Part shown: positions 1-64,000 of the stretch, piece by piece
Numbering within the stretch: the stretch's first letter is position 1
Layout of the letters: each line of letters begins with the position of its first letter
Virus record (IMG/VR): IMGVR_UViG_3300030419_004471
Coordinates: 124,001-188,000 of that record
Length of the DNA: 64,000 bases
Strand: one strand, 5' to 3'
Position numbers and translations under genes: made by a program
Notes under the pieces: generated by a model
What the model saw: only the letters and a program-made list of their open reading frames with translations
Told to the model about the DNA's origin: nothing
The model's database searches: none

Positions 1-1
1 A

Positions 2-391
2 GACACCAATTAATTTAATAGTATTATACTTTATATTTCTTCTTGTAAGTTCGTTATCCCATCTTTTAAAATCTTCTTCTCTTCTATGCTCACCCATAAA
101 ATCTATAACAAATGTATCACATTCTATATCATAAAAAGTTGGATTTTCAGAACTAATCTTATTACCAGTACCAGTACCATCATCTGTCCAGTTTATATTG
201 GGACTACACATTTCTTCTAATTCATATCCATGCACAAAAAACATATCAAACTTTCTATCTAATGTATCTCTTAATACAGATATTGGATAATTTAATCCAA
301 TTCCATTATTACTTTTTAGTAGAAGTGAAATTCGGTGTTTATTTAATGTACCTAATTTTAACTCTTTATTTAATTGAGTAGTGTAGGGCAT
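2..391 (-). CDS. hypothetical protein, 3' end runs off window
   Basis: Hand-translated open frame MPYTTQLNKELKLGTLNKHRISLLL... from ATG at 391, abutting the cysC stop, with no stop before position 1. Confidence 0.7.
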   Translation of the reverse strand, partial: MPYTTQLNKELKLGTLNKHRISLLLKSNNGIGLNYPISVLRDTLDRKFDMFFVHGYELEEMCSPNINWTDDGTGTGNKISSENPTFYDIECDTFVIDFMGEHRREEDFKRWDNELTRRNIKYNTIKLIGV

Positions 392-862
392 TTATAATTT
401 TTCTAATTTGTGTAAGTGATTTATAATTTTAGAAAAAGACATATCGGGAGAATCTTCTGTTGTATCTATATCTATGAAATTTATTTCTGGTGCTTCGTAA
501 TCTTTAGCTCTAAACTTATATCTTTCTCTCTTCTCTGTAGTATGAAGATATATCTCTACGATATCTGAACTTAATTTATCTTTAAATTCTTCTCTTAGTT
601 TTCTAAATGGTGCAACTACTGAAACAACAACATCACATCCATTGTTATGAGCAAATTCTGCTATCATCTGAGCATTGCGGATATTGGTTTCTCTACCTTT
701 ATCTGAATAATCTTTGTTTACCGTTAATTTTCTTAAATCATCTCCGTCAATATGGAAAACATCTCGTCTCCAATTTCTTTTTTCGGTTTTTAAAAATTTG
801 TATAGTTTATTGCCTAACGTAGTCTTACCACTTGAAGGTTGTCCTGTAAACCAGTATATCAT
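392..862 (-). CDS. cysC: adenylyl-sulfate (APS) kinase
   Basis: IYWFTGQPSSGKTT P-loop, IDGDDLR, DYSDKGRETNI, VAPFRKLR and YEAP motifs. Confidence 0.88.
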   Translation of the reverse strand: MIYWFTGQPSSGKTTLGNKLYKFLKTEKRNWRRDVFHIDGDDLRKLTVNKDYSDKGRETNIRNAQMIAEFAHNNGCDVVVSVVAPFRKLREEFKDKLSSDIVEIYLHTTEKRERYKFRAKDYEAPEINFIDIDTTEDSPDMSFSKIINHLHKLEKL

Positions 863-873
863 AGAATTTATTT

Positions 874-1479
874 TTAAGTTATATCTTTTGATTCAATTAA
901 TGTATAAGAAAAAGAATTACCCCAAATACCAGCACCCTTTTTAACTATTTCCATAAAAGAATTAAAATCAGATTCCTTAGAAAATACTTGACAACCAGCT
1001 GACCATTTATCTACTTGTGTAGAACCATTAACTCTTGAACCTGCTTTATGTATATTAATACCAAATATACCTTCGTGTATATTGGATTCTAACAAATCAT
1101 AATTGTCATCTCTATTATTATCTCTATAAACCTTTATTGGTTTAGCTTGTCTTAGTGCTTCATATTTATTTTGATGCAGTCCAATCTTATGTGAACCTCT
1201 ATATTGACCTGGTTTTACAATTGCAACTCCAGCATTACTCATTATATTTTCTGTCCAATAAGAACCAGGGTCTGTTGTACAATCCCAACAATGAAAATTC
1301 CATTTACCATTTAAATCTTTATATGATAAAGTCATTTTATCATCAAACCTATTAGTAACTTTTCCATGCGTTGCTGAATTTCTAACTCCTACGATATTTA
1401 CATCGTATCCTTTGTTACCAGTGAACCACTTATAACCTTTTGATTGAACTGCTTTTTGTATTTGTTGTATTGTGTACAT
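874..1479 (-). CDS. L,D-transpeptidase/YkuD-like peptidoglycan enzyme, candidate endolysin
   Basis: GINIH...WSAGCQV (HxxxxS-x-GC catalytic motif) and TTDPG. Confidence 0.65.
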   Translation of the reverse strand: MYTIQQIQKAVQSKGYKWFTGNKGYDVNIVGVRNSATHGKVTNRFDDKMTLSYKDLNGKWNFHCWDCTTDPGSYWTENIMSNAGVAIVKPGQYRGSHKIGLHQNKYEALRQAKPIKVYRDNNRDDNYDLLESNIHEGIFGINIHKAGSRVNGSTQVDKWSAGCQVFSKESDFNSFMEIVKKGAGIWGNSFSYTLIESKDIT

Positions 1480-1500
1480 ATTCCTTGTATTTAGTTGTTA

Positions 1501-2058
1501 TTAATTTAGTAAATATCCATAAGGAGTTGCTGATATATCTTGTCCTATTGGATAGTATTCCAATTTCATTGATACAGTCATAGTTCTTTGAATGTATGGA
1601 TTAAAGAATTCTCCAGCAGCTTCTAAAGAAATTAAACCACTATGAGATTGACCTGCATCATAAACAATGACTTCATTCCAAACAATATATTCTTGGTCAC
1701 CTGGTATTTCTACTCCAGCATATTTGTTATCTGGATTTTCCCAAGTGTATGTACCAAGATCTAATAGTTCTCCATCATCGTTTGCATCTGAATCTAAACA
1801 ATACAATGCAAAGTGTTGTCTATCTAATCTTGGGTCACCTTCATCTATTTGAAGATACAGAATAAATATCTTTTTAAGTTTTTGGTCTACCCATTTTTCT
1901 CCAGCAAATGTAGTGATAACTGAATATCTTTCACTTGGGTCAAATGTTTCACCATCTAAAGTCATTTCGAATTTAGGTAGAAGTATCTCTTCTTCTTCCT
2001 TTTTACAACTGACAGTTAGTAGTACAATTCCTAATAATATCAATAATAATTTTTTCAT
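1501..2058 (-). CDS. lipoprotein, hypothetical
   Basis: MKKLLLILLGIVLLTVSC lipobox followed by KKEEEE, resembling a Bacteroidota lipoprotein export signal. Confidence 0.7.
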   Translation of the reverse strand: MKKLLLILLGIVLLTVSCKKEEEEILLPKFEMTLDGETFDPSERYSVITTFAGEKWVDQKLKKIFILYLQIDEGDPRLDRQHFALYCLDSDANDDGELLDLGTYTWENPDNKYAGVEIPGDQEYIVWNEVIVYDAGQSHSGLISLEAAGEFFNPYIQRTMTVSMKLEYYPIGQDISATPYGYLLN

Positions 2059-2059
2059 T

Positions 2060-2311
2060 TTAGTTACCACCTCTCCTCTTCTTTAATCTTTCTCTTCTTT
2101 GTTTCTGAATTTTTTCCCACTCCTCTTTGGTGTAAACCTTTATAGTTTTAGTGTTGTTACACTTATTAATAGTAGTAACAGTAACTTTTTCTTTTTCTAC
2201 TATCTTAGTGTGTATGCATTTATTTGCAGTTTGTGCTGTTCTTTGTCCTCTTTGTTGAGCGTTAGCTGTTAAGGAAAATAGAACTAATAATGTTATTAAT
2301 AAATTTTTCAT
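2060..2311 (-). CDS. small secreted basic protein
   Basis: Sec signal ending ANA|Q; two Cys. Confidence 0.6.
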   Translation of the reverse strand: MKNLLITLLVLFSLTANAQQRGQRTAQTANKCIHTKIVEKEKVTVTTINKCNNTKTIKVYTKEEWEKIQKQRRERLKKRRGGN

Positions 2312-2329
2312 AATTTTTTCTCTTTAATT

Positions 2330-3580
2330 TTATCTTGTGATTCCCTTACCGTAATCTGATTTTCTGTAATCCCTCACTCTGTATGGAATCTGATGCGATT
2401 TCCAATAGTGATTTAATGTATTTACCAAGTCTTTTACAACTGTTTTAAGTTTTTCTTTCTTTTGGTCGGTTGTGGTATCAAACATTCCTTTAGGTATCAT
2501 TCCTTTAATATAATTTTTTATTGGAAATATACCTACTTCGTTTACTGATTCGTTTGTTCTGTAAACTTGTCTTACAACTTTTCTATTTTTTAATAAATCA
2601 ATATAAACATCTAAACCCTTTCTTTCCATATCCTTTTTGAATTTGGAAAATAACTTATCATTATATTGAGAATCTCTTACTGTCTTAACAACTTTATTAC
2701 CTTTAGTTGCATATGCTACATATTGTTCATTCTCGTTTACTGATTCATAAATACCAATATTTATATTACCTGGTTCGAATTTAACTAATTTAGCTCCCAT
2801 TTCTTTACCAAACTTTTCCCATGCATCTTTATTTTTCATATAAGATGACATTCTTACTTCAAATCCTTTTCCTTTTTTAGTAATCTTTTTTAATGCTTTT
2901 GGTGAAATACCAACTTTATCCAATGCATTTATAATATCATATTTAAAATCTTTAATATTCCCTCTGTATCTTTCATTCATATTATCTTTTTTATAATCAT
3001 CATAGTTTTTCTTTGATAATTTTTGGCCACTTTCATTAAACATAGTACCAGTTTTCCAACTACCAGTGTGTTTTTTTAATACATTGTAAATCTTATGTAT
3101 CTCTGCATCATTATCATGCCCATGTCCTAATTCTATACTTAATTCACCTTTAGTGACAGGATGTTTACTGATGTAAACTCTTATTTTTCTGTTAATCTTT
3201 CTAACATCATTTTGGATTTTCAATAATTGTTTTGGAGTTACCTCAGGTTTCTTAGCGAATTTATTTTCTTCTATATCAGGTTGACCAGAATACTTTTTTT
3301 TCTTACCTAAGTTATTATCATCATCGTGGTCTCTCTTCTTAGCTCTAGTTTGAACGTGATAAAATGCGTATTCTTTTTTTAGTCTGTTAAGTATTTCTTG
3401 TTTTACTTTTTTTGGAAGTCCTTTATGTTTGGTTGATGCGTAGTCCTTTGCATCCTTTTTACTCATAGATTTAGCTGCATCTTTTACATCTTGAGATACA
3501 TCAGATGGTTTGATATCACCTTTTTTTAATCCGTGAACCATACCCATAAACTTTTGCTGTGCTATACTTTTACTTGGCAT
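2330..3580 (-). CDS. multi-module protein with N-terminal DUF3008-like domain; likely internal head protein
   Basis: MPSKSIAQQKFMGMVH...YASTKHKGLP is DUF3008-like; modules separated by (E)SVNE/xNE; late motif upstream. Confidence 0.6.
   Translation of the reverse strand: MPSKSIAQQKFMGMVHGLKKGDIKPSDVSQDVKDAAKSMSKKDAKDYASTKHKGLPKKVKQEILNRLKKEYAFYHVQTRAKKRDHDDDNNLGKKKKYSGQPDIEENKFAKKPEVTPKQLLKIQNDVRKINRKIRVYISKHPVTKGELSIELGHGHDNDAEIHKIYNVLKKHTGSWKTGTMFNESGQKLSKKNYDDYKKDNMNERYRGNIKDFKYDIINALDKVGISPKALKKITKKGKGFEVRMSSYMKNKDAWEKFGKEMGAKLVKFEPGNINIGIYESVNENEQYVAYATKGNKVVKTVRDSQYNDKLFSKFKKDMERKGLDVYIDLLKNRKVVRQVYRTNESVNEVGIFPIKNYIKGMIPKGMFDTTTDQKKEKLKTVVKDLVNTLNHYWKSHQIPYRVRDYRKSDYGKGITR
2538..2746. 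repeat. 14-bp direct repeat tcgtttactgattc (2538-2551, 2733-2746) encoding ESVNE
   Basis: Exact match seen in sequence. Confidence 0.8.
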
Positions 3581-3596
3581 AATAATTTCCTTCCAC

Positions 3597-3604
3597 TATA
3601 AATA
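3597..3604 (-). promoter_or_regulatory. putative late promoter TATTTATA
   Basis: + strand tataaata, 16 nt upstream of the 3580 start; recurrent motif. Confidence 0.6.
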
Positions 3605-3631
3605 TAAAGAATGTGAAGAAAATGTATATAT

Positions 3632-4684
3632 TTAGTTATTTATGCCACCTCTTGAAGAACCTCCAGAACTTCCTCCACTTGATACTCCACCGCTTGAACC
3701 TCGTGATGAACCTCCACTACTAACACCACTTGAACTTCCTCTACTAAAATTATTTGAACTTCCTCTACTGAAAGAATTAGAAGAGTTATTGATATTTGGA
3801 ATGGATGGTCTGGAGTTAATAGTGTTATTCCAATTATTAACTGGTCTACTATTATTGTTATTATTGTTAATAGGAACTACTGGTCTACCATTATTATATC
3901 TAATAACATTATTATTAGGTACATTATTTGGATTATTATAAACTCTAACATCATTAAACCTATCTCTTAATCTATCAACAATATTATCAATAACATTATT
4001 ATTATTGTTATTATTGTTATTTACATTATTTCTTGGTTTGTTATATCTTGTACTGATTAGGTTTTCTATATTACTATTACCATTATCTATAAATCTACTT
4101 CCTCTTCCTCCTCTAACATATGCAATATTTGTATTTTCTCTACTAGAATTCCAAATTACATTGTACCCTGGATTACCCCAAGGCCCATTGTACCAATTGT
4201 TCCATGGTCTGTAAGGTCTGTGCCAATTCCAAGCCCATCCATAATTCCAATTGTTCCATCCCCAATTATTATATCCCCATCCATAATTAAAGAATGGATA
4301 GTTAAATGCCCAATCATTCCAAAATTGATATCTATTCCAATAAACATCAAATGCTGTATATGGTCTCCAATAGCTAAAACTGTAGTTAGATGTGTACCAA
4401 CTATAAGGTTGGTCCATAGCATATTGTGCAAAATCCCATCTGAATCTTGAATCTGTTCTTAGTTTCCATCTTAATTGAGAATAAGATAAGGTATCTATTT
4501 TTACATCACTTGGTACTTCTAATGCTACTTCATGCGGCCCATATAATGGGTCGTGATACATAGTTGATAATTTAAATGATGCACATCCTGTAAATAAATT
4601 TAGTATAATCAATCCAGCTATTACACCAAGTACCTTAGCTATTGCATCAGCGTAACGTGTTGATTTTTTCTCTGATTGTGTCAT
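3632..4684 (-). CDS. lipoprotein with W/Y/N/G-rich and N/S/G-rich low-complexity tail
   Basis: LFTGC lipobox; GWGYNNWGWNNW segment; poly-N runs; RGSS repeats. Confidence 0.7.
   Translation of the reverse strand: MTQSEKKSTRYADAIAKVLGVIAGLIILNLFTGCASFKLSTMYHDPLYGPHEVALEVPSDVKIDTLSYSQLRWKLRTDSRFRWDFAQYAMDQPYSWYTSNYSFSYWRPYTAFDVYWNRYQFWNDWAFNYPFFNYGWGYNNWGWNNWNYGWAWNWHRPYRPWNNWYNGPWGNPGYNVIWNSSRENTNIAYVRGGRGSRFIDNGNSNIENLISTRYNKPRNNVNNNNNNNNNVIDNIVDRLRDRFNDVRVYNNPNNVPNNNVIRYNNGRPVVPINNNNNNSRPVNNWNNTINSRPSIPNINNSSNSFSRGSSNNFSRGSSSGVSSGGSSRGSSGGVSSGGSSGGSSRGGINN
3730..3769. repeat. 16-bp direct repeat ttgaacttcctctact (encodes SRGSS)
   Basis: Copies at 3730-3745 and 3754-3769. Confidence 0.75.
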
Positions 4685-4922
4685 TTAGTACCTCCTTTTC
4701 CAATTCGTTAATTCTATTTAAAATTTTTGAAATATCTTCACGAGTAGTTTTTATTGTACTCCTAATCTCTTTCCATTCTTTAATAGTATTTGTTGTATCT
4801 TTATCTATTTCTGATAAACTTACACTTTTCGTAGTATCGTTATTTGTTTGATTCTCTTCTTTAATAACATCACTACAGGACAATCCTAACATTGTTAGTA
4901 GTCCCAGTAAAAAACATTTCAT
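4647..4922 (-). CDS. small coiled-coil lipoprotein (possible o-spanin-like)
   Basis: LGLSC lipobox; heptad-rich C-terminus. Confidence 0.5.
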   Translation of the reverse strand: MKCFLLGLLTMLGLSCSDVIKEENQTNNDTTKSVSLSEIDKDTTNTIKEWKEIRSTIKTTREDISKILNRINELEKEVLNDTIREKINTLR

Positions 4923-4939
4923 ATAATCTAATCTTTACC

Positions 4940-4947
4940 TATAAATA
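4940..4947 (-). promoter_or_regulatory. putative late promoter TATTTATA
   Basis: Motif 17 nt upstream of 4922. Confidence 0.6.
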
Positions 4948-4954
4948 TAAGATT

Positions 4955-5485
4955 TTAGTGTTTTATGTGTTGTACTCTCCACTTTACATCCTTATTTCGT
5001 AGCATTCTTTTAGTAACATCTACATTCTTTTTAGAATCATCTGCGAAGTAAACATCATCATAGCCCTCATTATCAATCTTATCTTCAATCCAATCAGCTT
5101 TATCCTTTGGATTATTAGATGCTAATGCGGTTACATAAATCTTACTCATATTAATACCAATATCTTTGAGGTATTGTCTAATTGGTTTGTATGCAGCTCG
5201 TGCGGTTAGAATGTAAACTCCATCACCTCCACTACTACTAACAATTCTTCGTAGAACCGAAGTTATCTTTTTTATCTCGTTTGGATTCTGAACCTTTTCA
5301 AAATCTTTAAAATCAAATTCATCACCTGGTTTCTCTTTGTACACTGCGTATTGACCTGGTGTTAGTTTTCTTGTCTTACCTTTATTGGTAACATAAATAT
5401 ATGATGTGGTCTTTACCAGAGTATCATCAAAATCAAATACTCTGAGTTTTTTTGATTCCACAAATAAACTTCTTAATAATACCAT
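4955..5485 (-). CDS. HAD-superfamily phosphatase
   Basis: VFDFDDTL motif I, ILTAR motif II, K, YFADD motif IV. Confidence 0.8.
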   Translation of the reverse strand: MVLLRSLFVESKKLRVFDFDDTLVKTTSYIYVTNKGKTRKLTPGQYAVYKEKPGDEFDFKDFEKVQNPNEIKKITSVLRRIVSSSGGDGVYILTARAAYKPIRQYLKDIGINMSKIYVTALASNNPKDKADWIEDKIDNEGYDDVYFADDSKKNVDVTKRMLRNKDVKWRVQHIKH

Positions 5486-5489
5486 ATAC

Positions 5490-5497
5490 TATAAATA
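5490..5497 (-). promoter_or_regulatory. putative late promoter TATTTATA
   Basis: Motif 4 nt upstream of ATG at 5485. Confidence 0.6.
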
Positions 5498-5499
5498 TA

Positions 5500-5889
5500 T
5501 TACATAAATAGTTTGTAATTCTTTTCTTCGTTAACTGCTTCTATTTCATATGGATGAGTAGTATAATCATGTCCATATTTATCATAATATCTTTTAAACC
5601 AAGTAGGTGATTGTAAGTAGTGAACGTATTCGTGGATAAGAGTTTGAATAATCATTTTTCTACTTTTCATCTGAGGATAGTAAACACTAATCTCATTCAA
5701 CATTGAACAATACTCAGCGTGACATTTATCTTCTTCACCTTGAGCACCATCTTCACCACTATATTTTTCGTAGATGTTTTTGTGAAGTTCTATATAAGGA
5801 GTACATTCTTGGAATTTAGAGAACCCATAGTGCTTCTCAATCTTAGGATAAACTTCATCGATGATTTTTAACACTTTATCTTTAGTCAT
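5500..5889 (-). CDS. zincin (HExxH) metallopeptidase-like protein
   Basis: TLIHEYVHYLQ...HPYEIEA. Confidence 0.75.
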   Translation of the reverse strand: MTKDKVLKIIDEVYPKIEKHYGFSKFQECTPYIELHKNIYEKYSGEDGAQGEEDKCHAEYCSMLNEISVYYPQMKSRKMIIQTLIHEYVHYLQSPTWFKRYYDKYGHDYTTHPYEIEAVNEEKNYKLFM

Positions 5890-5905
5890 AACAATTATTT
5901 ACATA

Positions 5906-5938
5906 GTAAATATACGAAAAAAAATTGAATTATCCAAG
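5906..5938 (-). promoter_or_regulatory. Bacteroidota-type early promoter (TTGGA...CGTATATTTA)
   Basis: One of eight conserved two-box intergenic copies. Confidence 0.7.
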
Positions 5939-5957
5939 GATTTTGGTGGATTTTTTA

Positions 5958-6575
5958 CTATATTTCTAAGAAATTTGATAAATATCCAGCTATTCTACCT
6001 GCTTTTATTTGGAAATGTTCCCATTCATTTTTTGTCATTTTGTGCTTACGTTTTACATAATCACATCCTAAACATCCTATGAATTTTTCATCTAATGTGA
6101 ATAGAGGAATAACATAAGAAGATTTATCACCAGCAGCAATTCCTGCTTCTCTTAAACCATATGTTTTCCACTTTGAATCTTTGTAATCTGGTATAAAGAT
6201 ACCATTTTTCTTACCAAGATGATTAAATGCATGTGGGTAAAGTGATACGGGAATGTTATTGAATATATTTGCTACTGAAGAAATACCTCTATTTGCTGCT
6301 TCATAGAAGATTGAAAACTTTTGAATTGATTTACCTGTTGGATAATAATTACCACCATTGTGAAACTGAGTAATCCATACTCTACATCCTTTAAATTCTT
6401 CTCTTATCTCTTCAATTTCATCTTGAATTAGATTAGAATCCAACATTACCTGTTTGATTGTATCTTTCTTTTTTGCTAATTGTTTCTTTTGGTGATTTGT
6501 AATTATCAGGTATAATATCGGTCCTACCACACCTGTGATGAATGCCCCAATAAGCTCTATAAGTCCACTTTCCAT
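5958..6575 (-). CDS. single-TM protein with GAF-like domain; possible T4 T-like holin
   Basis: N-terminal TM helix; RVWITQFHNGG...SYVIPL...FIGCLGCDY GAF-like pattern. Confidence 0.5.
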   Translation of the reverse strand: MESGLIELIGAFITGVVGPILYLIITNHQKKQLAKKKDTIKQVMLDSNLIQDEIEEIREEFKGCRVWITQFHNGGNYYPTGKSIQKFSIFYEAANRGISSVANIFNNIPVSLYPHAFNHLGKKNGIFIPDYKDSKWKTYGLREAGIAAGDKSSYVIPLFTLDEKFIGCLGCDYVKRKHKMTKNEWEHFQIKAGRIAGYLSNFLEI

Positions 6576-6579
6576 TCTA

Positions 6580-6855
6580 CTAATCTTTTACTTTTAATTC
6601 TGCGTTTTTATATAATCCTGCTACCTTATCGTCCAACTCTTTAGTATATTTTTTCTTTAACGTAGTTAATTTAAGTAATTTTTGCTTAGATTTCTCAGCT
6701 TTCTTAGGGTCTTTATCTTTATATTTTAAATAAATCTGAACTTCAGCTTTCATAGTATCAACAACTTTACCTAAATCTTTAGATATTGTTTTAACACCTC
6801 TGGCTTCTTTTATTACAAATTCTCTTATTTTGTTTATTAGTTCAGAATTATTCAT
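6580..6855 (-). CDS. hypothetical helical protein
   Basis: Intact ORF from MNNSEL; IREFVIKE leader. Confidence 0.6.
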   Translation of the reverse strand: MNNSELINKIREFVIKEARGVKTISKDLGKVVDTMKAEVQIYLKYKDKDPKKAEKSKQKLLKLTTLKKKYTKELDDKVAGLYKNAELKVKD

Positions 6856-6856
6856 T

Positions 6857-7264
6857 TTAAAATTGTCCTGCTTTCTTAACATCTTCTATTGCTTCTTGTA
6901 ACTCATCTAATGTAACAGGACATTCTAAATCTAATCCTGCTTTAAAACTTTCTTCGTTGATACCATCTTTAAAAATTATTAAAGTTGGTGCCATTCGAAT
7001 TCTATATTCTTTTTTAGCCTTTGGAGCTTTAGCTATATCAACTCTGTAATACTTAACTCCATCTATCTTATCCCAATCAGCGAATGCATTTGCTTCATTA
7101 AATTTAGCCCAAAACTCTACAACTACTATATTTGCCTCATCATCTCCAAACGCTTCCTTATGGTTTATCTTATCTTCAAAATTTGAATCATCAATAAATT
7201 CTTGGCCGAAACTATTAAATCCGCAAACTAAAGATAAGATAAATATGAATAAAAATTTTCTCAT
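6857..7264 (-). CDS. secreted thioredoxin-fold protein lacking CxxC
   Basis: Signal peptide; VVVEFWAKFN where WxxWCxxC is expected; cis-Pro loop MAPTLIIFKDG. Confidence 0.7.
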   Translation of the reverse strand: MRKFLFIFILSLVCGFNSFGQEFIDDSNFEDKINHKEAFGDDEANIVVVEFWAKFNEANAFADWDKIDGVKYYRVDIAKAPKAKKEYRIRMAPTLIIFKDGINEESFKAGLDLECPVTLDELQEAIEDVKKAGQF

Positions 7265-7274
7265 ATTTGTCCTA

Positions 7275-7607
7275 TCAGTTATTTTTTTGTATTTCATATA
7301 AACGCTCATCGATTTTATCTAACTTTTCCTTAATCTCATCAACATCATCTTGAGTGTCCATAATAGTTTGGCGAATCAGCTCATCCTTCATATCAAACTC
7401 CATTCTTTCGATAACAGGTGTTGGTAACTCTTTCGCCTCTTGAATGTCAGCTTGTAGGGAATACCACATACCAATTAATGTAGCTAGTCCTACAACTACC
7501 ATTCCTATAGTTTTTAAACTTATCGAGAAATCAGATTTTCCATCCCCATCAATATCAATTCCCATTGATGTATCTTCACCTAATTCTCTAGTACCTTTTC
7601 TTGCCAT
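7275..7607 (-). CDS. single-TM coiled-coil protein
   Basis: TM IGMVVVGLATLIGMWY; C-terminal heptads; DIDGDGKSD Ca-loop-like motif. Confidence 0.65.
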   Translation of the reverse strand: MARKGTRELGEDTSMGIDIDGDGKSDFSISLKTIGMVVVGLATLIGMWYSLQADIQEAKELPTPVIERMEFDMKDELIRQTIMDTQDDVDEIKEKLDKIDERLYEIQKNN

Positions 7608-7627
7608 AATCTTCTTTCTTTAGTCTA

Positions 7628-8857
7628 TTATCTAAATGTATAGTTTATTCCAAATGTTGAATTAAAGAATTTAGTATCCCACATTTTATTGTATTCACCT
7701 TCAGCAAAAACTCCTAAATTCTTACCTATTTTCCAACCAAAGTTGATACCAAATTGATAATCTTCCCATTGTTCACCTTCTGCATCTTGTACCAATCCAC
7801 CTTTACCCCAATTGTTTCTGTTTAAGTAAGAGAAATCTTCATCTCCTTTAACATATTTGTGATATCCTGGTAGATAGTTTGCGTATCCGTGAAACCAAAA
7901 GTTATTCTTATAATGATAGAAATCAGCTCCTAAGATTGGTGATACAACACCGAATGGGTCTATACTATCCCAAATTTCATTATTATATCTGTTAATAAGG
8001 TCTCTGAATACTGTGTTTCTAAAATCTAAATCTGAATGTGCTACGATATTTCCTTGTTCATCTCTCCAAATCCAATCAAATCTTTCATTACCAGTTTCTA
8101 AATCAGTATAAGTTGTTGCGTGGTCTGTGTATCCATACTCGTATCCTAAAGAGTACCAAGGATTAGCTGGATATTCTTCCCCATCAATTATTTGAATTTC
8201 ATTTAACCAAATTTCAATCGGGTTATATCCATATGCTCTAGTGTGAGTTCTATATATTGCTCCAGCTGATAAACTAAATTTCTTACCAATTGGTAATCTA
8301 GCTCTTACTTCTGCTGATTTATATTCGAAATCAAATGCACCTTGGCTTCTTGATTCTAACTTAACAATATGATTTTTACCTGTGTGTCTAATAAAATACC
8401 TAAAGTTATTCCATTCTTCACCTCTAAGTCTTTCCTTTTCAAAGTGAAATAAATATTCAAATCCTTGAACTGCTGATGTTGGTGCGGATAATGCTTGTTG
8501 ACTTTCTCTGTATTGATTACCTGTCCAGAAGTTACCTGGTTTTCTTTCGTATTGAAATCTTCCTAGTTTACGGATACCTATTCCATATCTGTAATCAAAT
8601 GGATAATATTCTGTTACTTCTATAACTCTTGGTATAGCGTACAAATCTCCATCAGCTGGTCTTTCTACAAAGAAATCTTTTCTTGAGTTTTCATATGCAT
8701 TTCTGATATCACCGGCTGCATAAATTGTTCCGTATTTTAAGAAGTCATTATAGAACTCTTTAAATATATTCTTTTTTACTTTCGTTTCTTCTATTTCTTG
8801 GGCATTAACATTAAATGAAAGTAATAAACTTAACATTAATAATAGTAAATTTCTCAT
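7628..8857 (-). CDS. outer-membrane beta-barrel protein
   Basis: Signal peptide; alternating amphipathic strands; C-terminal FGINYTFR beta-signal. Confidence 0.7.
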   Translation of the reverse strand: MRNLLLLMLSLLLSFNVNAQEIEETKVKKNIFKEFYNDFLKYGTIYAAGDIRNAYENSRKDFFVERPADGDLYAIPRVIEVTEYYPFDYRYGIGIRKLGRFQYERKPGNFWTGNQYRESQQALSAPTSAVQGFEYLFHFEKERLRGEEWNNFRYFIRHTGKNHIVKLESRSQGAFDFEYKSAEVRARLPIGKKFSLSAGAIYRTHTRAYGYNPIEIWLNEIQIIDGEEYPANPWYSLGYEYGYTDHATTYTDLETGNERFDWIWRDEQGNIVAHSDLDFRNTVFRDLINRYNNEIWDSIDPFGVVSPILGADFYHYKNNFWFHGYANYLPGYHKYVKGDEDFSYLNRNNWGKGGLVQDAEGEQWEDYQFGINFGWKIGKNLGVFAEGEYNKMWDTKFFNSTFGINYTFR

Positions 8858-8891
8858 TTTTTCTCCCTAATTTTATAAGGTTATATTTGTA

Positions 8892-8899
8892 TATAAGTA
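8892..8899 (-). promoter_or_regulatory. putative late promoter variant TACTTATA
   Basis: + strand tataagta upstream of 8857. Confidence 0.5.
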
Positions 8900-8920
8900 T
8901 TAAAAAATAACCAAATCGTG

Positions 8921-9583
8921 CTATATTTTGTTTTCTATATCACTTTTTATGTATTGAAATAACTTTTTACCTATCTTTTCTCCAAAATCCTTATCAGAGG
9001 AATAATGTGCTCTAGCTATAAGTCTACTTTTTGATATATCCTTACCTGCGTTGATAAATTCATTTCGTAATCTACCTTTATCGTATTTTTCTGCTAAATA
9101 TAATCCTATTAATGTACCCTGAACTGCATGTCCTGAGGGATACGATGGTGTTTTCATAGAGGAAAGTATTACCTCTGCTAACTTCATATTATATTCTTGT
9201 GCTAATTTGCCTGGTCTTGGTCTATTAAAGTGATATTTTAGGTCTAAAATAATACCAGCTGAATCATCCATTAACTTTTCCACCATTTCTTTTGGAAACT
9301 CAACTCCATTTTTTTTACAAACTTTTTCAAAAACATCATCAATTTCATCATTTTCTACAACAAAGTTTTTATCTTCAGGTAATTTTTGTAAGGTTTTTAA
9401 TTCATTATATGTTTGTAGTGATTCATTTTTTGGTGGATGAGCATCTTTAAATTCTGAATAATCTAAATCACTAAATAGTCCATTTTTAACCTTATCTATC
9501 TTTTTTTGATGTTTAGGCTTGATGGAATCTGAATGCTTTAGATTCTTAATTGATACTATGTTTTCAAATGTATATACAAACAT
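8921..9583 (-). CDS. PAP2/haloperoxidase-fold acid phosphatase
   Basis: K..FNRPRP, PSYPSGH, SR...AHY.SD motifs. Confidence 0.85.
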   Translation of the reverse strand: MFVYTFENIVSIKNLKHSDSIKPKHQKKIDKVKNGLFSDLDYSEFKDAHPPKNESLQTYNELKTLQKLPEDKNFVVENDEIDDVFEKVCKKNGVEFPKEMVEKLMDDSAGIILDLKYHFNRPRPGKLAQEYNMKLAEVILSSMKTPSYPSGHAVQGTLIGLYLAEKYDKGRLRNEFINAGKDISKSRLIARAHYSSDKDFGEKIGKKLFQYIKSDIENKI

Positions 9584-9586
9584 ACC

Positions 9587-9594
9587 TATAAATA
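9587..9594 (-). promoter_or_regulatory. putative late promoter TATTTATA
   Basis: Motif 3 nt upstream of ATG at 9583. Confidence 0.6.
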
Positions 9595-9780
9595 TTACTT
9601 TTTAAAGTAATTCCAAATATCTATAGCTTTTGAAGTGATTTTTTCTGTTGCGTTACCAACTTTTTTTGAGATTTGTTTTGCGATTGGAGTAGGTAATACC
9701 TTTTCTAATTTCTTTTTGGCTTTACCCTTTGCGATTAAACCTGCACCTTTTTCGATTATTTTTTCTTTTAGCTTTCCCAC
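9595..9780 (-). CDS. small basic hypothetical protein
   Basis: GTG start with late motif 3 nt upstream (9784-9791). Confidence 0.55.
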   Translation of the reverse strand: MGKLKEKIIEKGAGLIAKGKAKKKLEKVLPTPIAKQISKKVGNATEKITSKAIDIWNYFKK

Positions 9781-9802
9781 AAATATAAATATACTCAGTA
9801 TA

Positions 9803-10690
9803 TTATTTCCATAATCCCATTTCGGAATTACATCCTGCTTCTGCTATTTTTTTAAATTCTTCTCTTCTATCTATGCCAGGTACAAAATCTGTAAGATGTT
9901 TGTTATTTCTGTATTTATAGTTTTCACAAACTACTAAATTTTTTATTTTGAATTGAATTCCTTCTTTGTGATGTTCACACCACCACATTATATATGTATC
10001 TTCTAAACCATAGTGTCCAAATGATTCAGGAACAGTCACCTTATCTAATAGTTCTTTAGATAAACAAGTAAACCAACCACCAGCAAATTTCATTCTTGGT
10101 TGTCCTATCACATTATTATTTACTGTTTCTATTCCAATGTTTCCATTCTTAATCCCACAATCTACAAATGGGTCATTTGTTTTTTGATAACCTAATGGTT
10201 CATTTAGGTATTGTTCATTTACTAAACAATCCCAAGTTGAATCCCATATACGAACTATTTCAGGAGTAACCACCGATAGTGGATACTTATCTTTTATAGA
10301 TTTAATAGAACTATCAATATAAGCAAGAGTTCTTTCATCGAATATGATATCTGTATCTAACCAAATATGATAATCTACATCTTTGTGAGTTTTCCAAGTT
10401 TTTCTTCTTTTCGATACACAACCCAAAACTTCTGATTTATCTTCAACTCTAAAGTATTTGTTAGTAATCCAATCTGATTGTTTTCTAAGTTTATCAAACT
10501 TACCAAAAAAGTACTCCATAGGAATTTTACTATTTTCCCATAACGTTAATTCACCAGTTAATGCTAATGTTATATCTAAAATAAAATCTTTTTCATCGAT
10601 ATAACGAAATGCTTTTTGTAGTTGAATTAATGTTAATTCTAAATCATCTATCTCGTGTGGTAAACAAAATATGGAAATACAATACTTCAT
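9803..10690 (-). CDS. GT-A fold glycosyltransferase
   Basis: WLDTD DxD motif, GGWF, YGLED. Confidence 0.7.
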   Translation of the reverse strand: MKYCISIFCLPHEIDDLELTLIQLQKAFRYIDEKDFILDITLALTGELTLWENSKIPMEYFFGKFDKLRKQSDWITNKYFRVEDKSEVLGCVSKRRKTWKTHKDVDYHIWLDTDIIFDERTLAYIDSSIKSIKDKYPLSVVTPEIVRIWDSTWDCLVNEQYLNEPLGYQKTNDPFVDCGIKNGNIGIETVNNNVIGQPRMKFAGGWFTCLSKELLDKVTVPESFGHYGLEDTYIMWWCEHHKEGIQFKIKNLVVCENYKYRNNKHLTDFVPGIDRREEFKKIAEAGCNSEMGLWK

Positions 10691-11085
10691 TATGCGTTAT
10701 AATCTACTTTAGTCCATTTATCATCTGAATCCATTCTGAAAGAACCTACATAAACTTGATTCCATTCATCAGGTGCTATTAGAGATAAGAATAGAGTTTC
10801 ATCTTTTTGTTGGTATAAATGATAAGTATGTCCTTTAATTGGTTCAAATCTAAACTCACTATTATATACTAACTTGTTCCACTCATATGCTTCTAATAAC
10901 TTTCTATACTCTTCTTTTATCTCTTCATAACGTGCTTCGAAGTAATGATTTGTCTTAATTAAGTTCTTTTGTTTGTATGAAGATATATCTGTTGTTCTAA
11001 TAGCTGGTGCTCCGACGTGGTCTCCATAAGGCATTATCGCCTTATTCTCTGCAAACATATCTGGTTTCTTTTTCTTTTTAGCCAT
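10690..11085 (-). CDS. DUF2452 family protein
   Basis: PYG..VGAPAI, FEPIKGHTYHLY, LSLIAPDEW. Confidence 0.75.
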   Translation of the reverse strand: MAKKKKKPDMFAENKAIMPYGDHVGAPAIRTTDISSYKQKNLIKTNHYFEARYEEIKEEYRKLLEAYEWNKLVYNSEFRFEPIKGHTYHLYQQKDETLFLSLIAPDEWNQVYVGSFRMDSDDKWTKVDYNA

Positions 11086-11311
11086 TACATTCACCATTAA
11101 CTATACAAGAATTATCCCAACCATCCTTCTGTGCATAACAAGAGTTCATATAAGTTGTTCCATCTGGTGCACATACTGGTTCATATATCTCTATACATAC
11201 AGCTCCTTTTGTATATTCTCCCTTAACACAAGTATCATCCTCTTCTTGACAAGATGTTAATAAAAACATTAGAAGCATAGAAGTCCAAAATGTTATTAAT
11301 ATATTTCTCAT
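11078..11311 (-). CDS. Kazal-type protease-inhibitor lipoprotein
   Basis: LTSC lipobox; CIEIYEPVCAPDGTTYMNSC Kazal signature; terminal GEC. Confidence 0.8.
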   Translation of the reverse strand: MRNILITFWTSMLLMFLLTSCQEEDDTCVKGEYTKGAVCIEIYEPVCAPDGTTYMNSCYAQKDGWDNSCIVNGECNG

Positions 11312-11787
11312 ACAACTACAACTAATTTTTTAGCTCCTTCAAATCCATACTTTAAACTATAAGTAAAAAGAAAATCACCAATTATTGTATTAACAAAAAA
11401 TGGTAATGCTAATACATAGCAACTTATTAATCCTTCTACTGTATGTGGGTATCCTAATAAGAAAACTCCAAAATTTGTAATTAAAAAGAACAATAATGAA
11501 CTACTAAATATTACTTTATTTGAAATTCTTTTAGAATTCATACCAATTAAAGATATTAACATAAATGATAAATAAACAAATATCGATATACTACTAAATC
11601 CTAAAAATAAATCAGATAGCCCCATACATAATAAAGGTAGTCCAAATGCTAACCATTTATTATCAAATCGGTTTCCACCAAATAAAGCTATTGCTGTTAT
11701 TGGAGCAACGTTAGGTGGGTGTGGTAATAATCTTGCTAATAATGCCAATACTATTAATAATAATACAACTTTATTTTTACTTATCAT
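11308..11787 (-). CDS. DUF6580-like membrane protein (ECF S-component-like)
   Basis: RLLPHPPNVAPITAIALF; FFLITNFG; multiple TM helices. Confidence 0.7.
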   Translation of the reverse strand: MISKNKVVLLLIVLALLARLLPHPPNVAPITAIALFGGNRFDNKWLAFGLPLLCMGLSDLFLGFSSISIFVYLSFMLISLIGMNSKRISNKVIFSSSLLFFLITNFGVFLLGYPHTVEGLISCYVLALPFFVNTIIGDFLFTYSLKYGFEGAKKLVVVV

Positions 11788-11983
11788 TGTTTTTCTTTTC
11801 TAATTTTATCCAAAATCTTTCAAATCCAAAATAACTTAATGTTTTAATTAGAGTATCTATTCCACCAATAGCTAAACCAAATTTCCAATTACCACTAACA
11901 AACCAACCTGATAATATAGTGATTGAGGTTGCTATACATCTCCAAATAATTGTTTTCGCTATTGTACTCCTATAACTTGTCAA
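11777..11983 (-). CDS. DUF2061 membrane protein
   Basis: STIAKTIIWR...K...YF.FERFW. Confidence 0.75.
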   Translation of the reverse strand: MTSYRSTIAKTIIWRCIATSITILSGWFVSGNWKFGLAIGGIDTLIKTLSYFGFERFWIKLEKKNNDK

Positions 11984-12777
11984 CTATATTTTTGGTATAT
12001 AAAATCTTTAAATTCTGGTATTCTATCATACTGATGAACTAAACAAAATGGTTCACCTTTTTGATTCTTAACAATATAATTTTCATCTACAATGGGTGTT
12101 GGTTCTAATAGAACATCTTTAAACTCATCTTTCTTTACTAATACAGTTCCCAATTGTGTAACAAATCCTTCTTCTTGATTTACTTTTTGTACATTTTGTA
12201 CGATACCATTTAAGTTAATTAGTACATTGTATGCAGCTTGGTCTGATAATTGGTCTGGATTCGATGTAGTCATACTCCATCTGTAGATGTTAATAAATAA
12301 ATCTCTAAGATATTCTGCTTCTCCAACTATTGTTCCAGCGCAATAAGATACTTTATTTTGTAACCATTCCCATTCCATAGGAAAAGATGTTCCACTATTT
12401 ACACAAGCCCAAGGGTCATCTTTCATAGTTATTGATTCTGAAAAAGCCATTATCTCATCATCCATATTATAATCAATCCATTCAGTAGGGTCTTTTTGAA
12501 ATATCACATCTTTTACATCTGTCCAAATAATCGTTTCATCTTTTGGAAACTGCTCTAACAATTTGTAGATATCTCTGAATCTTTGTAAGATGATATGTTG
12601 TTGTAATTCGTTCTGATACAACTCCCATCCTTTTGATTTAAGGTAATCAATAGTTTCTTGGGGTATATCATATACCATCATTACTTTTCTTCCCTTAAAA
12701 CCACTCTGATGGATTGATTCAACATAAGGTCTTATATCTTCTGGTCTATATTTTGTTATGCATCCTAATATTGTCAT
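11980..12777 (-). CDS. GT-A fold glycosyltransferase
   Basis: TDVKDVIFQ, CAGTIVG, DQAAYN, VHQYDR. Confidence 0.7.
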   Translation of the reverse strand: MTILGCITKYRPEDIRPYVESIHQSGFKGRKVMMVYDIPQETIDYLKSKGWELYQNELQQHIILQRFRDIYKLLEQFPKDETIIWTDVKDVIFQKDPTEWIDYNMDDEIMAFSESITMKDDPWACVNSGTSFPMEWEWLQNKVSYCAGTIVGEAEYLRDLFINIYRWSMTTSNPDQLSDQAAYNVLINLNGIVQNVQKVNQEEGFVTQLGTVLVKKDEFKDVLLEPTPIVDENYIVKNQKGEPFCLVHQYDRIPEFKDFIYQKYS

Positions 12778-13541
12778 AATTTAATTAAGTTATGGTCTTT
12801 ACATGCGGTTAATATTTCTATTCCCAATTCTTCATAATTTGGTACTTCCCAGTGTTCACATAATTTAGTATTCTGAATTATCTCATATCCAGCTAACATC
12901 ATAACATACTGAAATAAGAAATCTTGCCAACCATATATTTTATTTATTTTAGTAAAATCATCAAAAGGTTTTAAATATAAATCTAATGCCCTTTCATATG
13001 AATCCATATATTGAACTCTATTAAAAATAGTTCCTCCTCCACTAGCATAACCTGGACAATTATCCACTCCACCTACATGCCTTGAATAATCAAAATATTG
13101 ACCTGGAATATAATTTGCTCTCATTCTTCCTGTAGGTGATGGTGTTGTTGGGTGTATTGCCATAGAAAACTCTTCACTTAAAATACTGATTGGTTTTAAT
13201 ACAAAGTCATCTTCTTCGAATAACATAATATATTTTGAATCAGTTTTTTTACAAGCATCATAAATTCCTCTTAACCATTCTACTGCTTTTTCTTTTGTCC
13301 AATGTTCGTATCCTATATCCCTATCACCAAAGTTACCAGGATATCCTACTTGAAAATTATTTCTTGTAACAGTTGCTCCTATCTCCTTACCAACTTTAGT
13401 ATAATTTTCAATATCTCCATCGTAATCTACATTTATAAAAAGGTCTGCATCAGGATAAAACTTTTTTAAAGTTTGCATAGATTTCTTTCCTGCTTCCCAT
13501 TCAGTCCATGCCCACAAATATCCACTTATTAATTTACTCAT
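12774..13541 (-). CDS. putative glycosyltransferase (GT-A)
   Basis: MLFEEDD motif, GGGTIF, WQD; cluster context. Confidence 0.55.
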   Translation of the reverse strand: MSKLISGYLWAWTEWEAGKKSMQTLKKFYPDADLFINVDYDGDIENYTKVGKEIGATVTRNNFQVGYPGNFGDRDIGYEHWTKEKAVEWLRGIYDACKKTDSKYIMLFEEDDFVLKPISILSEEFSMAIHPTTPSPTGRMRANYIPGQYFDYSRHVGGVDNCPGYASGGGTIFNRVQYMDSYERALDLYLKPFDDFTKINKIYGWQDFLFQYVMMLAGYEIIQNTKLCEHWEVPNYEELGIEILTACKDHNLIKL

Positions 13542-13551
13542 AATTTATTTT

Positions 13552-13860
13552 TTAACATAATTCACATTCAGGCATAAACCAAAAGATTAGTATAATTAAC
13601 AGAATTGCTATTATTGTTACCAATATTCTAATTGGTCTTGATTGTTGTTCTTTCCATGCCCTAATTTTTAATCCCCACTTTGTACCTACTCTAGCAGCCC
13701 AATCAAATCCTCTACCTACCCAATCAAATGGTGGTACTTTTAAAAGTGTTACTAATCCTATAAGGAAACCTGTAAATCCTTCTCCTCCTACAATTAGTAA
13801 GATTGATGCTCCTAAGAAGTACCAACCTATGTATCTCTGTAAGTGTTGTTTCATATTCAT
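13552..13860 (-). CDS. small membrane protein
   Basis: Two to three hydrophobic segments; C-terminal CELC. Confidence 0.6.
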   Translation of the reverse strand: MNMKQHLQRYIGWYFLGASILLIVGGEGFTGFLIGLVTLLKVPPFDWVGRGFDWAARVGTKWGLKIRAWKEQQSRPIRILVTIIAILLIILIFWFMPECELC

Positions 13861-14528
13861 AATTGTTCGAAGTATCCTCCAATTTTAAATTTAACATCGG
13901 CTGTTACACTTCCTTTATCAGATGTTTTAAAATCATCAGGATGTACTACTCTAAAATCAATAGAACATCTCGTATCTTTTTCTTCGTTTGTTTGATTACC
14001 GTGCAAAAGATTTGGTCCACTAAATACTAAAATTTCACCATAAGATACATCGTAACCTTTGAAATCTTCTTTTCCTTCTTCTGATTCCATCCATATGGTG
14101 TTCGTTCCATATGCATCAGTAAATGGTAACCATAAGTTAATCTCATCTACTCCGTGATTGTAATCTCTATCTCTATGCCATTCACCAACCCCCAAGTTAT
14201 CAACTTGATGTACTCTAAATGTAGGAATCTTTTGATAAATTAAATTATCCCAGTTTCTTGATGTTCCCAAATATACACTATCATTCCAATTAAAATGCTC
14301 TACTACAACATCTCTAACAAATTCCCAATACAATGGATAAAATTCTGATTTGAATTTATCATAATATGTTTTGTGCCACATTGTAGCTTGGTCAGTAGGT
14401 TCAGTATATCTTTCATACTTCTTAACCTCGTGTAAATTTTCTAAACTTTTTTCACCTAAGATATCTTTTATCAAAGGTCTGAATTGATACTTAGATGTAT
14501 CGTATTTAATTTTATGTGTTTTTATCAT
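13857..14528 (-). CDS. 2OG-Fe(II) oxygenase-like protein (StrG-like)
   Basis: WHRD HxD, NLWLPFT, LHGN, TRCSIDFR. Confidence 0.7.
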   Translation of the reverse strand: MIKTHKIKYDTSKYQFRPLIKDILGEKSLENLHEVKKYERYTEPTDQATMWHKTYYDKFKSEFYPLYWEFVRDVVVEHFNWNDSVYLGTSRNWDNLIYQKIPTFRVHQVDNLGVGEWHRDRDYNHGVDEINLWLPFTDAYGTNTIWMESEEGKEDFKGYDVSYGEILVFSGPNLLHGNQTNEEKDTRCSIDFRVVHPDDFKTSDKGSVTADVKFKIGGYFEQL

Positions 14529-15199
14529 TCTGTTCTTTCTAATTTATATAAACTATTATCTACTGCTGATTTAAATTCATCATCCAACCACACAACATTA
14601 TCTTCACCAACTTGATTTACCATCGGTAAGTATAAGTTATGCATCCCAGAGTTAACTCCATGCGGAGGATTAGTTTCCATTTCCAATACTGCATCAAAAA
14701 ATGATTCCAACATTGAATATGGAAAAACTATAAATGTATCGTTTACTATTGGTAAATCCATAAACTCAGGTTCTCTCCAAAGAAAACTACACTTTGTAAA
14801 ATCATAATCATATTCTTCAAATGGATTTCTGAAAAAGTTTATATCATATCTAGTAGATATAACTAAATCTAAATCTTGATTGTAAAGTTGTTGTAAACTA
14901 TTTAGATATGAAACAGTCATTACTTTCATACCATTACCAACTCTATCACCACCACCTAATTTATTTAATTGCTGTTCTATAAATGTGTGTTTTATTGCTG
15001 GTGAATAATCTTCTACTATTTTATCTTGCTTTTCATTTTTATAACTGAAAAGGTAAAACTTTACTTCATGCCCATCTTTTCTCAATGGATTAACTACATT
15101 CTTATAAAAGTTTTGTATAGAGTTTTCATAATCTCTTAATCTACCGCCTTCTATTGCATTATTATAAGAAACTCCAACTAAATTAATTCCTATCTTCAT
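14525..15199 (-). CDS. putative glycosyltransferase-like protein (paralog of 16964-17638)
   Basis: MKIGINLVG; DLVISTRYD; ND.F. Confidence 0.5.
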   Translation of the reverse strand: MKIGINLVGVSYNNAIEGGRLRDYENSIQNFYKNVVNPLRKDGHEVKFYLFSYKNEKQDKIVEDYSPAIKHTFIEQQLNKLGGGDRVGNGMKVMTVSYLNSLQQLYNQDLDLVISTRYDINFFRNPFEEYDYDFTKCSFLWREPEFMDLPIVNDTFIVFPYSMLESFFDAVLEMETNPPHGVNSGMHNLYLPMVNQVGEDNVVWLDDEFKSAVDNSLYKLERTE

Positions 15200-15783
15200 A
15201 TGTTATATACTTTATTAATGGTTGGTATAAATTTTTTGTAAGTATCTAAATCACTATCATCTATATTACCTCTCTTATATATCTTTGGTTCGTGTTCATA
15301 ACAATCATCAACCGAAGGAATAGATTCTAATAATTTTAAAGAACCCAAAACAAACGCTGGAGCTATTTGTATTAATCTTTTATATAACTCCACCATTGTA
15401 TCTCCTTTAAATACAGGATATGTCATTTTACTAATAATCGGTCCTTTATCAAATACTTCTGTCATTTTATGGAAAGTTAAACCTTGTTCTATAGAATCTT
15501 CTTTTAAGGTATGATACAATATATCAGTTCCACCCCACTCAGGTAATAATCCCGTATGAACATTAAATGCGTTTTCCAAATTTAATAATCTTCTATTATA
15601 TTGTAGTGATAATTTTATATCATGCTCAACACTTTCATCAACAACTGGTAAACTCATTTCAGAACCAATAACAGGATTCTGAGAAGGAATATGTCCAACT
15701 AACTCATAATGATTTTGTAACAAATCACAAGTTACTTTTGTTAAGTGCGCAGAACCATAAATTAAAATCTTCTTTATTTCCAT
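15196..15783 (-). CDS. sugar N-formyltransferase
   Basis: NVHTGLLPEWGG; GLTFH; FDKGPII. Confidence 0.8.
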   Translation of the reverse strand: MEIKKILIYGSAHLTKVTCDLLQNHYELVGHIPSQNPVIGSEMSLPVVDESVEHDIKLSLQYNRRLLNLENAFNVHTGLLPEWGGTDILYHTLKEDSIEQGLTFHKMTEVFDKGPIISKMTYPVFKGDTMVELYKRLIQIAPAFVLGSLKLLESIPSVDDCYEHEPKIYKRGNIDDSDLDTYKKFIPTINKVYNI

Positions 15784-16964
15784 TTTTTAATACAATCTAC
15801 AATATATTCTCTTTGTTCTTTAGTTACCCACCAACCAACTGGTATCGAAACTACCTTATCAATTGTTTTTTCCAAATTAGGTAAATCAGTTTTAAACTCT
15901 TCCATACAACTATGTTTATCGTTTCTTTCGTGAACCTGAGATACCATAATGTTACACTCTTTCATATACTCATAGAACGAAGGTCTATCATCAACTAATA
16001 GTGAGTAAATCCAAAATGATGATTCAAATCCTTCTTCTCTTTTCAATAATGTAACTCCTTCTACATTTTGTAATTCAGAATCATAATAAGCTGCGTTATC
16101 TTTATGTTTACTAACAATATCATCTATATGTTTAAAATTCTCCATACCAACAGCTGCACATATATCATTCATATGAAACTTAAATCCCCATTCAGGAATA
16201 TCTGCTTCACATCTAAAATCAGTTCTACCCTTTGGATTTCTATCAATACCATACCATCTAAGTAATTTTGCTCTTTCATATAATTCATCATGCGGACAAA
16301 ATAATAAACCACCATCAACAGAGGTTATATGTTTGATTGCTTGTAATGAGTTCATCACAAAATTATTATGATTTCCTAAATATTTTCCTTTATACTTTGA
16401 ACCAAAAGCATGAGCCGCATCTTCTATCAATGCTGGTGCCCATCCATTCTTGCCTCTGAATTTAGCTCTGATATCTCTAATCTTATCTAAATCCAATGGA
16501 TATCCTCCCCAATGAACTCCCATAATAGCTTTTGTTTTTGGAGTCATCTTCTTTTCCAAATCCTCCAAACACATATTCAAAGTTGTTGGGTCAATATCTA
16601 CCCATTTGATTTTAAGATTGTTTGCTACGATTGGCCAATTAGATGCAGTACAAGTTAATGGTGTTGCTAATACCTCATCACCATCTTCTATACCAGGCCA
16701 ATTATGTTCTACAAAAGCAACTCCAAAAAATTCTTCTCTCCAATGTGGTTTTGGTTTTTTTAATAAATGTAATGCTAAATGTAAAGCTGATGTTCCAGCA
16801 TTTGTAGTTACTACTTTCTCATTACCAAAGTATTCCCCAAGTTGTTTTTCAAACTCATCTACTTTAGTTCCTTGTCCAATGTAACCACTATCTAATACTT
16901 CTCCAACTTTTTCTTTGGCAGTTGGTGCCATAAAAACTTTAAATAAAGGGATTGTTTCTTTCAT
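15774..16964 (-). CDS. DegT/DnrJ/EryC1/StrS PLP sugar aminotransferase
   Basis: GTSALHLA, EDAAHAFG, SLQAIKHITSVDGG. Confidence 0.92.
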   Translation of the reverse strand: MKETIPLFKVFMAPTAKEKVGEVLDSGYIGQGTKVDEFEKQLGEYFGNEKVVTTNAGTSALHLALHLLKKPKPHWREEFFGVAFVEHNWPGIEDGDEVLATPLTCTASNWPIVANNLKIKWVDIDPTTLNMCLEDLEKKMTPKTKAIMGVHWGGYPLDLDKIRDIRAKFRGKNGWAPALIEDAAHAFGSKYKGKYLGNHNNFVMNSLQAIKHITSVDGGLLFCPHDELYERAKLLRWYGIDRNPKGRTDFRCEADIPEWGFKFHMNDICAAVGMENFKHIDDIVSKHKDNAAYYDSELQNVEGVTLLKREEGFESSFWIYSLLVDDRPSFYEYMKECNIMVSQVHERNDKHSCMEEFKTDLPNLEKTIDKVVSIPVGWWVTKEQREYIVDCIKKWK

Positions 16965-17638
16965 TAATACCATAGTTTATTATCTCTTAGTAAATCAAAT
17001 GGTAAATCATTAGATTTATTAACTAAGTGATATAGATTTTTTCTTTTTAATATATTCATAAAATTCTTTTCTGCAAATTCTATATATCCAATTTTTTTGG
17101 AGTGTTTAAGATATTCACTAAAAATATCTGAGAAAAGAATATCTGCGTTATCTTGATTTAAAATACAAAGATTATCATCTGTAATTTCACTACCAGGCCA
17201 ATGTTGATTTGATATGTTTATTTTATCCATATCTAATTTATTTAAATCAATATCAATACTAGCTCCCAAATCATATCTACTTCTAATAACACAATCATAT
17301 TTTTCACCTGATAATTGTATGTGTTTGTAAGTCATTTCCCAACTATAAAACATTGGAAATGTTCTAAAGTTACCCCAAACATCATAATCCTCTAAAGGTC
17401 TACTTCTATCATCGTTTGGAGATTCAATACCTTCTCTATGTTTTGTAAACTTAACTGGTTTTTGTATGAAGAGTATTTTTGGTTTGTTATATATCCTTTT
17501 AACTTCATCGTATTCTTCATCTTTCCAACAATGTAAATACAAATCCACATCGTTATTATCAATAATATGTTTCCAATATTGTTTATATCCTTCTTCAACT
17601 TTTCTGGCTAAACCAGTTAACATTAATGCTACCTTCAT
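16964..17638 (-). CDS. putative glycosyltransferase-like protein
   Basis: MKVALMLTG..R; YLHCW; YDCVIRSRYD. Confidence 0.5.
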   Translation of the reverse strand: MKVALMLTGLARKVEEGYKQYWKHIIDNNDVDLYLHCWKDEEYDEVKRIYNKPKILFIQKPVKFTKHREGIESPNDDRSRPLEDYDVWGNFRTFPMFYSWEMTYKHIQLSGEKYDCVIRSRYDLGASIDIDLNKLDMDKINISNQHWPGSEITDDNLCILNQDNADILFSDIFSEYLKHSKKIGYIEFAEKNFMNILKRKNLYHLVNKSNDLPFDLLRDNKLWY

Positions 17639-18127
17639 CTAAATAATTGTTTGATTTCTTTTTGTAAAGATTTCATCTTTAAAATTTGATATAAAATCTG
17701 AACATACTCCATAACATTTACTAACATCATCATTGTATCTTTCAGGTTGAACTGCTATACTATACTTTAATGGTTGTTTACCTGGAAAAGCCCAAATATA
17801 ACCTTTAGAAGTGATAGTTACATCATCAGTTTGATGATAAAAATAATTTAATTCTTTATATCCAAGAGTTTCTTCTAAATTTTTGAGTTCTTCTATTGTT
17901 TTTATATCTTTACAATGAACCCATAATTGATTACTTCTTCTTGTTAACCATTTAAAAGCTACTTCATATTGAGGTTCATCGTGTCCCAACCAAAAAAATC
18001 CATCTACAAACCATAAATCTATCTCAACATCATAACCTTGTTTTAAAGCATCATTAATATATTTAGGTTCATTTTCTAAATCTGGTTGCTTACCATTAAT
18101 ATTTCCTCTATGCGATATTAATCTCAT
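17639..18127 (-). CDS. GDPD/PLC-like phosphodiesterase
   Basis: ISHRGN, EN, VEID, LGHD, HCK, CSD. Confidence 0.75.
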   Translation of the reverse strand: MRLISHRGNINGKQPDLENEPKYINDALKQGYDVEIDLWFVDGFFWLGHDEPQYEVAFKWLTRRSNQLWVHCKDIKTIEELKNLEETLGYKELNYFYHQTDDVTITSKGYIWAFPGKQPLKYSIAVQPERYNDDVSKCYGVCSDFISNFKDEIFTKRNQTII

Positions 18128-18555
18128 TAATTAAAATAAATTTCTGAAGCATCATCTTCTATCTCTTCTATCCGTTTTGCTTTATCATCAATCACTAAAT
18201 CAAAGTGTGGTTTTGTTGGTTGAAAGGGTTTATCCTCTCTATAACCTACAATCAAATCATCAAATTTACATCCCCAACTTTCTAATTGTTTTGTTGTAAA
18301 ATCATATAAATCTCTCTGAGAAGTTCCTCCTCTACCAGTCCAATATGTTACATGCCAACCATCATCTTTAAATTTATTTATTTTATCAATATTTTTTTGA
18401 TTAGGTATAGCTGCTTCATAAACTCTCTTTCCTTCATAAAAACAAATTGTTTCATCTATATCTACAAATACTCTCTTTTGTCCTGTTGAGAATCTATTAG
18501 ATTCTATTGGTTGTTTATTTTTTGGTGTTTGGTTTTGTGGTACAAATAACTTCAT
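18127..18555 (-). CDS. HAD phosphatase (capsule-biosynthesis type)
   Basis: VDIDETI, WTGRG, KP, IDDKA. Confidence 0.75.
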   Translation of the reverse strand: MKLFVPQNQTPKNKQPIESNRFSTGQKRVFVDIDETICFYEGKRVYEAAIPNQKNIDKINKFKDDGWHVTYWTGRGGTSQRDLYDFTTKQLESWGCKFDDLIVGYREDKPFQPTKPHFDLVIDDKAKRIEEIEDDASEIYFN

Positions 18556-19922
18556 TACTTATAATTTTCTAAATAGTATTTTAAATCTTCAGGTGTTCCC
18601 AGTCCCCACATCTTATCAATATTAAATGTACGAATTTCTTTTCCATCGCCTATTGCTTGATTGAAAACAGGACAAACATAAAACTCATTGTTCACTCTGA
18701 TATCCTTTTCAATCATATCCTCTGCATAGTTTACAAAATCAGAACCTTTCTTCCAATAGTAAAAACCAACAGTTGCTATATCTGATATAGGATTTTTCTC
18801 AGCTACCTCAGTTACTAATCCCTCATCATTAACTTTAGCGAAACTCCATTTAGGATGGGTTGCTTTGAAAGATACGATACCACCATCAGCTTCAGTTTCA
18901 TTCATTTTATATAAAAACTCATTTGAATCCCATTCTACGAATTGGTCTGAGTTAGCAAAAAATAATGGATTATCTGAATTGATGTATTCTTTGGCTAATA
19001 GTGCAGTACAAGCTGCTCCTTCGGTTATTCCATCTACTTCTACTATTTTACAACCTGGTGTTATTAGATTCAATAAAGTATCTAAGTTATATTTTTCTCT
19101 ATGTTCTTTTTGTACAACATAAACATAATTTGCTTTTATATTTAGATTTTCAACTACCACTTGAATCATAGGTTTTCCTTTTACATCTATTAATGGTTTA
19201 GGAAATGTATATCCAGCTTGTTGAAATCTACTTCCAGCTCCTGCCATTGGAATTAAAACTGTTAGGTTTTCATCTCTCCAAGCAGGTGTTGATTGTATCT
19301 CTCCCATATTGATTTGATTTAATTTGTTTTTAATATTTTGTAATGTAACTTCTTTTGTATTCTTAACTCTTAGTATATGTGATTTAGAACGAGCTGCTGC
19401 AAGTAATCCATAAGGTGAATCTTCTACTATTAATGTTTCTTCAGGTAAACAACTCATCATTGATATTGCTTTCCAATACATCTCTGGATGTGGTTTACCA
19501 TTTTTAACATCTTCGTTAGATATTATTAAATCCATATATTCCATAATACCCAATTTAGATAAAACTGTCAAGCAAGTTTTTCTAATTGAGTTTGAACATA
19601 CTGCAATCTTATATCCACATTCTACCAAATCACTCATCAATTCAATAAGAACATTATTAACTTCAAGTGTTTTAAGTTTTTCTAAAGTTAATCTTTGTTT
19701 GGTTTCCCAAACCTCAGAATGATTTTCTGTTGGTAATCCTTTCTTTTCGGATAACATATCTAATTTTTGAACTGTTTTCAATCCATCGTAAGTAGATAAA
19801 TGTTCATTCCAACTAATAGCATATTTTTTACCTAACGCTTCATTTAGTGCATTATAGTGAATGTTTTTAGCTTCAACTAAAACTCCATCCAAATCAAATA
19901 TAACTAATTTTATTTTACTCAT
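18555..19922 (-). CDS. HAD phosphatase fused to sugar-phosphate nucleotidyltransferase
   Basis: FDLDGVL/KPHP/VEDS followed by IPMAGAGSRF, PKPLI, LGTPEDL. Confidence 0.85.
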   Translation of the reverse strand: MSKIKLVIFDLDGVLVEAKNIHYNALNEALGKKYAISWNEHLSTYDGLKTVQKLDMLSEKKGLPTENHSEVWETKQRLTLEKLKTLEVNNVLIELMSDLVECGYKIAVCSNSIRKTCLTVLSKLGIMEYMDLIISNEDVKNGKPHPEMYWKAISMMSCLPEETLIVEDSPYGLLAAARSKSHILRVKNTKEVTLQNIKNKLNQINMGEIQSTPAWRDENLTVLIPMAGAGSRFQQAGYTFPKPLIDVKGKPMIQVVVENLNIKANYVYVVQKEHREKYNLDTLLNLITPGCKIVEVDGITEGAACTALLAKEYINSDNPLFFANSDQFVEWDSNEFLYKMNETEADGGIVSFKATHPKWSFAKVNDEGLVTEVAEKNPISDIATVGFYYWKKGSDFVNYAEDMIEKDIRVNNEFYVCPVFNQAIGDGKEIRTFNIDKMWGLGTPEDLKYYLENYK

Positions 19923-20224
19923 TTTTTAAGAATACCTAACAATTGATGTTCATTAAATAAAAGAAATTTATCATCTCCCATTTTGATTTCATCGCCTGCC
20001 ATATCTTTAGCATACATAACTTTATCACCAACTTTAACTGTCATTGGTATTCGTTCTCCTGTTTGTGAAAAAATACCAGTTCCAACTGATACTACTTCAC
20101 CATATACTTTTTGTCCTCTTGTTGCACTATCTGCTATGATAATACCGCTTTTTGTTTTCATTTCGCCAGAGTCTATCTTTACAAGTACTCTGTCTCCTAA
20201 TGGTCTAAATTTACCTTCTTCCAT
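19919..20224 (-). CDS. groES: co-chaperonin GroES
   Basis: RPLGDRVLV, TKSGII, VVSVGTG, VKVGDKV. Confidence 0.92.
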   Translation of the reverse strand: MEEGKFRPLGDRVLVKIDSGEMKTKSGIIIADSATRGQKVYGEVVSVGTGIFSQTGERIPMTVKVGDKVMYAKDMAGDEIKMGDDKFLLFNEHQLLGILKK

Positions 20225-20954
20225 GCTTACCTTCGTCTAAATGACAAAATAACCCTTCACCATGCGCTACTTTGTATGTTTGTTTTGCCCACCACTTTGA
20301 AATATTACCTTCTAATGCAATACCCTCACCAGCGAACTGTTTAACTGTTTCTAAATAAAAATCCTTTTTGTATAAACAAGGATTATTTGTCCAATTACCA
20401 TAACGAGAAGTGGTGATAAAATATTCACCATCTCTTTTTATATGTTCTGGAAACTTTTCAGCTGGGTTACACCAATGAACCGAATCCAATAAATGAGGTG
20501 ATGTACATTCAATCTCTTTATCGTAATAGTCTAATTCTCTTCCTTGATATTGGAATGAGAAGTGTGGAAATCCCGGATTAGCTCTGTGTCTATATCTTAC
20601 ACAACTAAATCCATTATCTAATAATTTCACTCCACTTAACAATCTTGTTCTTGCGAGTTCTTTATCTTCTATTAATTTCCAATCATGCTCTAATACTAGA
20701 ACATTTTCTGTTTTAGCTTGTTCGGTAAGTTCTATAAATGCACTACCGATGCCAATGTTTTCTTTTTTTGCGATATATGGAATCCCAAAATGATTTGCTA
20801 TATCTTTATCTTGTTCTGAGAATTCTTGAAATAGGATACAAACATCATTAATCTGATGTAGAAATTCTTGATTGAAATATGTTTGTAGTGTGTTAACTAA
20901 AGTTTGTCCACTGTTCCATGCTAAAATTCCTATACTTATTGGGAGTTTTTCCAT
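20211..20954 (-). CDS. GT2-like glycosyltransferase
   Basis: ISIGILAWN, ENIG, LEHDW, TNNP. Confidence 0.65.
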   Translation of the reverse strand: MEKLPISIGILAWNSGQTLVNTLQTYFNQEFLHQINDVCILFQEFSEQDKDIANHFGIPYIAKKENIGIGSAFIELTEQAKTENVLVLEHDWKLIEDKELARTRLLSGVKLLDNGFSCVRYRHRANPGFPHFSFQYQGRELDYYDKEIECTSPHLLDSVHWCNPAEKFPEHIKRDGEYFITTSRYGNWTNNPCLYKKDFYLETVKQFAGEGIALEGNISKWWAKQTYKVAHGEGLFCHLDEGKHGRR

Positions 20955-21838
20955 TCTTCGTATTTATCAATTATAAAATCAACTCTTTGCTTTTGTGTAT
21001 GGTTATCTAATACTTTTCTATATCCATTCTCAGCTATTCTTTCTCTCTCTTTATTATCATCTGCATATTTGTTCATTTTGTTAATACAATCAACCATATC
21101 ATTATAGTAAACTATATCCTCACCATCAACAAATAGTTCATCTAATCTTTTTGATTTATTTAATCTATCAGTTAGTACCATTTTTTTACAAGCCATTCCT
21201 TCAAATATTCTACGAGTAATTTCACCCCATCTACTATGTTGAAGTACTATCATACCACTATTTAAAAATTGAGTATGTTCATCAGATTCCATTCCATTTT
21301 TATTACCAATACTTCCAGCTGAATGTGCAGTTATAGTATCTAAAAACTGAGAACCTCCCATACCTCTAGTTGTAACTGCTATAAATTGATTTTCAACTTC
21401 TTCTATTGGATATTGAACTCTTGTATCTGCAAAGTGTGTCCACCAATAAGCATTTCTTCCTCTTTTCTTATATTCTTCAGCTGATTCATAATCAGGTGAA
21501 AGAGTCATATGAAATCTTTCAGATTTTGGATAGTTGTTTTCAAAATTTTGTGGGTCATCTCCACTCTCTTGTACCCAAAATGCTGATGGTAGTTTTTCTT
21601 TATCTAATTCTGGTGAATCAAATCTACCCCAATCCATAAACAATACGATATTAGAATCATCTTCTTTACTTAACCAATCTTTAATATTATCATCAAAGTA
21701 TTGACCTGTTCTATTTGAACCTATGGAAACTATATTAACATCCCATCCTCTATCTTCAAACTCATAAGCTAATGATAATGGTGTTGACCACTTCTCACCA
21801 TCATATGCATATACAAATGTTATTTTAGATTGTTTCAT
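20936..21838 (-). CDS. GT-B glycosyltransferase (CgeB/Glyco_trans_1_2-like)
   Basis: DDP, RIFEGMAC, RERIAENG..V...HT. Confidence 0.78.
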   Translation of the reverse strand: MKQSKITFVYAYDGEKWSTPLSLAYEFEDRGWDVNIVSIGSNRTGQYFDDNIKDWLSKEDDSNIVLFMDWGRFDSPELDKEKLPSAFWVQESGDDPQNFENNYPKSERFHMTLSPDYESAEEYKKRGRNAYWWTHFADTRVQYPIEEVENQFIAVTTRGMGGSQFLDTITAHSAGSIGNKNGMESDEHTQFLNSGMIVLQHSRWGEITRRIFEGMACKKMVLTDRLNKSKRLDELFVDGEDIVYYNDMVDCINKMNKYADDNKERERIAENGYRKVLDNHTQKQRVDFIIDKYEEWKNSQ

Positions 21839-22448
21839 AAAATTCGTTTTGTTTTTCCTGTCTTTCAATTTTTTTGTGATGATATAAACAATATTCTTCT
21901 TGTGGAGGAAAGTTTGAAACAGTATCATAACCTGTAATTCTTTCGTGAACTTTATTCATCCACATTATTTCTGGTGTGTTTCTATAAACTCTAGTTTGAT
22001 AATCAGGGAAATTAACCCAACCTTTATCACTTACATTCCATCCCCATTTTTTAATATGTTCATCTGTTAATCCTTCAACAGTATTTATTCTTGGAATAAA
22101 AATAACATCAACTTCATTACCATCCAATATATCAGCTAATGAACTTGCTAAGTATTCATTTGGAATTTCATCTGCATCAATCTGAAAAATATAATCTTTG
22201 GTACAATGTGATTTTAAATTATTTTTAAATGATGCGAAATCTTTATTTAATGGAAATGCAATTACTTTGTATCCGTGCATCTTTTCCATTATTTTTAGAT
22301 ATTCCAATACTTCATCAGTAACCGATGATTCATCATACTGAACAACTACTTCATCATTTTCATTTGAGTGTAATTGTAAAAAGTTTAGAAGATTCGTTAT
22401 CTCTTCTAATTCATTACATACTGTTATTGCGTAACTAATCGTTTTCAC
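21825..22448 (-). CDS. GT2 glycosyltransferase
   Basis: ISYAITVCNE, IDADE, PDYQTR, VHE. Confidence 0.85.
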   Translation of the reverse strand: MKTISYAITVCNELEEITNLLNFLQLHSNENDEVVVQYDESSVTDEVLEYLKIMEKMHGYKVIAFPLNKDFASFKNNLKSHCTKDYIFQIDADEIPNEYLASSLADILDGNEVDVIFIPRINTVEGLTDEHIKKWGWNVSDKGWVNFPDYQTRVYRNTPEIMWMNKVHERITGYDTVSNFPPQEEYCLYHHKKIERQEKQNEFYETI

Positions 22449-22962
22449 TTCTATCTTGTTTTAATACGTCTTTAATTTCTGCTTTTGTATCTGTCTCTTC
22501 ATTAAATAATTTTACTAATGCATCATATTCAAAAACTACTTCACTAGCGTTTTGTATTTTATCTATAAAATATGTTCTATAGTTACCTAATCTATAGGAA
22601 TAGACAGCTCTATTATTTTTAATAAACCCATCAAATAATCTTTTACCTGGTGCATCAAATTTTTTCAATAAAGATGCCAAATCTTTATAATCTGGTGTTA
22701 TTGGGTTAGTTTTATCTCTTAGCTTTCTAAGCATTGATATTAAGGATGTTGGTAATACCTCATTAATTTTTATACAATGTAATTTCATCTTACCTCCATC
22801 AGAAACTCTACCAATTACAAAAACATATCTTGCATCAGGTCCTCTTTTAGTATCACCACCATAGTTAACAAGTCTGTAAATATTTCCTTGTTTTATCTGA
22901 GCTTTAGCTACTCTTCTTTCTGGTTTAAGAAACTCTAAATATTGATTTATATAATTTGGCAT
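22435..22962 (-). CDS. hypothetical phage protein (weak resemblance to T4 gp2 end protector)
   Basis: GNIYRLVNY...YRTY pattern; function tentative. Confidence 0.4.
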   Translation of the reverse strand: MPNYINQYLEFLKPERRVAKAQIKQGNIYRLVNYGGDTKRGPDARYVFVIGRVSDGGKMKLHCIKINEVLPTSLISMLRKLRDKTNPITPDYKDLASLLKKFDAPGKRLFDGFIKNNRAVYSYRLGNYRTYFIDKIQNASEVVFEYDALVKLFNEETDTKAEIKDVLKQDRSEND

Positions 22963-24224
22963 TATAACTTTTTAATTTCAGGTAATTTTAAACTTACAAA
23001 CTCTGGTAGTTTGATATATTTATCCATAATTTTTCCGAACTTCTCATGCATTGCTTTTAAAGAAAAGTTTTTCTTTGTATTATTAACTAATCCTTTTGAT
23101 TTATTTGAATAAGTTTTATAATCGTTAAATACTTTATCAATCATACCAGCCGCATAAGAGTAATTTAATTGATACCATTTTGCTTCTTTTAATAAGAACT
23201 TATCTGCAACACTTGGATGAATATTATCCAATGCTCCTTCTAAAAATACAGTGTTCTCTTCTGGTAAGAAATCTAAATGCCCACTCCATTTGGATACTAA
23301 GATAGGTTTTCCTGTTAGTGAGAATTCACATAATGGTCTCCCATATCCCTCACCTTTAGTAAAAGATATCATAGCTTTTACTTTTGGATGATGATACAAA
23401 GATGCCATTTCATCTTCATGCAAATCACCAAATAAAAGATATATTGGTGGACAGTTATCTCCGAATTGAGATTTTATTGATTTAATCTTAGCTGATATAT
23501 CTTCTCTATCAATAACTGAGAATCCAGCTGAAGATGTTTTTAATATTAATCCTGGTTGTTTATTTTTTGGAGTATTTTTAAAAACAGTACAGAATGTTTG
23601 AATCATCATACCAACATCCTTTCTATCTTTACCTAAATCTCCTTTTAACCAATGCCCAACAAAAAGATAATTCCAATCAGTTTCTATCCCTTCTAAAACA
23701 TCTTTTTCTGTTTTAGGATTTAAAAATGTTTCTAATTGAACTCCCTCATGCAAAACTTCTATAGGTGTAGTTACCTTATGTTGTTTTACAACTTTATTTG
23801 TTCTCTTATCTCTTTCATCATATATAGTATTTGCCAATGTAGCTTTAGAGAATTCTGTAGGTACTATAATCAAATCCATTCTATTACATCCATCAATCCA
23901 ATCTTTTGGTGCTAATGTTGATTCAATACCAGCCGTTATACCAATACTAAACTTAGCTCTTTTTTGGAATTCATTTGGTACTGTCATTTGAATATGAACC
24001 TCTGGTTGTTTATCTACTGGTCTTGCACAACTTTCTAATAATTTTTTACCAAAATCTGTTGTTGGATTTATTTGATTTTGTGGTGTAGTACCCCAACGAG
24101 TTGGAATAGTATGTACATCAAACTTATCATATTCAAAAATTGATTTCAAGATATCTCTTGAATGGTCACCATATCCACTTCTTGTTGCAACTGGCGCCTG
24201 ATATATTAATAATGGTTTACTCAT
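22962..24224 (-). CDS. GT4-like GT-B glycosyltransferase
   Basis: SGYG, RKD, KGEGYGRPLCE. Confidence 0.85.
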   Translation of the reverse strand: MSKPLLIYQAPVATRSGYGDHSRDILKSIFEYDKFDVHTIPTRWGTTPQNQINPTTDFGKKLLESCARPVDKQPEVHIQMTVPNEFQKRAKFSIGITAGIESTLAPKDWIDGCNRMDLIIVPTEFSKATLANTIYDERDKRTNKVVKQHKVTTPIEVLHEGVQLETFLNPKTEKDVLEGIETDWNYLFVGHWLKGDLGKDRKDVGMMIQTFCTVFKNTPKNKQPGLILKTSSAGFSVIDREDISAKIKSIKSQFGDNCPPIYLLFGDLHEDEMASLYHHPKVKAMISFTKGEGYGRPLCEFSLTGKPILVSKWSGHLDFLPEENTVFLEGALDNIHPSVADKFLLKEAKWYQLNYSYAAGMIDKVFNDYKTYSNKSKGLVNNTKKNFSLKAMHEKFGKIMDKYIKLPEFVSLKLPEIKKL

Positions 24225-24225
24225 C

Positions 24226-25617
24226 TTATTTTATTTTGTATAAATTATATCTCTTTTTAGGTTTCCAGTTCTTTATTGCTTTCTCAATACCATCTGCCAT
24301 ACATTTATTTTGGTTATCTACATTTAATCCTAAATCCCCTAAAAATGCTTCTCTTCCAGCTTTTCCAGCTTTTTTTCTACCTTCATCACCTTTATCATAC
24401 CAATATCTAATTGCTTGTGCAACTTCAGTTACATCAACTTTATCATCAATAATATAAGGTGTTGGAACTGAACCTGTCATTGTTTGTACTCTACTCCATA
24501 CGGGCTTTACCCATTCACCGTGAGTTACTTTATCTTCCCAATCTCTCCAATTATGAAGTGAACCAATTTTCTTATAATCTTCTGCAGTAAATAATTTACC
24601 ATCTGATTTCTTTCTAAATCCACATTGGTCTTGCAATCCACCAGTAATGTTTACTATAATTGGTGTTTCAGCCATTACTGATTCAGCGGTTGTTAATCCG
24701 AATCCTTCATTACCTGCTATATTGATTGTAACATCAGCTAAGTTGTATAGATAATTTAATTGTTGTGTATCTATTCTTGCTGTTGAAAATCTAACATCAT
24801 AATCAGGACAAATATTATCTTTTACTGCAAATAAATTTGTTCCATTTTGGTCGATAGGTTGTGTGTGCATCACTAAACAACACTTATCTCTATCTTCTTC
24901 AGGTAAACCATCTACAAATTGTTTGTATGCCCATATAACATCTGATGGTTGTTTTCTTTTAATATTTCTATTCATCCAAAATAAAACAAATTTATAATCT
25001 TTATCACCTAATATTTGTTTTTTGAAATCATCAGGAATATCATTTACTTCTTTAAAACTTTCAGAATTAATACCGTGTGGTACATAATCTACTTGCCAAT
25101 CTTCTAATGGTGTAATGGTTTCTGAATCTAATTTACCTAACCTACTTACTATACCATAAGTTTGTCTTGATATACATCCTAACCAATCACAACTTTCATA
25201 ATAATCTCTATTATATTTTGGGTCAGGTAAGTCATCCCATATATGATAAAATAATATTGGAATGTTTTCTCTAATCTCTGCTTCAATATCATATAACCAT
25301 CTCCAATATCTTGGGTCTGTAAAATGTAATATAGCATCTGGGTTATGTCTCATTATCAATTGCCTTAAAACATCTGGGTCTCCATACCCAGTCCAAGGAA
25401 TTATCTTTAATGATGCATCTTCAACGCCAGTTTGTTTTCTAACATCTGCACCCAAATCTATTTCTTTACCTTTATCAGGATGATTTACAGCTGCACCTAA
25501 CTGAACCCAATGGAATCTATCTAAAGTTCCCATAACAAATTCTTTAGATACTGTTGCTATACCTGATGTCATTCTTAAATCATCAGATAGTAATAGAATC
25601 TTCTTTTTTTCTGCCAT
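24226..25617 (-). CDS. GT4-like GT-B glycosyltransferase
   Basis: NRNIKRKQ, NEGFGLTTAES, TGGLQDQ. Confidence 0.85.
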   Translation of the reverse strand: MAEKKKILLLSDDLRMTSGIATVSKEFVMGTLDRFHWVQLGAAVNHPDKGKEIDLGADVRKQTGVEDASLKIIPWTGYGDPDVLRQLIMRHNPDAILHFTDPRYWRWLYDIEAEIRENIPILFYHIWDDLPDPKYNRDYYESCDWLGCISRQTYGIVSRLGKLDSETITPLEDWQVDYVPHGINSESFKEVNDIPDDFKKQILGDKDYKFVLFWMNRNIKRKQPSDVIWAYKQFVDGLPEEDRDKCCLVMHTQPIDQNGTNLFAVKDNICPDYDVRFSTARIDTQQLNYLYNLADVTINIAGNEGFGLTTAESVMAETPIIVNITGGLQDQCGFRKKSDGKLFTAEDYKKIGSLHNWRDWEDKVTHGEWVKPVWSRVQTMTGSVPTPYIIDDKVDVTEVAQAIRYWYDKGDEGRKKAGKAGREAFLGDLGLNVDNQNKCMADGIEKAIKNWKPKKRYNLYKIK

Positions 25618-25627
25618 TAATTGTTAT

Positions 25628-25768
25628 TTAAATTGTTCTGAATCTTCGTGATGAATTCCAATATACTCTTGGTGTATTACCTAAGTATTTTTTACGATAT
25701 ATTCTATCGTTGAAATCATTACGGATGGAATTTAATTGTGTATTACCGTTTTCTTGATTTTGTTTCAT
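25628..25768 (-). CDS. 46-aa hypothetical protein missing from the ORF track
   Basis: Hand-translated MKQNQENGNTQLNSIRNDFNDRIYRKKYLGNTPRVYWNSSRRFRTI; fills the gap exactly. Confidence 0.6.
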   Translation of the reverse strand: MKQNQENGNTQLNSIRNDFNDRIYRKKYLGNTPRVYWNSSRRFRTI

Positions 25769-25770
25769 TT

Positions 25771-25965
25771 TTAAAATTGCGAACCACTTACTTCTAATAA
25801 TGTGTATTCATTGATTTCTTCCCTAAAATCTTTATCTTCAACATATTTATCAACCGCTCTATTAACTAATTTTTGAAGTGTAATGTCCGAATCAAAAGAT
25901 AAACTTTTAAACTTGGAGTAAACATTTTTCAGAATCTTTACTGTTGTTAATTTTGTTTCTACCAT
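25771..25965 (-). CDS. small ribbon-helix-helix-like DNA-binding protein
   Basis: LTTVKI strand followed by two helices (TLQKLVNRAV). Confidence 0.55.
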   Translation of the reverse strand: MVETKLTTVKILKNVYSKFKSLSFDSDITLQKLVNRAVDKYVEDKDFREEINEYTLLEVSGSQF

Positions 25966-25985
25966 AATCTCTTTTATTTGTTATA

Positions 25986-26003
25986 TATAAGTATATATAA
26001 ATA
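25986..26003 (-). promoter_or_regulatory. tandem late motifs (TATTTATA and TACTTATA) heading the glycan island
   Basis: + strand tataagta 25986-25993 and tataaata 25996-26003. Confidence 0.55.
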
Positions 26004-26022
26004 TAAGAAAATTATAAAAACA

Positions 26023-26880
26023 TTAATTCCAAGCCGAACACAATCCTCTTTCTTTAAACTCACACCAATCACATAATCTAGTTTTGTTTGTAAAGTAATC
26101 TATATCCCTATGCTTACCCTCATCATCAAACACAGTTTCAATGAAATTCATAAACCCATTCCAAGCCTTATTAATGGATGGTTTTCCATTAGCTGGAATG
26201 TGAGATGATATACGAGGAATAGGAAAATCATAATTCTCATTTATTTTTCTTTTAAGAATCTGAAACTCTACGTGAACTTTATTTAGAGGTAAATTATACT
26301 TCTCTGCGTAAATCTTTTTGTACAATAAAATTTGTGCGTTTTTTATTGGGTCTCGCTTTTGGTATTTATTCCAACCTCTTGTTGATGTTTTTAAGTCTAT
26401 AATAGTAATTGAGTTATCATATAAATTCCTTATAACAACATCAATAAAACCAAGAAAATTTATATTTGGTTTTACTTTAGCGTTTAAGGGTAGCTCAATA
26501 GCTTCTAACTTTTGATTCTTTTTAGAATACCATTTAGCTAATTTTGTTTTAAAAAACTTTAGTATCTGCCTACCATCCCCAAAAAACTCTTCCAATTCAA
26601 TTTGAGTACAGGGTAATCTATCACCTTGCTTTTCTTTTTCTTTCTTAAACTCTTCAACCAATTTATCTTTTAGTAATAAATCCAAGTCTATTTCCATAGC
26701 TTGTTTCTTTGTTACATTGTACATCACATCCAAAAAATGTTGGATGGTTTCGTGCATAGCCGTACCAAAGATTGTGTGAATGTTACCAGAACTTTCACCT
26801 AATTTATCAATATAGTTTAGTTTGAATTGTTGTGGACATGAACTCCACATATTATATTGTGAGAAAGACACTCTAGCCAT
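26023..26880 (-). CDS. PD-(D/E)xK RecB/Cas4-like exonuclease
   Basis: SFSQ..CP, FGTAMH, E, GFID, IIDLKT, Q..LY, CDWC...C Fe-S staple. Confidence 0.85.
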   Translation of the reverse strand: MARVSFSQYNMWSSCPQQFKLNYIDKLGESSGNIHTIFGTAMHETIQHFLDVMYNVTKKQAMEIDLDLLLKDKLVEEFKKEKEKQGDRLPCTQIELEEFFGDGRQILKFFKTKLAKWYSKKNQKLEAIELPLNAKVKPNINFLGFIDVVIRNLYDNSITIIDLKTSTRGWNKYQKRDPIKNAQILLYKKIYAEKYNLPLNKVHVEFQILKRKINENYDFPIPRISSHIPANGKPSINKAWNGFMNFIETVFDDEGKHRDIDYFTNKTRLCDWCEFKERGLCSAWN

Positions 26881-26896
26881 ATACTAATTTGTTATA

Positions 26897-26928
26897 TAAA
26901 TATACAAAAAATTCCTGAGAAATCCAAA
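26897..26928 (-). promoter_or_regulatory. Bacteroidota-type early promoter
   Basis: TTTGGA...TGTATATTTA; shares aaaaattcctgagaaatccaaat with the 38006 copy. Confidence 0.7.
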
Positions 26929-26932
26929 TATT

Positions 26933-27736
26933 TTACCAAAAAGTTTTCTCTCTATCTGAATCAGGTTCGTATGTAGTATGATGTACCACATCTGTATTAT
27001 AATCACTAGCTGATTTTGGATAAGGTTTTGTTTCGTGTTTTAATCTTTTTACCAAATCTCTCTTCTCTTTTTTACTCTGAGGTAGAATCTGAATGTATCT
27101 ATGTTTTGGTGGTTCTTCTCTTCTCCAGAACTCTTTATAACCTTGCTTACCGATTTCTTTTCTAAGGTGTTCTAAGTTACCACTACCCCATAAATTAAAT
27201 ACACTTCTACTATGAATCCAATCATATGGGTCTTTACTTAATGAGATACCCCAATTAGGCATAAGAGCGATATCTGTTGATAATCCTTGATAAATCCAAT
27301 TGGTAGCTTGATATATTCCTCCTAAGTGTTCTTGTCCATTATCAGCATAAGATAATAAAACTTTTATATTTTTATCATTATCTTTAATCCATTTAAATGT
27401 TTTTGCCAATGCATTAGATTCTATATTTGAACCATACCCATCATCAACATATAATCTAGTCAACTCTAAGATGTTATCTTTAGATAATCCCTCACAAACA
27501 GAAGTTGCTGCTTTTGCTCCTACTGGAAATCCATATATTGCACATCCTATTAGTTTATCTTTATTACCAAATACATCTTCTTCATCTAACTTATAGTAAA
27601 TACCCAAAGCATATCTACACATAGTCCAAGCATGCGTATAATGCTTCTTTACTATAATATCCTTCGCTATGGATTTAGATATTTGTGCAACGTGCACTCT
27701 ACTAACATCACAATATTCTTTACCTTCTACTTTCAA
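26933..27736 (-). CDS. Mom-like GNAT DNA-modification protein
   Basis: HY, ILELTRL, NIES, LLSYAD...H.GGIYQATNW.YQG, KHRY. Confidence 0.8.
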   Translation of the reverse strand: MKVEGKEYCDVSRVHVAQISKSIAKDIIVKKHYTHAWTMCRYALGIYYKLDEEDVFGNKDKLIGCAIYGFPVGAKAATSVCEGLSKDNILELTRLYVDDGYGSNIESNALAKTFKWIKDNDKNIKVLLSYADNGQEHLGGIYQATNWIYQGLSTDIALMPNWGISLSKDPYDWIHSRSVFNLWGSGNLEHLRKEIGKQGYKEFWRREEPPKHRYIQILPQSKKEKRDLVKRLKHETKPYPKSASDYNTDVVHHTTYEPDSDREKTFW

Positions 27737-28466
27737 TTGGTTCTAATTTATGTATTTCTAATTCATCCGTATCATTATTCTTAGGATAAGTTTCTGATGG
27801 ATGTTTTAATGTTTTTAATATTTTCTTTCGTTCACCACCTTTACTCAGTATGTAAACGTATCTATGTTTTCTTGGTTCTTTACGAATCCAAAATGGTTTA
27901 TCAACTTTTTCTTGTATTTTCTTTGGGTCATTAGTTCCATAATATGGGAAGATAGTTCTACCATGCTGCCATTCACCATCTTCATTAAATTTAAAACTCC
28001 AACTATCATTGTATCTAAGTGAGTTACCCTGATAAATCCAATTGGTAGCTTGATAAATTGTACCAGCGTGTCCTTCTTTTGGGTCTGAATATGATATTAA
28101 TCCTTTAATTTGTGGTGCGTTTTCTCTTAACCATTTAAAACTCTGTCCTATAAACCAACTTTCTATATTCGAACCATAATCATCAAATATAAAAACTCTA
28201 ACTAACTCTAATACTTCTGTTCTATCTAATAAAGGTGATATTGATTGTCCACTTAATCTTCCGATTGGGTCTCCATAACATATTACACCTATAAGTTTTT
28301 CTGATGAATTAAAAAATTGATGTGAATCATCTTCGATATATAATCCTAATGAATAGGATACTTTTGTCCAAAGATGTGAATAATGATTTTTAACTATAAT
28401 ATCTTTAGCTACAGATTTGGAAATCTTTCTAATAGATAATTTTGATGTATCACAATATTGCTTCAT
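27720..28466 (-). CDS. Mom-like GNAT DNA-modification protein (paralog)
   Basis: NHYS, LELVR, NIES, ISYSD..GH.GTIYQATNW.YQG, KHRY. Confidence 0.8.
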   Translation of the reverse strand: MKQYCDTSKLSIRKISKSVAKDIIVKNHYSHLWTKVSYSLGLYIEDDSHQFFNSSEKLIGVICYGDPIGRLSGQSISPLLDRTEVLELVRVFIFDDYGSNIESWFIGQSFKWLRENAPQIKGLISYSDPKEGHAGTIYQATNWIYQGNSLRYNDSWSFKFNEDGEWQHGRTIFPYYGTNDPKKIQEKVDKPFWIRKEPRKHRYVYILSKGGERKKILKTLKHPSETYPKNNDTDELEIHKLEPIESRR

Positions 28467-28666
28467 AAACTTCCAGTCCAAAACTCATTTAAATGTTGCC
28501 AAGTCTTGTTGGTTATGATTTTGTTTATGTTAGCTGGTGAGACTTTATTGTTACGAGCTATGATGGTTATATTTCTATGACCCATTCTCCATAACTTTCT
28601 TATTTGTATAACCTGTTCATCCGTCAGTTTTGCTGATGGATGTGATTGGCCTCTTCTTATTGGCAT
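28463..28666 (-). CDS. small HTH protein (homing-endonuclease C-terminal-like)
   Basis: GQSHPSAKLTDEQVIQIR...IA...VS...I..I...TW. Confidence 0.7.
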   Translation of the reverse strand: MPIRRGQSHPSAKLTDEQVIQIRKLWRMGHRNITIIARNNKVSPANINKIITNKTWQHLNEFWTGSL

Positions 28667-28930
28667 TTATAAATTTTCATTAATACTATTTGTGTACGCT
28701 AGCTCTGATTGCACTCCTACAAATCTATTTATTTCAACTCCATCCTTCTCTATTACTACTGTAGGAACTGACCTAACGTGGTATTTTTGAGCTTCTTCAA
28801 ATTGTTCGTCTATATTAATATACGAAAAATTTACCGAATTTCCAAATTTTTGATTAACTTTTTCTAAAATCGGTTTTAGAGCTTTGCAAGGTCCACACCA
28901 AGGGGCTTCGAATTTTTTAACTTCTATCAT
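28667..28930 (-). CDS. trxA: thioredoxin
   Basis: WCGPC; VRSVPT. Confidence 0.92.
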   Translation of the reverse strand: MIEVKKFEAPWCGPCKALKPILEKVNQKFGNSVNFSYINIDEQFEEAQKYHVRSVPTVVIEKDGVEINRFVGVQSELAYTNSINENL

Positions 28931-28949
28931 TTTTTTCTCCTATTTAAAT

Positions 28950-30734
28950 TTAACCATCACACGCAACACAATCAGGGTCAACTGCTCTATCTGCAATATC
29001 ACCTCTGAGTACACTTTCCGTTCTCATATAATACAAAGTTTTTATACCTTGTTTCCACGCTTCCATTGTAACTTGATTAATCCACTTCGGTGTTGCAATC
29101 GAAGGGAACGCCAAATTTAATGATACGGATTGGTCAATATACTGCTGTCTAACACCAGCTTGCTTAACCAAATCCATTTGATTAATTTCTTTGAATGTTT
29201 TAAATACTTCTTTTACTGGATAAACCTTATCCCTATCTCCATTTTTAATATCTTTACATAATGTAAGTTTTCCATCTAAATAACACCATTTATCCAATTC
29301 TTTTAATGATTGAACAGAACCACCGTCATCCAATATTTTATCCCAAGTTTCCTTTTTATTTATACCAGCTTTTCTTAGTGCTTTTTCTAGCTCCCCATTC
29401 TTTCTAATAAATGTACCTTTAGAAGTTTGCTCAGTAAATACATTAGCTGCCCAAGGCTCAATACCTGGTGATACATTACCACTAAGTTTTGAATTACTAA
29501 CAGTTGGTGCAACTGCTCTTAAATGTGTATTTCTAAATCCACTTTCTCTACACCATAATGGTTCACCATATTCTTCTGCTAATTGTCTACTAGCTCTTTC
29601 TGATTCAATTTTTAATTGTGAAAATATTTTACGAGTTTCAAACTGAGCTTCCATACCTTCAAATGGAATACCTCTTTGTTGTAAGTAAGTGTGCCATCCT
29701 AAAACTCCTAATCCTAATGCTCTACCTTTTTCAGCAGATGCTACTGAATTTTCAAATCCTCTCATATTTTTAGCTTTCTGAATAAATTCTGAAAGTACTC
29801 CATCTAAAAATATAGTTGCAGTATGAACTAAATCAGTATCTCTCCACTCATCATACTTTGCTAAGTTAAGTGAAGATAAACAACATACAAATGAATGATT
29901 CTCATCAGTATGTAAAGTGATTTCTGAACAGATATTAGTCATAAATACTTTTAATCCATTCTTTTTGTACATATCAGGATTACCTTTGTTTACATTACCT
30001 TTAAACATAATGTAAGGTTCACCTGTTGCTTTTCTTTTTTGTAATAATTTACCCCATTTTCTTCTTGCATCTTCATTACCATCTTGAAGTTTTCTCATAA
30101 ATTTATCACCAACGATTGCACATTGATGTAAATTAAGTGATTGTCTGTTTACATCACCTTTAGGTTCTCTTATCTCTAACCAATCTTCAAAATCATCGTG
30201 TTCAATGTTTAAGTTAACTGAAGCAGCTCCTCTTCTTACTGAACCTTGATTCGTAGCAAGAATTGTAGAATCATATATTTTTGCGAAAGGTACAACACCA
30301 TCTGATGTACCATTCATAGTAATTATAGAACCTGCTGGTCTAATTTGGTTAATACATATACCAACACCACCACCATGCTTTGCTAATAGCATTAATTCTA
30401 AATTCTTTTTTCCAATCTCATAGATACTATCACCCACATCTATACCAAAGCAACTTATTGGTAATCCTCTATCTGTTCCAGTATTTGAAAGAACTGGTGT
30501 TGCTAAATTTAACCAACCTTTCCAGATGTAATCAAAGAACTTTGTTGCCATCTGAGGTTTGTTTAATCTTTGTGCAATACGAGTAGCTACTCTCCAATAT
30601 GCATCTTTGGGTTTTTCACCAGGTAAAAGATACCCTTTTGAAATTGTTTTAACATATATTTCTGTATTTGCCCAAGATGGAAAATCTACATCAATTTCCC
30701 ATTCAAACTCTTCACCATAATTTTTTGCTGCCAT
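28950..30734 (-). CDS. nrdA: class Ia ribonucleotide reductase alpha subunit (no ATP cone)
   Basis: ISCF, TNICSE, APT, TLYY, C-terminal CVAC. Confidence 0.95.
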   Translation of the reverse strand: MAAKNYGEEFEWEIDVDFPSWANTEIYVKTISKGYLLPGEKPKDAYWRVATRIAQRLNKPQMATKFFDYIWKGWLNLATPVLSNTGTDRGLPISCFGIDVGDSIYEIGKKNLELMLLAKHGGGVGICINQIRPAGSIITMNGTSDGVVPFAKIYDSTILATNQGSVRRGAASVNLNIEHDDFEDWLEIREPKGDVNRQSLNLHQCAIVGDKFMRKLQDGNEDARRKWGKLLQKRKATGEPYIMFKGNVNKGNPDMYKKNGLKVFMTNICSEITLHTDENHSFVCCLSSLNLAKYDEWRDTDLVHTATIFLDGVLSEFIQKAKNMRGFENSVASAEKGRALGLGVLGWHTYLQQRGIPFEGMEAQFETRKIFSQLKIESERASRQLAEEYGEPLWCRESGFRNTHLRAVAPTVSNSKLSGNVSPGIEPWAANVFTEQTSKGTFIRKNGELEKALRKAGINKKETWDKILDDGGSVQSLKELDKWCYLDGKLTLCKDIKNGDRDKVYPVKEVFKTFKEINQMDLVKQAGVRQQYIDQSVSLNLAFPSIATPKWINQVTMEAWKQGIKTLYYMRTESVLRGDIADRAVDPDCVACDG

Positions 30735-30735
30735 T

Positions 30736-31155
30736 TTATAATAATTTTATTTGTGATGAATCACCATAATTTCCAAATAATTCATCGTCTTTTTTAATAT
30801 CTCTTAATGCTATTCCTGTATTGCTATCTATATTACCTTTTTCATACATAGTGTTTATCATAGCCAATGGTTCTGAAAATAAAAAATTAGTATCCTTTAT
30901 CAATCTAAAACTGATATATGAATAATCATCATTTATTCTACTCCCATATGAACGTAACAAATATGCTAAAACTTCTTTAGGTAACTCCTTAGCTTCTTTA
31001 AATCTTATTCTATACCATTTAGTTTTTCCTTCCCAATTTGGAAAAACCTGCTCTCCTTTCTTAATATCTACCAAAGCAAACAAACCAACACCGTGCACTT
31101 TGCTTGGTCTTTGATATGATTTTACACTCGTATTAAGATAATCAAATGGTTTCAT
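30736..31155 (-). CDS. SET-domain protein (lysine methyltransferase-like)
   Basis: SKVHGVGLFALVDIKKGE; ALRDIKKDDELFGNYG; NH motif appears as MINT. Confidence 0.78.
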   Translation of the reverse strand: MKPFDYLNTSVKSYQRPSKVHGVGLFALVDIKKGEQVFPNWEGKTKWYRIRFKEAKELPKEVLAYLLRSYGSRINDDYSYISFRLIKDTNFLFSEPLAMINTMYEKGNIDSNTGIALRDIKKDDELFGNYGDSSQIKLL

Positions 31156-31732
31156 ACTTTTTTCTTTTTTGAAAATCCCCATCGATAAAATAAGTCCAGT
31201 TACAATTGTGTCCATCTTCAATTATTTTAGGATAATTCTCCCTGTGTGGAGAATTAATCTTAAACCAGTGAGAATGTAAATCTTTTGTATCTCTTATAGA
31301 AAAATAACTAAAAATTGATAAAACACAATTTTCATTTGCAACCATCTTTGCATAATCCTCAAACTTATTATAGTTTGAATCATCATAAGTATCCATAAAG
31401 ATACCATCAAATTTGATATCCAGCTCTGGTATTACATCTATCCAATCTCCAAAATGTATATGAACATTCTCTTTACCCTCAGCCCACTCTAGAGCTTTTG
31501 AATAAATTTGTGGATTTGATTCGATACAATGATAGTTGCCAACTCTTTTATAAATGGCATCTGCACTATATCCAAGTCCAAATCCTACATCTAATACTTT
31601 ACCACCATTTTGTGTAACTATATTAGAATAAAATTCCATCAATTCTTTAGATACAATATCCATAACAATTGATGAATGGTCATCAGAATAATATATTCTG
31701 CTATCTGTTATTGTAACCTTTTTATTTTTCAA
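31142..31732 (-). CDS. class I SAM methyltransferase, GAMT/Rmt2-like
   Basis: VM, GGKVLDVGFGLG, IESNP, GDWIDV, FDGIFMDTY; TTG start. Confidence 0.8.
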   Translation of the reverse strand: MKNKKVTITDSRIYYSDDHSSIVMDIVSKELMEFYSNIVTQNGGKVLDVGFGLGYSADAIYKRVGNYHCIESNPQIYSKALEWAEGKENVHIHFGDWIDVIPELDIKFDGIFMDTYDDSNYNKFEDYAKMVANENCVLSIFSYFSIRDTKDLHSHWFKINSPHRENYPKIIEDGHNCNWTYFIDGDFQKRKKYETI

Positions 31733-31737
31733 TTTTT

Positions 31738-32733
31738 TTAAAATAAATCATCCCAATCTTCTCCCTCATTAGCTTTACTATAATCAGTAGGTCTAATAGC
31801 GAAAAAATCGGTATGAGTGTGTCCACCTGTCAAATGATAAAACCAATCTAAATTATCAGCTTTCTTCTTATCGAATTCAAAGATACCTTTGTATCCTAGT
31901 TCTTCTAATTTAGTATTGGTTCGTTGTTTAATAAACTCTTTTAAATCATCTGCTTTTAAATTTTCCAAATCACCCATCTCAAACATTTTATCAATAAATT
32001 TAAGTTCGAGTTCAACGATTAATTTAGCGGCTTCAGTAATACTCTTTTTACATTGTTTTAATAAGTCTGGATATTCATCACACATATGTCTGAATAATAC
32101 ACATCCCATTTTAGAATGTAAAGATTCATCTCGTACTGACCATTTCATTTGCTGACCAATACCTTTGAGTTTATTTCTCATTTGAAATGAATATAGAACA
32201 GCGAATGAAGAATACAAAGAAACTCCTTCAGCAAATGCAGAAAAGATAGCTAAACTTCTACCTACTTCTTGTCTTGCTTTTTCATTTTTTTGTAAATCTT
32301 CATGTGTCCAATCTGCAGAGGTTTCTGTGAGTAATTCAAATTTTTCCGCTACTGCTGGTTCGTGTAGAAAAGCTTCGAAGTTTTCCAATCCTAATGTTTC
32401 ATTTAGATATGAATATGCAGTTGCATGAATGGTTTCTTGTGAACCAAACATCATTGCCATTTGTCTTATCTCATGCTTAGGAAACCATTTAGTAACCATA
32501 TTAGTCCAATAATCTGAAACTGCACATTCTGTTTGTGCAAATCCCAATAGAATATTACCAACTAAGTTTTTTTCTTCCTTAGTTAAGGTTTCATTCCAAT
32601 CCTTGACATCCATTTGCATGGGTATCTCGGTGTGAAGCCAAAATGCTTGTGCTTGTTTTAACCAGCCTTCATTATAATATATTGGATATTCGAATGGTTT
32701 GAACGGAATTCGTTCTTTGAATAGTTTACTCAT
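31738..32733 (-). CDS. nrdB: class Ia ribonucleotide reductase beta subunit
   Basis: ETIHATAY, AEGVSLYSSF, RDESLH, DFF...DY. Confidence 0.95.
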   Translation of the reverse strand: MSKLFKERIPFKPFEYPIYYNEGWLKQAQAFWLHTEIPMQMDVKDWNETLTKEEKNLVGNILLGFAQTECAVSDYWTNMVTKWFPKHEIRQMAMMFGSQETIHATAYSYLNETLGLENFEAFLHEPAVAEKFELLTETSADWTHEDLQKNEKARQEVGRSLAIFSAFAEGVSLYSSFAVLYSFQMRNKLKGIGQQMKWSVRDESLHSKMGCVLFRHMCDEYPDLLKQCKKSITEAAKLIVELELKFIDKMFEMGDLENLKADDLKEFIKQRTNTKLEELGYKGIFEFDKKKADNLDWFYHLTGGHTHTDFFAIRPTDYSKANEGEDWDDLF

Positions 32734-32746
32734 TTTTTTATAACCT

Positions 32747-32917
32747 TTATTTGTTTTCCTCTACAGACGCTTTTCTATAATCTGTAACTAATTTTTTAAT
32801 TTCACCAATAGCTTTTCTTGCTCTTGATTTAGCTGCTTTTGATGTTCCATTGTGTTCTAATTCGAATTGTGTGTACAATTCTTTAATTTGTTCGAAAAGT
32901 TCCTGTGATTTTGCCAT
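32747..32917 (-). CDS. Hc1-type histone H1-like protein (56 aa, not in ORF track)
   Basis: MAKSQELFEQIKELYTQFELEHNGTSKAAKSRARKAIGEIKKLVTDYRKASVEENK; KAA.xRARK...L.....RK signature; AGGAG RBS. Confidence 0.8.
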   Translation of the reverse strand: MAKSQELFEQIKELYTQFELEHNGTSKAAKSRARKAIGEIKKLVTDYRKASVEENK

Positions 32918-33011
32918 AATTTATTTCTCCTTTTAATTTAAGTTCGGTGAATATAACTATTGTATATATTTAAAAAAATTCACCAATGTTATTTATTTTT
33001 GTAACTTTTTT

Positions 33012-34373
33012 CTAAAAGTTCATACTCTCCACATATTTCTTATGTAATAATTGCTTCCTTTCTATGTTTCCACTAGCGGATTCTTTAGTAGAAAGTATCC
33101 CTTCGGCTGAAGTTCCTTCGTAAACTTCTATGAATCCTGTATTAGTATCCATCTTACAAGGGAATGTTATTCCATCAGGTCCGAATCTGTTTTTCATAAT
33201 GTGAGCTCTTGCAGTATTATTCAATTTATCTTTTGATTTTCTACTCCAACTCATAATGAAATCAGCATTCATAACTTTTGCATAAGAGTCTGAAATTTTA
33301 TCTGCTTCTATAACTTCTGAATCAATTGCTGAACGATTAGTTTGAGATGCTGTCCATATTGGAATACCATATTCACCACTTAATCCTCTTAAGTCAATAT
33401 AAACACCACCTTGCTCAGCGTATGTTGAATCAGTTTTATTTGAATGTGATAGTAACAAATCTGCATAATCGATTAAGATTAAATCAGGTTTATTATCTGT
33501 TGCTATCATTTTATCTATGTGTTGTGCAATCTTCTTTGAAGATACACCTTTAGGTGGGAAATATTTAATTAATAATCTTCCCTGCAATCCTTTAATTTTT
33601 TCTTTTACTTTTTCTTTATTTTCTTTAATATCAGCTGATGGTATTTTAGAAAATACAGTATCATATCTTTGTCCTACATAATGTTCTGATAATTCTAATG
33701 AATAATGAACTACACTTAATCCTTGTTTTACTGCTGATGCTCCTAATGTAGTTAGTATCCAAGTTTTACCAACACCAGATGGTGCAACTACAACTCCCAA
33801 TTCACCTGGTCCTAATCCACCATCCATTAAATCATTCACTGGTTTCCAATCGGTTGGTACGGTATCTCTTTTTACATCATCTATACGAGAATCAAAATCA
33901 TCTTTATAGTCATGTCCTAAATCAGTCTCAATACCTACTTTCATAGCTTTATCAACCAAATCTTTTATCCTATTGTAATTACCAGCTTTTAATAAATCAA
34001 CTGATGTTAATATTACCTGTTTAAGATTTTGATTTCTACAAAACGAAGTAAACTCTTTTTTAATATAATCTAAATCTACATTACCAACTTGAGTATAAAC
34101 ATGTCTAAGTTGTTCTTTAACTGTAGTTTTTAAAATTTCATTATCTAATTTAGAAACTTTTACTTTGAAAACATCCATAGTAGGAGGTTTTCTAAACTCT
34201 TCATTATAATCTATGATTTCACCAATAATCCATTTATTAGCTTCTGATTCAAAAAACTTTGGTGATACTACTTCTGAAAGTTTATCTAAGAATTTACCAT
34301 CTGTAAGTAATGCTGAAACTACTTTAGATTGGAATGAATTTCCATATTTTGATAAATTATCTATCTCTTGCAT
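33012..34373 (-). CDS. 41: replicative helicase (T4 gp41/DnaB-like)
   Basis: APSGVGKT, SLE, IDYAD, SQTNR, KNRFG. Confidence 0.92.
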   Translation of the reverse strand: MQEIDNLSKYGNSFQSKVVSALLTDGKFLDKLSEVVSPKFFESEANKWIIGEIIDYNEEFRKPPTMDVFKVKVSKLDNEILKTTVKEQLRHVYTQVGNVDLDYIKKEFTSFCRNQNLKQVILTSVDLLKAGNYNRIKDLVDKAMKVGIETDLGHDYKDDFDSRIDDVKRDTVPTDWKPVNDLMDGGLGPGELGVVVAPSGVGKTWILTTLGASAVKQGLSVVHYSLELSEHYVGQRYDTVFSKIPSADIKENKEKVKEKIKGLQGRLLIKYFPPKGVSSKKIAQHIDKMIATDNKPDLILIDYADLLLSHSNKTDSTYAEQGGVYIDLRGLSGEYGIPIWTASQTNRSAIDSEVIEADKISDSYAKVMNADFIMSWSRKSKDKLNNTARAHIMKNRFGPDGITFPCKMDTNTGFIEVYEGTSAEGILSTKESASGNIERKQLLHKKYVESMNF

Positions 34374-34822
34374 TAAACTTTTAGTTTAAGTTTTGTTATT
34401 TGTTTCTTCTCTGTTCCGTATTTTTCGCAGATATATTTAATGTGTTCTCTGCCTTCTCTAGTAGAATAAAGTATTTCTAAATATTCATTTGCTTCTTTTT
34501 TTGAACATTCATAATCTACACAAACCAAATCTACTAACCAATCCTCATACTTTTGTGATTTTTTCCCCTTTACATATCTAAGATAATGCCTCCCCTTTGG
34601 TATGATACCAATGTATGCTAAATATAATGCTTTCGGAGGAAGAGCTTGTGTATATGGTTGTAGTTCCGCTATTAAATCAATCCAATCTGGATTCATTGAA
34701 AGAAACCTATGAATCATATAATTTGACCAACTCTTCAAATCTTCGTCCTCTAACTTATCGAAATATTTAGGGTCTTGATATTGTGTTATCGCTTTTATGT
34801 GGTCAAATAATCCTTTAGCCAT
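34373..34822 (-). CDS. 62: clamp-loader small subunit (gp62-like)
   Basis: YMIHRFLSM, SKKEANEYL; adjacent to gp44. Confidence 0.7.
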   Translation of the reverse strand: MAKGLFDHIKAITQYQDPKYFDKLEDEDLKSWSNYMIHRFLSMNPDWIDLIAELQPYTQALPPKALYLAYIGIIPKGRHYLRYVKGKKSQKYEDWLVDLVCVDYECSKKEANEYLEILYSTREGREHIKYICEKYGTEKKQITKLKLKV

Positions 34823-35105
34823 TCTTCTTAGTGTCTATTTTTTTATCCAAGTGTTTAATCTCTTCAGGTAATAATTGCTCATTTAAAGCCCCACATTCAC
34901 CACAAAGATAAACGTCAATTGGTATCATCACATCTTGCGCTGTACCAGTAATTAAACGAGATATTGTTCTAAGCTTTACACCTGGTAAAAATACATCATA
35001 ACCACATTCAGTACATACCATTGGTTTTGATGTTTTTAAATCTATTTTAGGTTGTTGTTGAGGTGTGTTTCCTGCTCCTCCTGCAGTTCCTATAATTTTT
35101 GCCAT
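34815..35105 (-). CDS. zinc-ribbon protein
   Basis: CTEC...CGEC. Confidence 0.65.
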   Translation of the reverse strand: MAKIIGTAGGAGNTPQQQPKIDLKTSKPMVCTECGYDVFLPGVKLRTISRLITGTAQDVMIPIDVYLCGECGALNEQLLPEEIKHLDKKIDTKKNG

Positions 35106-35106
35106 A

Positions 35107-36057
35107 TTATTTGTTTATCGTTGATAAAATGTTTAGTATCGTAGCCATAAAGGGTATTTCCTTATCGACTGCTAAAGCATCTCTATGTTGACCTTCTGCT
35201 AATACCAAAATTACTCCACTAACCTTACCTGAAGCATATTCATCTACCTTTTCATAGAGTACTGAATACATTTCTGTAAAATCTTGCATTTTAGAATCCG
35301 CAACCATCTGCCTTATTTTCATATATTTATTCCTACTATCATCTGATGATTTAAGAATATCTAATATTTTAGTTTTGAAATCAGAATCCATCAAATCATT
35401 TTTAGAAAGTTTTAACTCACCCTTAACAGAATTAAGTTGACAAGTATTTATTACTTTTCTTATATCAGGATATGATGAATCTATGATAGGAACTAAATCC
35501 TTTACATCATATTTTATTTCTTCGGAACTAAGTATCTTATCTAATTGTACTGCAACTTCTTTTTTAGAAGGTGGTACAATTTGGAATGTTTGACATCTAC
35601 TTTGAATTGGGTCAATTATCTTCTCAACATAATTACAGGTCAAAATAAACCTACAATGTTTTGAAAATGTTTCCATAAGATTTCTTAATATAGCTTGTGC
35701 ATTTGGAGTCATATAATCAAACTCATCCAATATAACAATCTTATATTTCTTAAATCCTTGTGATGATGCAAAGTTCTTAACTTTATTTCTAACTGTATCT
35801 ACATTGTTTTCATCAGATGCATTTATAATCATATAATCACATTCAATTGATTTAACAATGAGTTTAGCCAAAGTTGTTTTACCAGTACCAGCTTTACCAA
35901 AAAGTAAAAGGTGTGGAACATCTGATGTTTCCAAATATCCTGCAACCTTTTCCTTTAGATGTTCATTACCAACATAATCATCTAATTTTACGGGTCTATA
36001 TTTCTCTACCCATAATGAATTATCTATTGTTTCTTCTGTTTGTTCGAAAAATCCCAT
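35107..36057 (-). CDS. 44: clamp-loader AAA+ subunit (gp44/RFC)
   Basis: WVEKYRP, GKAGTGKT, NASD, LDEFD, SRC. Confidence 0.95.
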   Translation of the reverse strand: MGFFEQTEETIDNSLWVEKYRPVKLDDYVGNEHLKEKVAGYLETSDVPHLLLFGKAGTGKTTLAKLIVKSIECDYMIINASDENNVDTVRNKVKNFASSQGFKKYKIVILDEFDYMTPNAQAILRNLMETFSKHCRFILTCNYVEKIIDPIQSRCQTFQIVPPSKKEVAVQLDKILSSEEIKYDVKDLVPIIDSSYPDIRKVINTCQLNSVKGELKLSKNDLMDSDFKTKILDILKSSDDSRNKYMKIRQMVADSKMQDFTEMYSVLYEKVDEYASGKVSGVILVLAEGQHRDALAVDKEIPFMATILNILSTINK

Positions 36058-36058
36058 A

Positions 36059-37279
36059 TTATCTTCCTACTTCTTTTAAATAATTGTTTTTCATTGTTTC
36101 CCAATCCATACCAATAGCATCTATATAAAATAAATGTTCTGGTTTCAATCGATTAGAATCATATAACTTTGTATATCTTTTTATGGCTTGTCTTTTCCAC
36201 CACTTATTAATGTAATCAACTCCCTCTTCAAACTTCTTTTTCATCTTTAAATCTTTTTCTTCAATTTCTGAACGAAGAAATTCTGGTCCGTTTTCATACA
36301 TCATAGCAAGATACACTCCTCTTTTGAATCCGTGATGGTAATCAGCTGCTCTGATACCACATTCTTTAAAGATTCTTCCTAAAATCTTTTGTTTAATACC
36401 ACTAACAGGTCCTTGTCGTTGAGATTCAGCTCCATACATATTAGCTCCGTTTCTTTTTCTTTCTTCTGTAATATGTTCTTTATACCAATCCTCTCTGTTT
36501 TCTTTTAACCATTGGTGCCACGGGTCATAAAATTTATCATCAGGTTTAATTGCTATCTTACCAGCAGATTCCCCTAATGTTTTAAAATGTGGAATACCAT
36601 TATATTGAGAATGAATACCATATAAAGAAGTTGTACCAACACCAATTAGAGTTTGTCCATATTTCTTTTTCCAAAAATCTCTAATTTCAGGTACAGTAGT
36701 CATCATCGCTGTAAGTTTACCACCTAAGAAATTATATCCTAATGGTTGTGTACATACTATCGTAGAAGCGATTGTTGTATAATTTAACTTACCCTTTTTA
36801 AACTTATCTTCTTTATTCCATCCTATGTATTTATCTCTAACACCCATCGATGTAACATCAGATGCTAAAGATATCATACCCAGCAATTTACCACTTTTCT
36901 TATCCTTAACAAAAACTTTAACATTTCTACCAGGGTTAGCTGTCCAACTCATTGTATGAATCATCTTTCTAAGATGTGTCCATTTTGTAGCTTCTTTAGT
37001 ATCTTCTACAATTTCAACGTATGGTTCTAACTCTTCAATTTCTTTTATTGTAAGTTCTTTATCATTAATATCTGTAGGTCTCCATTGCCAATCATAATAA
37101 GATGCTATAGCAGATTTATCTCTAATCATAGAATCTCCTTGCAACTCTACCCACTTTTTATATAAAGTTTGTTCCTCTACAGACATCTGCATAAGATAGT
37201 CCATATTCTCAATGAGCTTTTTCTTCTCATCTTCGAATACAAATTGAGGTTTAGCTGGTTCGGTATCCCAAAAACTCAT
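36059..37279 (-). CDS. DUF4338/Druantia DruA-like protein
   Basis: PGR, RD.YIGW, QPLGYNFLGGKL, TTSLYG..SQYN, G.KRGVY. Confidence 0.72.
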   Translation of the reverse strand: MSFWDTEPAKPQFVFEDEKKKLIENMDYLMQMSVEEQTLYKKWVELQGDSMIRDKSAIASYYDWQWRPTDINDKELTIKEIEELEPYVEIVEDTKEATKWTHLRKMIHTMSWTANPGRNVKVFVKDKKSGKLLGMISLASDVTSMGVRDKYIGWNKEDKFKKGKLNYTTIASTIVCTQPLGYNFLGGKLTAMMTTVPEIRDFWKKKYGQTLIGVGTTSLYGIHSQYNGIPHFKTLGESAGKIAIKPDDKFYDPWHQWLKENREDWYKEHITEERKRNGANMYGAESQRQGPVSGIKQKILGRIFKECGIRAADYHHGFKRGVYLAMMYENGPEFLRSEIEEKDLKMKKKFEEGVDYINKWWKRQAIKRYTKLYDSNRLKPEHLFYIDAIGMDWETMKNNYLKEVGR

Positions 37280-37974
37280 TACTTAATCTCTACTAAATAA
37301 TAATTTGATGTATAATCTCCGTCCTCAAATGAAAGATGTGCTAATCCTTTAGATGAAATTTTTAATGAAGATGATTTTGAACCTTTGTTAGCTATAAGAA
37401 TAGCTTTTAGATATTTAGCTGAAAATGCTATAGGTTTTATATCATTATCACATTTACAATTAACATCAATACTAATTCTATTTGAATTAATTGATGAATA
37501 ACCTAAAATGATTTCACCTTTGTTTTTTGTACAAGTAAAAGTAAATGTATCTGCATCTGCTAATGCTCCTTTTGATTTGATAAATTTATTTACAAACTCA
37601 TCATCTAATGTTACCTCAGAATCAAATTCAGGTAATGCCTTTAAATCAGGTACAGCAGGTATAACAGATGGAGCAGCTAGCATATATTGTACTTTCGTAC
37701 CCTTATCACTAAATTTAAGAGCTCCTGTTACCTCTTCTACTTTTATTGATGAATCTAATACACTTAACAATCCTCTCAATTGAGAAGTTGTATAAATACC
37801 AAATTCACCACTAGGAAACTCACTATCTTTCACAGATACGTTTCCTAATAATGTCTTATCATCAGAAATCATTCTGACTGACATTGAATCATCAGTAGAG
37901 TTCATCATTACTGATTCAACCTCGCCACCGAGATTATATCGATTTATGAACCCATCTAATTTTAATTTTTCCAT
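37279..37974 (-). CDS. 45: DNA sliding clamp (gp45-like)
   Basis: EFGIY motif, PCNA-like two-domain pattern, replisome context. Confidence 0.75.
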   Translation of the reverse strand: MEKLKLDGFINRYNLGGEVESVMMNSTDDSMSVRMISDDKTLLGNVSVKDSEFPSGEFGIYTTSQLRGLLSVLDSSIKVEEVTGALKFSDKGTKVQYMLAAPSVIPAVPDLKALPEFDSEVTLDDEFVNKFIKSKGALADADTFTFTCTKNKGEIILGYSSINSNRISIDVNCKCDNDIKPIAFSAKYLKAILIANKGSKSSSLKISSKGLAHLSFEDGDYTSNYYLVEIK

Positions 37975-38005
37975 AATTATCCTTTTATTAATTTATTTAT
38001 TGTTA

Positions 38006-38037
38006 CAAATATACGAAAAATTCCTGAGAAATCCAAA
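38006..38037 (-). promoter_or_regulatory. Bacteroidota-type early promoter
   Basis: TTTGGA...CGTATATTTG (-33 TTTG, -7 TAnnTTTG). Confidence 0.75.
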
Positions 38038-39084
38038 TTATTTCGTAATTATATTTCCAAAAGTATCCCTCAACCAATCATTAAAATTTTTACCAAATGC
38101 ATCAGTAACCTTATATTTTACTAATGTTTTCATAATATCTAATTTATTGATTGGATTTACTTCTTCATCATATCTATCTAAGATATTCATCTTAATGTTA
38201 CCACTAATATCTGGGTCATGCAATTGCATCAATTCTCTATTCATTAAGATTTGTTCTTTTGAATTTAATATCTCATCATAAATTTTAAGCTTTCCTTTCT
38301 TTTCATCAGCTAATTTTAATAAATCTTCAACTGATATTTTTTTATTTTCTGTAATTTCAGGAAATCTTTTAACTAATGTTTTAATACCACATCCGTGAAC
38401 ACCTGGTATATTATCTGAAGTATCACCATCTAATACTCTAAATAGTAATAAATTTTTAGATTCAATACCATATTCTTCCTTTACCAACTCTTTGTTGTAA
38501 AGTTTCTTTTTGGTAGGAGACCAAACGATGGTCGTATCATCTACTAATTGTAGGAAATCCTTATCAGTAGACATAACCACCGCTTGTTCGTTCTCTTTAA
38601 GAAGTTGGGTACTAATGTACGCCATTACATCATCCGCTTCACAACCATCGTAAATCATTGTTGTAATAGGTAAATAATTTAAGATATCAGCTAACCAAAC
38701 GAATTGTCTCTTCATTGATTCTCTTTCATCTTCTTCATTCATCAAATCAGCATATTGTCTATTGACTCTTAACTTATTTTTTGAACGTTCTGATTTATAC
38801 CCACTAAATCTTTTCTTTCTTTTCTGAGAACCTCCCTTACCATCAAAAACTACAATGACTCTTGTCGGTTGAGTGTTTCTAATCGCATAACCTATTGATT
38901 TCAGAACACCAGTTACACCACCAACGTGGTCACCATCATCATTCATTGTAGGAATGGATGACCAGCATCTGATAAATGTATTTAAACCATCGATAATTAG
39001 AACTCGGTCATTTCGTTTCCTATCGATATTTTGGTCGTGTGCTCTTTCAACCGAATTAAGTATGTCTTTGTAGAGTTTCTTCAT
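38038..39084 (-). CDS. rnh: 5'-3' exonuclease / T4 RNase H-like
   Basis: IIDG, VFDG, YK..R, EADD, STDKDF, GDTSDNIPGV. Confidence 0.92.
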   Translation of the reverse strand: MKKLYKDILNSVERAHDQNIDRKRNDRVLIIDGLNTFIRCWSSIPTMNDDGDHVGGVTGVLKSIGYAIRNTQPTRVIVVFDGKGGSQKRKKRFSGYKSERSKNKLRVNRQYADLMNEEDERESMKRQFVWLADILNYLPITTMIYDGCEADDVMAYISTQLLKENEQAVVMSTDKDFLQLVDDTTIVWSPTKKKLYNKELVKEEYGIESKNLLLFRVLDGDTSDNIPGVHGCGIKTLVKRFPEITENKKISVEDLLKLADEKKGKLKIYDEILNSKEQILMNRELMQLHDPDISGNIKMNILDRYDEEVNPINKLDIMKTLVKYKVTDAFGKNFNDWLRDTFGNIITK

Positions 39085-39317
39085 TAAAGTACTTCTTTTG
39101 TTGTTGAAAAATACTTTTCTAATGTTTCTAATCTCTCATCAGCAGATGCTAATAACTTTAAAGCTTGTGTTGCATTATCCCAAAAATCTTTTGTGGAATG
39201 GTCTCCGATTCCAGCAGGAAAGTTTTTCAGTAAATCCAATGATAACAAAGCTTTGTTCTTATCAGCTTCAGCTTCTGATTTTAACATGTCAAATATTCTT
39301 TTATCTATTTTTGCCAT
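39084..39317 (-). CDS. conserved phage hypothetical protein
   Basis: P.GIGDHS helical hairpin. Confidence 0.6.
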   Translation of the reverse strand: MAKIDKRIFDMLKSEAEADKNKALLSLDLLKNFPAGIGDHSTKDFWDNATQALKLLASADERLETLEKYFSTTKEVL

Positions 39318-39321
39318 AATT

Positions 39322-40443
39322 TTAATCATTTTCACCAGGTAACTCAGTATCTACTTCCATAGCATCTATATCTAATGTATCTGATTTGTATTGAAGTATT
39401 GTTGATTCACATATCTTTTTGTAAATCTGGTCTCTAACTTCTTCTCTATCATCCATCAATTCGATAAAATCCTTAGATTGAAACTTTAGTTCTTCACCAG
39501 TTTCAGTATCTATGTAAGTGTACCAAGCGCCAGCTTGTTTTACTAATTTATTATCTTTCATTACTCGTAACCAAGAACCATAGTTATCAATACCTCTATC
39601 GAAGTAGATTTCAAAATCAGCCGCTCTTAAAGGTGGCCCCATTCGATTCTTTATTACTTGACATCTCACTTTCATACCAACAACCTTATCCAATCCATTC
39701 ACTTTCATTTTGATTTGCCCCATTCCCTTCAATCTCAGTCTAACTGAAGAGTGGAAAGCTAGTGCTTTACCACCTGAAGTAGTCCAAGGGTCACCAAACA
39801 TTGCGTTCATTTTTTGTCTAAGTTGATTAGTAAATACTAATGAAATTTTCTGTCTACCAATCATATTGGTAATCTTTCTCATCGCCTTAGAAATAATAAT
39901 AGCTTTATCTGTAGCATATCCATCTTTATTATAATCAGCTGCTAACTCATTCTTAGTTGAAGCTGCTGCTACTGAATCTACTACGATTGTAACTAATTTA
40001 TCTCTTGAGGTTTGTCTTACCTTTTCAATGATAGTTTCACAATAATCAAAGATTTGTTCAACAGAATCCGCTGATACATAAAGAAGTTTAGAAACATCAA
40101 CACCGATAGCTTCTAAAAATTCTCTACTTACTGCAGTTTCGGTATCAATTAATACAGCTACACCACCTTGCTTTTGTGTTTCAGCAAGACAATGAGCAGA
40201 TACTAATGATTTACCACTCTGTTCCAAACCTGTAATCTCTGTAATTCTACCAACAGGCAACCCACCATATGGGCGATTAGAAATTGCAACATCCAACATA
40301 GCACATCCAGTCGAAATCCAACCCTCAACATTTGTGGGTGCTTCATCCGAATCAAGGAAAAATGCTACCTTCTGGTCTTTCGCTGATTTATTCAGCTCGC
40401 CAGCTAGAATATCTGCTAGTTCTAATTCTTTTTTCTTTGCCAT
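39322..40443 (-). CDS. uvsX: RecA/UvsX recombinase
   Basis: GLEQSGKS, DTE, VDSVAA, TNQLR, GGKALAF. Confidence 0.93.
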   Translation of the reverse strand: MAKKKELELADILAGELNKSAKDQKVAFFLDSDEAPTNVEGWISTGCAMLDVAISNRPYGGLPVGRITEITGLEQSGKSLVSAHCLAETQKQGGVAVLIDTETAVSREFLEAIGVDVSKLLYVSADSVEQIFDYCETIIEKVRQTSRDKLVTIVVDSVAAASTKNELAADYNKDGYATDKAIIISKAMRKITNMIGRQKISLVFTNQLRQKMNAMFGDPWTTSGGKALAFHSSVRLRLKGMGQIKMKVNGLDKVVGMKVRCQVIKNRMGPPLRAADFEIYFDRGIDNYGSWLRVMKDNKLVKQAGAWYTYIDTETGEELKFQSKDFIELMDDREEVRDQIYKKICESTILQYKSDTLDIDAMEVDTELPGEND

Positions 40444-40456
40444 TTAGTTTTTAATA

Positions 40457-41284
40457 TTATTTGTTAAACAAATCATCAAATGCAGCCGCAACATCATCAG
40501 TTTTCTTAGATGTTTTTGGTTTATCATCAGTATCAAATGGTAAATCATCAACTTCTTTTTCTGATTTAACCTCTTTGTTTGATAATGTTTCCTCAGCTAC
40601 TGAAGGTTCACCATCTTCATTTTTATCTGAAGTTGGATTTAACCATCCTTCTAATACTGCTTTTAATTCATCATAAGATAATTCTGAATATAAATCAGTA
40701 ATTTCAGTTTGAGTTTCTAAAAATTTAGTAACATCTTCAGCTTTATCAGATAATGCACTTTGATTTGGTTTAACTCTAATAGTTGTAACAGGATATGAAG
40801 TTCCTGCTTCTTCGGCAGATTGGTATTCTATAGTAATATCTCTACCCGTTTTAGGGTCTGTTATATCACCATAATCTGGGTCTGCTATATATCCAAGAAT
40901 TTCTTGATATACAGTTTTACCGAATCCCCAAAATTTGATTCCTTCTCCTTCTTGTCCTCTCACTAAAATAGGAACGAAAGTTCTTAATTTCGGCTCCATC
41001 TGCTTAGCAGCTTTCCAATCTTCCTTATCACCCATTCTTTTCAATCTATCAGCAAACTCAACTATAGGGTCAGGTCTACCAAATGATTGTGGTGAGAGAT
41101 AAGTTTTATTATTAATGTTGTAGTGAAAATACAATTCGATGAAAGGATTATCTTTTTCGAATTTGTAGGGAACGATTCTGACTTGATGTTTACCAGGTGT
41201 TGGTTTCCATAGATTGTCAGACTTCTTTTGTGTGTTTTGTAGTTTGTTCAGTCTACCTCTGATTGCGTCAATATTAATTGCCAT
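40457..41284 (-). CDS. 32: single-stranded DNA-binding protein (gp32-like)
   Basis: DPI.E, FGKTVY, DITD...GRD, acidic C-terminal tail ending FDDLF. Confidence 0.85.
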   Translation of the reverse strand: MAINIDAIRGRLNKLQNTQKKSDNLWKPTPGKHQVRIVPYKFEKDNPFIELYFHYNINNKTYLSPQSFGRPDPIVEFADRLKRMGDKEDWKAAKQMEPKLRTFVPILVRGQEGEGIKFWGFGKTVYQEILGYIADPDYGDITDPKTGRDITIEYQSAEEAGTSYPVTTIRVKPNQSALSDKAEDVTKFLETQTEITDLYSELSYDELKAVLEGWLNPTSDKNEDGEPSVAEETLSNKEVKSEKEVDDLPFDTDDKPKTSKKTDDVAAAFDDLFNK

Positions 41285-41363
41285 AATTTACTCCTTTTAA
41301 GTGTTAATATAATTTTAAATTTTACAGTTTAGTTTGAGATGCGTTTCTTACATCCGGTGTATA

Positions 41364-41371
41364 TATAAATA
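41364..41371 (-). promoter_or_regulatory. putative late-type promoter TATTTATA
   Basis: Motif about 80 nt upstream of the gp32 start. Confidence 0.5.
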
Positions 41372-41415
41372 TAACAAACTTCCAAAAACCACCGATATTT
41401 TTAGAGTTTTTTTAA

Positions 41416-41760
41416 CTATTTTGCCCACTTTTTTCGGTTAACAATTTGAGAGATAACACCATAGACTGAAAGGTCTTGATATGTATCTTCTATTGCTTCA
41501 CCAACCTCATCAGGTTGACCTTTTACAACCAATTGTTTTAACCTCTGAATCTTATCGTTTTTTCTAAACCAAAGACCAGTAAGCGCAACGTTAATATCAT
41601 CCGATGATTCCAATACTGAACCTACTGATATATTATCAGGTCCATAATTTCTTTGTTTCTTACAAAATGTATCGTACATCTCATCTAATATTTTTTTAAA
41701 TTCTTGAGTTGTTGCTGGAAATTTATCCTCACAATACTCAATCGCAGTTTGTTTTTTCAT
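41416..41760 (-). CDS. DUF1599 / nucleotide-modification-associated (MazG-like) protein
   Basis: KKQRNYG, NDKIQRL, EAIEDTYQDLSVY. Confidence 0.75.
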   Translation of the reverse strand: MKKQTAIEYCEDKFPATTQEFKKILDEMYDTFCKKQRNYGPDNISVGSVLESSDDINVALTGLWFRKNDKIQRLKQLVVKGQPDEVGEAIEDTYQDLSVYGVISQIVNRKKWAK

Positions 41761-41780
41761 ATAATATAACTTTATTTCTA

Positions 41781-41812
41781 CTAATATACAAAAAATTTTT
41801 CACATTTCCAAA
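41781..41812 (-). promoter_or_regulatory. Bacteroidota-type early promoter
   Basis: TTTGGA...TGTATATTAG. Confidence 0.65.
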
Positions 41813-44326
41813 TTAAAATGAAAAAAACTTTTCAGCTGTTTTTGTTGAGGATAAAACCTCACCCCATTTCATAGCCCCATAAAAATCCTCTAACTTCTTT
41901 AAAAGTTCTCTTTCAAAGATTTTATCATAATCAATATAGGTCTTTACTAAATCCATAATTTCCTTTGGGTCATCATATCCTTTGAATGCTACTCCATCTA
42001 ATCCCATTGGATTTTGTTTAAGATACACCCATTTAACCTTATCACCATTTTTCATAGGTTCATATTTCATCTCACATTTAAAATGAGATAATAGTTGATT
42101 AAATGCTATAGCTGCTTTTACGTGAGCTGGTGTGCCTGATACAAATTGGAACATTCTGATTTGTTTACCCTTTGGAAGATATTTTGTTAAATTCTTTACA
42201 GATGTATTTTTTGCAATATCTACAACATTCATCTGAGATAAATTATTTTTGAAATCATAAATCTTATCAGTAAGTTCAGTTTCCGTTTTACCTTTTAGAA
42301 TATCAATTAGAACTTCACTCATAAACTTTCTAAATGCCGCTGGATAAGATGACCTAACAACATCTAAGCCCTTTACATCTAATTTATTAACAGATACACC
42401 ATTATCAGATATAATCCATTGTGCGTATCGTTTTTTAGCTATCCAAATACCTGATTTAGAAACATATTCTTTTTTAATCTCAAATCTATGTTTATCAATA
42501 TTGAAAATTCTTTTTGCAAGTATATCATAAAAATCATTTAGATAATCTTGCATTTCTCCTGCTATTCCATTTACGAAACCAGCGATATCATCATCAGAAT
42601 TATCTCTCCAAGTTGGGTTTCTACTATCAAGTAAGGGAGTAGCACTAAAAAAAACGGAATCAGTGTCAATGTATATATTACTATCCAAATCGGGATTACC
42701 CAATTCTTTATTGTACCTGATGTTAGCCATGTCAGCAGTTGACTTAATAACTGTCTGTCCTGTCGTGGTAACAGCGGTAGCATTATCAACATCATAAAAC
42801 CTAAAGGCAGGAAGGCCAAGCACCCCATATAAAGAATTAAGTAGAATTTTTTGTACCAATTGACGTTTTTTATACCATTCATATTTTTCATTATCTCCGC
42901 TTTTTCCATATTGTTTCATTTTATTTTTGAACTCAACTCTTTGATTAAACCAAATATCTAAGATATCAGGTATACAACCAACAGTATCAGTTCTATATAA
43001 TACACCATTAGATGCAACTGAAAATTTTGAATTATCTAAATACTTTTTAAGATTTTCTTTTGTAATCGTATCTTCACCGATTGTATAAGTATCCTTACCA
43101 CCCTTTACAAACTCATTCGCATCCCAATCATTAATCTTACCAATCTTAGTTTCTGGTGAGATATTAATACTCATAATAATAGATGGATATAGAGAAGTTA
43201 AATCTAAATCATAAATCCATTCATATTTTCCAACGATAGGTGCTTTTACATATGCTCCGATAAACTTCTCCTCATTGTTATCTCTTAATGCTTGCATTCT
43301 CTCCTGTCTATCAGCTGGTTTATTTGGTGCTACGATACCTTTTCTTTTCAAATAACATAACAATGCTCCTTCTAAGTATTTTGATGAATAAACAAAATCT
43401 TCGTATGGAACGTGACCTGCATGACAAATACCTCTTGCCGTATCGATGAATTGTAACTTCTTATCCATATCAACTACCAACTCAACATCCACTAAGTTAT
43501 ACTCAATAAACTTCTCTATATCATCTCTAAATAATTGGTCTAAGTTTCCTTGATATTCTACCTTACCTCTACCTAACTCTTTTGATGCAATACTATCTAA
43601 ACGATAATTGTCTAATTCTGTATAAGTAAAGTTTTTGTAAAGTGCTAAATAATCTAAATAAGATACACCAGCCATAAAGAATCTCTTACGATAAGGTGAC
43701 CAGAAACATTCACCGATTGGTGATAATCTATTTGCGTTTCTTTTACCTATAACATTTTTTATTCTATTATAAAGATATGGTGTATCAAAGTAATCTATAT
43801 TCCATCCAGTAACAATAGTTGGATTAATATATTCATATAGTTCTAAATATTTTTCTAATAATTCTGCTTCACTTCTAAATGGTAGTACAATAGCTTTATC
43901 AGTTTTCTTATTTGATAAAACATTATCTTTATCTAAAACCAAAACATAATATTGATTGGTAGCTGAATCATGCAATGCTATAGAAGTAATTTCATTCTTA
44001 GCTTCTTGCATATCAGGTAAACCTGTTTCCATCTCTACCTCAATATCATATGTAAGAGTTATATGCCCTTCTGATGGTAAATCCGAATCAGTATATGTAT
44101 CTACTAAAACTCTAGTCGTTTCTGCAACATCTGATTCAAAAAGATTAGGATTATCTTTATTGAATTTATATATCTTAGTTAACCTATCTCCATACAAAGA
44201 TACACACTCACCATTTTCTGCTTTTTCATATGCATATCTTGTATAAGGGAAAGTTCTGTAACCTAATTTATCATCCCATAAGTGTATGAGATTCTTCTGT
44301 CTTTGGTAATATACGTTTTGGTACAT
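41813..44326 (-). CDS. 43: family B DNA polymerase (gp43-like)
   Basis: DIE exonuclease motif, GWN..FD, DLTSLYPS, KILLNSLYG, YIDTDS, KKRY. Confidence 0.97.
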   Translation of the reverse strand: MYQNVYYQRQKNLIHLWDDKLGYRTFPYTRYAYEKAENGECVSLYGDRLTKIYKFNKDNPNLFESDVAETTRVLVDTYTDSDLPSEGHITLTYDIEVEMETGLPDMQEAKNEITSIALHDSATNQYYVLVLDKDNVLSNKKTDKAIVLPFRSEAELLEKYLELYEYINPTIVTGWNIDYFDTPYLYNRIKNVIGKRNANRLSPIGECFWSPYRKRFFMAGVSYLDYLALYKNFTYTELDNYRLDSIASKELGRGKVEYQGNLDQLFRDDIEKFIEYNLVDVELVVDMDKKLQFIDTARGICHAGHVPYEDFVYSSKYLEGALLCYLKRKGIVAPNKPADRQERMQALRDNNEEKFIGAYVKAPIVGKYEWIYDLDLTSLYPSIIMSINISPETKIGKINDWDANEFVKGGKDTYTIGEDTITKENLKKYLDNSKFSVASNGVLYRTDTVGCIPDILDIWFNQRVEFKNKMKQYGKSGDNEKYEWYKKRQLVQKILLNSLYGVLGLPAFRFYDVDNATAVTTTGQTVIKSTADMANIRYNKELGNPDLDSNIYIDTDSVFFSATPLLDSRNPTWRDNSDDDIAGFVNGIAGEMQDYLNDFYDILAKRIFNIDKHRFEIKKEYVSKSGIWIAKKRYAQWIISDNGVSVNKLDVKGLDVVRSSYPAAFRKFMSEVLIDILKGKTETELTDKIYDFKNNLSQMNVVDIAKNTSVKNLTKYLPKGKQIRMFQFVSGTPAHVKAAIAFNQLLSHFKCEMKYEPMKNGDKVKWVYLKQNPMGLDGVAFKGYDDPKEIMDLVKTYIDYDKIFERELLKKLEDFYGAMKWGEVLSSTKTAEKFFSF
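42571..42909 (-). CDS. candidate overprinted (+1 frame) membrane protein within polB
   Basis: 112 stop-free codons, two to three TM segments, coinciding with atypical synonymous codons in polB. Confidence 0.45.
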   Translation of the reverse strand: MEKAEIMKNMNGIKNVNWYKKFYLILYMGCLAFLPLGFMMLIMLPLLPRQDRQLLSQLLTWLTSGTIKNWVIPIWIVIYTLTLIPFFLVLLPYLIVETQLGEIILMMISLVS

Positions 44327-45456
44327 TAACTATTTAATTGTTTATGAAGTTCTTTAATCATTTTATCTTCGTTATTGGATAATTGTTTAGCTCTTTCGAT
44401 TGAACGAAGTTCTTGTGTAAATCTAAATATATCATCATCCAACATTTTATCTAACATTTCAAAGAAATCTTTCTTTTTTGTGAAAAATAATCCATCTGGG
44501 TCTATTTCTCTATAACATAAAGAATCTTGAAATATCATTGGAGTACCATTCATCATACAATCAGTACCACTAACACTCCAACCATAATTTGTTTGTCTCA
44601 TCTGTACACCAACTTTACAATTTTGTAATCTTTCGTAGTATTCATGCTTTGGAACTTTTGTATTATCAATCCAAGATTCACTTGGTTTACCTTTAAGTTG
44701 TGGCACCCATAAAACAAAATCATCTCTTTGTTTTCTATATTCCTTCATAAGTTTTAAAAACGCAGGCCATCCTTTGTAACCAGCAGCCCTATGATTGAAT
44801 ACAATAACATTTCTTTTTTCGTTTGAAGGTTTTTCAACTATAAATTCTTTTGGTAATCCTAAATTCCATACTGTAAGAATATCATCTAATTTATTTACAA
44901 ATTCTTCAGTAAATGTTTCTTTAGCTTCTTCTAATACTCTATTCTTTTGGTCTTGTGTATTTAAATAACAAGTATCCATTTGAGATACTCCTAATAATTC
45001 TATAGGTAACCACATCCATTTTGCTTTACCCGGCCTTCTATCTGCTCCATTTGCCGATTTCATTTCCCACCAATGACAATAACCAATTATTTTTGTATCC
45101 ATATTCTTTTTATATCTACCAGTCTGAACCCAATCTGGTAAATGAGAATATATTACATCATAATCTATGTCTTTTGATAATTTTATTAAATCTAATGGAG
45201 GGAATGCTCTTTGATTCATCATATCACCACTAAATGGTGCAATATGTTGTTTTACATTTTCTAAATTAAGTTTTCTTACTGGTTTTGGTAATATTACATT
45301 CCAAAAGTAATCACCTAATTTATCCAATGCAATAATATGGTTGTATAAAACATCCACAAATGAATCTTTTTCAATACTACCAGCATTCGTGATATTTGGT
45401 ATCACCAACACTTTTCTAGCATCTTTGTAATCTATTTTAGTTTCCCAAAAACTCAT
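44326..45456 (-). CDS. GT-B glycosyltransferase, candidate DNA-modifying enzyme
   Basis: VFNHR...KGW..F; WSVSGTDCMMNGTP; translationally coupled to polB. Confidence 0.7.
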   Translation of the reverse strand: MSFWETKIDYKDARKVLVIPNITNAGSIEKDSFVDVLYNHIIALDKLGDYFWNVILPKPVRKLNLENVKQHIAPFSGDMMNQRAFPPLDLIKLSKDIDYDVIYSHLPDWVQTGRYKKNMDTKIIGYCHWWEMKSANGADRRPGKAKWMWLPIELLGVSQMDTCYLNTQDQKNRVLEEAKETFTEEFVNKLDDILTVWNLGLPKEFIVEKPSNEKRNVIVFNHRAAGYKGWPAFLKLMKEYRKQRDDFVLWVPQLKGKPSESWIDNTKVPKHEYYERLQNCKVGVQMRQTNYGWSVSGTDCMMNGTPMIFQDSLCYREIDPDGLFFTKKKDFFEMLDKMLDDDIFRFTQELRSIERAKQLSNNEDKMIKELHKQLNS

Positions 45457-45465
45457 TATCTCTAT

Positions 45466-45972
45466 TTAGTGTATTTGGATTCCATTCTCATATATTTCTT
45501 TAGTTTGTAGGTGAGCTGCTAATCTTGGGTCTTTACCTTTATTCTTCTTCTTAAATTGTTTTTTTAGTTTTGGTAAAAGTAAATTATAAACAGTATCTCC
45601 ATCCAATTTCCATATCTCTGCTATTGGATTGCTTGGGTCTGTAGTAAATCTAGCAATATAATGGTTTTTATATTTTTTAATTTTTTCTTTTTTTAAATAA
45701 TCATTTTGTTCTTTCCAAGTATTAAATACGGAAATTCCAGAATATGCAGCTTTTATTTTATCAGCTGTTGTTGATTTATATTCACAATCTCCATCGGAGT
45801 CTATCCCATCAGCTCCACTCAATGTTTCCGCCACTTTATGACCAAGTTTAATTGCTATCAAAATCTCTCTACTTCGTGCATAAGAAAATGGGTCTCCCCA
45901 ATTTCCTTCTTTACAAGCCTCCATCATAAGATTCCAAGCTTTTGAATATTTTTGTTCTGGTGTTATACGCAT
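45466..45972 (-). CDS. PD-(D/E)xK type II restriction endonuclease-like protein (PvuII-like)
   Basis: RE...GADGIDSDGDCEYKS catalytic layout; C-terminal KDPR. Confidence 0.6.
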   Translation of the reverse strand: MRITPEQKYSKAWNLMMEACKEGNWGDPFSYARSREILIAIKLGHKVAETLSGADGIDSDGDCEYKSTTADKIKAAYSGISVFNTWKEQNDYLKKEKIKKYKNHYIARFTTDPSNPIAEIWKLDGDTVYNLLLPKLKKQFKKKNKGKDPRLAAHLQTKEIYENGIQIH

Positions 45973-45991
45973 ATTTTAGGGTTTTATGTTA

Positions 45992-46023
45992 CTAATATAC
46001 GAAATTATTTTGAATTATCCAAG
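45992..46023 (-). promoter_or_regulatory. Bacteroidota-type early promoter for the nuclease-GT-polB unit
   Basis: TTGGA...CGTATATTAG. Confidence 0.7.
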
Positions 46024-46047
46024 GAAAAAGTGAAGTTTTTTTCAGTT

Positions 46048-46443
46048 TTATGAAAATTTTATTACATCGAATACTCTTGTGTTGATTTTCTTAGTGCCTT
46101 CAACATTAGTTACTATGATTGAGTTTCTGAATTTATCCCAATCTACTGTAAAAGATTTATCAATTACACCATTATTCTCTTCTTTTATCAGTTCGTTTAA
46201 TGCGTTTATTGTGTACAATGTATTTGATTGTTTTTTTCTATGTACCAATATAGTATCAGATAATGGTTTATCTGGTTTATATTTAGTGTCTATATTATAA
46301 GTTACGAACAACTCTTCTAAATCTGATTTATTTTGAAGAACATAAATGTAGTTATAAACTATATGGTATGTTTCTCTGATGTCTTGAAGTGTTGTTTGTA
46401 ACCTCTCTTTTGTTGTAAAAGTACACAATAGTTGAGTTTTCAT
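46048..46443 (-). CDS. conserved phage hypothetical protein
   Basis: QLLCTF, HRKKQSNTLYTINALN; late motif at 46471-46478. Confidence 0.7.
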   Translation of the reverse strand: MKTQLLCTFTTKERLQTTLQDIRETYHIVYNYIYVLQNKSDLEELFVTYNIDTKYKPDKPLSDTILVHRKKQSNTLYTINALNELIKEENNGVIDKSFTVDWDKFRNSIIVTNVEGTKKINTRVFDVIKFS

Positions 46444-46500
46444 AAATCTTTCTTCCGATTTTTATACACCTATAAGTATTAATCGCAAAAAGATTAATTA

Positions 46501-48525
46501 TTATGATGGTTTCTTATCACCTGATTTCAAACATTTCTGTAAAGATGGATGATAATTGTATACTGTTGATAGTTTACCTAAGATTCCTGTCTTAGAACGT
46601 TGTTTCTTTTCACCAATTGGATATCTATCACCACCTTCTGTTACTGCATATATTATTTTAGAAGCACCTGTTATTGCTGTTCCACCTCTTTGAGTCTGTT
46701 CAGATTCTTCACTTACTTCAAAGTTTTTAATCATTTGATTTTTATTTTCAAATGGTAGACAGTTTGATAATGATTTTTTATCTACTTTTACACCACCACT
46801 TTCTTGATAAAATGCGTCTTGGTCTTGGAAAACACCTTCACCACCAAACATCATACCTAAGTGAAGTTTTTCTGCAACTGATTCTGCTTCTAATACAGTA
46901 CCCATACCCATTTCTTTACCATCCACCATCACTTTAGTTTCGTTCAACTTTTTAATAGTATCTAAATCTGTACCAATTGTTGCTTTTCTAATTTTACCAA
47001 TTTCTGCACCAATTCGAGGACCACCTGTTGCATTTGATAAATCTGCTACAATTCTTTGTTCATCCTTTGTTAAATCATTTGGGTTTTTATTAGCGTAGTT
47101 TACAAATCCCTTCATAATCTGTTCATCTGTTGGTGGGGTATCCGAACCATCAGGTAAATATTCAGTTTTCTTTGAAATCTTTTTTTCCATCGCTTTCCAA
47201 TATTTTAAAGGGTCTTTTCCTTTTGATAATGTTTTTGAAAGTTCCACTAACTCACTTGTATTAACACTATCTAAATGTTTTCCAGGTCCTGAAGTTACAG
47301 TATTTAGTTTTTCTTCCAATTCTGAATATTTCTTTTCTTGGTCATCCATTATCGTTTTAGCAATCTCACCTTGTTTTTTATCTAGTGTACCCTTTGATAC
47401 TAAATTATCTACTTCTTTCTTTTTTAAAGTAAATTCTGCTTTTAATGATGATTGTGCTACTAAGGCGTTAACATTATCTTTATCAGAATAAAAAGTCATA
47501 TGTAAATCACCTGTATCTTCATTGGTAACGAATATTGCTGTATCCGATGGATTTGCTCCACCACCACCACTTTTGATTATATCAATTGCTTCTTCTTTAC
47601 TAACTTCTGTATTTCCTAAAAATACTTTACCTGTTACACCATTTACCATATTTTCTTGGGCTTTTAAACCTTTTGAATCTCCGAAAAATGGTTCTGCTTT
47701 AGCATTTGTGATATTATTTTTGCTAAGAATATTTTGTCTAACGTGGTCATTTTTACTTTGTGCTGCTCGAGTAGCGATTATTGCTTTACCAGCCTCACCT
47801 ATTGATATACCATATTTTTCTGCTATTGGGGCCGCTTCTTTTTTTGTTATACCTGTTGGTAGGTTATCACTTTTATTATCTTTTCCTAAACCACTTCCTT
47901 TTAATTGGTTACAAGTATTCTCTAAAACGGAATCATAATTAAATTCTTTTCCCGAGTTTATTGAGTCTGTTGCTCCTGTAGATGAAAATATCTCATTTAA
48001 CATTGAACCTGCTGAACCTGGCGCACCTTTTTCAAATCCCGTTTCAATAAATTTATCCATTGATGCTCTATTATCTTCTGATGAAAAAGTATCTGATTCT
48101 TCACTCGGTTTATCAGTTTTTTCTTTTTCCTTCTCTATCTTTTTCTTTATATCAGGTGCATGAGCAAAATCACCTTTACCACTTATAGCAGTTTTTGGTT
48201 TTTCTTCTGTTGATTGTGCATCTGTATCTATTGGTGTATATTTTCCACCATCATCTTTTTTAAAGGTTTGTGCATCTTTTTTATCCTTATCACCTATCTT
48301 AACATAAACACCTTTTCCTTTATGATGGTATTTCTCATCTTCCTTTTCATCTTCCTTTAATAAGTTTTTGATTAGTTCGTATTTGACATCAGTCAATCCC
48401 ATTTCAGTAAGAACCTCACTCAAAATACTAATATGAGCAGGTTTACTAAAATTAGGATATCCTTCATCTGAACGATAGGATATTTCTAATAGTATATCTT
48501 TTATAATGTCATCTTTATTCACCAC
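46501..48525 (-). CDS. large hypothetical protein, possibly head-packaged, with a PD-(D/E)xK-like core
   Basis: L-x-E leaders; NE...NPSD...YSDK; late motif at 48527-48534 (true start may be GTG 48522). Confidence 0.5.
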   Translation of the reverse strand: MVNKDDIIKDILLEISYRSDEGYPNFSKPAHISILSEVLTEMGLTDVKYELIKNLLKEDEKEDEKYHHKGKGVYVKIGDKDKKDAQTFKKDDGGKYTPIDTDAQSTEEKPKTAISGKGDFAHAPDIKKKIEKEKEKTDKPSEESDTFSSEDNRASMDKFIETGFEKGAPGSAGSMLNEIFSSTGATDSINSGKEFNYDSVLENTCNQLKGSGLGKDNKSDNLPTGITKKEAAPIAEKYGISIGEAGKAIIATRAAQSKNDHVRQNILSKNNITNAKAEPFFGDSKGLKAQENMVNGVTGKVFLGNTEVSKEEAIDIIKSGGGGANPSDTAIFVTNEDTGDLHMTFYSDKDNVNALVAQSSLKAEFTLKKKEVDNLVSKGTLDKKQGEIAKTIMDDQEKKYSELEEKLNTVTSGPGKHLDSVNTSELVELSKTLSKGKDPLKYWKAMEKKISKKTEYLPDGSDTPPTDEQIMKGFVNYANKNPNDLTKDEQRIVADLSNATGGPRIGAEIGKIRKATIGTDLDTIKKLNETKVMVDGKEMGMGTVLEAESVAEKLHLGMMFGGEGVFQDQDAFYQESGGVKVDKKSLSNCLPFENKNQMIKNFEVSEESEQTQRGGTAITGASKIIYAVTEGGDRYPIGEKKQRSKTGILGKLSTVYNYHPSLQKCLKSGDKKPS

Positions 48526-48537
48526 CTATAAATATCC

Positions 48538-49170
48538 TTATATAATAGTTTTACTTCTTCTATTAACCTGACATTGGATTTCGTAATCACTCCAATGTTT
48601 TGTTGGTACTGAATTTGGAAAGTAAAAACATTCTTTTCTACCATCTGGGAATGTTATATGTTTCCAATAACCATTTGGTACATGCCCACCAGTTGGTAAT
48701 ATTAAATGGTCTTTTTCAAAATGTAAAACAATTCTTACTTTTAAAGTACCATATTTTTTAGCCCATTCTCTTTCTTGAGCTTCCAACTCTCTCCACGCAC
48801 CTCTATTTAACTTATCAAATTGTAGAGAACAATTTAAATAAGAAAATGTAGTTTTTAAATTTTCTTTAGTGTCGGTAAAAGCAGCGGCTGGTGCCATATG
48901 ACCTTTATCCCACACATTATTTTTATAATCATCATTATCTGATGTATAAACTCCTTTAGGAACATAAAAATCCATACTACCTCTATCGAATTTTTTAACA
49001 ATATTCCTAACTTCATACTCAACCCAATTTGGTTGTTCTAATGTTTCATTGTAAGAAACTTTAAATACATCATTCTCAATTCTTACATCTGTTCTGTTTT
49101 GTCCAAAGCTACTAAGGAAAACTCCTACGCATAATAGTAGGGATAAGCTTAATTTCAATTTGTATTTCAT
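48538..49170 (-). CDS. secreted DNA/RNA non-specific endonuclease (NucA/EndA family)
   Basis: Signal peptide; DKGHMAPA; TF..N..Q..LNRGAWRELE; VP..YWK; late motif 49202-49209. Confidence 0.88.
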   Translation of the reverse strand: MKYKLKLSLSLLLCVGVFLSSFGQNRTDVRIENDVFKVSYNETLEQPNWVEYEVRNIVKKFDRGSMDFYVPKGVYTSDNDDYKNNVWDKGHMAPAAAFTDTKENLKTTFSYLNCSLQFDKLNRGAWRELEAQEREWAKKYGTLKVRIVLHFEKDHLILPTGGHVPNGYWKHITFPDGRKECFYFPNSVPTKHWSDYEIQCQVNRRSKTII

Positions 49171-49219
49171 AATCTATCTTTACTTGTAATCACTTCTAAT
49201 ATATAAATATTAGATTTAT

Positions 49220-50458
49220 CTAAATAAGTTTTATTTTTGGCTTTTCAGGTTCTTTACTATCTAATTCTTCACCATCTAATAAATGGTATAAATTTGAATG
49301 TACAAAGGGTATTGGGTCTGAATCACCTCTCGGGTTTTGCTTGGTTCTTCGTACTAATTTTTTAAGTTGTTCTATAAGTATAGGATATTTTGGATGTGTA
49401 GATACACACACATTTCTATCATTATACCATTCCTCTGTATGCACTCTCCAATCTTGAATCGCTCTAAACATTATATGATAATCTGTAAAAGAATCTTTGA
49501 ATATATCTTCTATCATATCAACGAAATCTATCATTTGTTCTACATTATGGTCTTGTACAACAAAAGAGAAGGTACAATTTAATATTGGTTCATCTATAGT
49601 AGCTATAAATTTTAAATTCTCCATTAATACATCCCATCTACCATTTAATCTTACTTTATTTTCATAAGTTTCTTTTTCTGCCGCATCTATTGATATTTCT
49701 ATACCTTCAATAATTGGATGTACATTAGATATGGAGTTCCACATCTTTTCAGTAAGCATATTACCATTTGTAACTATAAAAAGATTTTTAAGTTTTGGAT
49801 ATTTCTTTATGTCTAAATTTTGTAACCATTTTCTAAATACATTAGAATAAAATGGGTCACCACTACCTGTACATATTATTTTTTCTACTCCTTCACTAAA
49901 CTGAGTATCGAATGAATTCATTATACTTTCTGCGTTAGGATTATGAGCATTTGTATTTAAATGTATTCTACAAGATGGACATTTAAGATTACAACTAGCA
50001 TCGAAATTTAAATAAACTTGGTCTGGTAATTTTTGATGTTGAATATATTCAAATTCTTTTAAAGAATAGTTTTTTCCAGTATGAGGGTCAATGAATTTAG
50101 CCTTAAATTCCTTTTCTGGTAATGAACTATGTTCATTTACCCAAGGACACATCATAGAACAATACTTATAATCTCCTTCAGATATTGCTTCTCTTAATTT
50201 AGTATGAAATTTATTATTCCAATTTTTAGAAAGGTCATTTATATCTTCTATTTCTGATACATCGTGAGCTGATAATTGTCTAGGGAAATTTTTTTTATCC
50301 TTATGTCTTGATAATAGTTCGGCTTCAAATTCTTTTTTAAGAGTATCTTGGTCGAACCATTCTGGACAACAAGGGGATGTTGAGGTGTTAAATATCTGTA
50401 ACTCCCTGAATGGGGCTGGACATCTAAAATCTTTTAATCTTTTTAGATTCTTCTTCAT
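49220..50458 (-). CDS. radical SAM protein with N-terminal SPASM/Twitch-like Cys cluster
   Basis: CNLKCPSC, GSGDPF, TNG, SIDAA. Confidence 0.85.
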   Translation of the reverse strand: MKKNLKRLKDFRCPAPFRELQIFNTSTSPCCPEWFDQDTLKKEFEAELLSRHKDKKNFPRQLSAHDVSEIEDINDLSKNWNNKFHTKLREAISEGDYKYCSMMCPWVNEHSSLPEKEFKAKFIDPHTGKNYSLKEFEYIQHQKLPDQVYLNFDASCNLKCPSCRIHLNTNAHNPNAESIMNSFDTQFSEGVEKIICTGSGDPFYSNVFRKWLQNLDIKKYPKLKNLFIVTNGNMLTEKMWNSISNVHPIIEGIEISIDAAEKETYENKVRLNGRWDVLMENLKFIATIDEPILNCTFSFVVQDHNVEQMIDFVDMIEDIFKDSFTDYHIMFRAIQDWRVHTEEWYNDRNVCVSTHPKYPILIEQLKKLVRRTKQNPRGDSDPIPFVHSNLYHLLDGEELDSKEPEKPKIKLI

Positions 50459-50470
50459 ATACTATATATA

Positions 50471-51544
50471 TTATACCTTCGAATAATCTTTTATTACCAT
50501 CGCACCATTTATATATGTAAAATCTTCAAACATTTTTTGAAGTTCATAATTAGAAAACTTTTTATGTAATCCGTTATGACATTCATTACATAGAATTTGT
50601 ATATCATTTTCTTCTTCAAACCCCATTCTTTTATAGGTATTATGATGGGCATGATATTCCGATTCTTTTTTTGATGCATCTCCACACATCTGACACTTAC
50701 ATCCTCTTTTTTTAAGTAGATATTTTCTTTTTCTTTTCCAACAACCAGAACCTATGTAGAGAGAATGTTGATTCTCAAATTGCACTTCTGATAAATTAAA
50801 TTTTTCAGAAAAGGGATTCTTCACATCTTCCTTTAATGATAAATCACCATTTAATATTAGATATATTAAATCTCTATTTTGTCGTATTACTCTCAAAGAA
50901 CTATTATCATAAATTGGTGATAAAGCTTTCTGAATAATATTCAAATGTTTATCATTTAAAATACCACCATAGGTTATTGATGAAGAAATCATAGTTCTGG
51001 ACTGAGAGTTGATTTGTTTCCAAACTTTTTTATTTTGTTTAATTTGAATTAACATATTAATCATCTCTTCGTTAAGATAATATTTATAATTTACTTCTGT
51101 TTTTGGAATTTTTCTAACATATGGTTTTGTTTCAAGTGATGTTACTTTGGGTTTTTTAATTCTTGTTATTTTTGTGGGTTTTATTTCTTTAACTTTAGCG
51201 TAAAAGAATCGTGGATTCGATTCATCTAATATATCCATTATACCCTTTATCTTAACTGCTTTTTGAATTGGTTTAAGATGTTTTGAGTTTAGAATTCCTT
51301 TTCTTCTAATAGATTGAGTAATTAATCCTTTTGTATTTGGGTTAACTTTTTTATAATCTTTAGATTGTTTAAATAACTTTAAAAATTCTATTTGTCCAGG
51401 GTTCAATGGATACATTACCCTACCCCTCGACTTTTTCTTTTTCTTTCTTTTGGGTTTTGATTTAGTATTTTTAGTGCGTTTTTTAGAAGGTAGAGTAAGT
51501 TCTCCACTTTTATATTTTTTAAATATAATATCCATTTCACTCAT
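50471..51544 (-). CDS. HNH endonuclease with duplicated N-terminal domain
   Basis: CQMC...AHHNTY...LCNECHNGLH; two GILNxKHL repeats. Confidence 0.75.
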   Translation of the reverse strand: MSEMDIIFKKYKSGELTLPSKKRTKNTKSKPKRKKKKKSRGRVMYPLNPGQIEFLKLFKQSKDYKKVNPNTKGLITQSIRRKGILNSKHLKPIQKAVKIKGIMDILDESNPRFFYAKVKEIKPTKITRIKKPKVTSLETKPYVRKIPKTEVNYKYYLNEEMINMLIQIKQNKKVWKQINSQSRTMISSSITYGGILNDKHLNIIQKALSPIYDNSSLRVIRQNRDLIYLILNGDLSLKEDVKNPFSEKFNLSEVQFENQHSLYIGSGCWKRKRKYLLKKRGCKCQMCGDASKKESEYHAHHNTYKRMGFEEENDIQILCNECHNGLHKKFSNYELQKMFEDFTYINGAMVIKDYSKV

Positions 51545-51547
51545 ACC

Positions 51548-52825
51548 TTAAACTTTCGAATAATCTTTACCAAAGCTCATTCTAGTCGGAAATCCAAAAC
51601 TTTCAATAGTTGATTGAACATCCATTAACCATTGAACATCTTTTGGAGCTTCTTCCGCAAGTTCAAATAAGAATGAATCATATGTATATAAAATCGGTAA
51701 GGGTAAACTCTTTTCCTTCAGCTTTTTCATAACCTCAATATTAAATTCAGTTTCAGTCGCTTGAAGTAGATAATTGAAGTACTTTTGTCCAGTCGGTTGT
51801 TCTATCCAACCTATAGGTATTCTTCTACCTTTTGGGGTTTTGATATAACCATTCTTTATAGCTTCTTCTTGCATCTTTCTAATAAATCTATCAACTTTAT
51901 CAAAGAATGGGATTTTTCTATCTTCATCAGTTACACCACCATAAAGTATTTTAAATGTTCTTCCTTTTGAATCATCATAGGAACATCCATATTGGTCTGC
52001 TAACCATTGGTGAACGGATGTATCGGGTAATTTATACTTAATCATTTTAGCAATAATCCTAACGTGATATGCATCATAATCGAATTGTACAAACTTTTTA
52101 CCTTTTGGGGGAATGAATATCTCTCTACTACCATCACTTTTATTAAGAGCTGAATAATTAATACCCAAATGCCTGTTGGATGGTCTGCTTGTTATTGTAT
52201 ATGGATTGTATTCTGTAAATGTTCGAGAGAACCAAAGTGATTTCTTATTATCTGGCCATCTATCAAGAAATTTTTCCCTATCGACCTGAATCCCCTTTTG
52301 TTCGATTTCTGAAAGAATAGGTATCATAGTATCATCAATCCACGAATTTGTTGATGGAATTAGTAATTGTTGTCTTAATTCATCTAAAATATCCTTTATA
52401 ACCTCTATAAACTTCATTATAGGGATACTTTTACCTAAACTATCTCTTATACCCAAACGAGTGTAAAAGTTCGTTAAATCCTCTATTTTCTCTCCATAAG
52501 GATATAGTTTGTTATTTTCAAAGAAAAGATTTGATTGTATATCCTTAGTATTCTTTATATTTAACTTAGTTTGTAGTAGCCCTTTCTTATTCCATACCCA
52601 TTTTTCTTTTTTTGATTTTGATAAATCTATTTCTAATTTTTCACAATCATTATGATTAAATGGTAAAATAAAATGTAAATTTTCAAATGCTACATATAAA
52701 AAGGATATATCAGAAGTCATTGGATGACGCTCTAAATCCTCCCAAATAGGCATAATTAATGAAGTTTCATTATTCCAATATTCGAGAAATTGTTCTTTTT
52801 CACTATGTGACTCAACAATAATCAT
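51548..52825 (-). CDS. atypical minimal family A DNA polymerase
   Basis: TSRPS, FDYDAYH (motif A), KGRTFKILYG (motif B), NYLLQ, YTYDS (motif C). Confidence 0.78.
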   Translation of the reverse strand: MIIVESHSEKEQFLEYWNNETSLIMPIWEDLERHPMTSDISFLYVAFENLHFILPFNHNDCEKLEIDLSKSKKEKWVWNKKGLLQTKLNIKNTKDIQSNLFFENNKLYPYGEKIEDLTNFYTRLGIRDSLGKSIPIMKFIEVIKDILDELRQQLLIPSTNSWIDDTMIPILSEIEQKGIQVDREKFLDRWPDNKKSLWFSRTFTEYNPYTITSRPSNRHLGINYSALNKSDGSREIFIPPKGKKFVQFDYDAYHVRIIAKMIKYKLPDTSVHQWLADQYGCSYDDSKGRTFKILYGGVTDEDRKIPFFDKVDRFIRKMQEEAIKNGYIKTPKGRRIPIGWIEQPTGQKYFNYLLQATETEFNIEVMKKLKEKSLPLPILYTYDSFLFELAEEAPKDVQWLMDVQSTIESFGFPTRMSFGKDYSKV

Positions 52826-52829
52826 TGTA

Positions 52830-52861
52830 CAAATATACGAAAAATATTTTAATTTTCCAAA
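52830..52861 (-). promoter_or_regulatory. Bacteroidota-type early promoter, probably leaderless
   Basis: TTTGGA...CGTATATTTG ending 4 nt before ATG 52825. Confidence 0.72.
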
Positions 52862-53274
52862 TCTTTTTGAGATATTTTGATAAGTGGGAATATAATTCCA
52901 ACTGTTTTTCTCATTTTAGAATAATTGAAGAAGAATCTTATAGGATATTCTTTTAATGGTTTTACTGTTGCTATAGCAAATGGTTTAGTATCAGCGTGTC
53001 CACCAATAATAATACCCCCACCTAAACTAAATTGTTCGAAATGATATTGTGAATTAACCATAACCTTTCCTTTGTTTAGATTTTCTATTGGAGTCATATA
53101 AGCAATCCCAACTGATACTATTGTATCATACCTTTGATTTAAAGATATTCCAATCATATCGTCTCCTACATTAAGTGCTCTTCCAGTCATAACTCCTACA
53201 GTTGTTTGTGCAAATGTAGTAGTTGATAGCAATAATAATAAAATTATTGCAATTATAATTTTAAAAGTTCTCAT
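52849..53274 (-). CDS. small secreted beta-rich (OMP-like) protein
   Basis: Signal TFA|Q; alternating beta-strands. Confidence 0.5.
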   Translation of the reverse strand: MRTFKIIIAIILLLLLSTTTFAQTTVGVMTGRALNVGDDMIGISLNQRYDTIVSVGIAYMTPIENLNKGKVMVNSQYHFEQFSLGGGIIIGGHADTKPFAIATVKPLKEYPIRFFFNYSKMRKTVGIIFPLIKISQKDLEN

Positions 53275-54170
53275 TTTATAAATGGTAATATTGATAATTC
53301 TTTTGCTTTAGATTCCACCATAACATCCACATCATTACCATAAGTATTTGGTAAAGTATCAATATAATCCGAATGTGCTTGTGGTTTAAGTTTTTCGTTA
53401 CCTTCGTGTAATGATTTAGATTCTGAATAGTGAACAATTGGTTTGATACCTTTAGGCCAAGTAGATATTGCTAACTCTAAAGCTTCTTGCTCTGATAAAT
53501 CACCTGTACAAAATTTGTGGTGATGATAATCAAATACAATAGGGATACCGATTCTTTCGTGTATGTACATCAAATCTTTTACTGAGTACATAGATGCTTT
53601 ATCATCGTTTTCTACAGTCAATCTAGTCTGAACTGATTCTGGTAATCTTTCGAAGTTTTTACAAAACCTATCCATAGCGGATATCTTATCACCATAAACA
53701 CCATTACAATGAATATTGATTTTGTTATAAGGTGAACGTTCTAAACCAATCATATCGAAAACTTCGCCATGTATCCGTAAATCAGTAATAGTTTTTTCTA
53801 CAACACTTTCTCGTGGTGAAACCAATACATTGAATGGACCTGGATGTGAAGTCAAACGTAATCCGTTGTTTTTTGCATAAAACCCACAACCAGCCAATAA
53901 TGTTTTGATTCTTAGGTATTGTGGTAAATCTTCAAATTTGTATTCAGATGCCCAAGGAAAGAACTCTGATGATATTCTGAAACATTTGATTCCATTCTTT
54001 ACATTCCATCTAAGTATCCTACCTAAATCAGCTGCGTTTAACATACCCAACTCACCAGCATAATCCAAACCTCTTTCTTTAAAGGTTCTTTTTATCATAC
54101 TACGATTAGTTGTTATTTTTGGTTTTTGACTAGATAAAGTCATATTGATGCAAGCGTATCCTAAATTCAT
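53271..54170 (-). CDS. uvsE: UV-damage endonuclease
   Basis: LGYACIN, FRISS, HPG.F, ENDD, FDYHHH, HYSE, AHSD, ESKAKE. Confidence 0.95.
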   Translation of the reverse strand: MNLGYACINMTLSSQKPKITTNRSMIKRTFKERGLDYAGELGMLNAADLGRILRWNVKNGIKCFRISSEFFPWASEYKFEDLPQYLRIKTLLAGCGFYAKNNGLRLTSHPGPFNVLVSPRESVVEKTITDLRIHGEVFDMIGLERSPYNKINIHCNGVYGDKISAMDRFCKNFERLPESVQTRLTVENDDKASMYSVKDLMYIHERIGIPIVFDYHHHKFCTGDLSEQEALELAISTWPKGIKPIVHYSESKSLHEGNEKLKPQAHSDYIDTLPNTYGNDVDVMVESKAKELSILPFIK

Positions 54171-54190
54171 ATATTATTATTTGTGTTATA

Positions 54191-54222
54191 CAAATATACG
54201 AAAAATTATTGAAATATCCAAG
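54191..54222 (-). promoter_or_regulatory. Bacteroidota-type early promoter
   Basis: TTGGA...CGTATATTTG. Confidence 0.75.
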
Positions 54223-54239
54223 GAAAAAGTGAATTATTT

Positions 54240-54629
54240 TTAAAGTTTTTTAGAATATGTGTGAAGTGATTCATTTTGAATTTTAATCCAATCTTCTATA
54301 TTTACTTTAATACCCAATTCATTAGCGAATAGTAATCCTTTTTTCCAAGCGTTGATTTCGTTAATATATTGGTAGAATTTAAACTTTTTAGGTTCTTTAT
54401 CCTCATCTATAGTTTTAAAATAATTATCTTTATCAGTTTGAAGAAAATGTCCTACTTCGTGTAAAAGAGAATATAATCCGTTTTTTTCTAAATTGTGATT
54501 ATGGTGAATAAATATCTTTTTATTCTTATGCCCCATAAAAGCAGTGATTTGTCCAAGTAATACATCGATTCCAAATTTCTCCTTGAGATAATCAGAAACT
54601 TTTTTAAATTGTTTAGGGTATTTTTTCAT
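54240..54629 (-). CDS. HExxH metallopeptidase-like protein
   Basis: LLHEVGH...EINAW..G. Confidence 0.72.
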   Translation of the reverse strand: MKKYPKQFKKVSDYLKEKFGIDVLLGQITAFMGHKNKKIFIHHNHNLEKNGLYSLLHEVGHFLQTDKDNYFKTIDEDKEPKKFKFYQYINEINAWKKGLLFANELGIKVNIEDWIKIQNESLHTYSKKL

Positions 54630-55134
54630 ATTTTACTATTCGTTCACAATCCCACCTAAACCATCTTGTTACCTGTTTTTGAGATGGATAACATTCTTTG
54701 AGTATATTACCTTTTAATTTTTTTGTATCTTCATCAAGTGGTTGTTTATAACAAGTATCAAATACCCATAATTTTTCAGGGCATAACCTACTCATTACAT
54801 TATGAGTTCCAATATGTCTATAATGACCATATTCACCACCTTGATTATGTGTTACTACTTTTTCCCAATTCCTTTCGTTCAAAACTCGTTCCAAACGAGG
54901 AATCAAAATCGATTCATTATATGCTGTGGAAGATTTGTAAGGTTCTCCATCCCAATGTTCCCATTTCTCTACTCCCAACATTTCCATCGCTTTGATGAAT
55001 TCTTTATGTCTTATTAAGTGGTTTCCATAATCTAATACAACCACTTTGTATTCATTTGGATGTTTAATTAACTCTCCACCACCAAATAGTGTCTCATCAT
55101 CTGGATGAGCAACTACCATTAATTTGTTAATCAC
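54613..55134 (-). CDS. PIG-L/LmbE family deacetylase
   Basis: VAHPDDE; THN..GEYGH.RH; YPSQ. Confidence 0.85.
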   Translation of the reverse strand: MINKLMVVAHPDDETLFGGGELIKHPNEYKVVVLDYGNHLIRHKEFIKAMEMLGVEKWEHWDGEPYKSSTAYNESILIPRLERVLNERNWEKVVTHNQGGEYGHYRHIGTHNVMSRLCPEKLWVFDTCYKQPLDEDTKKLKGNILKECYPSQKQVTRWFRWDCERIVKYEKIP

Positions 55135-55137
55135 ATC

Positions 55138-55169
55138 TAAATATAGACAATTTTTAGGAAAAATCCAAG
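55138..55169 (-). promoter_or_regulatory. Bacteroidota-type early promoter variant, probably leaderless
   Basis: TTGGA...CTATATTTA just upstream of GTG 55134. Confidence 0.55.
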
Positions 55170-55175
55170 GAAAAT

Positions 55176-55931
55176 TTAAGATATTTTTGCAGAACCTACA
55201 TCAATTGGTTCTCTTTTCATATGATTTCCTTTAGCGAAGTTTGCACCTTCTTTGATATAACCAGTTAAGAATGCTCTTCTGAATCTTTTTGAAGTGTTTG
55301 GTTCTGAACCGTGTACTACATTTGAATGAAGTAATGCAACCTGTCCTTTCCTTAGATACCCATCTATATGTGGAAAATTATGGTCATCTGGTAATACACA
55401 AGGTTTTCCTCTTTCGTTCCTCCAATTCTTAGGATTTGAACCAGCTCTTTCTTCATCTACTTCTATTGGTAATCTACCTAAGTGATGAGAACCTTCCAAA
55501 TACCAAACAGAACCATTGTTAGGGTCGTGATTATCAAGTGCAATAGAAACATTAACTATTTCATTTGCATTACATTGTGTATAGAATATGTTTTGATGTT
55601 GGTCTCTTCCTAATTGACCTGGTGGTTTGAAGTATGCCCAAGTTTGTACTCCAAATATTTTAGAATTCATCAGAAACTCACACGCTTCTATAATCTTAGG
55701 ATGTTTCATTAAACCAGTTAGAACCTTTGATTCTTTGTGTGGATACATATATGGGTCATATTCTCCCCATTCACCTTCTGTATCATTTTCTTGTCTTTTA
55801 ACTCTGACTCTTTCTAATTCATCTCCTATAGCATCAGCTTCTGATTCTGTTAAGAGGTTTAAAATAGATACTCCTTTGTATCTCCAGTCAAATTGTAATT
55901 GTTGTTTTTCTAATTCGGTAAGATAACTCAT
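55176..55931 (-). CDS. phytanoyl-CoA dioxygenase (PhyH)-family 2OG-Fe(II) enzyme
   Basis: KPP, HQN (HxD variant), IALD, NG, GSH, HGS.PN.S...RR. Confidence 0.85.
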   Translation of the reverse strand: MSYLTELEKQQLQFDWRYKGVSILNLLTESEADAIGDELERVRVKRQENDTEGEWGEYDPYMYPHKESKVLTGLMKHPKIIEACEFLMNSKIFGVQTWAYFKPPGQLGRDQHQNIFYTQCNANEIVNVSIALDNHDPNNGSVWYLEGSHHLGRLPIEVDEERAGSNPKNWRNERGKPCVLPDDHNFPHIDGYLRKGQVALLHSNVVHGSEPNTSKRFRRAFLTGYIKEGANFAKGNHMKREPIDVGSAKIS

Positions 55932-55964
55932 ATAACTTTAATTTATGTTGTATATGTATATATA

Positions 55965-56321
55965 TTAGTTTTTTGAATATTCCAATAAATTTACTAATCT
56001 ATTTTTTAATTGTGGCATTACTTTCAATTGTTCACCAATACTAGCTTTGTTGGATTTTTTGATTTCTTCTTTAGTTCCAGTAATTCTCCATTTTAAACTT
56101 GCAACTCTAAATAGTGGATTTCCTCTTAGTATCGCAAACCTGTCACTGGATACTTCTGAAATTGGTGATAAATTATCATTTGTTTTTTGTGCAAATCGTC
56201 TTACAATATATCCTCTATTAATATCGTATTTTGAAATTTTAGGAATATGTGGTTTTATCTCAGCTGAAAGCTTTATATTTCTTGATACAGTTAATCCTTT
56301 ATATTGTTCGTTATTATCCAT
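55965..56321 (-). CDS. hypothetical protein of the tail/baseplate module
   Basis: GYIVRRF...WRITG; coupled to the upstream hub-like gene. Confidence 0.6.
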   Translation of the reverse strand: MDNNEQYKGLTVSRNIKLSAEIKPHIPKISKYDINRGYIVRRFAQKTNDNLSPISEVSSDRFAILRGNPLFRVASLKWRITGTKEEIKKSNKASIGEQLKVMPQLKNRLVNLLEYSKN

Positions 56322-58639
56322 TATGCTTTAGGTCTAAATTGCCCCTCTATTGTTGTTTTCCAATTCATACCATCTATCGAATGTTCTACAGATGTAGTAG
56401 TAAATTCTCCGGTTCTAGTATATTTCTCAGGAATACCAGTTATTGTGAATGTATCCCCAAATGCTATACCACTATTACCGTGTATATCAAAATTATATTT
56501 TACTGTTCCCATTAACGGACCTGTTCCTTTGATTGCTTTTCCGTCTGAATCATAATTTGGATTATCTTTTGTTTGATTTTTCTTCCATAACATTTCATCA
56601 TCATATGTTGGGAACATTATTACAGAATCTAAATCTGTAGTATCTAAATCTATATGACCATCTTTTACGGATGGATATGCTCCTATCTTTTCTAAGAAAG
56701 AGTTGTACAAATCAGCTTTATCTTTTTCGGGAATATCACTTTCTACATCCTCCATTGGTTTTGTATCATCTTTATTTACTGCAGCTTTAGCATTATGTAA
56801 ATCTAATACAGAATCTCTAAATGTGGGTTGATTAAATAATGCATTGTTAGTTTCTCTCTCATCCGCATCTCCAGATATATTAGCTGCTCCACCATCGGCA
56901 GCTTTTCTATCAGCTATTATAGAACTTGCCATATCTCCAGGTAAATCTATATCTAATGTACCTCCTAAGAAAAATGATTGTTCACCATTATGTACAAATG
57001 GTGTTGGTGAAGATTCTTCGTGAGTTGTACACGCCATATCAACTACTTGTAGACATCTCTGTCCTTGTTTTAAATCCATTATAGCTTCAGGAGCAGCTGA
57101 TTCTACTATTTCAAACTTCCATAAGTTACCACAAGCTGCTGACATACCATTTAATATTTCCATTAAAACATCTCTATATGTTGTTGATTCTTTTTCTAAT
57201 ACCCCAATGATAAAATCCATATTAACATAAAGATTATCTAAATATCCCCAAGTATTTGCATCTCTAGCTATTGTTCTAAATCCATGCTCTGTAGGTTCTA
57301 ATTGTCTTGAAGCTAAAGCTGTTGGTTCTGGGAATTGTACAGCTATATTTCCTGATTCATCTCTTTGTGCGCAAGGATTCGGTGGATTTTTTTTCTGTTC
57401 TTGTGTTCCTTCACTTATTATTTCAAGAAATCCAAAATCAGGACAATTTTCATTTGGTACTAACAATACATCTTTTTTAGTTGAAAACATACTTTTAAAT
57501 CCACCACAAACTGTCCATTCTGTAAATATTTTTATTGGATAATTATTAGGTCCAACTTGGAATCCCTTTTCTAACATTATTTTATCGTTAGTATCTAATA
57601 CTTTCTTTATTACAGAAAATTTAACAAATCTTTCCGTTCCAATTAAATCCGTACCATTTGGTATTTCTAATTGTGAACCATTTAACTGAACATCATTTGT
57701 GAAAATCCACCAACCACCTTCTGATTCACCACCTAATTTATTTCTAGTTGAAGTATTGAAATTTATATAATTTTCTTCTTTACTAAGTTCACCAGCTAAA
57801 GCTTTTATTGCAGCTGTTTGTTTATGATTTGGTAATGAATTAAAGAAATATCTCCAATTTTTTTCTCCTGCTGTTAGGCTTGATGTACTTTTTTTCCCTA
57901 AGTCAGCATATTTTAAACCTGGTGTTGGTTGTTTCTCTTTAGAATCATCATCATCACCTTTATCAGATGATATAATAGGTTTTGTAGTTTGAATCATTCC
58001 CGGCATATTACCCATACCTTTGATGGTTACATCCAATTTATAAACATCACCATCACTTCCTACTTTAAATCCAGTTATAAATCCTAAAATAGCGTTATAA
58101 TCTCCTTGTGAATCTTTTCTTTTTTTCAAAAGTAAATTGAAATCCATACCCACATTTGCAATAGCTTCTGTATTTAAATCAATTAATTCATTATGAGCTC
58201 TATGTAAATCCCAACCAAACTCAACCAATATAGTATGACCTGGTTCACCAAAATATTTTTGAAGTACATCTACTTGACCACTTGTATATGCATCTATTGT
58301 GAAGTTACATTCTCTAGCTAATCCCCAATCATTATCCTTTAAAGTTAATCCACTAATTGTTGGAGATGGTCTTATTCCTCTATCTTCGCCTTGTACCGTA
58401 ACTGGCTCTCCTGCCCAATTTAATCCAACTACACCAGGAGAATCTGCAGTTCCATAAACCGAACTGGTACTACCAAATAGAGGTAAATCAGGATTTGATT
58501 GTAAAACCAATCCTTCTCCAGAATTACCAATTACTCGTATCCATGCATTTAATCTAGTTGTATAGTGTGCTTCTCTCTTTCTATAAAGATTATCTACAAC
58601 CCATTCTGGTATCGCTCTGTATGCTGGCCATTTGCTCAT
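56321..58639 (-). CDS. baseplate hub-like structural protein
   Basis: PGHTILVEFGW; C-terminal HGNSGI.FGD.F....IP...F....VEHSI....WKT; tail context. Confidence 0.6.
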   Translation of the reverse strand: MSKWPAYRAIPEWVVDNLYRKREAHYTTRLNAWIRVIGNSGEGLVLQSNPDLPLFGSTSSVYGTADSPGVVGLNWAGEPVTVQGEDRGIRPSPTISGLTLKDNDWGLARECNFTIDAYTSGQVDVLQKYFGEPGHTILVEFGWDLHRAHNELIDLNTEAIANVGMDFNLLLKKRKDSQGDYNAILGFITGFKVGSDGDVYKLDVTIKGMGNMPGMIQTTKPIISSDKGDDDDSKEKQPTPGLKYADLGKKSTSSLTAGEKNWRYFFNSLPNHKQTAAIKALAGELSKEENYINFNTSTRNKLGGESEGGWWIFTNDVQLNGSQLEIPNGTDLIGTERFVKFSVIKKVLDTNDKIMLEKGFQVGPNNYPIKIFTEWTVCGGFKSMFSTKKDVLLVPNENCPDFGFLEIISEGTQEQKKNPPNPCAQRDESGNIAVQFPEPTALASRQLEPTEHGFRTIARDANTWGYLDNLYVNMDFIIGVLEKESTTYRDVLMEILNGMSAACGNLWKFEIVESAAPEAIMDLKQGQRCLQVVDMACTTHEESSPTPFVHNGEQSFFLGGTLDIDLPGDMASSIIADRKAADGGAANISGDADERETNNALFNQPTFRDSVLDLHNAKAAVNKDDTKPMEDVESDIPEKDKADLYNSFLEKIGAYPSVKDGHIDLDTTDLDSVIMFPTYDDEMLWKKNQTKDNPNYDSDGKAIKGTGPLMGTVKYNFDIHGNSGIAFGDTFTITGIPEKYTRTGEFTTTSVEHSIDGMNWKTTIEGQFRPKA

Positions 58640-58655
58640 TTTTCATCTTTTAAGT

Positions 58656-59459
58656 TTACCAAGCTTTACAACTCCAATATCTAGCCTTATGTCTTGGGCC
58701 TGGATTATCACAATTGTGTCTTGCTCTGAATGCTTTTCTTCTTGAAGGAATATCTTTTTGAATCTGCATTGTTTTTTGACCTGCTTTTTTTGCGGAAGTT
58801 CCACCGTGTCCAAAGTTTACTTTTACTACATTTCCTTTTGGATTTTTTACATATACTTTAAATTTCTTTACATCACCTCTCATTGGTTTGTTTAATTTAA
58901 CTTTTCTTCCTTGATATTCTGCTTCATTGATTTCAGATTTTAAAGTTTTCATAAATTCTATAAATTCTTTTATATCTTGCTGATTAACAACATCATATTC
59001 ACCGATTTGTTCTTTTTTCCAACCACCACCAGCTGCTTTATATTTTTTAGCTGCCCAAGCATTTGCATAAGCTGATGGATATACATCAAACTTCTTTTTA
59101 GCTTGAGATTTATAATAAGACCATTTAGATGGATTTGTTGGTACATTTTTTTCTAAAAATAATTCTAATTTTTCTTGTATTTCTTTTTTTGTCTTTACCA
59201 TAATCGGTTTCCTTCCTTGTCCTGGTTGGTTTTTACCACCTCTACCAGCTTTGTTTTGTGCTGCTCTTTTTCTACGAGTTGCAGATTCTTTTTCTTTCTT
59301 ACTCATACTACGAGCTTTACTAGCAGGAACACATTTTGCATATCCCCTTTTGTCTCCACTTGTTCCACATTCAGGATGTTTTCCTGATTTATCTTTTTTT
59401 CCAATGTTTACCCATTTCTGTTTAAACCACTTTCTTAAATCTTCGTGTACACTATGCAT
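58656..59459 (-). CDS. multi-module basic protein (C-terminal DUF6321-like); likely head-associated
   Basis: EDLRKWF..KWV; YPSAYAN; EAEYQGRKVKLNKP...ARYWSC, with modules separated by x-x-E. Confidence 0.65.
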   Translation of the reverse strand: MHSVHEDLRKWFKQKWVNIGKKDKSGKHPECGTSGDKRGYAKCVPASKARSMSKKEKESATRRKRAAQNKAGRGGKNQPGQGRKPIMVKTKKEIQEKLELFLEKNVPTNPSKWSYYKSQAKKKFDVYPSAYANAWAAKKYKAAGGGWKKEQIGEYDVVNQQDIKEFIEFMKTLKSEINEAEYQGRKVKLNKPMRGDVKKFKVYVKNPKGNVVKVNFGHGGTSAKKAGQKTMQIQKDIPSRRKAFRARHNCDNPGPRHKARYWSCKAW

Positions 59460-59751
59460 TACTAGTCTCCTTTCTTACAATTTCTGTAAAATCTTTTGGT
59501 ATTCTTAAAATAGTACCATCTGTTAATCCTAACTTAGCATCGTGTATATTATTAGCGTTAGCTATAATCCACCAATAAGCAGGAGTTCCATAATATTGTT
59601 TTGATAATAAATCTAATCTATCACCAGTTTGTGTAGCAACATATATATCATCATTCTTTAAAGGTATTCTTTTTAACCTCTTAGATTTATATACAGTCTT
59701 TCCATCTGTACTCTTTTTTGTTATATTTTTGTGATATCTACTAATTGCCAT
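59452..59751 (-). CDS. LysM baseplate wedge protein (gp53/tail X-like)
   Basis: GDRLDLLS..YYG...WWIIA.AN...G..LRIP; late motif at 59758-59765. Confidence 0.8.
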   Translation of the reverse strand: MAISRYHKNITKKSTDGKTVYKSKRLKRIPLKNDDIYVATQTGDRLDLLSKQYYGTPAYWWIIANANNIHDAKLGLTDGTILRIPKDFTEIVRKETSNA

Positions 59752-59765
59752 TTTTATTATAAATA

Positions 59766-61460
59766 TTATCCACTTGTATTATATGTTAAAGGTGTAAACC
59801 CATATAAATTTTCTCTTCTTTCAGTATTTCTTCTTTGTTCTAAAAACTTCATTGTTATTGAAACTTCTACTAAATGTGGTAATTTGTATCCTTTTTCTAC
59901 TGTTGGTACATTTTTTACACCAGCTTTTTCAAAAAATGCAGCACTTGATTCATATTCTTTAACTTGTTCTGTAGTTCCATCTAACTGCCAATTAGAATTA
60001 TCAGGAACAGTATATTGTAATGATTCAATAAAAGCTTCTCTCTTTTTATATAAATCACCTAAAGTAAAATATAAAAGTGGTGCTCTTACTGAACCAATTG
60101 AAGATTGATAACCTGATTTAATATCTGGATTACCTAATGGATATGTTAAAGATGTTAAAAATCCAATCTTACTCCAATTATTAAGTAATTCTTTTGAATT
60201 CATTGGATATATTGTAAAATTAAAAGTAACACTTCTTTCTACACCATCATATGTGTAAAAATTAAATGGGTTACCACTAAATTTAGCTCCTGCCCAAGAT
60301 GGAGATACCGTTTCTGAAAGTCCTGTAATAGTTCCTCTGAAGTTTACAGTTTCATCAGTAACAACACTTTGAAATTTTAATGGTACAAAATCCCAGTCAT
60401 CTATTGATTTATTATTAATTTTTAAATCTTCTGAAGTATAGATTCCAGTTTGATTTATTGCATCATCTGTGTTTGTAAATCCTTTATCAGAAATTAATTT
60501 GTTTCCTAACTCATCCTTCTCAGTACTGAATTTATTTTCTTCATTAAACTTTACTGAATCAACATTTGTTTTTATATTAACACCTTCTGCTCCATCTTTT
60601 GTTACTTGTTTACCAAGAGCGTCTTTCCCAGTAACTTGTACATATCCTTTTCCAACTCTTAAAGCAGCTAATTGGGCTTCAGGTGTTTCGTATTTGATGT
60701 AAGTACTACTTTTTTCATCTATATTTAATTTATTTTCTAATGCTTTTTCTGAATATGTAGTACCTGTTACACTTTCAAAAATACCAGGTGATGGTTTTGT
60801 CTCTTTTTCCTTATATGGTTCTTTTTTACCAAATCTACTTTTTAAATTATTTTTAAAACTACTATCATTAAATAATGTATCTCTAAGTGTATCCTTTGCT
60901 TCTTTTAGTAATTTACCAGCTGCTTGTTGAGCAATTGTCTTTGGAGTTCCACCACTTAATAGTCCACCAATAAAACTTCCTTGTGCACCTCTTTTTATTT
61001 TTATTAGTCTTTCTTCATAACCTGATTGAACACCAAGCGTTGGGTCATTTAGTGTACCACCACGACCAAATTTATCACTAGCTTTTGTTACTGCATCATT
61101 AGCAAGTTTTGCTAATCCTTTTAATTCATCACCATCACCACCACCAGCTTTTTTTGTATATGAACTTGGTATAAGAGTTTGAGGTACACCTAATGTAGAG
61201 TTAACTACAGTTCTTAGATTTTTTATCGTACCACCAATTAAACCACCATCACCTTCATCGGTACGCATCTTATCCATATCAGGTGTTGAACGAAGAGCTA
61301 TACGAGTAGCTTCGTTGCCATATATTAATGGATTGTTAAGTTCTACTGCAGATTTTACTCTAACACCAGTAAGTTCTTGCTCAACACCAGTCAATCTATC
61401 TGGTTTTACTTGTTTATCTAATCCTGCTCCCCTAAATAATTCTAATATTGTTCTTCCCAT
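59766..61460 (-). CDS. baseplate/tail-tube-initiator-like protein
   Basis: FRGTITGLSE..SPSW...Y.Y.G.ERSVTFNF...P.....LGD; follows tape measure. Confidence 0.65.
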   Translation of the reverse strand: MGRTILELFRGAGLDKQVKPDRLTGVEQELTGVRVKSAVELNNPLIYGNEATRIALRSTPDMDKMRTDEGDGGLIGGTIKNLRTVVNSTLGVPQTLIPSSYTKKAGGGDGDELKGLAKLANDAVTKASDKFGRGGTLNDPTLGVQSGYEERLIKIKRGAQGSFIGGLLSGGTPKTIAQQAAGKLLKEAKDTLRDTLFNDSSFKNNLKSRFGKKEPYKEKETKPSPGIFESVTGTTYSEKALENKLNIDEKSSTYIKYETPEAQLAALRVGKGYVQVTGKDALGKQVTKDGAEGVNIKTNVDSVKFNEENKFSTEKDELGNKLISDKGFTNTDDAINQTGIYTSEDLKINNKSIDDWDFVPLKFQSVVTDETVNFRGTITGLSETVSPSWAGAKFSGNPFNFYTYDGVERSVTFNFTIYPMNSKELLNNWSKIGFLTSLTYPLGNPDIKSGYQSSIGSVRAPLLYFTLGDLYKKREAFIESLQYTVPDNSNWQLDGTTEQVKEYESSAAFFEKAGVKNVPTVEKGYKLPHLVEVSITMKFLEQRRNTERRENLYGFTPLTYNTSG

Positions 61461-63562
61461 TATTCTCGTTCTCCGTAATTGTTAGATTGGCTTCTTGATA
61501 CTACTTTAGAAACCCCGTCTGTAACTTTTTTACCATCCATATTTACAACAACCTGTAAATTTCTAATATCTTCACCTAAAGTATTTATAGCTGCTACTAC
61601 TGCTCTATTATCTCCACCACCTCCACCTCTATTACCAAATAAACCACCAAATAAACCTGGAGCTGCTACTAAATCATCATTATCCGATAATTGGAACAAT
61701 CCTCCTTCTTTAGTAGATACTTGTGTTTTACCATCAGCAGGAGATGCCATATCACCAGCTTCACCATATAGTTTACTAAATCCAGTTCCTATAATAGCGG
61801 CTGCTGTAGCAGCACCCAAAATCGGTCCTACTATTGGTATCCAAGCTAATGCACCATATGCTGCATATGCAGCCATTAATATCATAGCTGCTGCCACCAA
61901 TTTTATCATTCCCGCAAAAGGGCCTAAAGCATCTGCCCATCCTCTAATATAGTCTGCAACAGTTCCAACCATAGTAATCATCGAAGTAAAAAAACCTACT
62001 ATACCACTAACAACCCACATTACTCCTTCTAAAGCTGGCATAACACCTTCCATTATTGGTGCAAATGCCAATACTAATTGAGTACCTATTTCTGAAAATG
62101 AGTTCGCTACATTATCTAATACTGATTGCATTTCTTTTTGGTCTTTAATTTTTTGTGTTTGATTTGCTAAATCAGTTTTTGAAATATTATTTAAATCTTT
62201 ACCAGAAGCGATAAGTGCATCATAAGCAGCTTGTTGGTCTGCATTCATTTTACCAAACTTTTGCCTTACATTAAGTTGATTTTGTATTTCACTAAACTCC
62301 ATACCAGCAGCTTCAGCTAATTTCTGCTTTTGGAAGTAATTTAAATTATCTAAATCAATTGTACCTTGTATTTGGTCTAATACTGCTTGTTGTGATTTAA
62401 CTATATCACCAGTAGCTGCTAATTCTCTAGCTCTGTTAAAATTAACTGATTGTCCTAACATAGCAGATGCTTCTAATTCAGCGTTAATACTATTATTAAA
62501 ATCTAATAATCCTTCTGCTACTTTAGATGCCTGACCTATTGATGTTCCTAATCTTGCTGCTTGAACTGCTGCTTTGGTTAAATCTTGTACTGAACCTGAG
62601 AAATGCATTGCTGCTGCTTCTGAGTTTTCAGCTATATCTTTTATTACTTTTGATGGAGCTACTCCAGCAGCTGCAGCTAATTGTGTAGTAAATTCAACTT
62701 GATATTGTGCAGCTTCGGCAGATAATCCTCCTAATTGTTGGAATATAGAATTTAATTTTGCTCCATCTGCAGCTGCTACTCCGAAGTTCTTTTCCAATGC
62801 AACTGTACTTTCTAATACTTCTTTTGATGGTTTTCCTATTCCTTCAAATTCATTAATAAATGCTGCAGCTGCCTTACCCACATCTTCCATTGATGCACCT
62901 AAACCTGCCGTACCTTTTGTTACTGCAGCTATATCACCTTTTAATCCTTTAGTTTGGGAGTTTAATAAACCTGTTTCTTCTCTAACTGCCTTTGCAGCTC
63001 CTTCTAATTTTTGAAACCCAACAAAAGCTAATGCTAATGCCGCGAGTAATCCCATAGCAATAAACATAGGTCCTAATTTTGCAAGCATACCTGACATTGA
63101 TTTTAATGAAGCAGTTCCTCCTGCTACACCAGCTCGAAAAGATTTGAAGAATCCAGCCCCTCCTTTTTGTGCAGCTTGAAATGATGATGTAAATCTACTA
63201 CTGAATCTATGTGCAGCTACATCAAATACTCTACCTGCTTTTGCTGCAAATGGGTCAAATACTTTTCCTAATGATGTACCAATTACTGGAACATCTTTTA
63301 CCATATCGCCTATTTTTTCTAATCCAGCTTTGAATCCTTCTGCTGTTTCTTTTGCTTTTTTATTTACAGATGTTAATACTGCATTTTGTTGTTTAGTTGC
63401 TTTAAGAGCTGCTCTAAGGGCTTTAGCTTTTTCTATTTGATTTTTCTTAACGGCACCACTAGTTTTTTCTATAATTTTCTCACTTGCTAAAATTTCAGCA
63501 TTAAGTGAAGAAATCTGTTTTAAGTTTTCTATTTGCCCTATGTAGTCTTGTTCTCTTGCCAT
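61460..63562 (-). CDS. tail tape measure protein
   Basis: Long Ala/Gly-rich helical protein with hydrophobic stretches; C-terminal V.MDGKKV. Confidence 0.82.
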   Translation of the reverse strand: MAREQDYIGQIENLKQISSLNAEILASEKIIEKTSGAVKKNQIEKAKALRAALKATKQQNAVLTSVNKKAKETAEGFKAGLEKIGDMVKDVPVIGTSLGKVFDPFAAKAGRVFDVAAHRFSSRFTSSFQAAQKGGAGFFKSFRAGVAGGTASLKSMSGMLAKLGPMFIAMGLLAALALAFVGFQKLEGAAKAVREETGLLNSQTKGLKGDIAAVTKGTAGLGASMEDVGKAAAAFINEFEGIGKPSKEVLESTVALEKNFGVAAADGAKLNSIFQQLGGLSAEAAQYQVEFTTQLAAAAGVAPSKVIKDIAENSEAAAMHFSGSVQDLTKAAVQAARLGTSIGQASKVAEGLLDFNNSINAELEASAMLGQSVNFNRARELAATGDIVKSQQAVLDQIQGTIDLDNLNYFQKQKLAEAAGMEFSEIQNQLNVRQKFGKMNADQQAAYDALIASGKDLNNISKTDLANQTQKIKDQKEMQSVLDNVANSFSEIGTQLVLAFAPIMEGVMPALEGVMWVVSGIVGFFTSMITMVGTVADYIRGWADALGPFAGMIKLVAAAMILMAAYAAYGALAWIPIVGPILGAATAAAIIGTGFSKLYGEAGDMASPADGKTQVSTKEGGLFQLSDNDDLVAAPGLFGGLFGNRGGGGGDNRAVVAAINTLGEDIRNLQVVVNMDGKKVTDGVSKVVSRSQSNNYGERE

Positions 63563-63575
63563 AGTTAGCTATTAC

Positions 63576-63836
63576 TTATTTTATTCCAAATTGTTTCATA
63601 GCTTTTGCTAACGCTGGAGATGGTTTTAAACCTTTGGCTTTCATCTTAGCGGTTGCTTTTTTTAAATCATCTAAAGCTTTATCACCATCTGCTAAAGCTT
63701 GTTGAAGTGATTTATCTTTAGCCAATACTTTTTGAATTTTTCTTTTGAAAAAATTAACTAAAAATCCTTCTCTTTTTAGATTGTGTTTTTTAACAATATT
63801 AGAGAATAGTATCTTATCGTTTTCGTTTATTTTCAT
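63576..63836 (-). CDS. hypothetical protein
   Basis: AGGAG RBS; late motif at 63870-63877. Confidence 0.65.
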   Translation of the reverse strand: MKINENDKILFSNIVKKHNLKREGFLVNFFKRKIQKVLAKDKSLQQALADGDKALDDLKKATAKMKAKGLKPSPALAKAMKQFGIK

Positions 63837-63883
63837 AGTTTTTCTCCTTTGTGGGTATTTTTATACAACTATAAATATAAAGT

Positions 63884-63913
63884 AAAAAAAAAGTGAGGAA
63901 TTATCTCCTCACT
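63884..63913 (-). terminator. intrinsic terminator
   Basis: Minus strand AGTGAGGA-GATAAT-TCCTCACT followed by a T-run. Confidence 0.8.
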
Positions 63914-64000
63914 CTTATGTTTGGTTTTCTGACATTTGGTGATGATTTTTTCATCGCCTTATCATGCTCTTCTTTCTCTTTTTTCTTTGCCTCTCCAAGT
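63901..64000 (-). CDS. 3' end of an upstream gene (possibly tail assembly chaperone)
   Basis: ...LGEAKKKEKEEHDKAMKKSSPNVRKPNIRVRR*; position before the tape measure gene. Confidence 0.5.
   Translation of the reverse strand, partial: LGEAKKKEKEEHDKAMKKSSPNVRKPNIRVRR

What the first reader, a model, noticed from the sequence alone, without database searches (positions are those of the whole stretch)
51548..52861. Second, minimal PolA with steric-gate substitution alongside a complete PolB replisome
Seen: a 425-aa PolA with motif A DYDAYH (canonical DYSQIE, so the sugar-gate Glu becomes His) and motif C YDS (canonical HDE). The thumb appears largely deleted (GIQVD to TSRPS is only ~30 aa), the N-terminal exonuclease looks degenerate, and it has its own apparently leaderless early promoter near uvsE. 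Both catalytic Asp residues are retained. Known: this Glu excludes rNTPs in Pol I. Inference: a non-processive enzyme for UvsE-linked gap filling, or one that incorporates rNTPs or modified nucleotides.
Basis: partly seen in the sequence, partly recalled or inferred. Interest (0 to 1): 0.65.

Follow-up and report, generated by a model that had tools for sequence, protein, structure and literature searches.

The report
Thumbless second PolA (divPolA1) of phage
The gene is a real, well-conserved small DNA polymerase of the published but untested "divPolA1" family, which large phages carry beside their main polymerase; what is new here is that its odd active-site residues are the family's signature.

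Summary
ORF 51548..52825 (-) encodes a 425-aa family A polymerase with motif A DYDAYHVR (His in place of the Klenow E710 sugar gate) and motif C YDS. About 78 thumb residues are missing and the exonuclease domain is degenerate. A recurrent sigma70-like promoter motif ends 6 nt before its ATG. A PolB, clamp, clamp loader, gp32-like SSB, DnaB and DnaG-type primase are encoded in the same 213.6-kb phage genome.

It is not new in kind. It belongs to divPolA1 (Virol J 2024;21:200), a divergent PolA with truncated thumb and dead exonuclease, found in 155-190 kb phages beside a regular polymerase.

What I add:
- The family is large: 923 clusters at 50% identity.
- It is under purifying selection (median dN/dS 0.18).
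- The unusual residues are its signature: His gate in 135/136, Tyr-Asp of motif C in 136/136, Ser/Ala/Gly after the Asp, and Tyr for Klenow R754 in 112/136.
- The fold is Klenow-like (Z 20-23), not RNA-polymerase-like (Z about 11).
- The conserved gene order is p772-p118-divPolA1-p131-SSB-RecA-FEN-DnaB.

UvdE, the HNH gene and PolB are local insertions, so the UvdE link is not supported. The most likely role is a distributive, non-proofreading DNA polymerase of the replication-recombination module. Altered sugar selectivity remains untested.

The parts
51548..52825 (-). divPolA1-type family A DNA polymerase gene, 425 aa
   Evidence: ORF. Pfam PF00476 at 29.2 bits, below the 34.3 cut-off. phrog_17 at 1.9e-15. 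AF2 pLDDT 96.6. Z 20-23 to PolA DNA polymerases. Shares 22 invariant columns with the published divPolA1 of phage immuto.
52292..52825 (-). N-terminal degenerate 3'-5' exonuclease-like domain (residues 1-178)
   Evidence: DEDD-fold matches at Z 10-12 over model residues 1-178. The canonical acidic catalytic set is not conserved in the family. PMC11348598 reports all three catalytic Asp replaced in divPolA1.
52193..52291 (-). Thumb stub (residues 179-211), where Klenow has about 110 residues
   Evidence: The equivalent segment is 20-40 residues in all 136 family members.
52058..52081 (-). Motif A DYDAYHVR: catalytic D249, His254 at the Klenow E710 sugar-gate position
   Evidence: D is 136/136 and H is 135/136.
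51938..51979 (-). Motif B / O-helix YDDSKGRTFKILYG: K287, F291 and Y295 kept; Tyr283 replaces Klenow R754
51674..51691 (-). Motif C LYTYDS: Y382 for H881, catalytic D383, S384 for E883
   Evidence: Y and D are 136/136; position 384 is S 111, A 22, G 3.
52832..52860 (-). Sigma70-like promoter motif TTGGAA-17-TATATT; the -10 ends 6 nt before the ATG, so the mRNA would be leaderless or nearly so
   Evidence: 9 copies in the window, all on the minus strand, 0.18 expected. Before this gene it is kept only in relative L015.
46048..46443 (-). p131, a conserved small protein of unknown function that directly follows divPolA1 in distant phages
   Evidence: In the phage collection it occurs only in the 6 records that hold divPolA1. 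Its fold is not informative.
55965..58639 (-). p772 and p118, genes that precede divPolA1 directly in diverse relatives
   Evidence: L003, L037, L038, L040-L043. No family match.
38038..41284 (-). gp32-like SSB (40457..41284), RecA (39322..40443) and 5'-3' exonuclease/FEN (38038..39084): the conserved downstream part of the module
33012..34373 (-). DnaB-type helicase, the end of the conserved module
41813..44326 (-). Regular family B DNA polymerase (837 aa), here inserted between p131 and p114
   Evidence: It is not in that place in 33 relatives and lies 26 kb from divPolA1 in relative G001.
50471..51544 (-). HNH endonuclease gene 3 nt downstream of the polymerase; a local insertion
   Evidence: Absent from all related loci.
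53271..54170 (-). UvdE UV-damage endonuclease with its own copy of the promoter motif; a local neighbour, not a conserved one

Best explanation
The gene encodes a member of the divPolA1 family. This is a Klenow-fold family A polymerase that has lost its thumb and its proofreading site but keeps a complete, remodelled polymerase active site.

It is most likely an active, DNA-templated, non-proofreading and distributive DNA polymerase. I propose that it serves the phage's replication-recombination module (SSB, RecA, 5'-3' exonuclease/FEN, DnaB) with short-patch synthesis: filling gaps at Okazaki-fragment junctions after FEN action and/or extending RecA-made recombination intermediates. PolB with its clamp would do bulk synthesis.

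Shown: family membership, fold, thumb loss, conservation of the active site, purifying selection, conserved gene order.
Inferred: that it is catalytically active, that it uses dNTPs, that it is distributive, and the short-patch role.
For: Membership: tblastn 1e-25 to the immuto protein annotated 'DNA polymerase family A', phmmer 9e-33, and 22 shared invariant columns including the His gate and the motif C Tyr-Asp. The family description is in PMC11348598.

Fold: AF2 pLDDT 96.6. Z 20-23 over 392-415 residues to Pol I, DpoZ and Pol nu. Z 10.9-11.7 to mitochondrial and T7 RNA polymerases. Foldseek's top 50 are all DNA polymerases.

Active site kept in 136 clusters of no more than 50% identity: R214, D249, K287, Q355 and D383 in 136/136; F291 in 132; Y295 in 134; H272 (=Klenow H734) in 122.

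Selection: median dN/dS 0.18 and no stops. 923 clusters at 50% identity.

Context: the order divPolA1-p131-SSB-RecA-FEN-DnaB is seen in immuto, Mel-JY01, LR756508, L038 and L041, and in expanded form in 33 closer loci.

A DnaG-type primase and a PolB with clamp and clamp loader are present, so neither priming nor bulk synthesis needs this enzyme.
Against: - No biochemistry exists for any member.
- Four residues that matter in Klenow are changed (E710H, R754Y, H881Y, E883S). From established Klenow mutagenesis, loss of E883 or R754 lowers activity strongly, so the chemistry or substrate may differ.
- The authors of PMC11348598 read the conserved context as suggesting a role in replication proper.
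- T4-type replisomes manage Okazaki maturation without a second polymerase.
- The proposed partnership with FEN or RecA rests on gene order only.
Confidence: 0.5

Rival explanations
1. Altered nucleotide selectivity: the His gate together with the Tyr-Asp-Ser motif C lets the enzyme insert rNTPs or sugar- or base-modified nucleotides. It might, for example, lay down short RNA-containing or modified patches.
For: - The Glu-to-His change is nearly invariant (135/136), so it is selected.
- E883 is replaced by Ser/Ala/Gly and R754 by Tyr.
- From memory, T7-type RNA polymerases have His-Asp-Ser in motif C.
- The genome is rich in sugar-modifying genes, and p114 has a weak match to a 'nucleotide modification associated domain'.
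Against: - His is as bulky as Glu and may still block a 2'-OH.
- The Klenow F762 position is Phe in 132/136. RNA polymerases use Tyr there (established knowledge).
- The structure is much closer to DNA polymerases (Z 20-23 against about 11).
- Family members occur in phages with different regular polymerases and no shared modification genes were shown.
Confidence: 0.17
2. It is the true replicative polymerase of these phages. Accessory proteins such as p131 would replace the thumb, and the 'regular' PolB would be auxiliary.
For: - It stands at the head of the conserved replication module, while the regular polymerase is swapped among families A, B and C and sits in variable contexts (PMC11348598).
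- PolB lies at different places in this genome and in G001.
- p131 co-occurs strictly with the polymerase in the phage collection.
Against: - It has no proofreading and no thumb.
- The complex prediction with p131 gave no verdict (not evidence either way).
- This genome encodes a clamp and clamp loader of the kind that serve PolB.
- A 213-kb genome copied by an exonuclease-free enzyme would carry a heavy mutation load.
Confidence: 0.12
3. It is a UvdE-coupled repair polymerase that fills the gap after UvdE nicks at UV lesions.
For: UvdE lies two genes upstream in this window. Both genes carry the same promoter motif.
Against: - UvdE is absent from the 10-kb flanks of all 33 related loci.
- It lies 133 kb away in the complete relative G001.
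- It is missing from immuto and Mel-JY01, which keep the polymerase.
Confidence: 0.05
4. It is a non-catalytic remnant kept as a DNA-binding or scaffold subunit of the replisome.
For: Several residues important in Klenow are changed (R754Y, E883S). The thumb and exonuclease activity are lost.
Against: Both metal-binding Asp, the general-acid Lys, the O-helix Phe/Tyr, and the minor-groove Arg and Gln are invariant or nearly so in 136 diverse clusters. That pattern is not expected of a mere scaffold.
Confidence: 0.08

Closest known systems
divPolA1 (Virol J 2024;21:200, PMC11348598), e.g. [quoted passage not shown]
   Same: - Klenow fold with truncated thumb, inactivated exonuclease and conserved palm Asp residues.
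- About 410-470 aa.
- Encoded in large phages beside a regular polymerase.
- Heads the SSB-RecA-FEN-DnaB module.
- Same His gate and Tyr-Asp-(Ser/Ala) motif C.
   Different: - Only 24-29% identical to the members available for comparison here (immuto, named in the paper; Mel-JY01 and LR756508, not in its list).
- Belongs to a marine clade not among the 14 phages of the paper.
- Here the module is split by three insertions: PhyH to UvdE; HNH, radical SAM, nuclease and p674; p168, GT and PolB.
- The gene has its own promoter motif.
[quoted passage not shown]
   Same: Fold (Z 22.9, 415 residues aligned). Equivalents of D705, D882, K758, F762, Y766, R668, Q849 and H734 are kept.
   Different: - About 78 thumb residues missing.
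- Exonuclease site lost.
- E710H, R754Y, H881Y, E883S.
- The 5' nuclease is a separate gene.
- Pfam score is below the family cut-off.
divPolA2 of barbaviruses (same paper)
   Same: A second, divergent, thumbless PolA beside a replicative PolB.
   Different: By the paper's description, divPolA2 lacks the exonuclease domain, has an unrelated N-terminal domain, sits in variable contexts and matches RNA polymerases at Z about 12. The protein here keeps the exonuclease fold and matches DNA polymerases far better than RNA polymerases.
CCPol-MP of staphylococcal SCCmec elements (as cited in PMC10201439)
   Same: A truncated PolA that works with a small partner protein and a helicase. Here too a small conserved protein (p131) and a DnaB gene accompany the polymerase.
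   Different: - CCPol lacks most of the exonuclease domain and acts as a primase.
- These phages have a DnaG-type primase.
- No interaction with p131 could be supported.
T7-type single-subunit RNA polymerases
   Same: Common palm and fingers ancestry. A small residue follows the motif C Asp (His-Asp-Ser in T7, from memory).
   Different: - Z only 10.9-11.7.
- No promoter-recognition domains.
- Phe, not Tyr, at the sugar-selecting O-helix position.
- His, not Gly, at the gate.

Membership tests
divPolA1 | Significant sequence similarity to a published member (phage immuto protein) | tested here: met
   tblastn 1e-25, 29% identity over residues 120-389. phmmer 9e-33. 22 invariant columns shared in alignment A3.
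divPolA1 | PolA fold with truncated thumb | tested here: met
   Z 20-23 to PolA structures. 33 residues where Klenow has about 110. The segment is 20-40 residues in all 136 family members.
divPolA1 | 3'-5' exonuclease domain present but catalytic acidic residues replaced | tested here: inconclusive
   The fold is kept (Z 10-12 to DEDD nucleases). No conserved DxE / NxxxD / YxxxD set appears in family columns 1-150. Residue-by-residue equivalence to Klenow was judged by eye only, because HMMER did not align this domain. This protein itself has D30-L-E32, which is not conserved in the family.
divPolA1 | Palm catalytic residues conserved | tested here: met
   D249 and D383 are 136/136 and align to D705 and D882.
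divPolA1 | Encoded in a large phage genome that also has a regular family A, B or C polymerase | tested here: met
   213.6-kb complete virus record. PolB at 41813..44326.
divPolA1 | Conserved downstream replication genes (SSB, RecA, 5'-3' exonuclease, DnaB) | tested here: met
   Same order in the window, with insertions between the genes.
Canonical Pol I / T7-type PolA DNA polymerases | Pfam DNA_pol_A above its gathering score | tested here: not met
   29.2 bits against a cut-off of 34.3.
Canonical Pol I / T7-type PolA DNA polymerases | Glu sugar gate in motif A, His-Asp-Glu motif C, Arg at the start of the O-helix | tested here: not met
   The three positions hold His254, Tyr-Asp-Ser at 382-384, and Tyr283.
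Single-subunit RNA polymerases | Structure closer to RNA polymerases than to DNA polymerases; Tyr at the O-helix sugar-selecting position | tested here: not met
   Z 10.9-11.7 against 20-23. Phe291 in 132/136.
PolA-type primase (CCPol-MP) | Stands in for a missing primase and binds a small partner | tested here: not met
   A DnaG-type primase is present in this genome and in three reference phages. The partner test gave no verdict.

The most novel reading that the evidence does not exclude
divPolA1 is a widespread phage polymerase with a re-engineered nucleotide pocket: His gate, Tyr for the phosphate-binding Arg, Ser for the third carboxylate. Its sugar or nucleotide selectivity would differ from every studied PolA. 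It would work as a two-part enzyme with the strictly co-occurring small protein p131 taking over the role of the lost thumb. This would be a second, specialised polymerase system common to a large clade of marine and freshwater phages.
Probability: 0.15. Interest if true: 0.7.

Novelty: new member of a known kind. Interest (0 to 1): 0.4.

Why it matters
The sugar-gate Glu is one of the most constant residues of family A DNA polymerases. Here a natural family of several hundred sequence clusters, abundant in ocean metagenomes, has fixed His there, together with three other changes in the pocket, while losing thumb and proofreading.

The family has only been described by computation. A cultivable carrier exists (Flavobacterium phage immuto), and the protein is small and folds with high confidence, so its substrate choice and role can be tested directly.

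For annotation, the result says three things:
- Such genes should be called divPolA1-type accessory polymerases, not broken polA genes.
- UvdE next to this one is incidental.
- p131 deserves attention as a possible partner.

Tried and rejected
One copy lies 4 nt before the ATG, but only 4 of 252 genes have one within 30 nt. I dropped it. The real recurrent motif is TTGGA-N18-TATATT.
- Primase role. Dropped because a DnaG-type primase (Zn ribbon, DnaG_N, Toprim) is encoded in this genome and in immuto, Mel-JY01 and LR756508.
- Fragment of a PolA gene split by the HNH insertion. Rejected because the protein aligns end to end with Klenow residues 330-927 and with same-length relatives that lack the HNH gene.
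- Complex prediction of divPolA1 with p131. No verdict (score 0.01 against a mark of 0.32), so it is not evidence either way.
- p131 function. Nothing usable from Pfam or PHROGs or from the protein atlas. Its model (pLDDT 92.8) matches only generic ferredoxin/ACT-like folds at Z 6 or less.
- p118 and p772. No family match, and only one weak phage hit each.
- PDB search with the single sequence found nothing. A family profile was needed.
- The search for related loci with the 136-sequence alignment failed for lack of a conserved stretch. The single protein worked.
- Expression. No RNA run was listed for the region.

Full report
**What is there.** The window is bases 124001-188000 of a 213,601-bp virus record rated 100% complete. 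About 252 of 254 predicted genes lie on the minus strand. ORF 51548..52825 (-) encodes 425 aa. Its sequence matches are weak:
- Pfam DNA_pol_A at 29.2 bits, below the 34.3 cut-off.
- phrog_17 'DNA polymerase' at 1.9e-15.
- No PDB match with the single sequence.

A profile of 136 relatives matches Klenow at 6.6e-13 and gives a residue-level alignment. In it D249=D705, H254=E710, R256=R712, Y283=R754, K287=K758, F291=F762, Y295=Y766, Q355=Q849, Y382=H881, D383=D882 and S384=E883. Klenow chain residues about 236-312, the thumb, have no counterpart.

**Structure.** The AlphaFold2 model is very confident (pLDDT 96.6, pTM 0.94).
- Between the helix ending at residue 177 and the TSRPS strand it has only a short helix and a hairpin.
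- An all-against-representatives structural search gives Z 20-23 with 392-415 aligned residues. The matches are M. smegmatis Pol1, Klenow, DpoZ, Aquifex Pol I, phage G20c Pol I, Pol nu and T7 DNA polymerase.
- Single-subunit RNA polymerases score only Z 10.9-11.7.
- Residues 1-178 match DEDD exonucleases at Z 10-12.
- Foldseek's top 50 are all DNA polymerases.

So this is a Klenow-type exonuclease-plus-polymerase fold without a thumb.

**A second polymerase beside a full replisome.** The window encodes:
- PolB, 837 aa, at 41813..44326.
- A sliding clamp at 37279..37974.
- Both clamp-loader subunits at 35107..36057 and 34373..34822.
- A gp32-like SSB at 40457..41284.
- RecA, a 5'-3' exonuclease and a DnaB helicase.

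A DnaG-type primase lies at genome position about 40.3-41.1 kb. No other PolA is present.

**The family is known.** Virol J 2024;21:200 (PMC11348598) describes 'divPolA1' in 14 phages of 155-190 kb: Flavobacterium phage immuto, GOV bins and uncultured phages.
- These phages also encode a regular polymerase of family A, B or C.
- The thumb is truncated, the exonuclease is inactivated, and the palm residues are kept.
- A conserved set of replication genes lies downstream.
- The description is computational only, and only that paper and its preprint use the name.
- The parts of the text I read (section 13 and the passages naming divPolA1) do not mention the His gate or the altered motif C.

The window's protein hits the immuto protein at 1e-25. 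In a joint alignment with the immuto, Mel-JY01 and LR756508 proteins it shares 22 invariant columns, including H254, Y382 and D383. I therefore file it as a member.

**What the family looks like at scale.**
- The word search found 2203 proteins.
- The exhaustive search of 50%-identity representatives found 923 clusters at E no more than 1e-3 and 359 at E no more than 1e-30. Almost all are 409-470 aa and align end to end.
- In 136 such clusters (alignment A1) the signature is fixed:
  - R214, D249, K287, Q355, E358, Y382 and D383 in 136/136.
  - H254 in 135.
  - Y295 in 134 and F291 in 132.
  - H272 in 122.
  - Y283 in 112.
  - Position 384 is Ser in 111, Ala in 22 and Gly in 3.
- The thumb-equivalent segment is 20-40 residues in every member.
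- Among 26 closely related genes the median dN/dS is 0.18 and none has an internal stop.

The His gate and the Tyr-Asp-Ser motif are therefore selected family characters, not decay.

**Context.** In distant carriers the order is p772-p118-divPolA1-p131-SSB-RecA-FEN-DnaB. This holds in immuto, Mel-JY01, LR756508, L037, L038 and L040-L043 where the contigs reach. In 33 closer IMG/VR loci (58-77% identity) the order is PhyH-like ... divPolA1 - secreted non-specific nuclease ... p131 - p114 - SSB - RecA - FEN.

In this window three blocks interrupt the ancestral order:
- PhyH, PIG-L, an M78-like gene, UvdE and a 141-aa signal-peptide protein, before the polymerase.
- HNH, radical SAM, the nuclease and p674, after it.
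- p168, a glycosyltransferase and PolB, between p131 and p114.

UvdE, HNH and PolB are not within 10 kb of the gene in any of the 33 relatives. In the complete 276-kb relative G001, PolB is 26 kb and UvdE 133 kb from the polymerase. Immuto and Mel-JY01 have no UvdE. The UvdE link is therefore incidental.

**p131.** In the phage collection p131 occurs in exactly the six records that hold the polymerase. It is better conserved than the polymerase (42-50% against 26-31% identity). Its function stays unknown, and a complex prediction gave no verdict.

**Promoter.** My first test used the wrong motif. K-mer enrichment upstream of genes then revealed TTTTTCGTATATT. This is the -10 half of a bipartite site, TTGGA-N18-TATATT.
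- It has 9 copies in the window, all on the coding strand, against 0.18 expected.
- About 25 copies occur genome-wide, nearly all 5-37 nt before an ATG.
- One copy lies at 52860..52832, with its -10 ending 6 nt before the polymerase ATG, so a leaderless or near-leaderless transcript is plausible.
- UvdE has its own copy.
- Among relatives only L015 keeps this site before the polymerase. Elsewhere the gene abuts the upstream gene.

That the site is 'early' is an inference from its sigma70-like form. No RNA data could be found.

**How it probably works.** Shown: a complete set of polymerase residues for metal binding (D249, D383), for the general acid and phosphate contacts (K287, H272), for the nascent base pair (F291, Y295) and for minor-groove reading (R214, Q355).

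From established work on Klenow, removing the thumb tip lowers DNA affinity and processivity, and loss of the exonuclease removes proofreading.

I therefore infer a distributive, error-tolerant DNA polymerase. Three facts point to short-patch synthesis at Okazaki junctions or recombination intermediates:
- Its constant place beside SSB, RecA, FEN and DnaB.
- The variable identity and location of the regular polymerase.
- The presence of a primase and a clamp-dependent PolB.

Together with the separately encoded 5' nuclease it would amount to a split Pol I. This role is inferred, not shown.

The four pocket changes (E710H, R754Y, H881Y, E883S) keep open that sugar or nucleotide choice differs. 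The Phe at the F762 position and the DNA-polymerase-like fold argue for dNTPs.

**Verdict.** The gene is a new member of a known, purely computational family. The family-wide His gate, the size of the family and the p131 companion are modest additions.

Noticed in passing
window 5909-5937, 26899-26927, 28817-28845, 38008-38036, 41783-41811, 45994-46022, 52832-52860, 54193-54221, 55140-55168 (all minus strand): A phage-wide bipartite promoter-like motif, (tcc)TTGGA-N18-TATATT with the core TTTTTCGTATATT. It has 9 copies in the window against 0.18 expected, and about 25 in the genome, nearly all 5-37 nt before a start codon. It marks the transcription units of UvdE, divPolA1, p168, p114, the clamp and others.
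   Followed up: partly
window 46048-46443 (-): p131 is a 131-aa protein with invariant stretches (TQLLCTF, HRKKxxNTLYTINALN) and at least 7992 homologues. It lies next to divPolA1 in distant phages. In the phage collection it is present only in the six records that carry divPolA1. It folds confidently but matches only generic ferredoxin-like folds.
   Followed up: partly
window 50471-51544 (-): A free-standing HNH endonuclease gene (357 aa, Lys-rich N-terminus) starts 3 nt after the polymerase stop codon. It is absent from all 33 related loci, so it looks like a mobile homing-endonuclease insertion.
   Followed up: partly
window 41813-45972 (-): PolB, a glycosyltransferase and p168 sit between p131 and p114. 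In several relatives those two genes are adjacent. In the complete relative G001, PolB is 26 kb away. This fits the polymerase mobility described in PMC11348598.
   Followed up: partly
window 36059-37279 (-): A protein matching the Druantia defence protein DruA (Pfam PF14236, 2.4e-20) is encoded inside the phage replication module, between the clamp and the clamp loader.
   Followed up: no
window 48538-49170 (-) and 52849-53274 (-): Two phage proteins have N-terminal signal-peptide-like sequences. One is a DNA/RNA non-specific endonuclease (PF01223, 8e-29) that is conserved just downstream of divPolA1 in close relatives. The other is a 141-aa protein without a family match.
   Followed up: no
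window 41416-41760 (-): p114 is conserved just before the SSB gene in relatives. It has a sub-threshold match to DUF1599, 'nucleotide modification associated domain 1' (2.4e-4), and matches phrog_1485.
   Followed up: no
window about 13500-25600 and 44326-45456, 49220-50458, 54613-55931 (-): The window holds many sugar- and small-molecule-modifying genes: a DegT-type aminotransferase, a HAD-nucleotidyltransferase fusion, several GT4 glycosyltransferases, a radical SAM enzyme, a PIG-L deacetylase and a PhyH dioxygenase. They suggest glycan or DNA modification.
   Followed up: no
whole genome G000 (213,601 bp): About 252 of 254 predicted genes lie on one strand, with a uniformly negative GC skew across the window.
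   Followed up: no
window 55965-58639 (-); L003, L037, L038, L040-L043: A large protein (772 to about 1140 aa) and a small one (107-148 aa), neither with any family match, directly precede divPolA1 in diverse relatives, often with overlapping stop and start codons. In L041 a T4-type baseplate gene lies further upstream, so they may close the structural module.
   Followed up: partly
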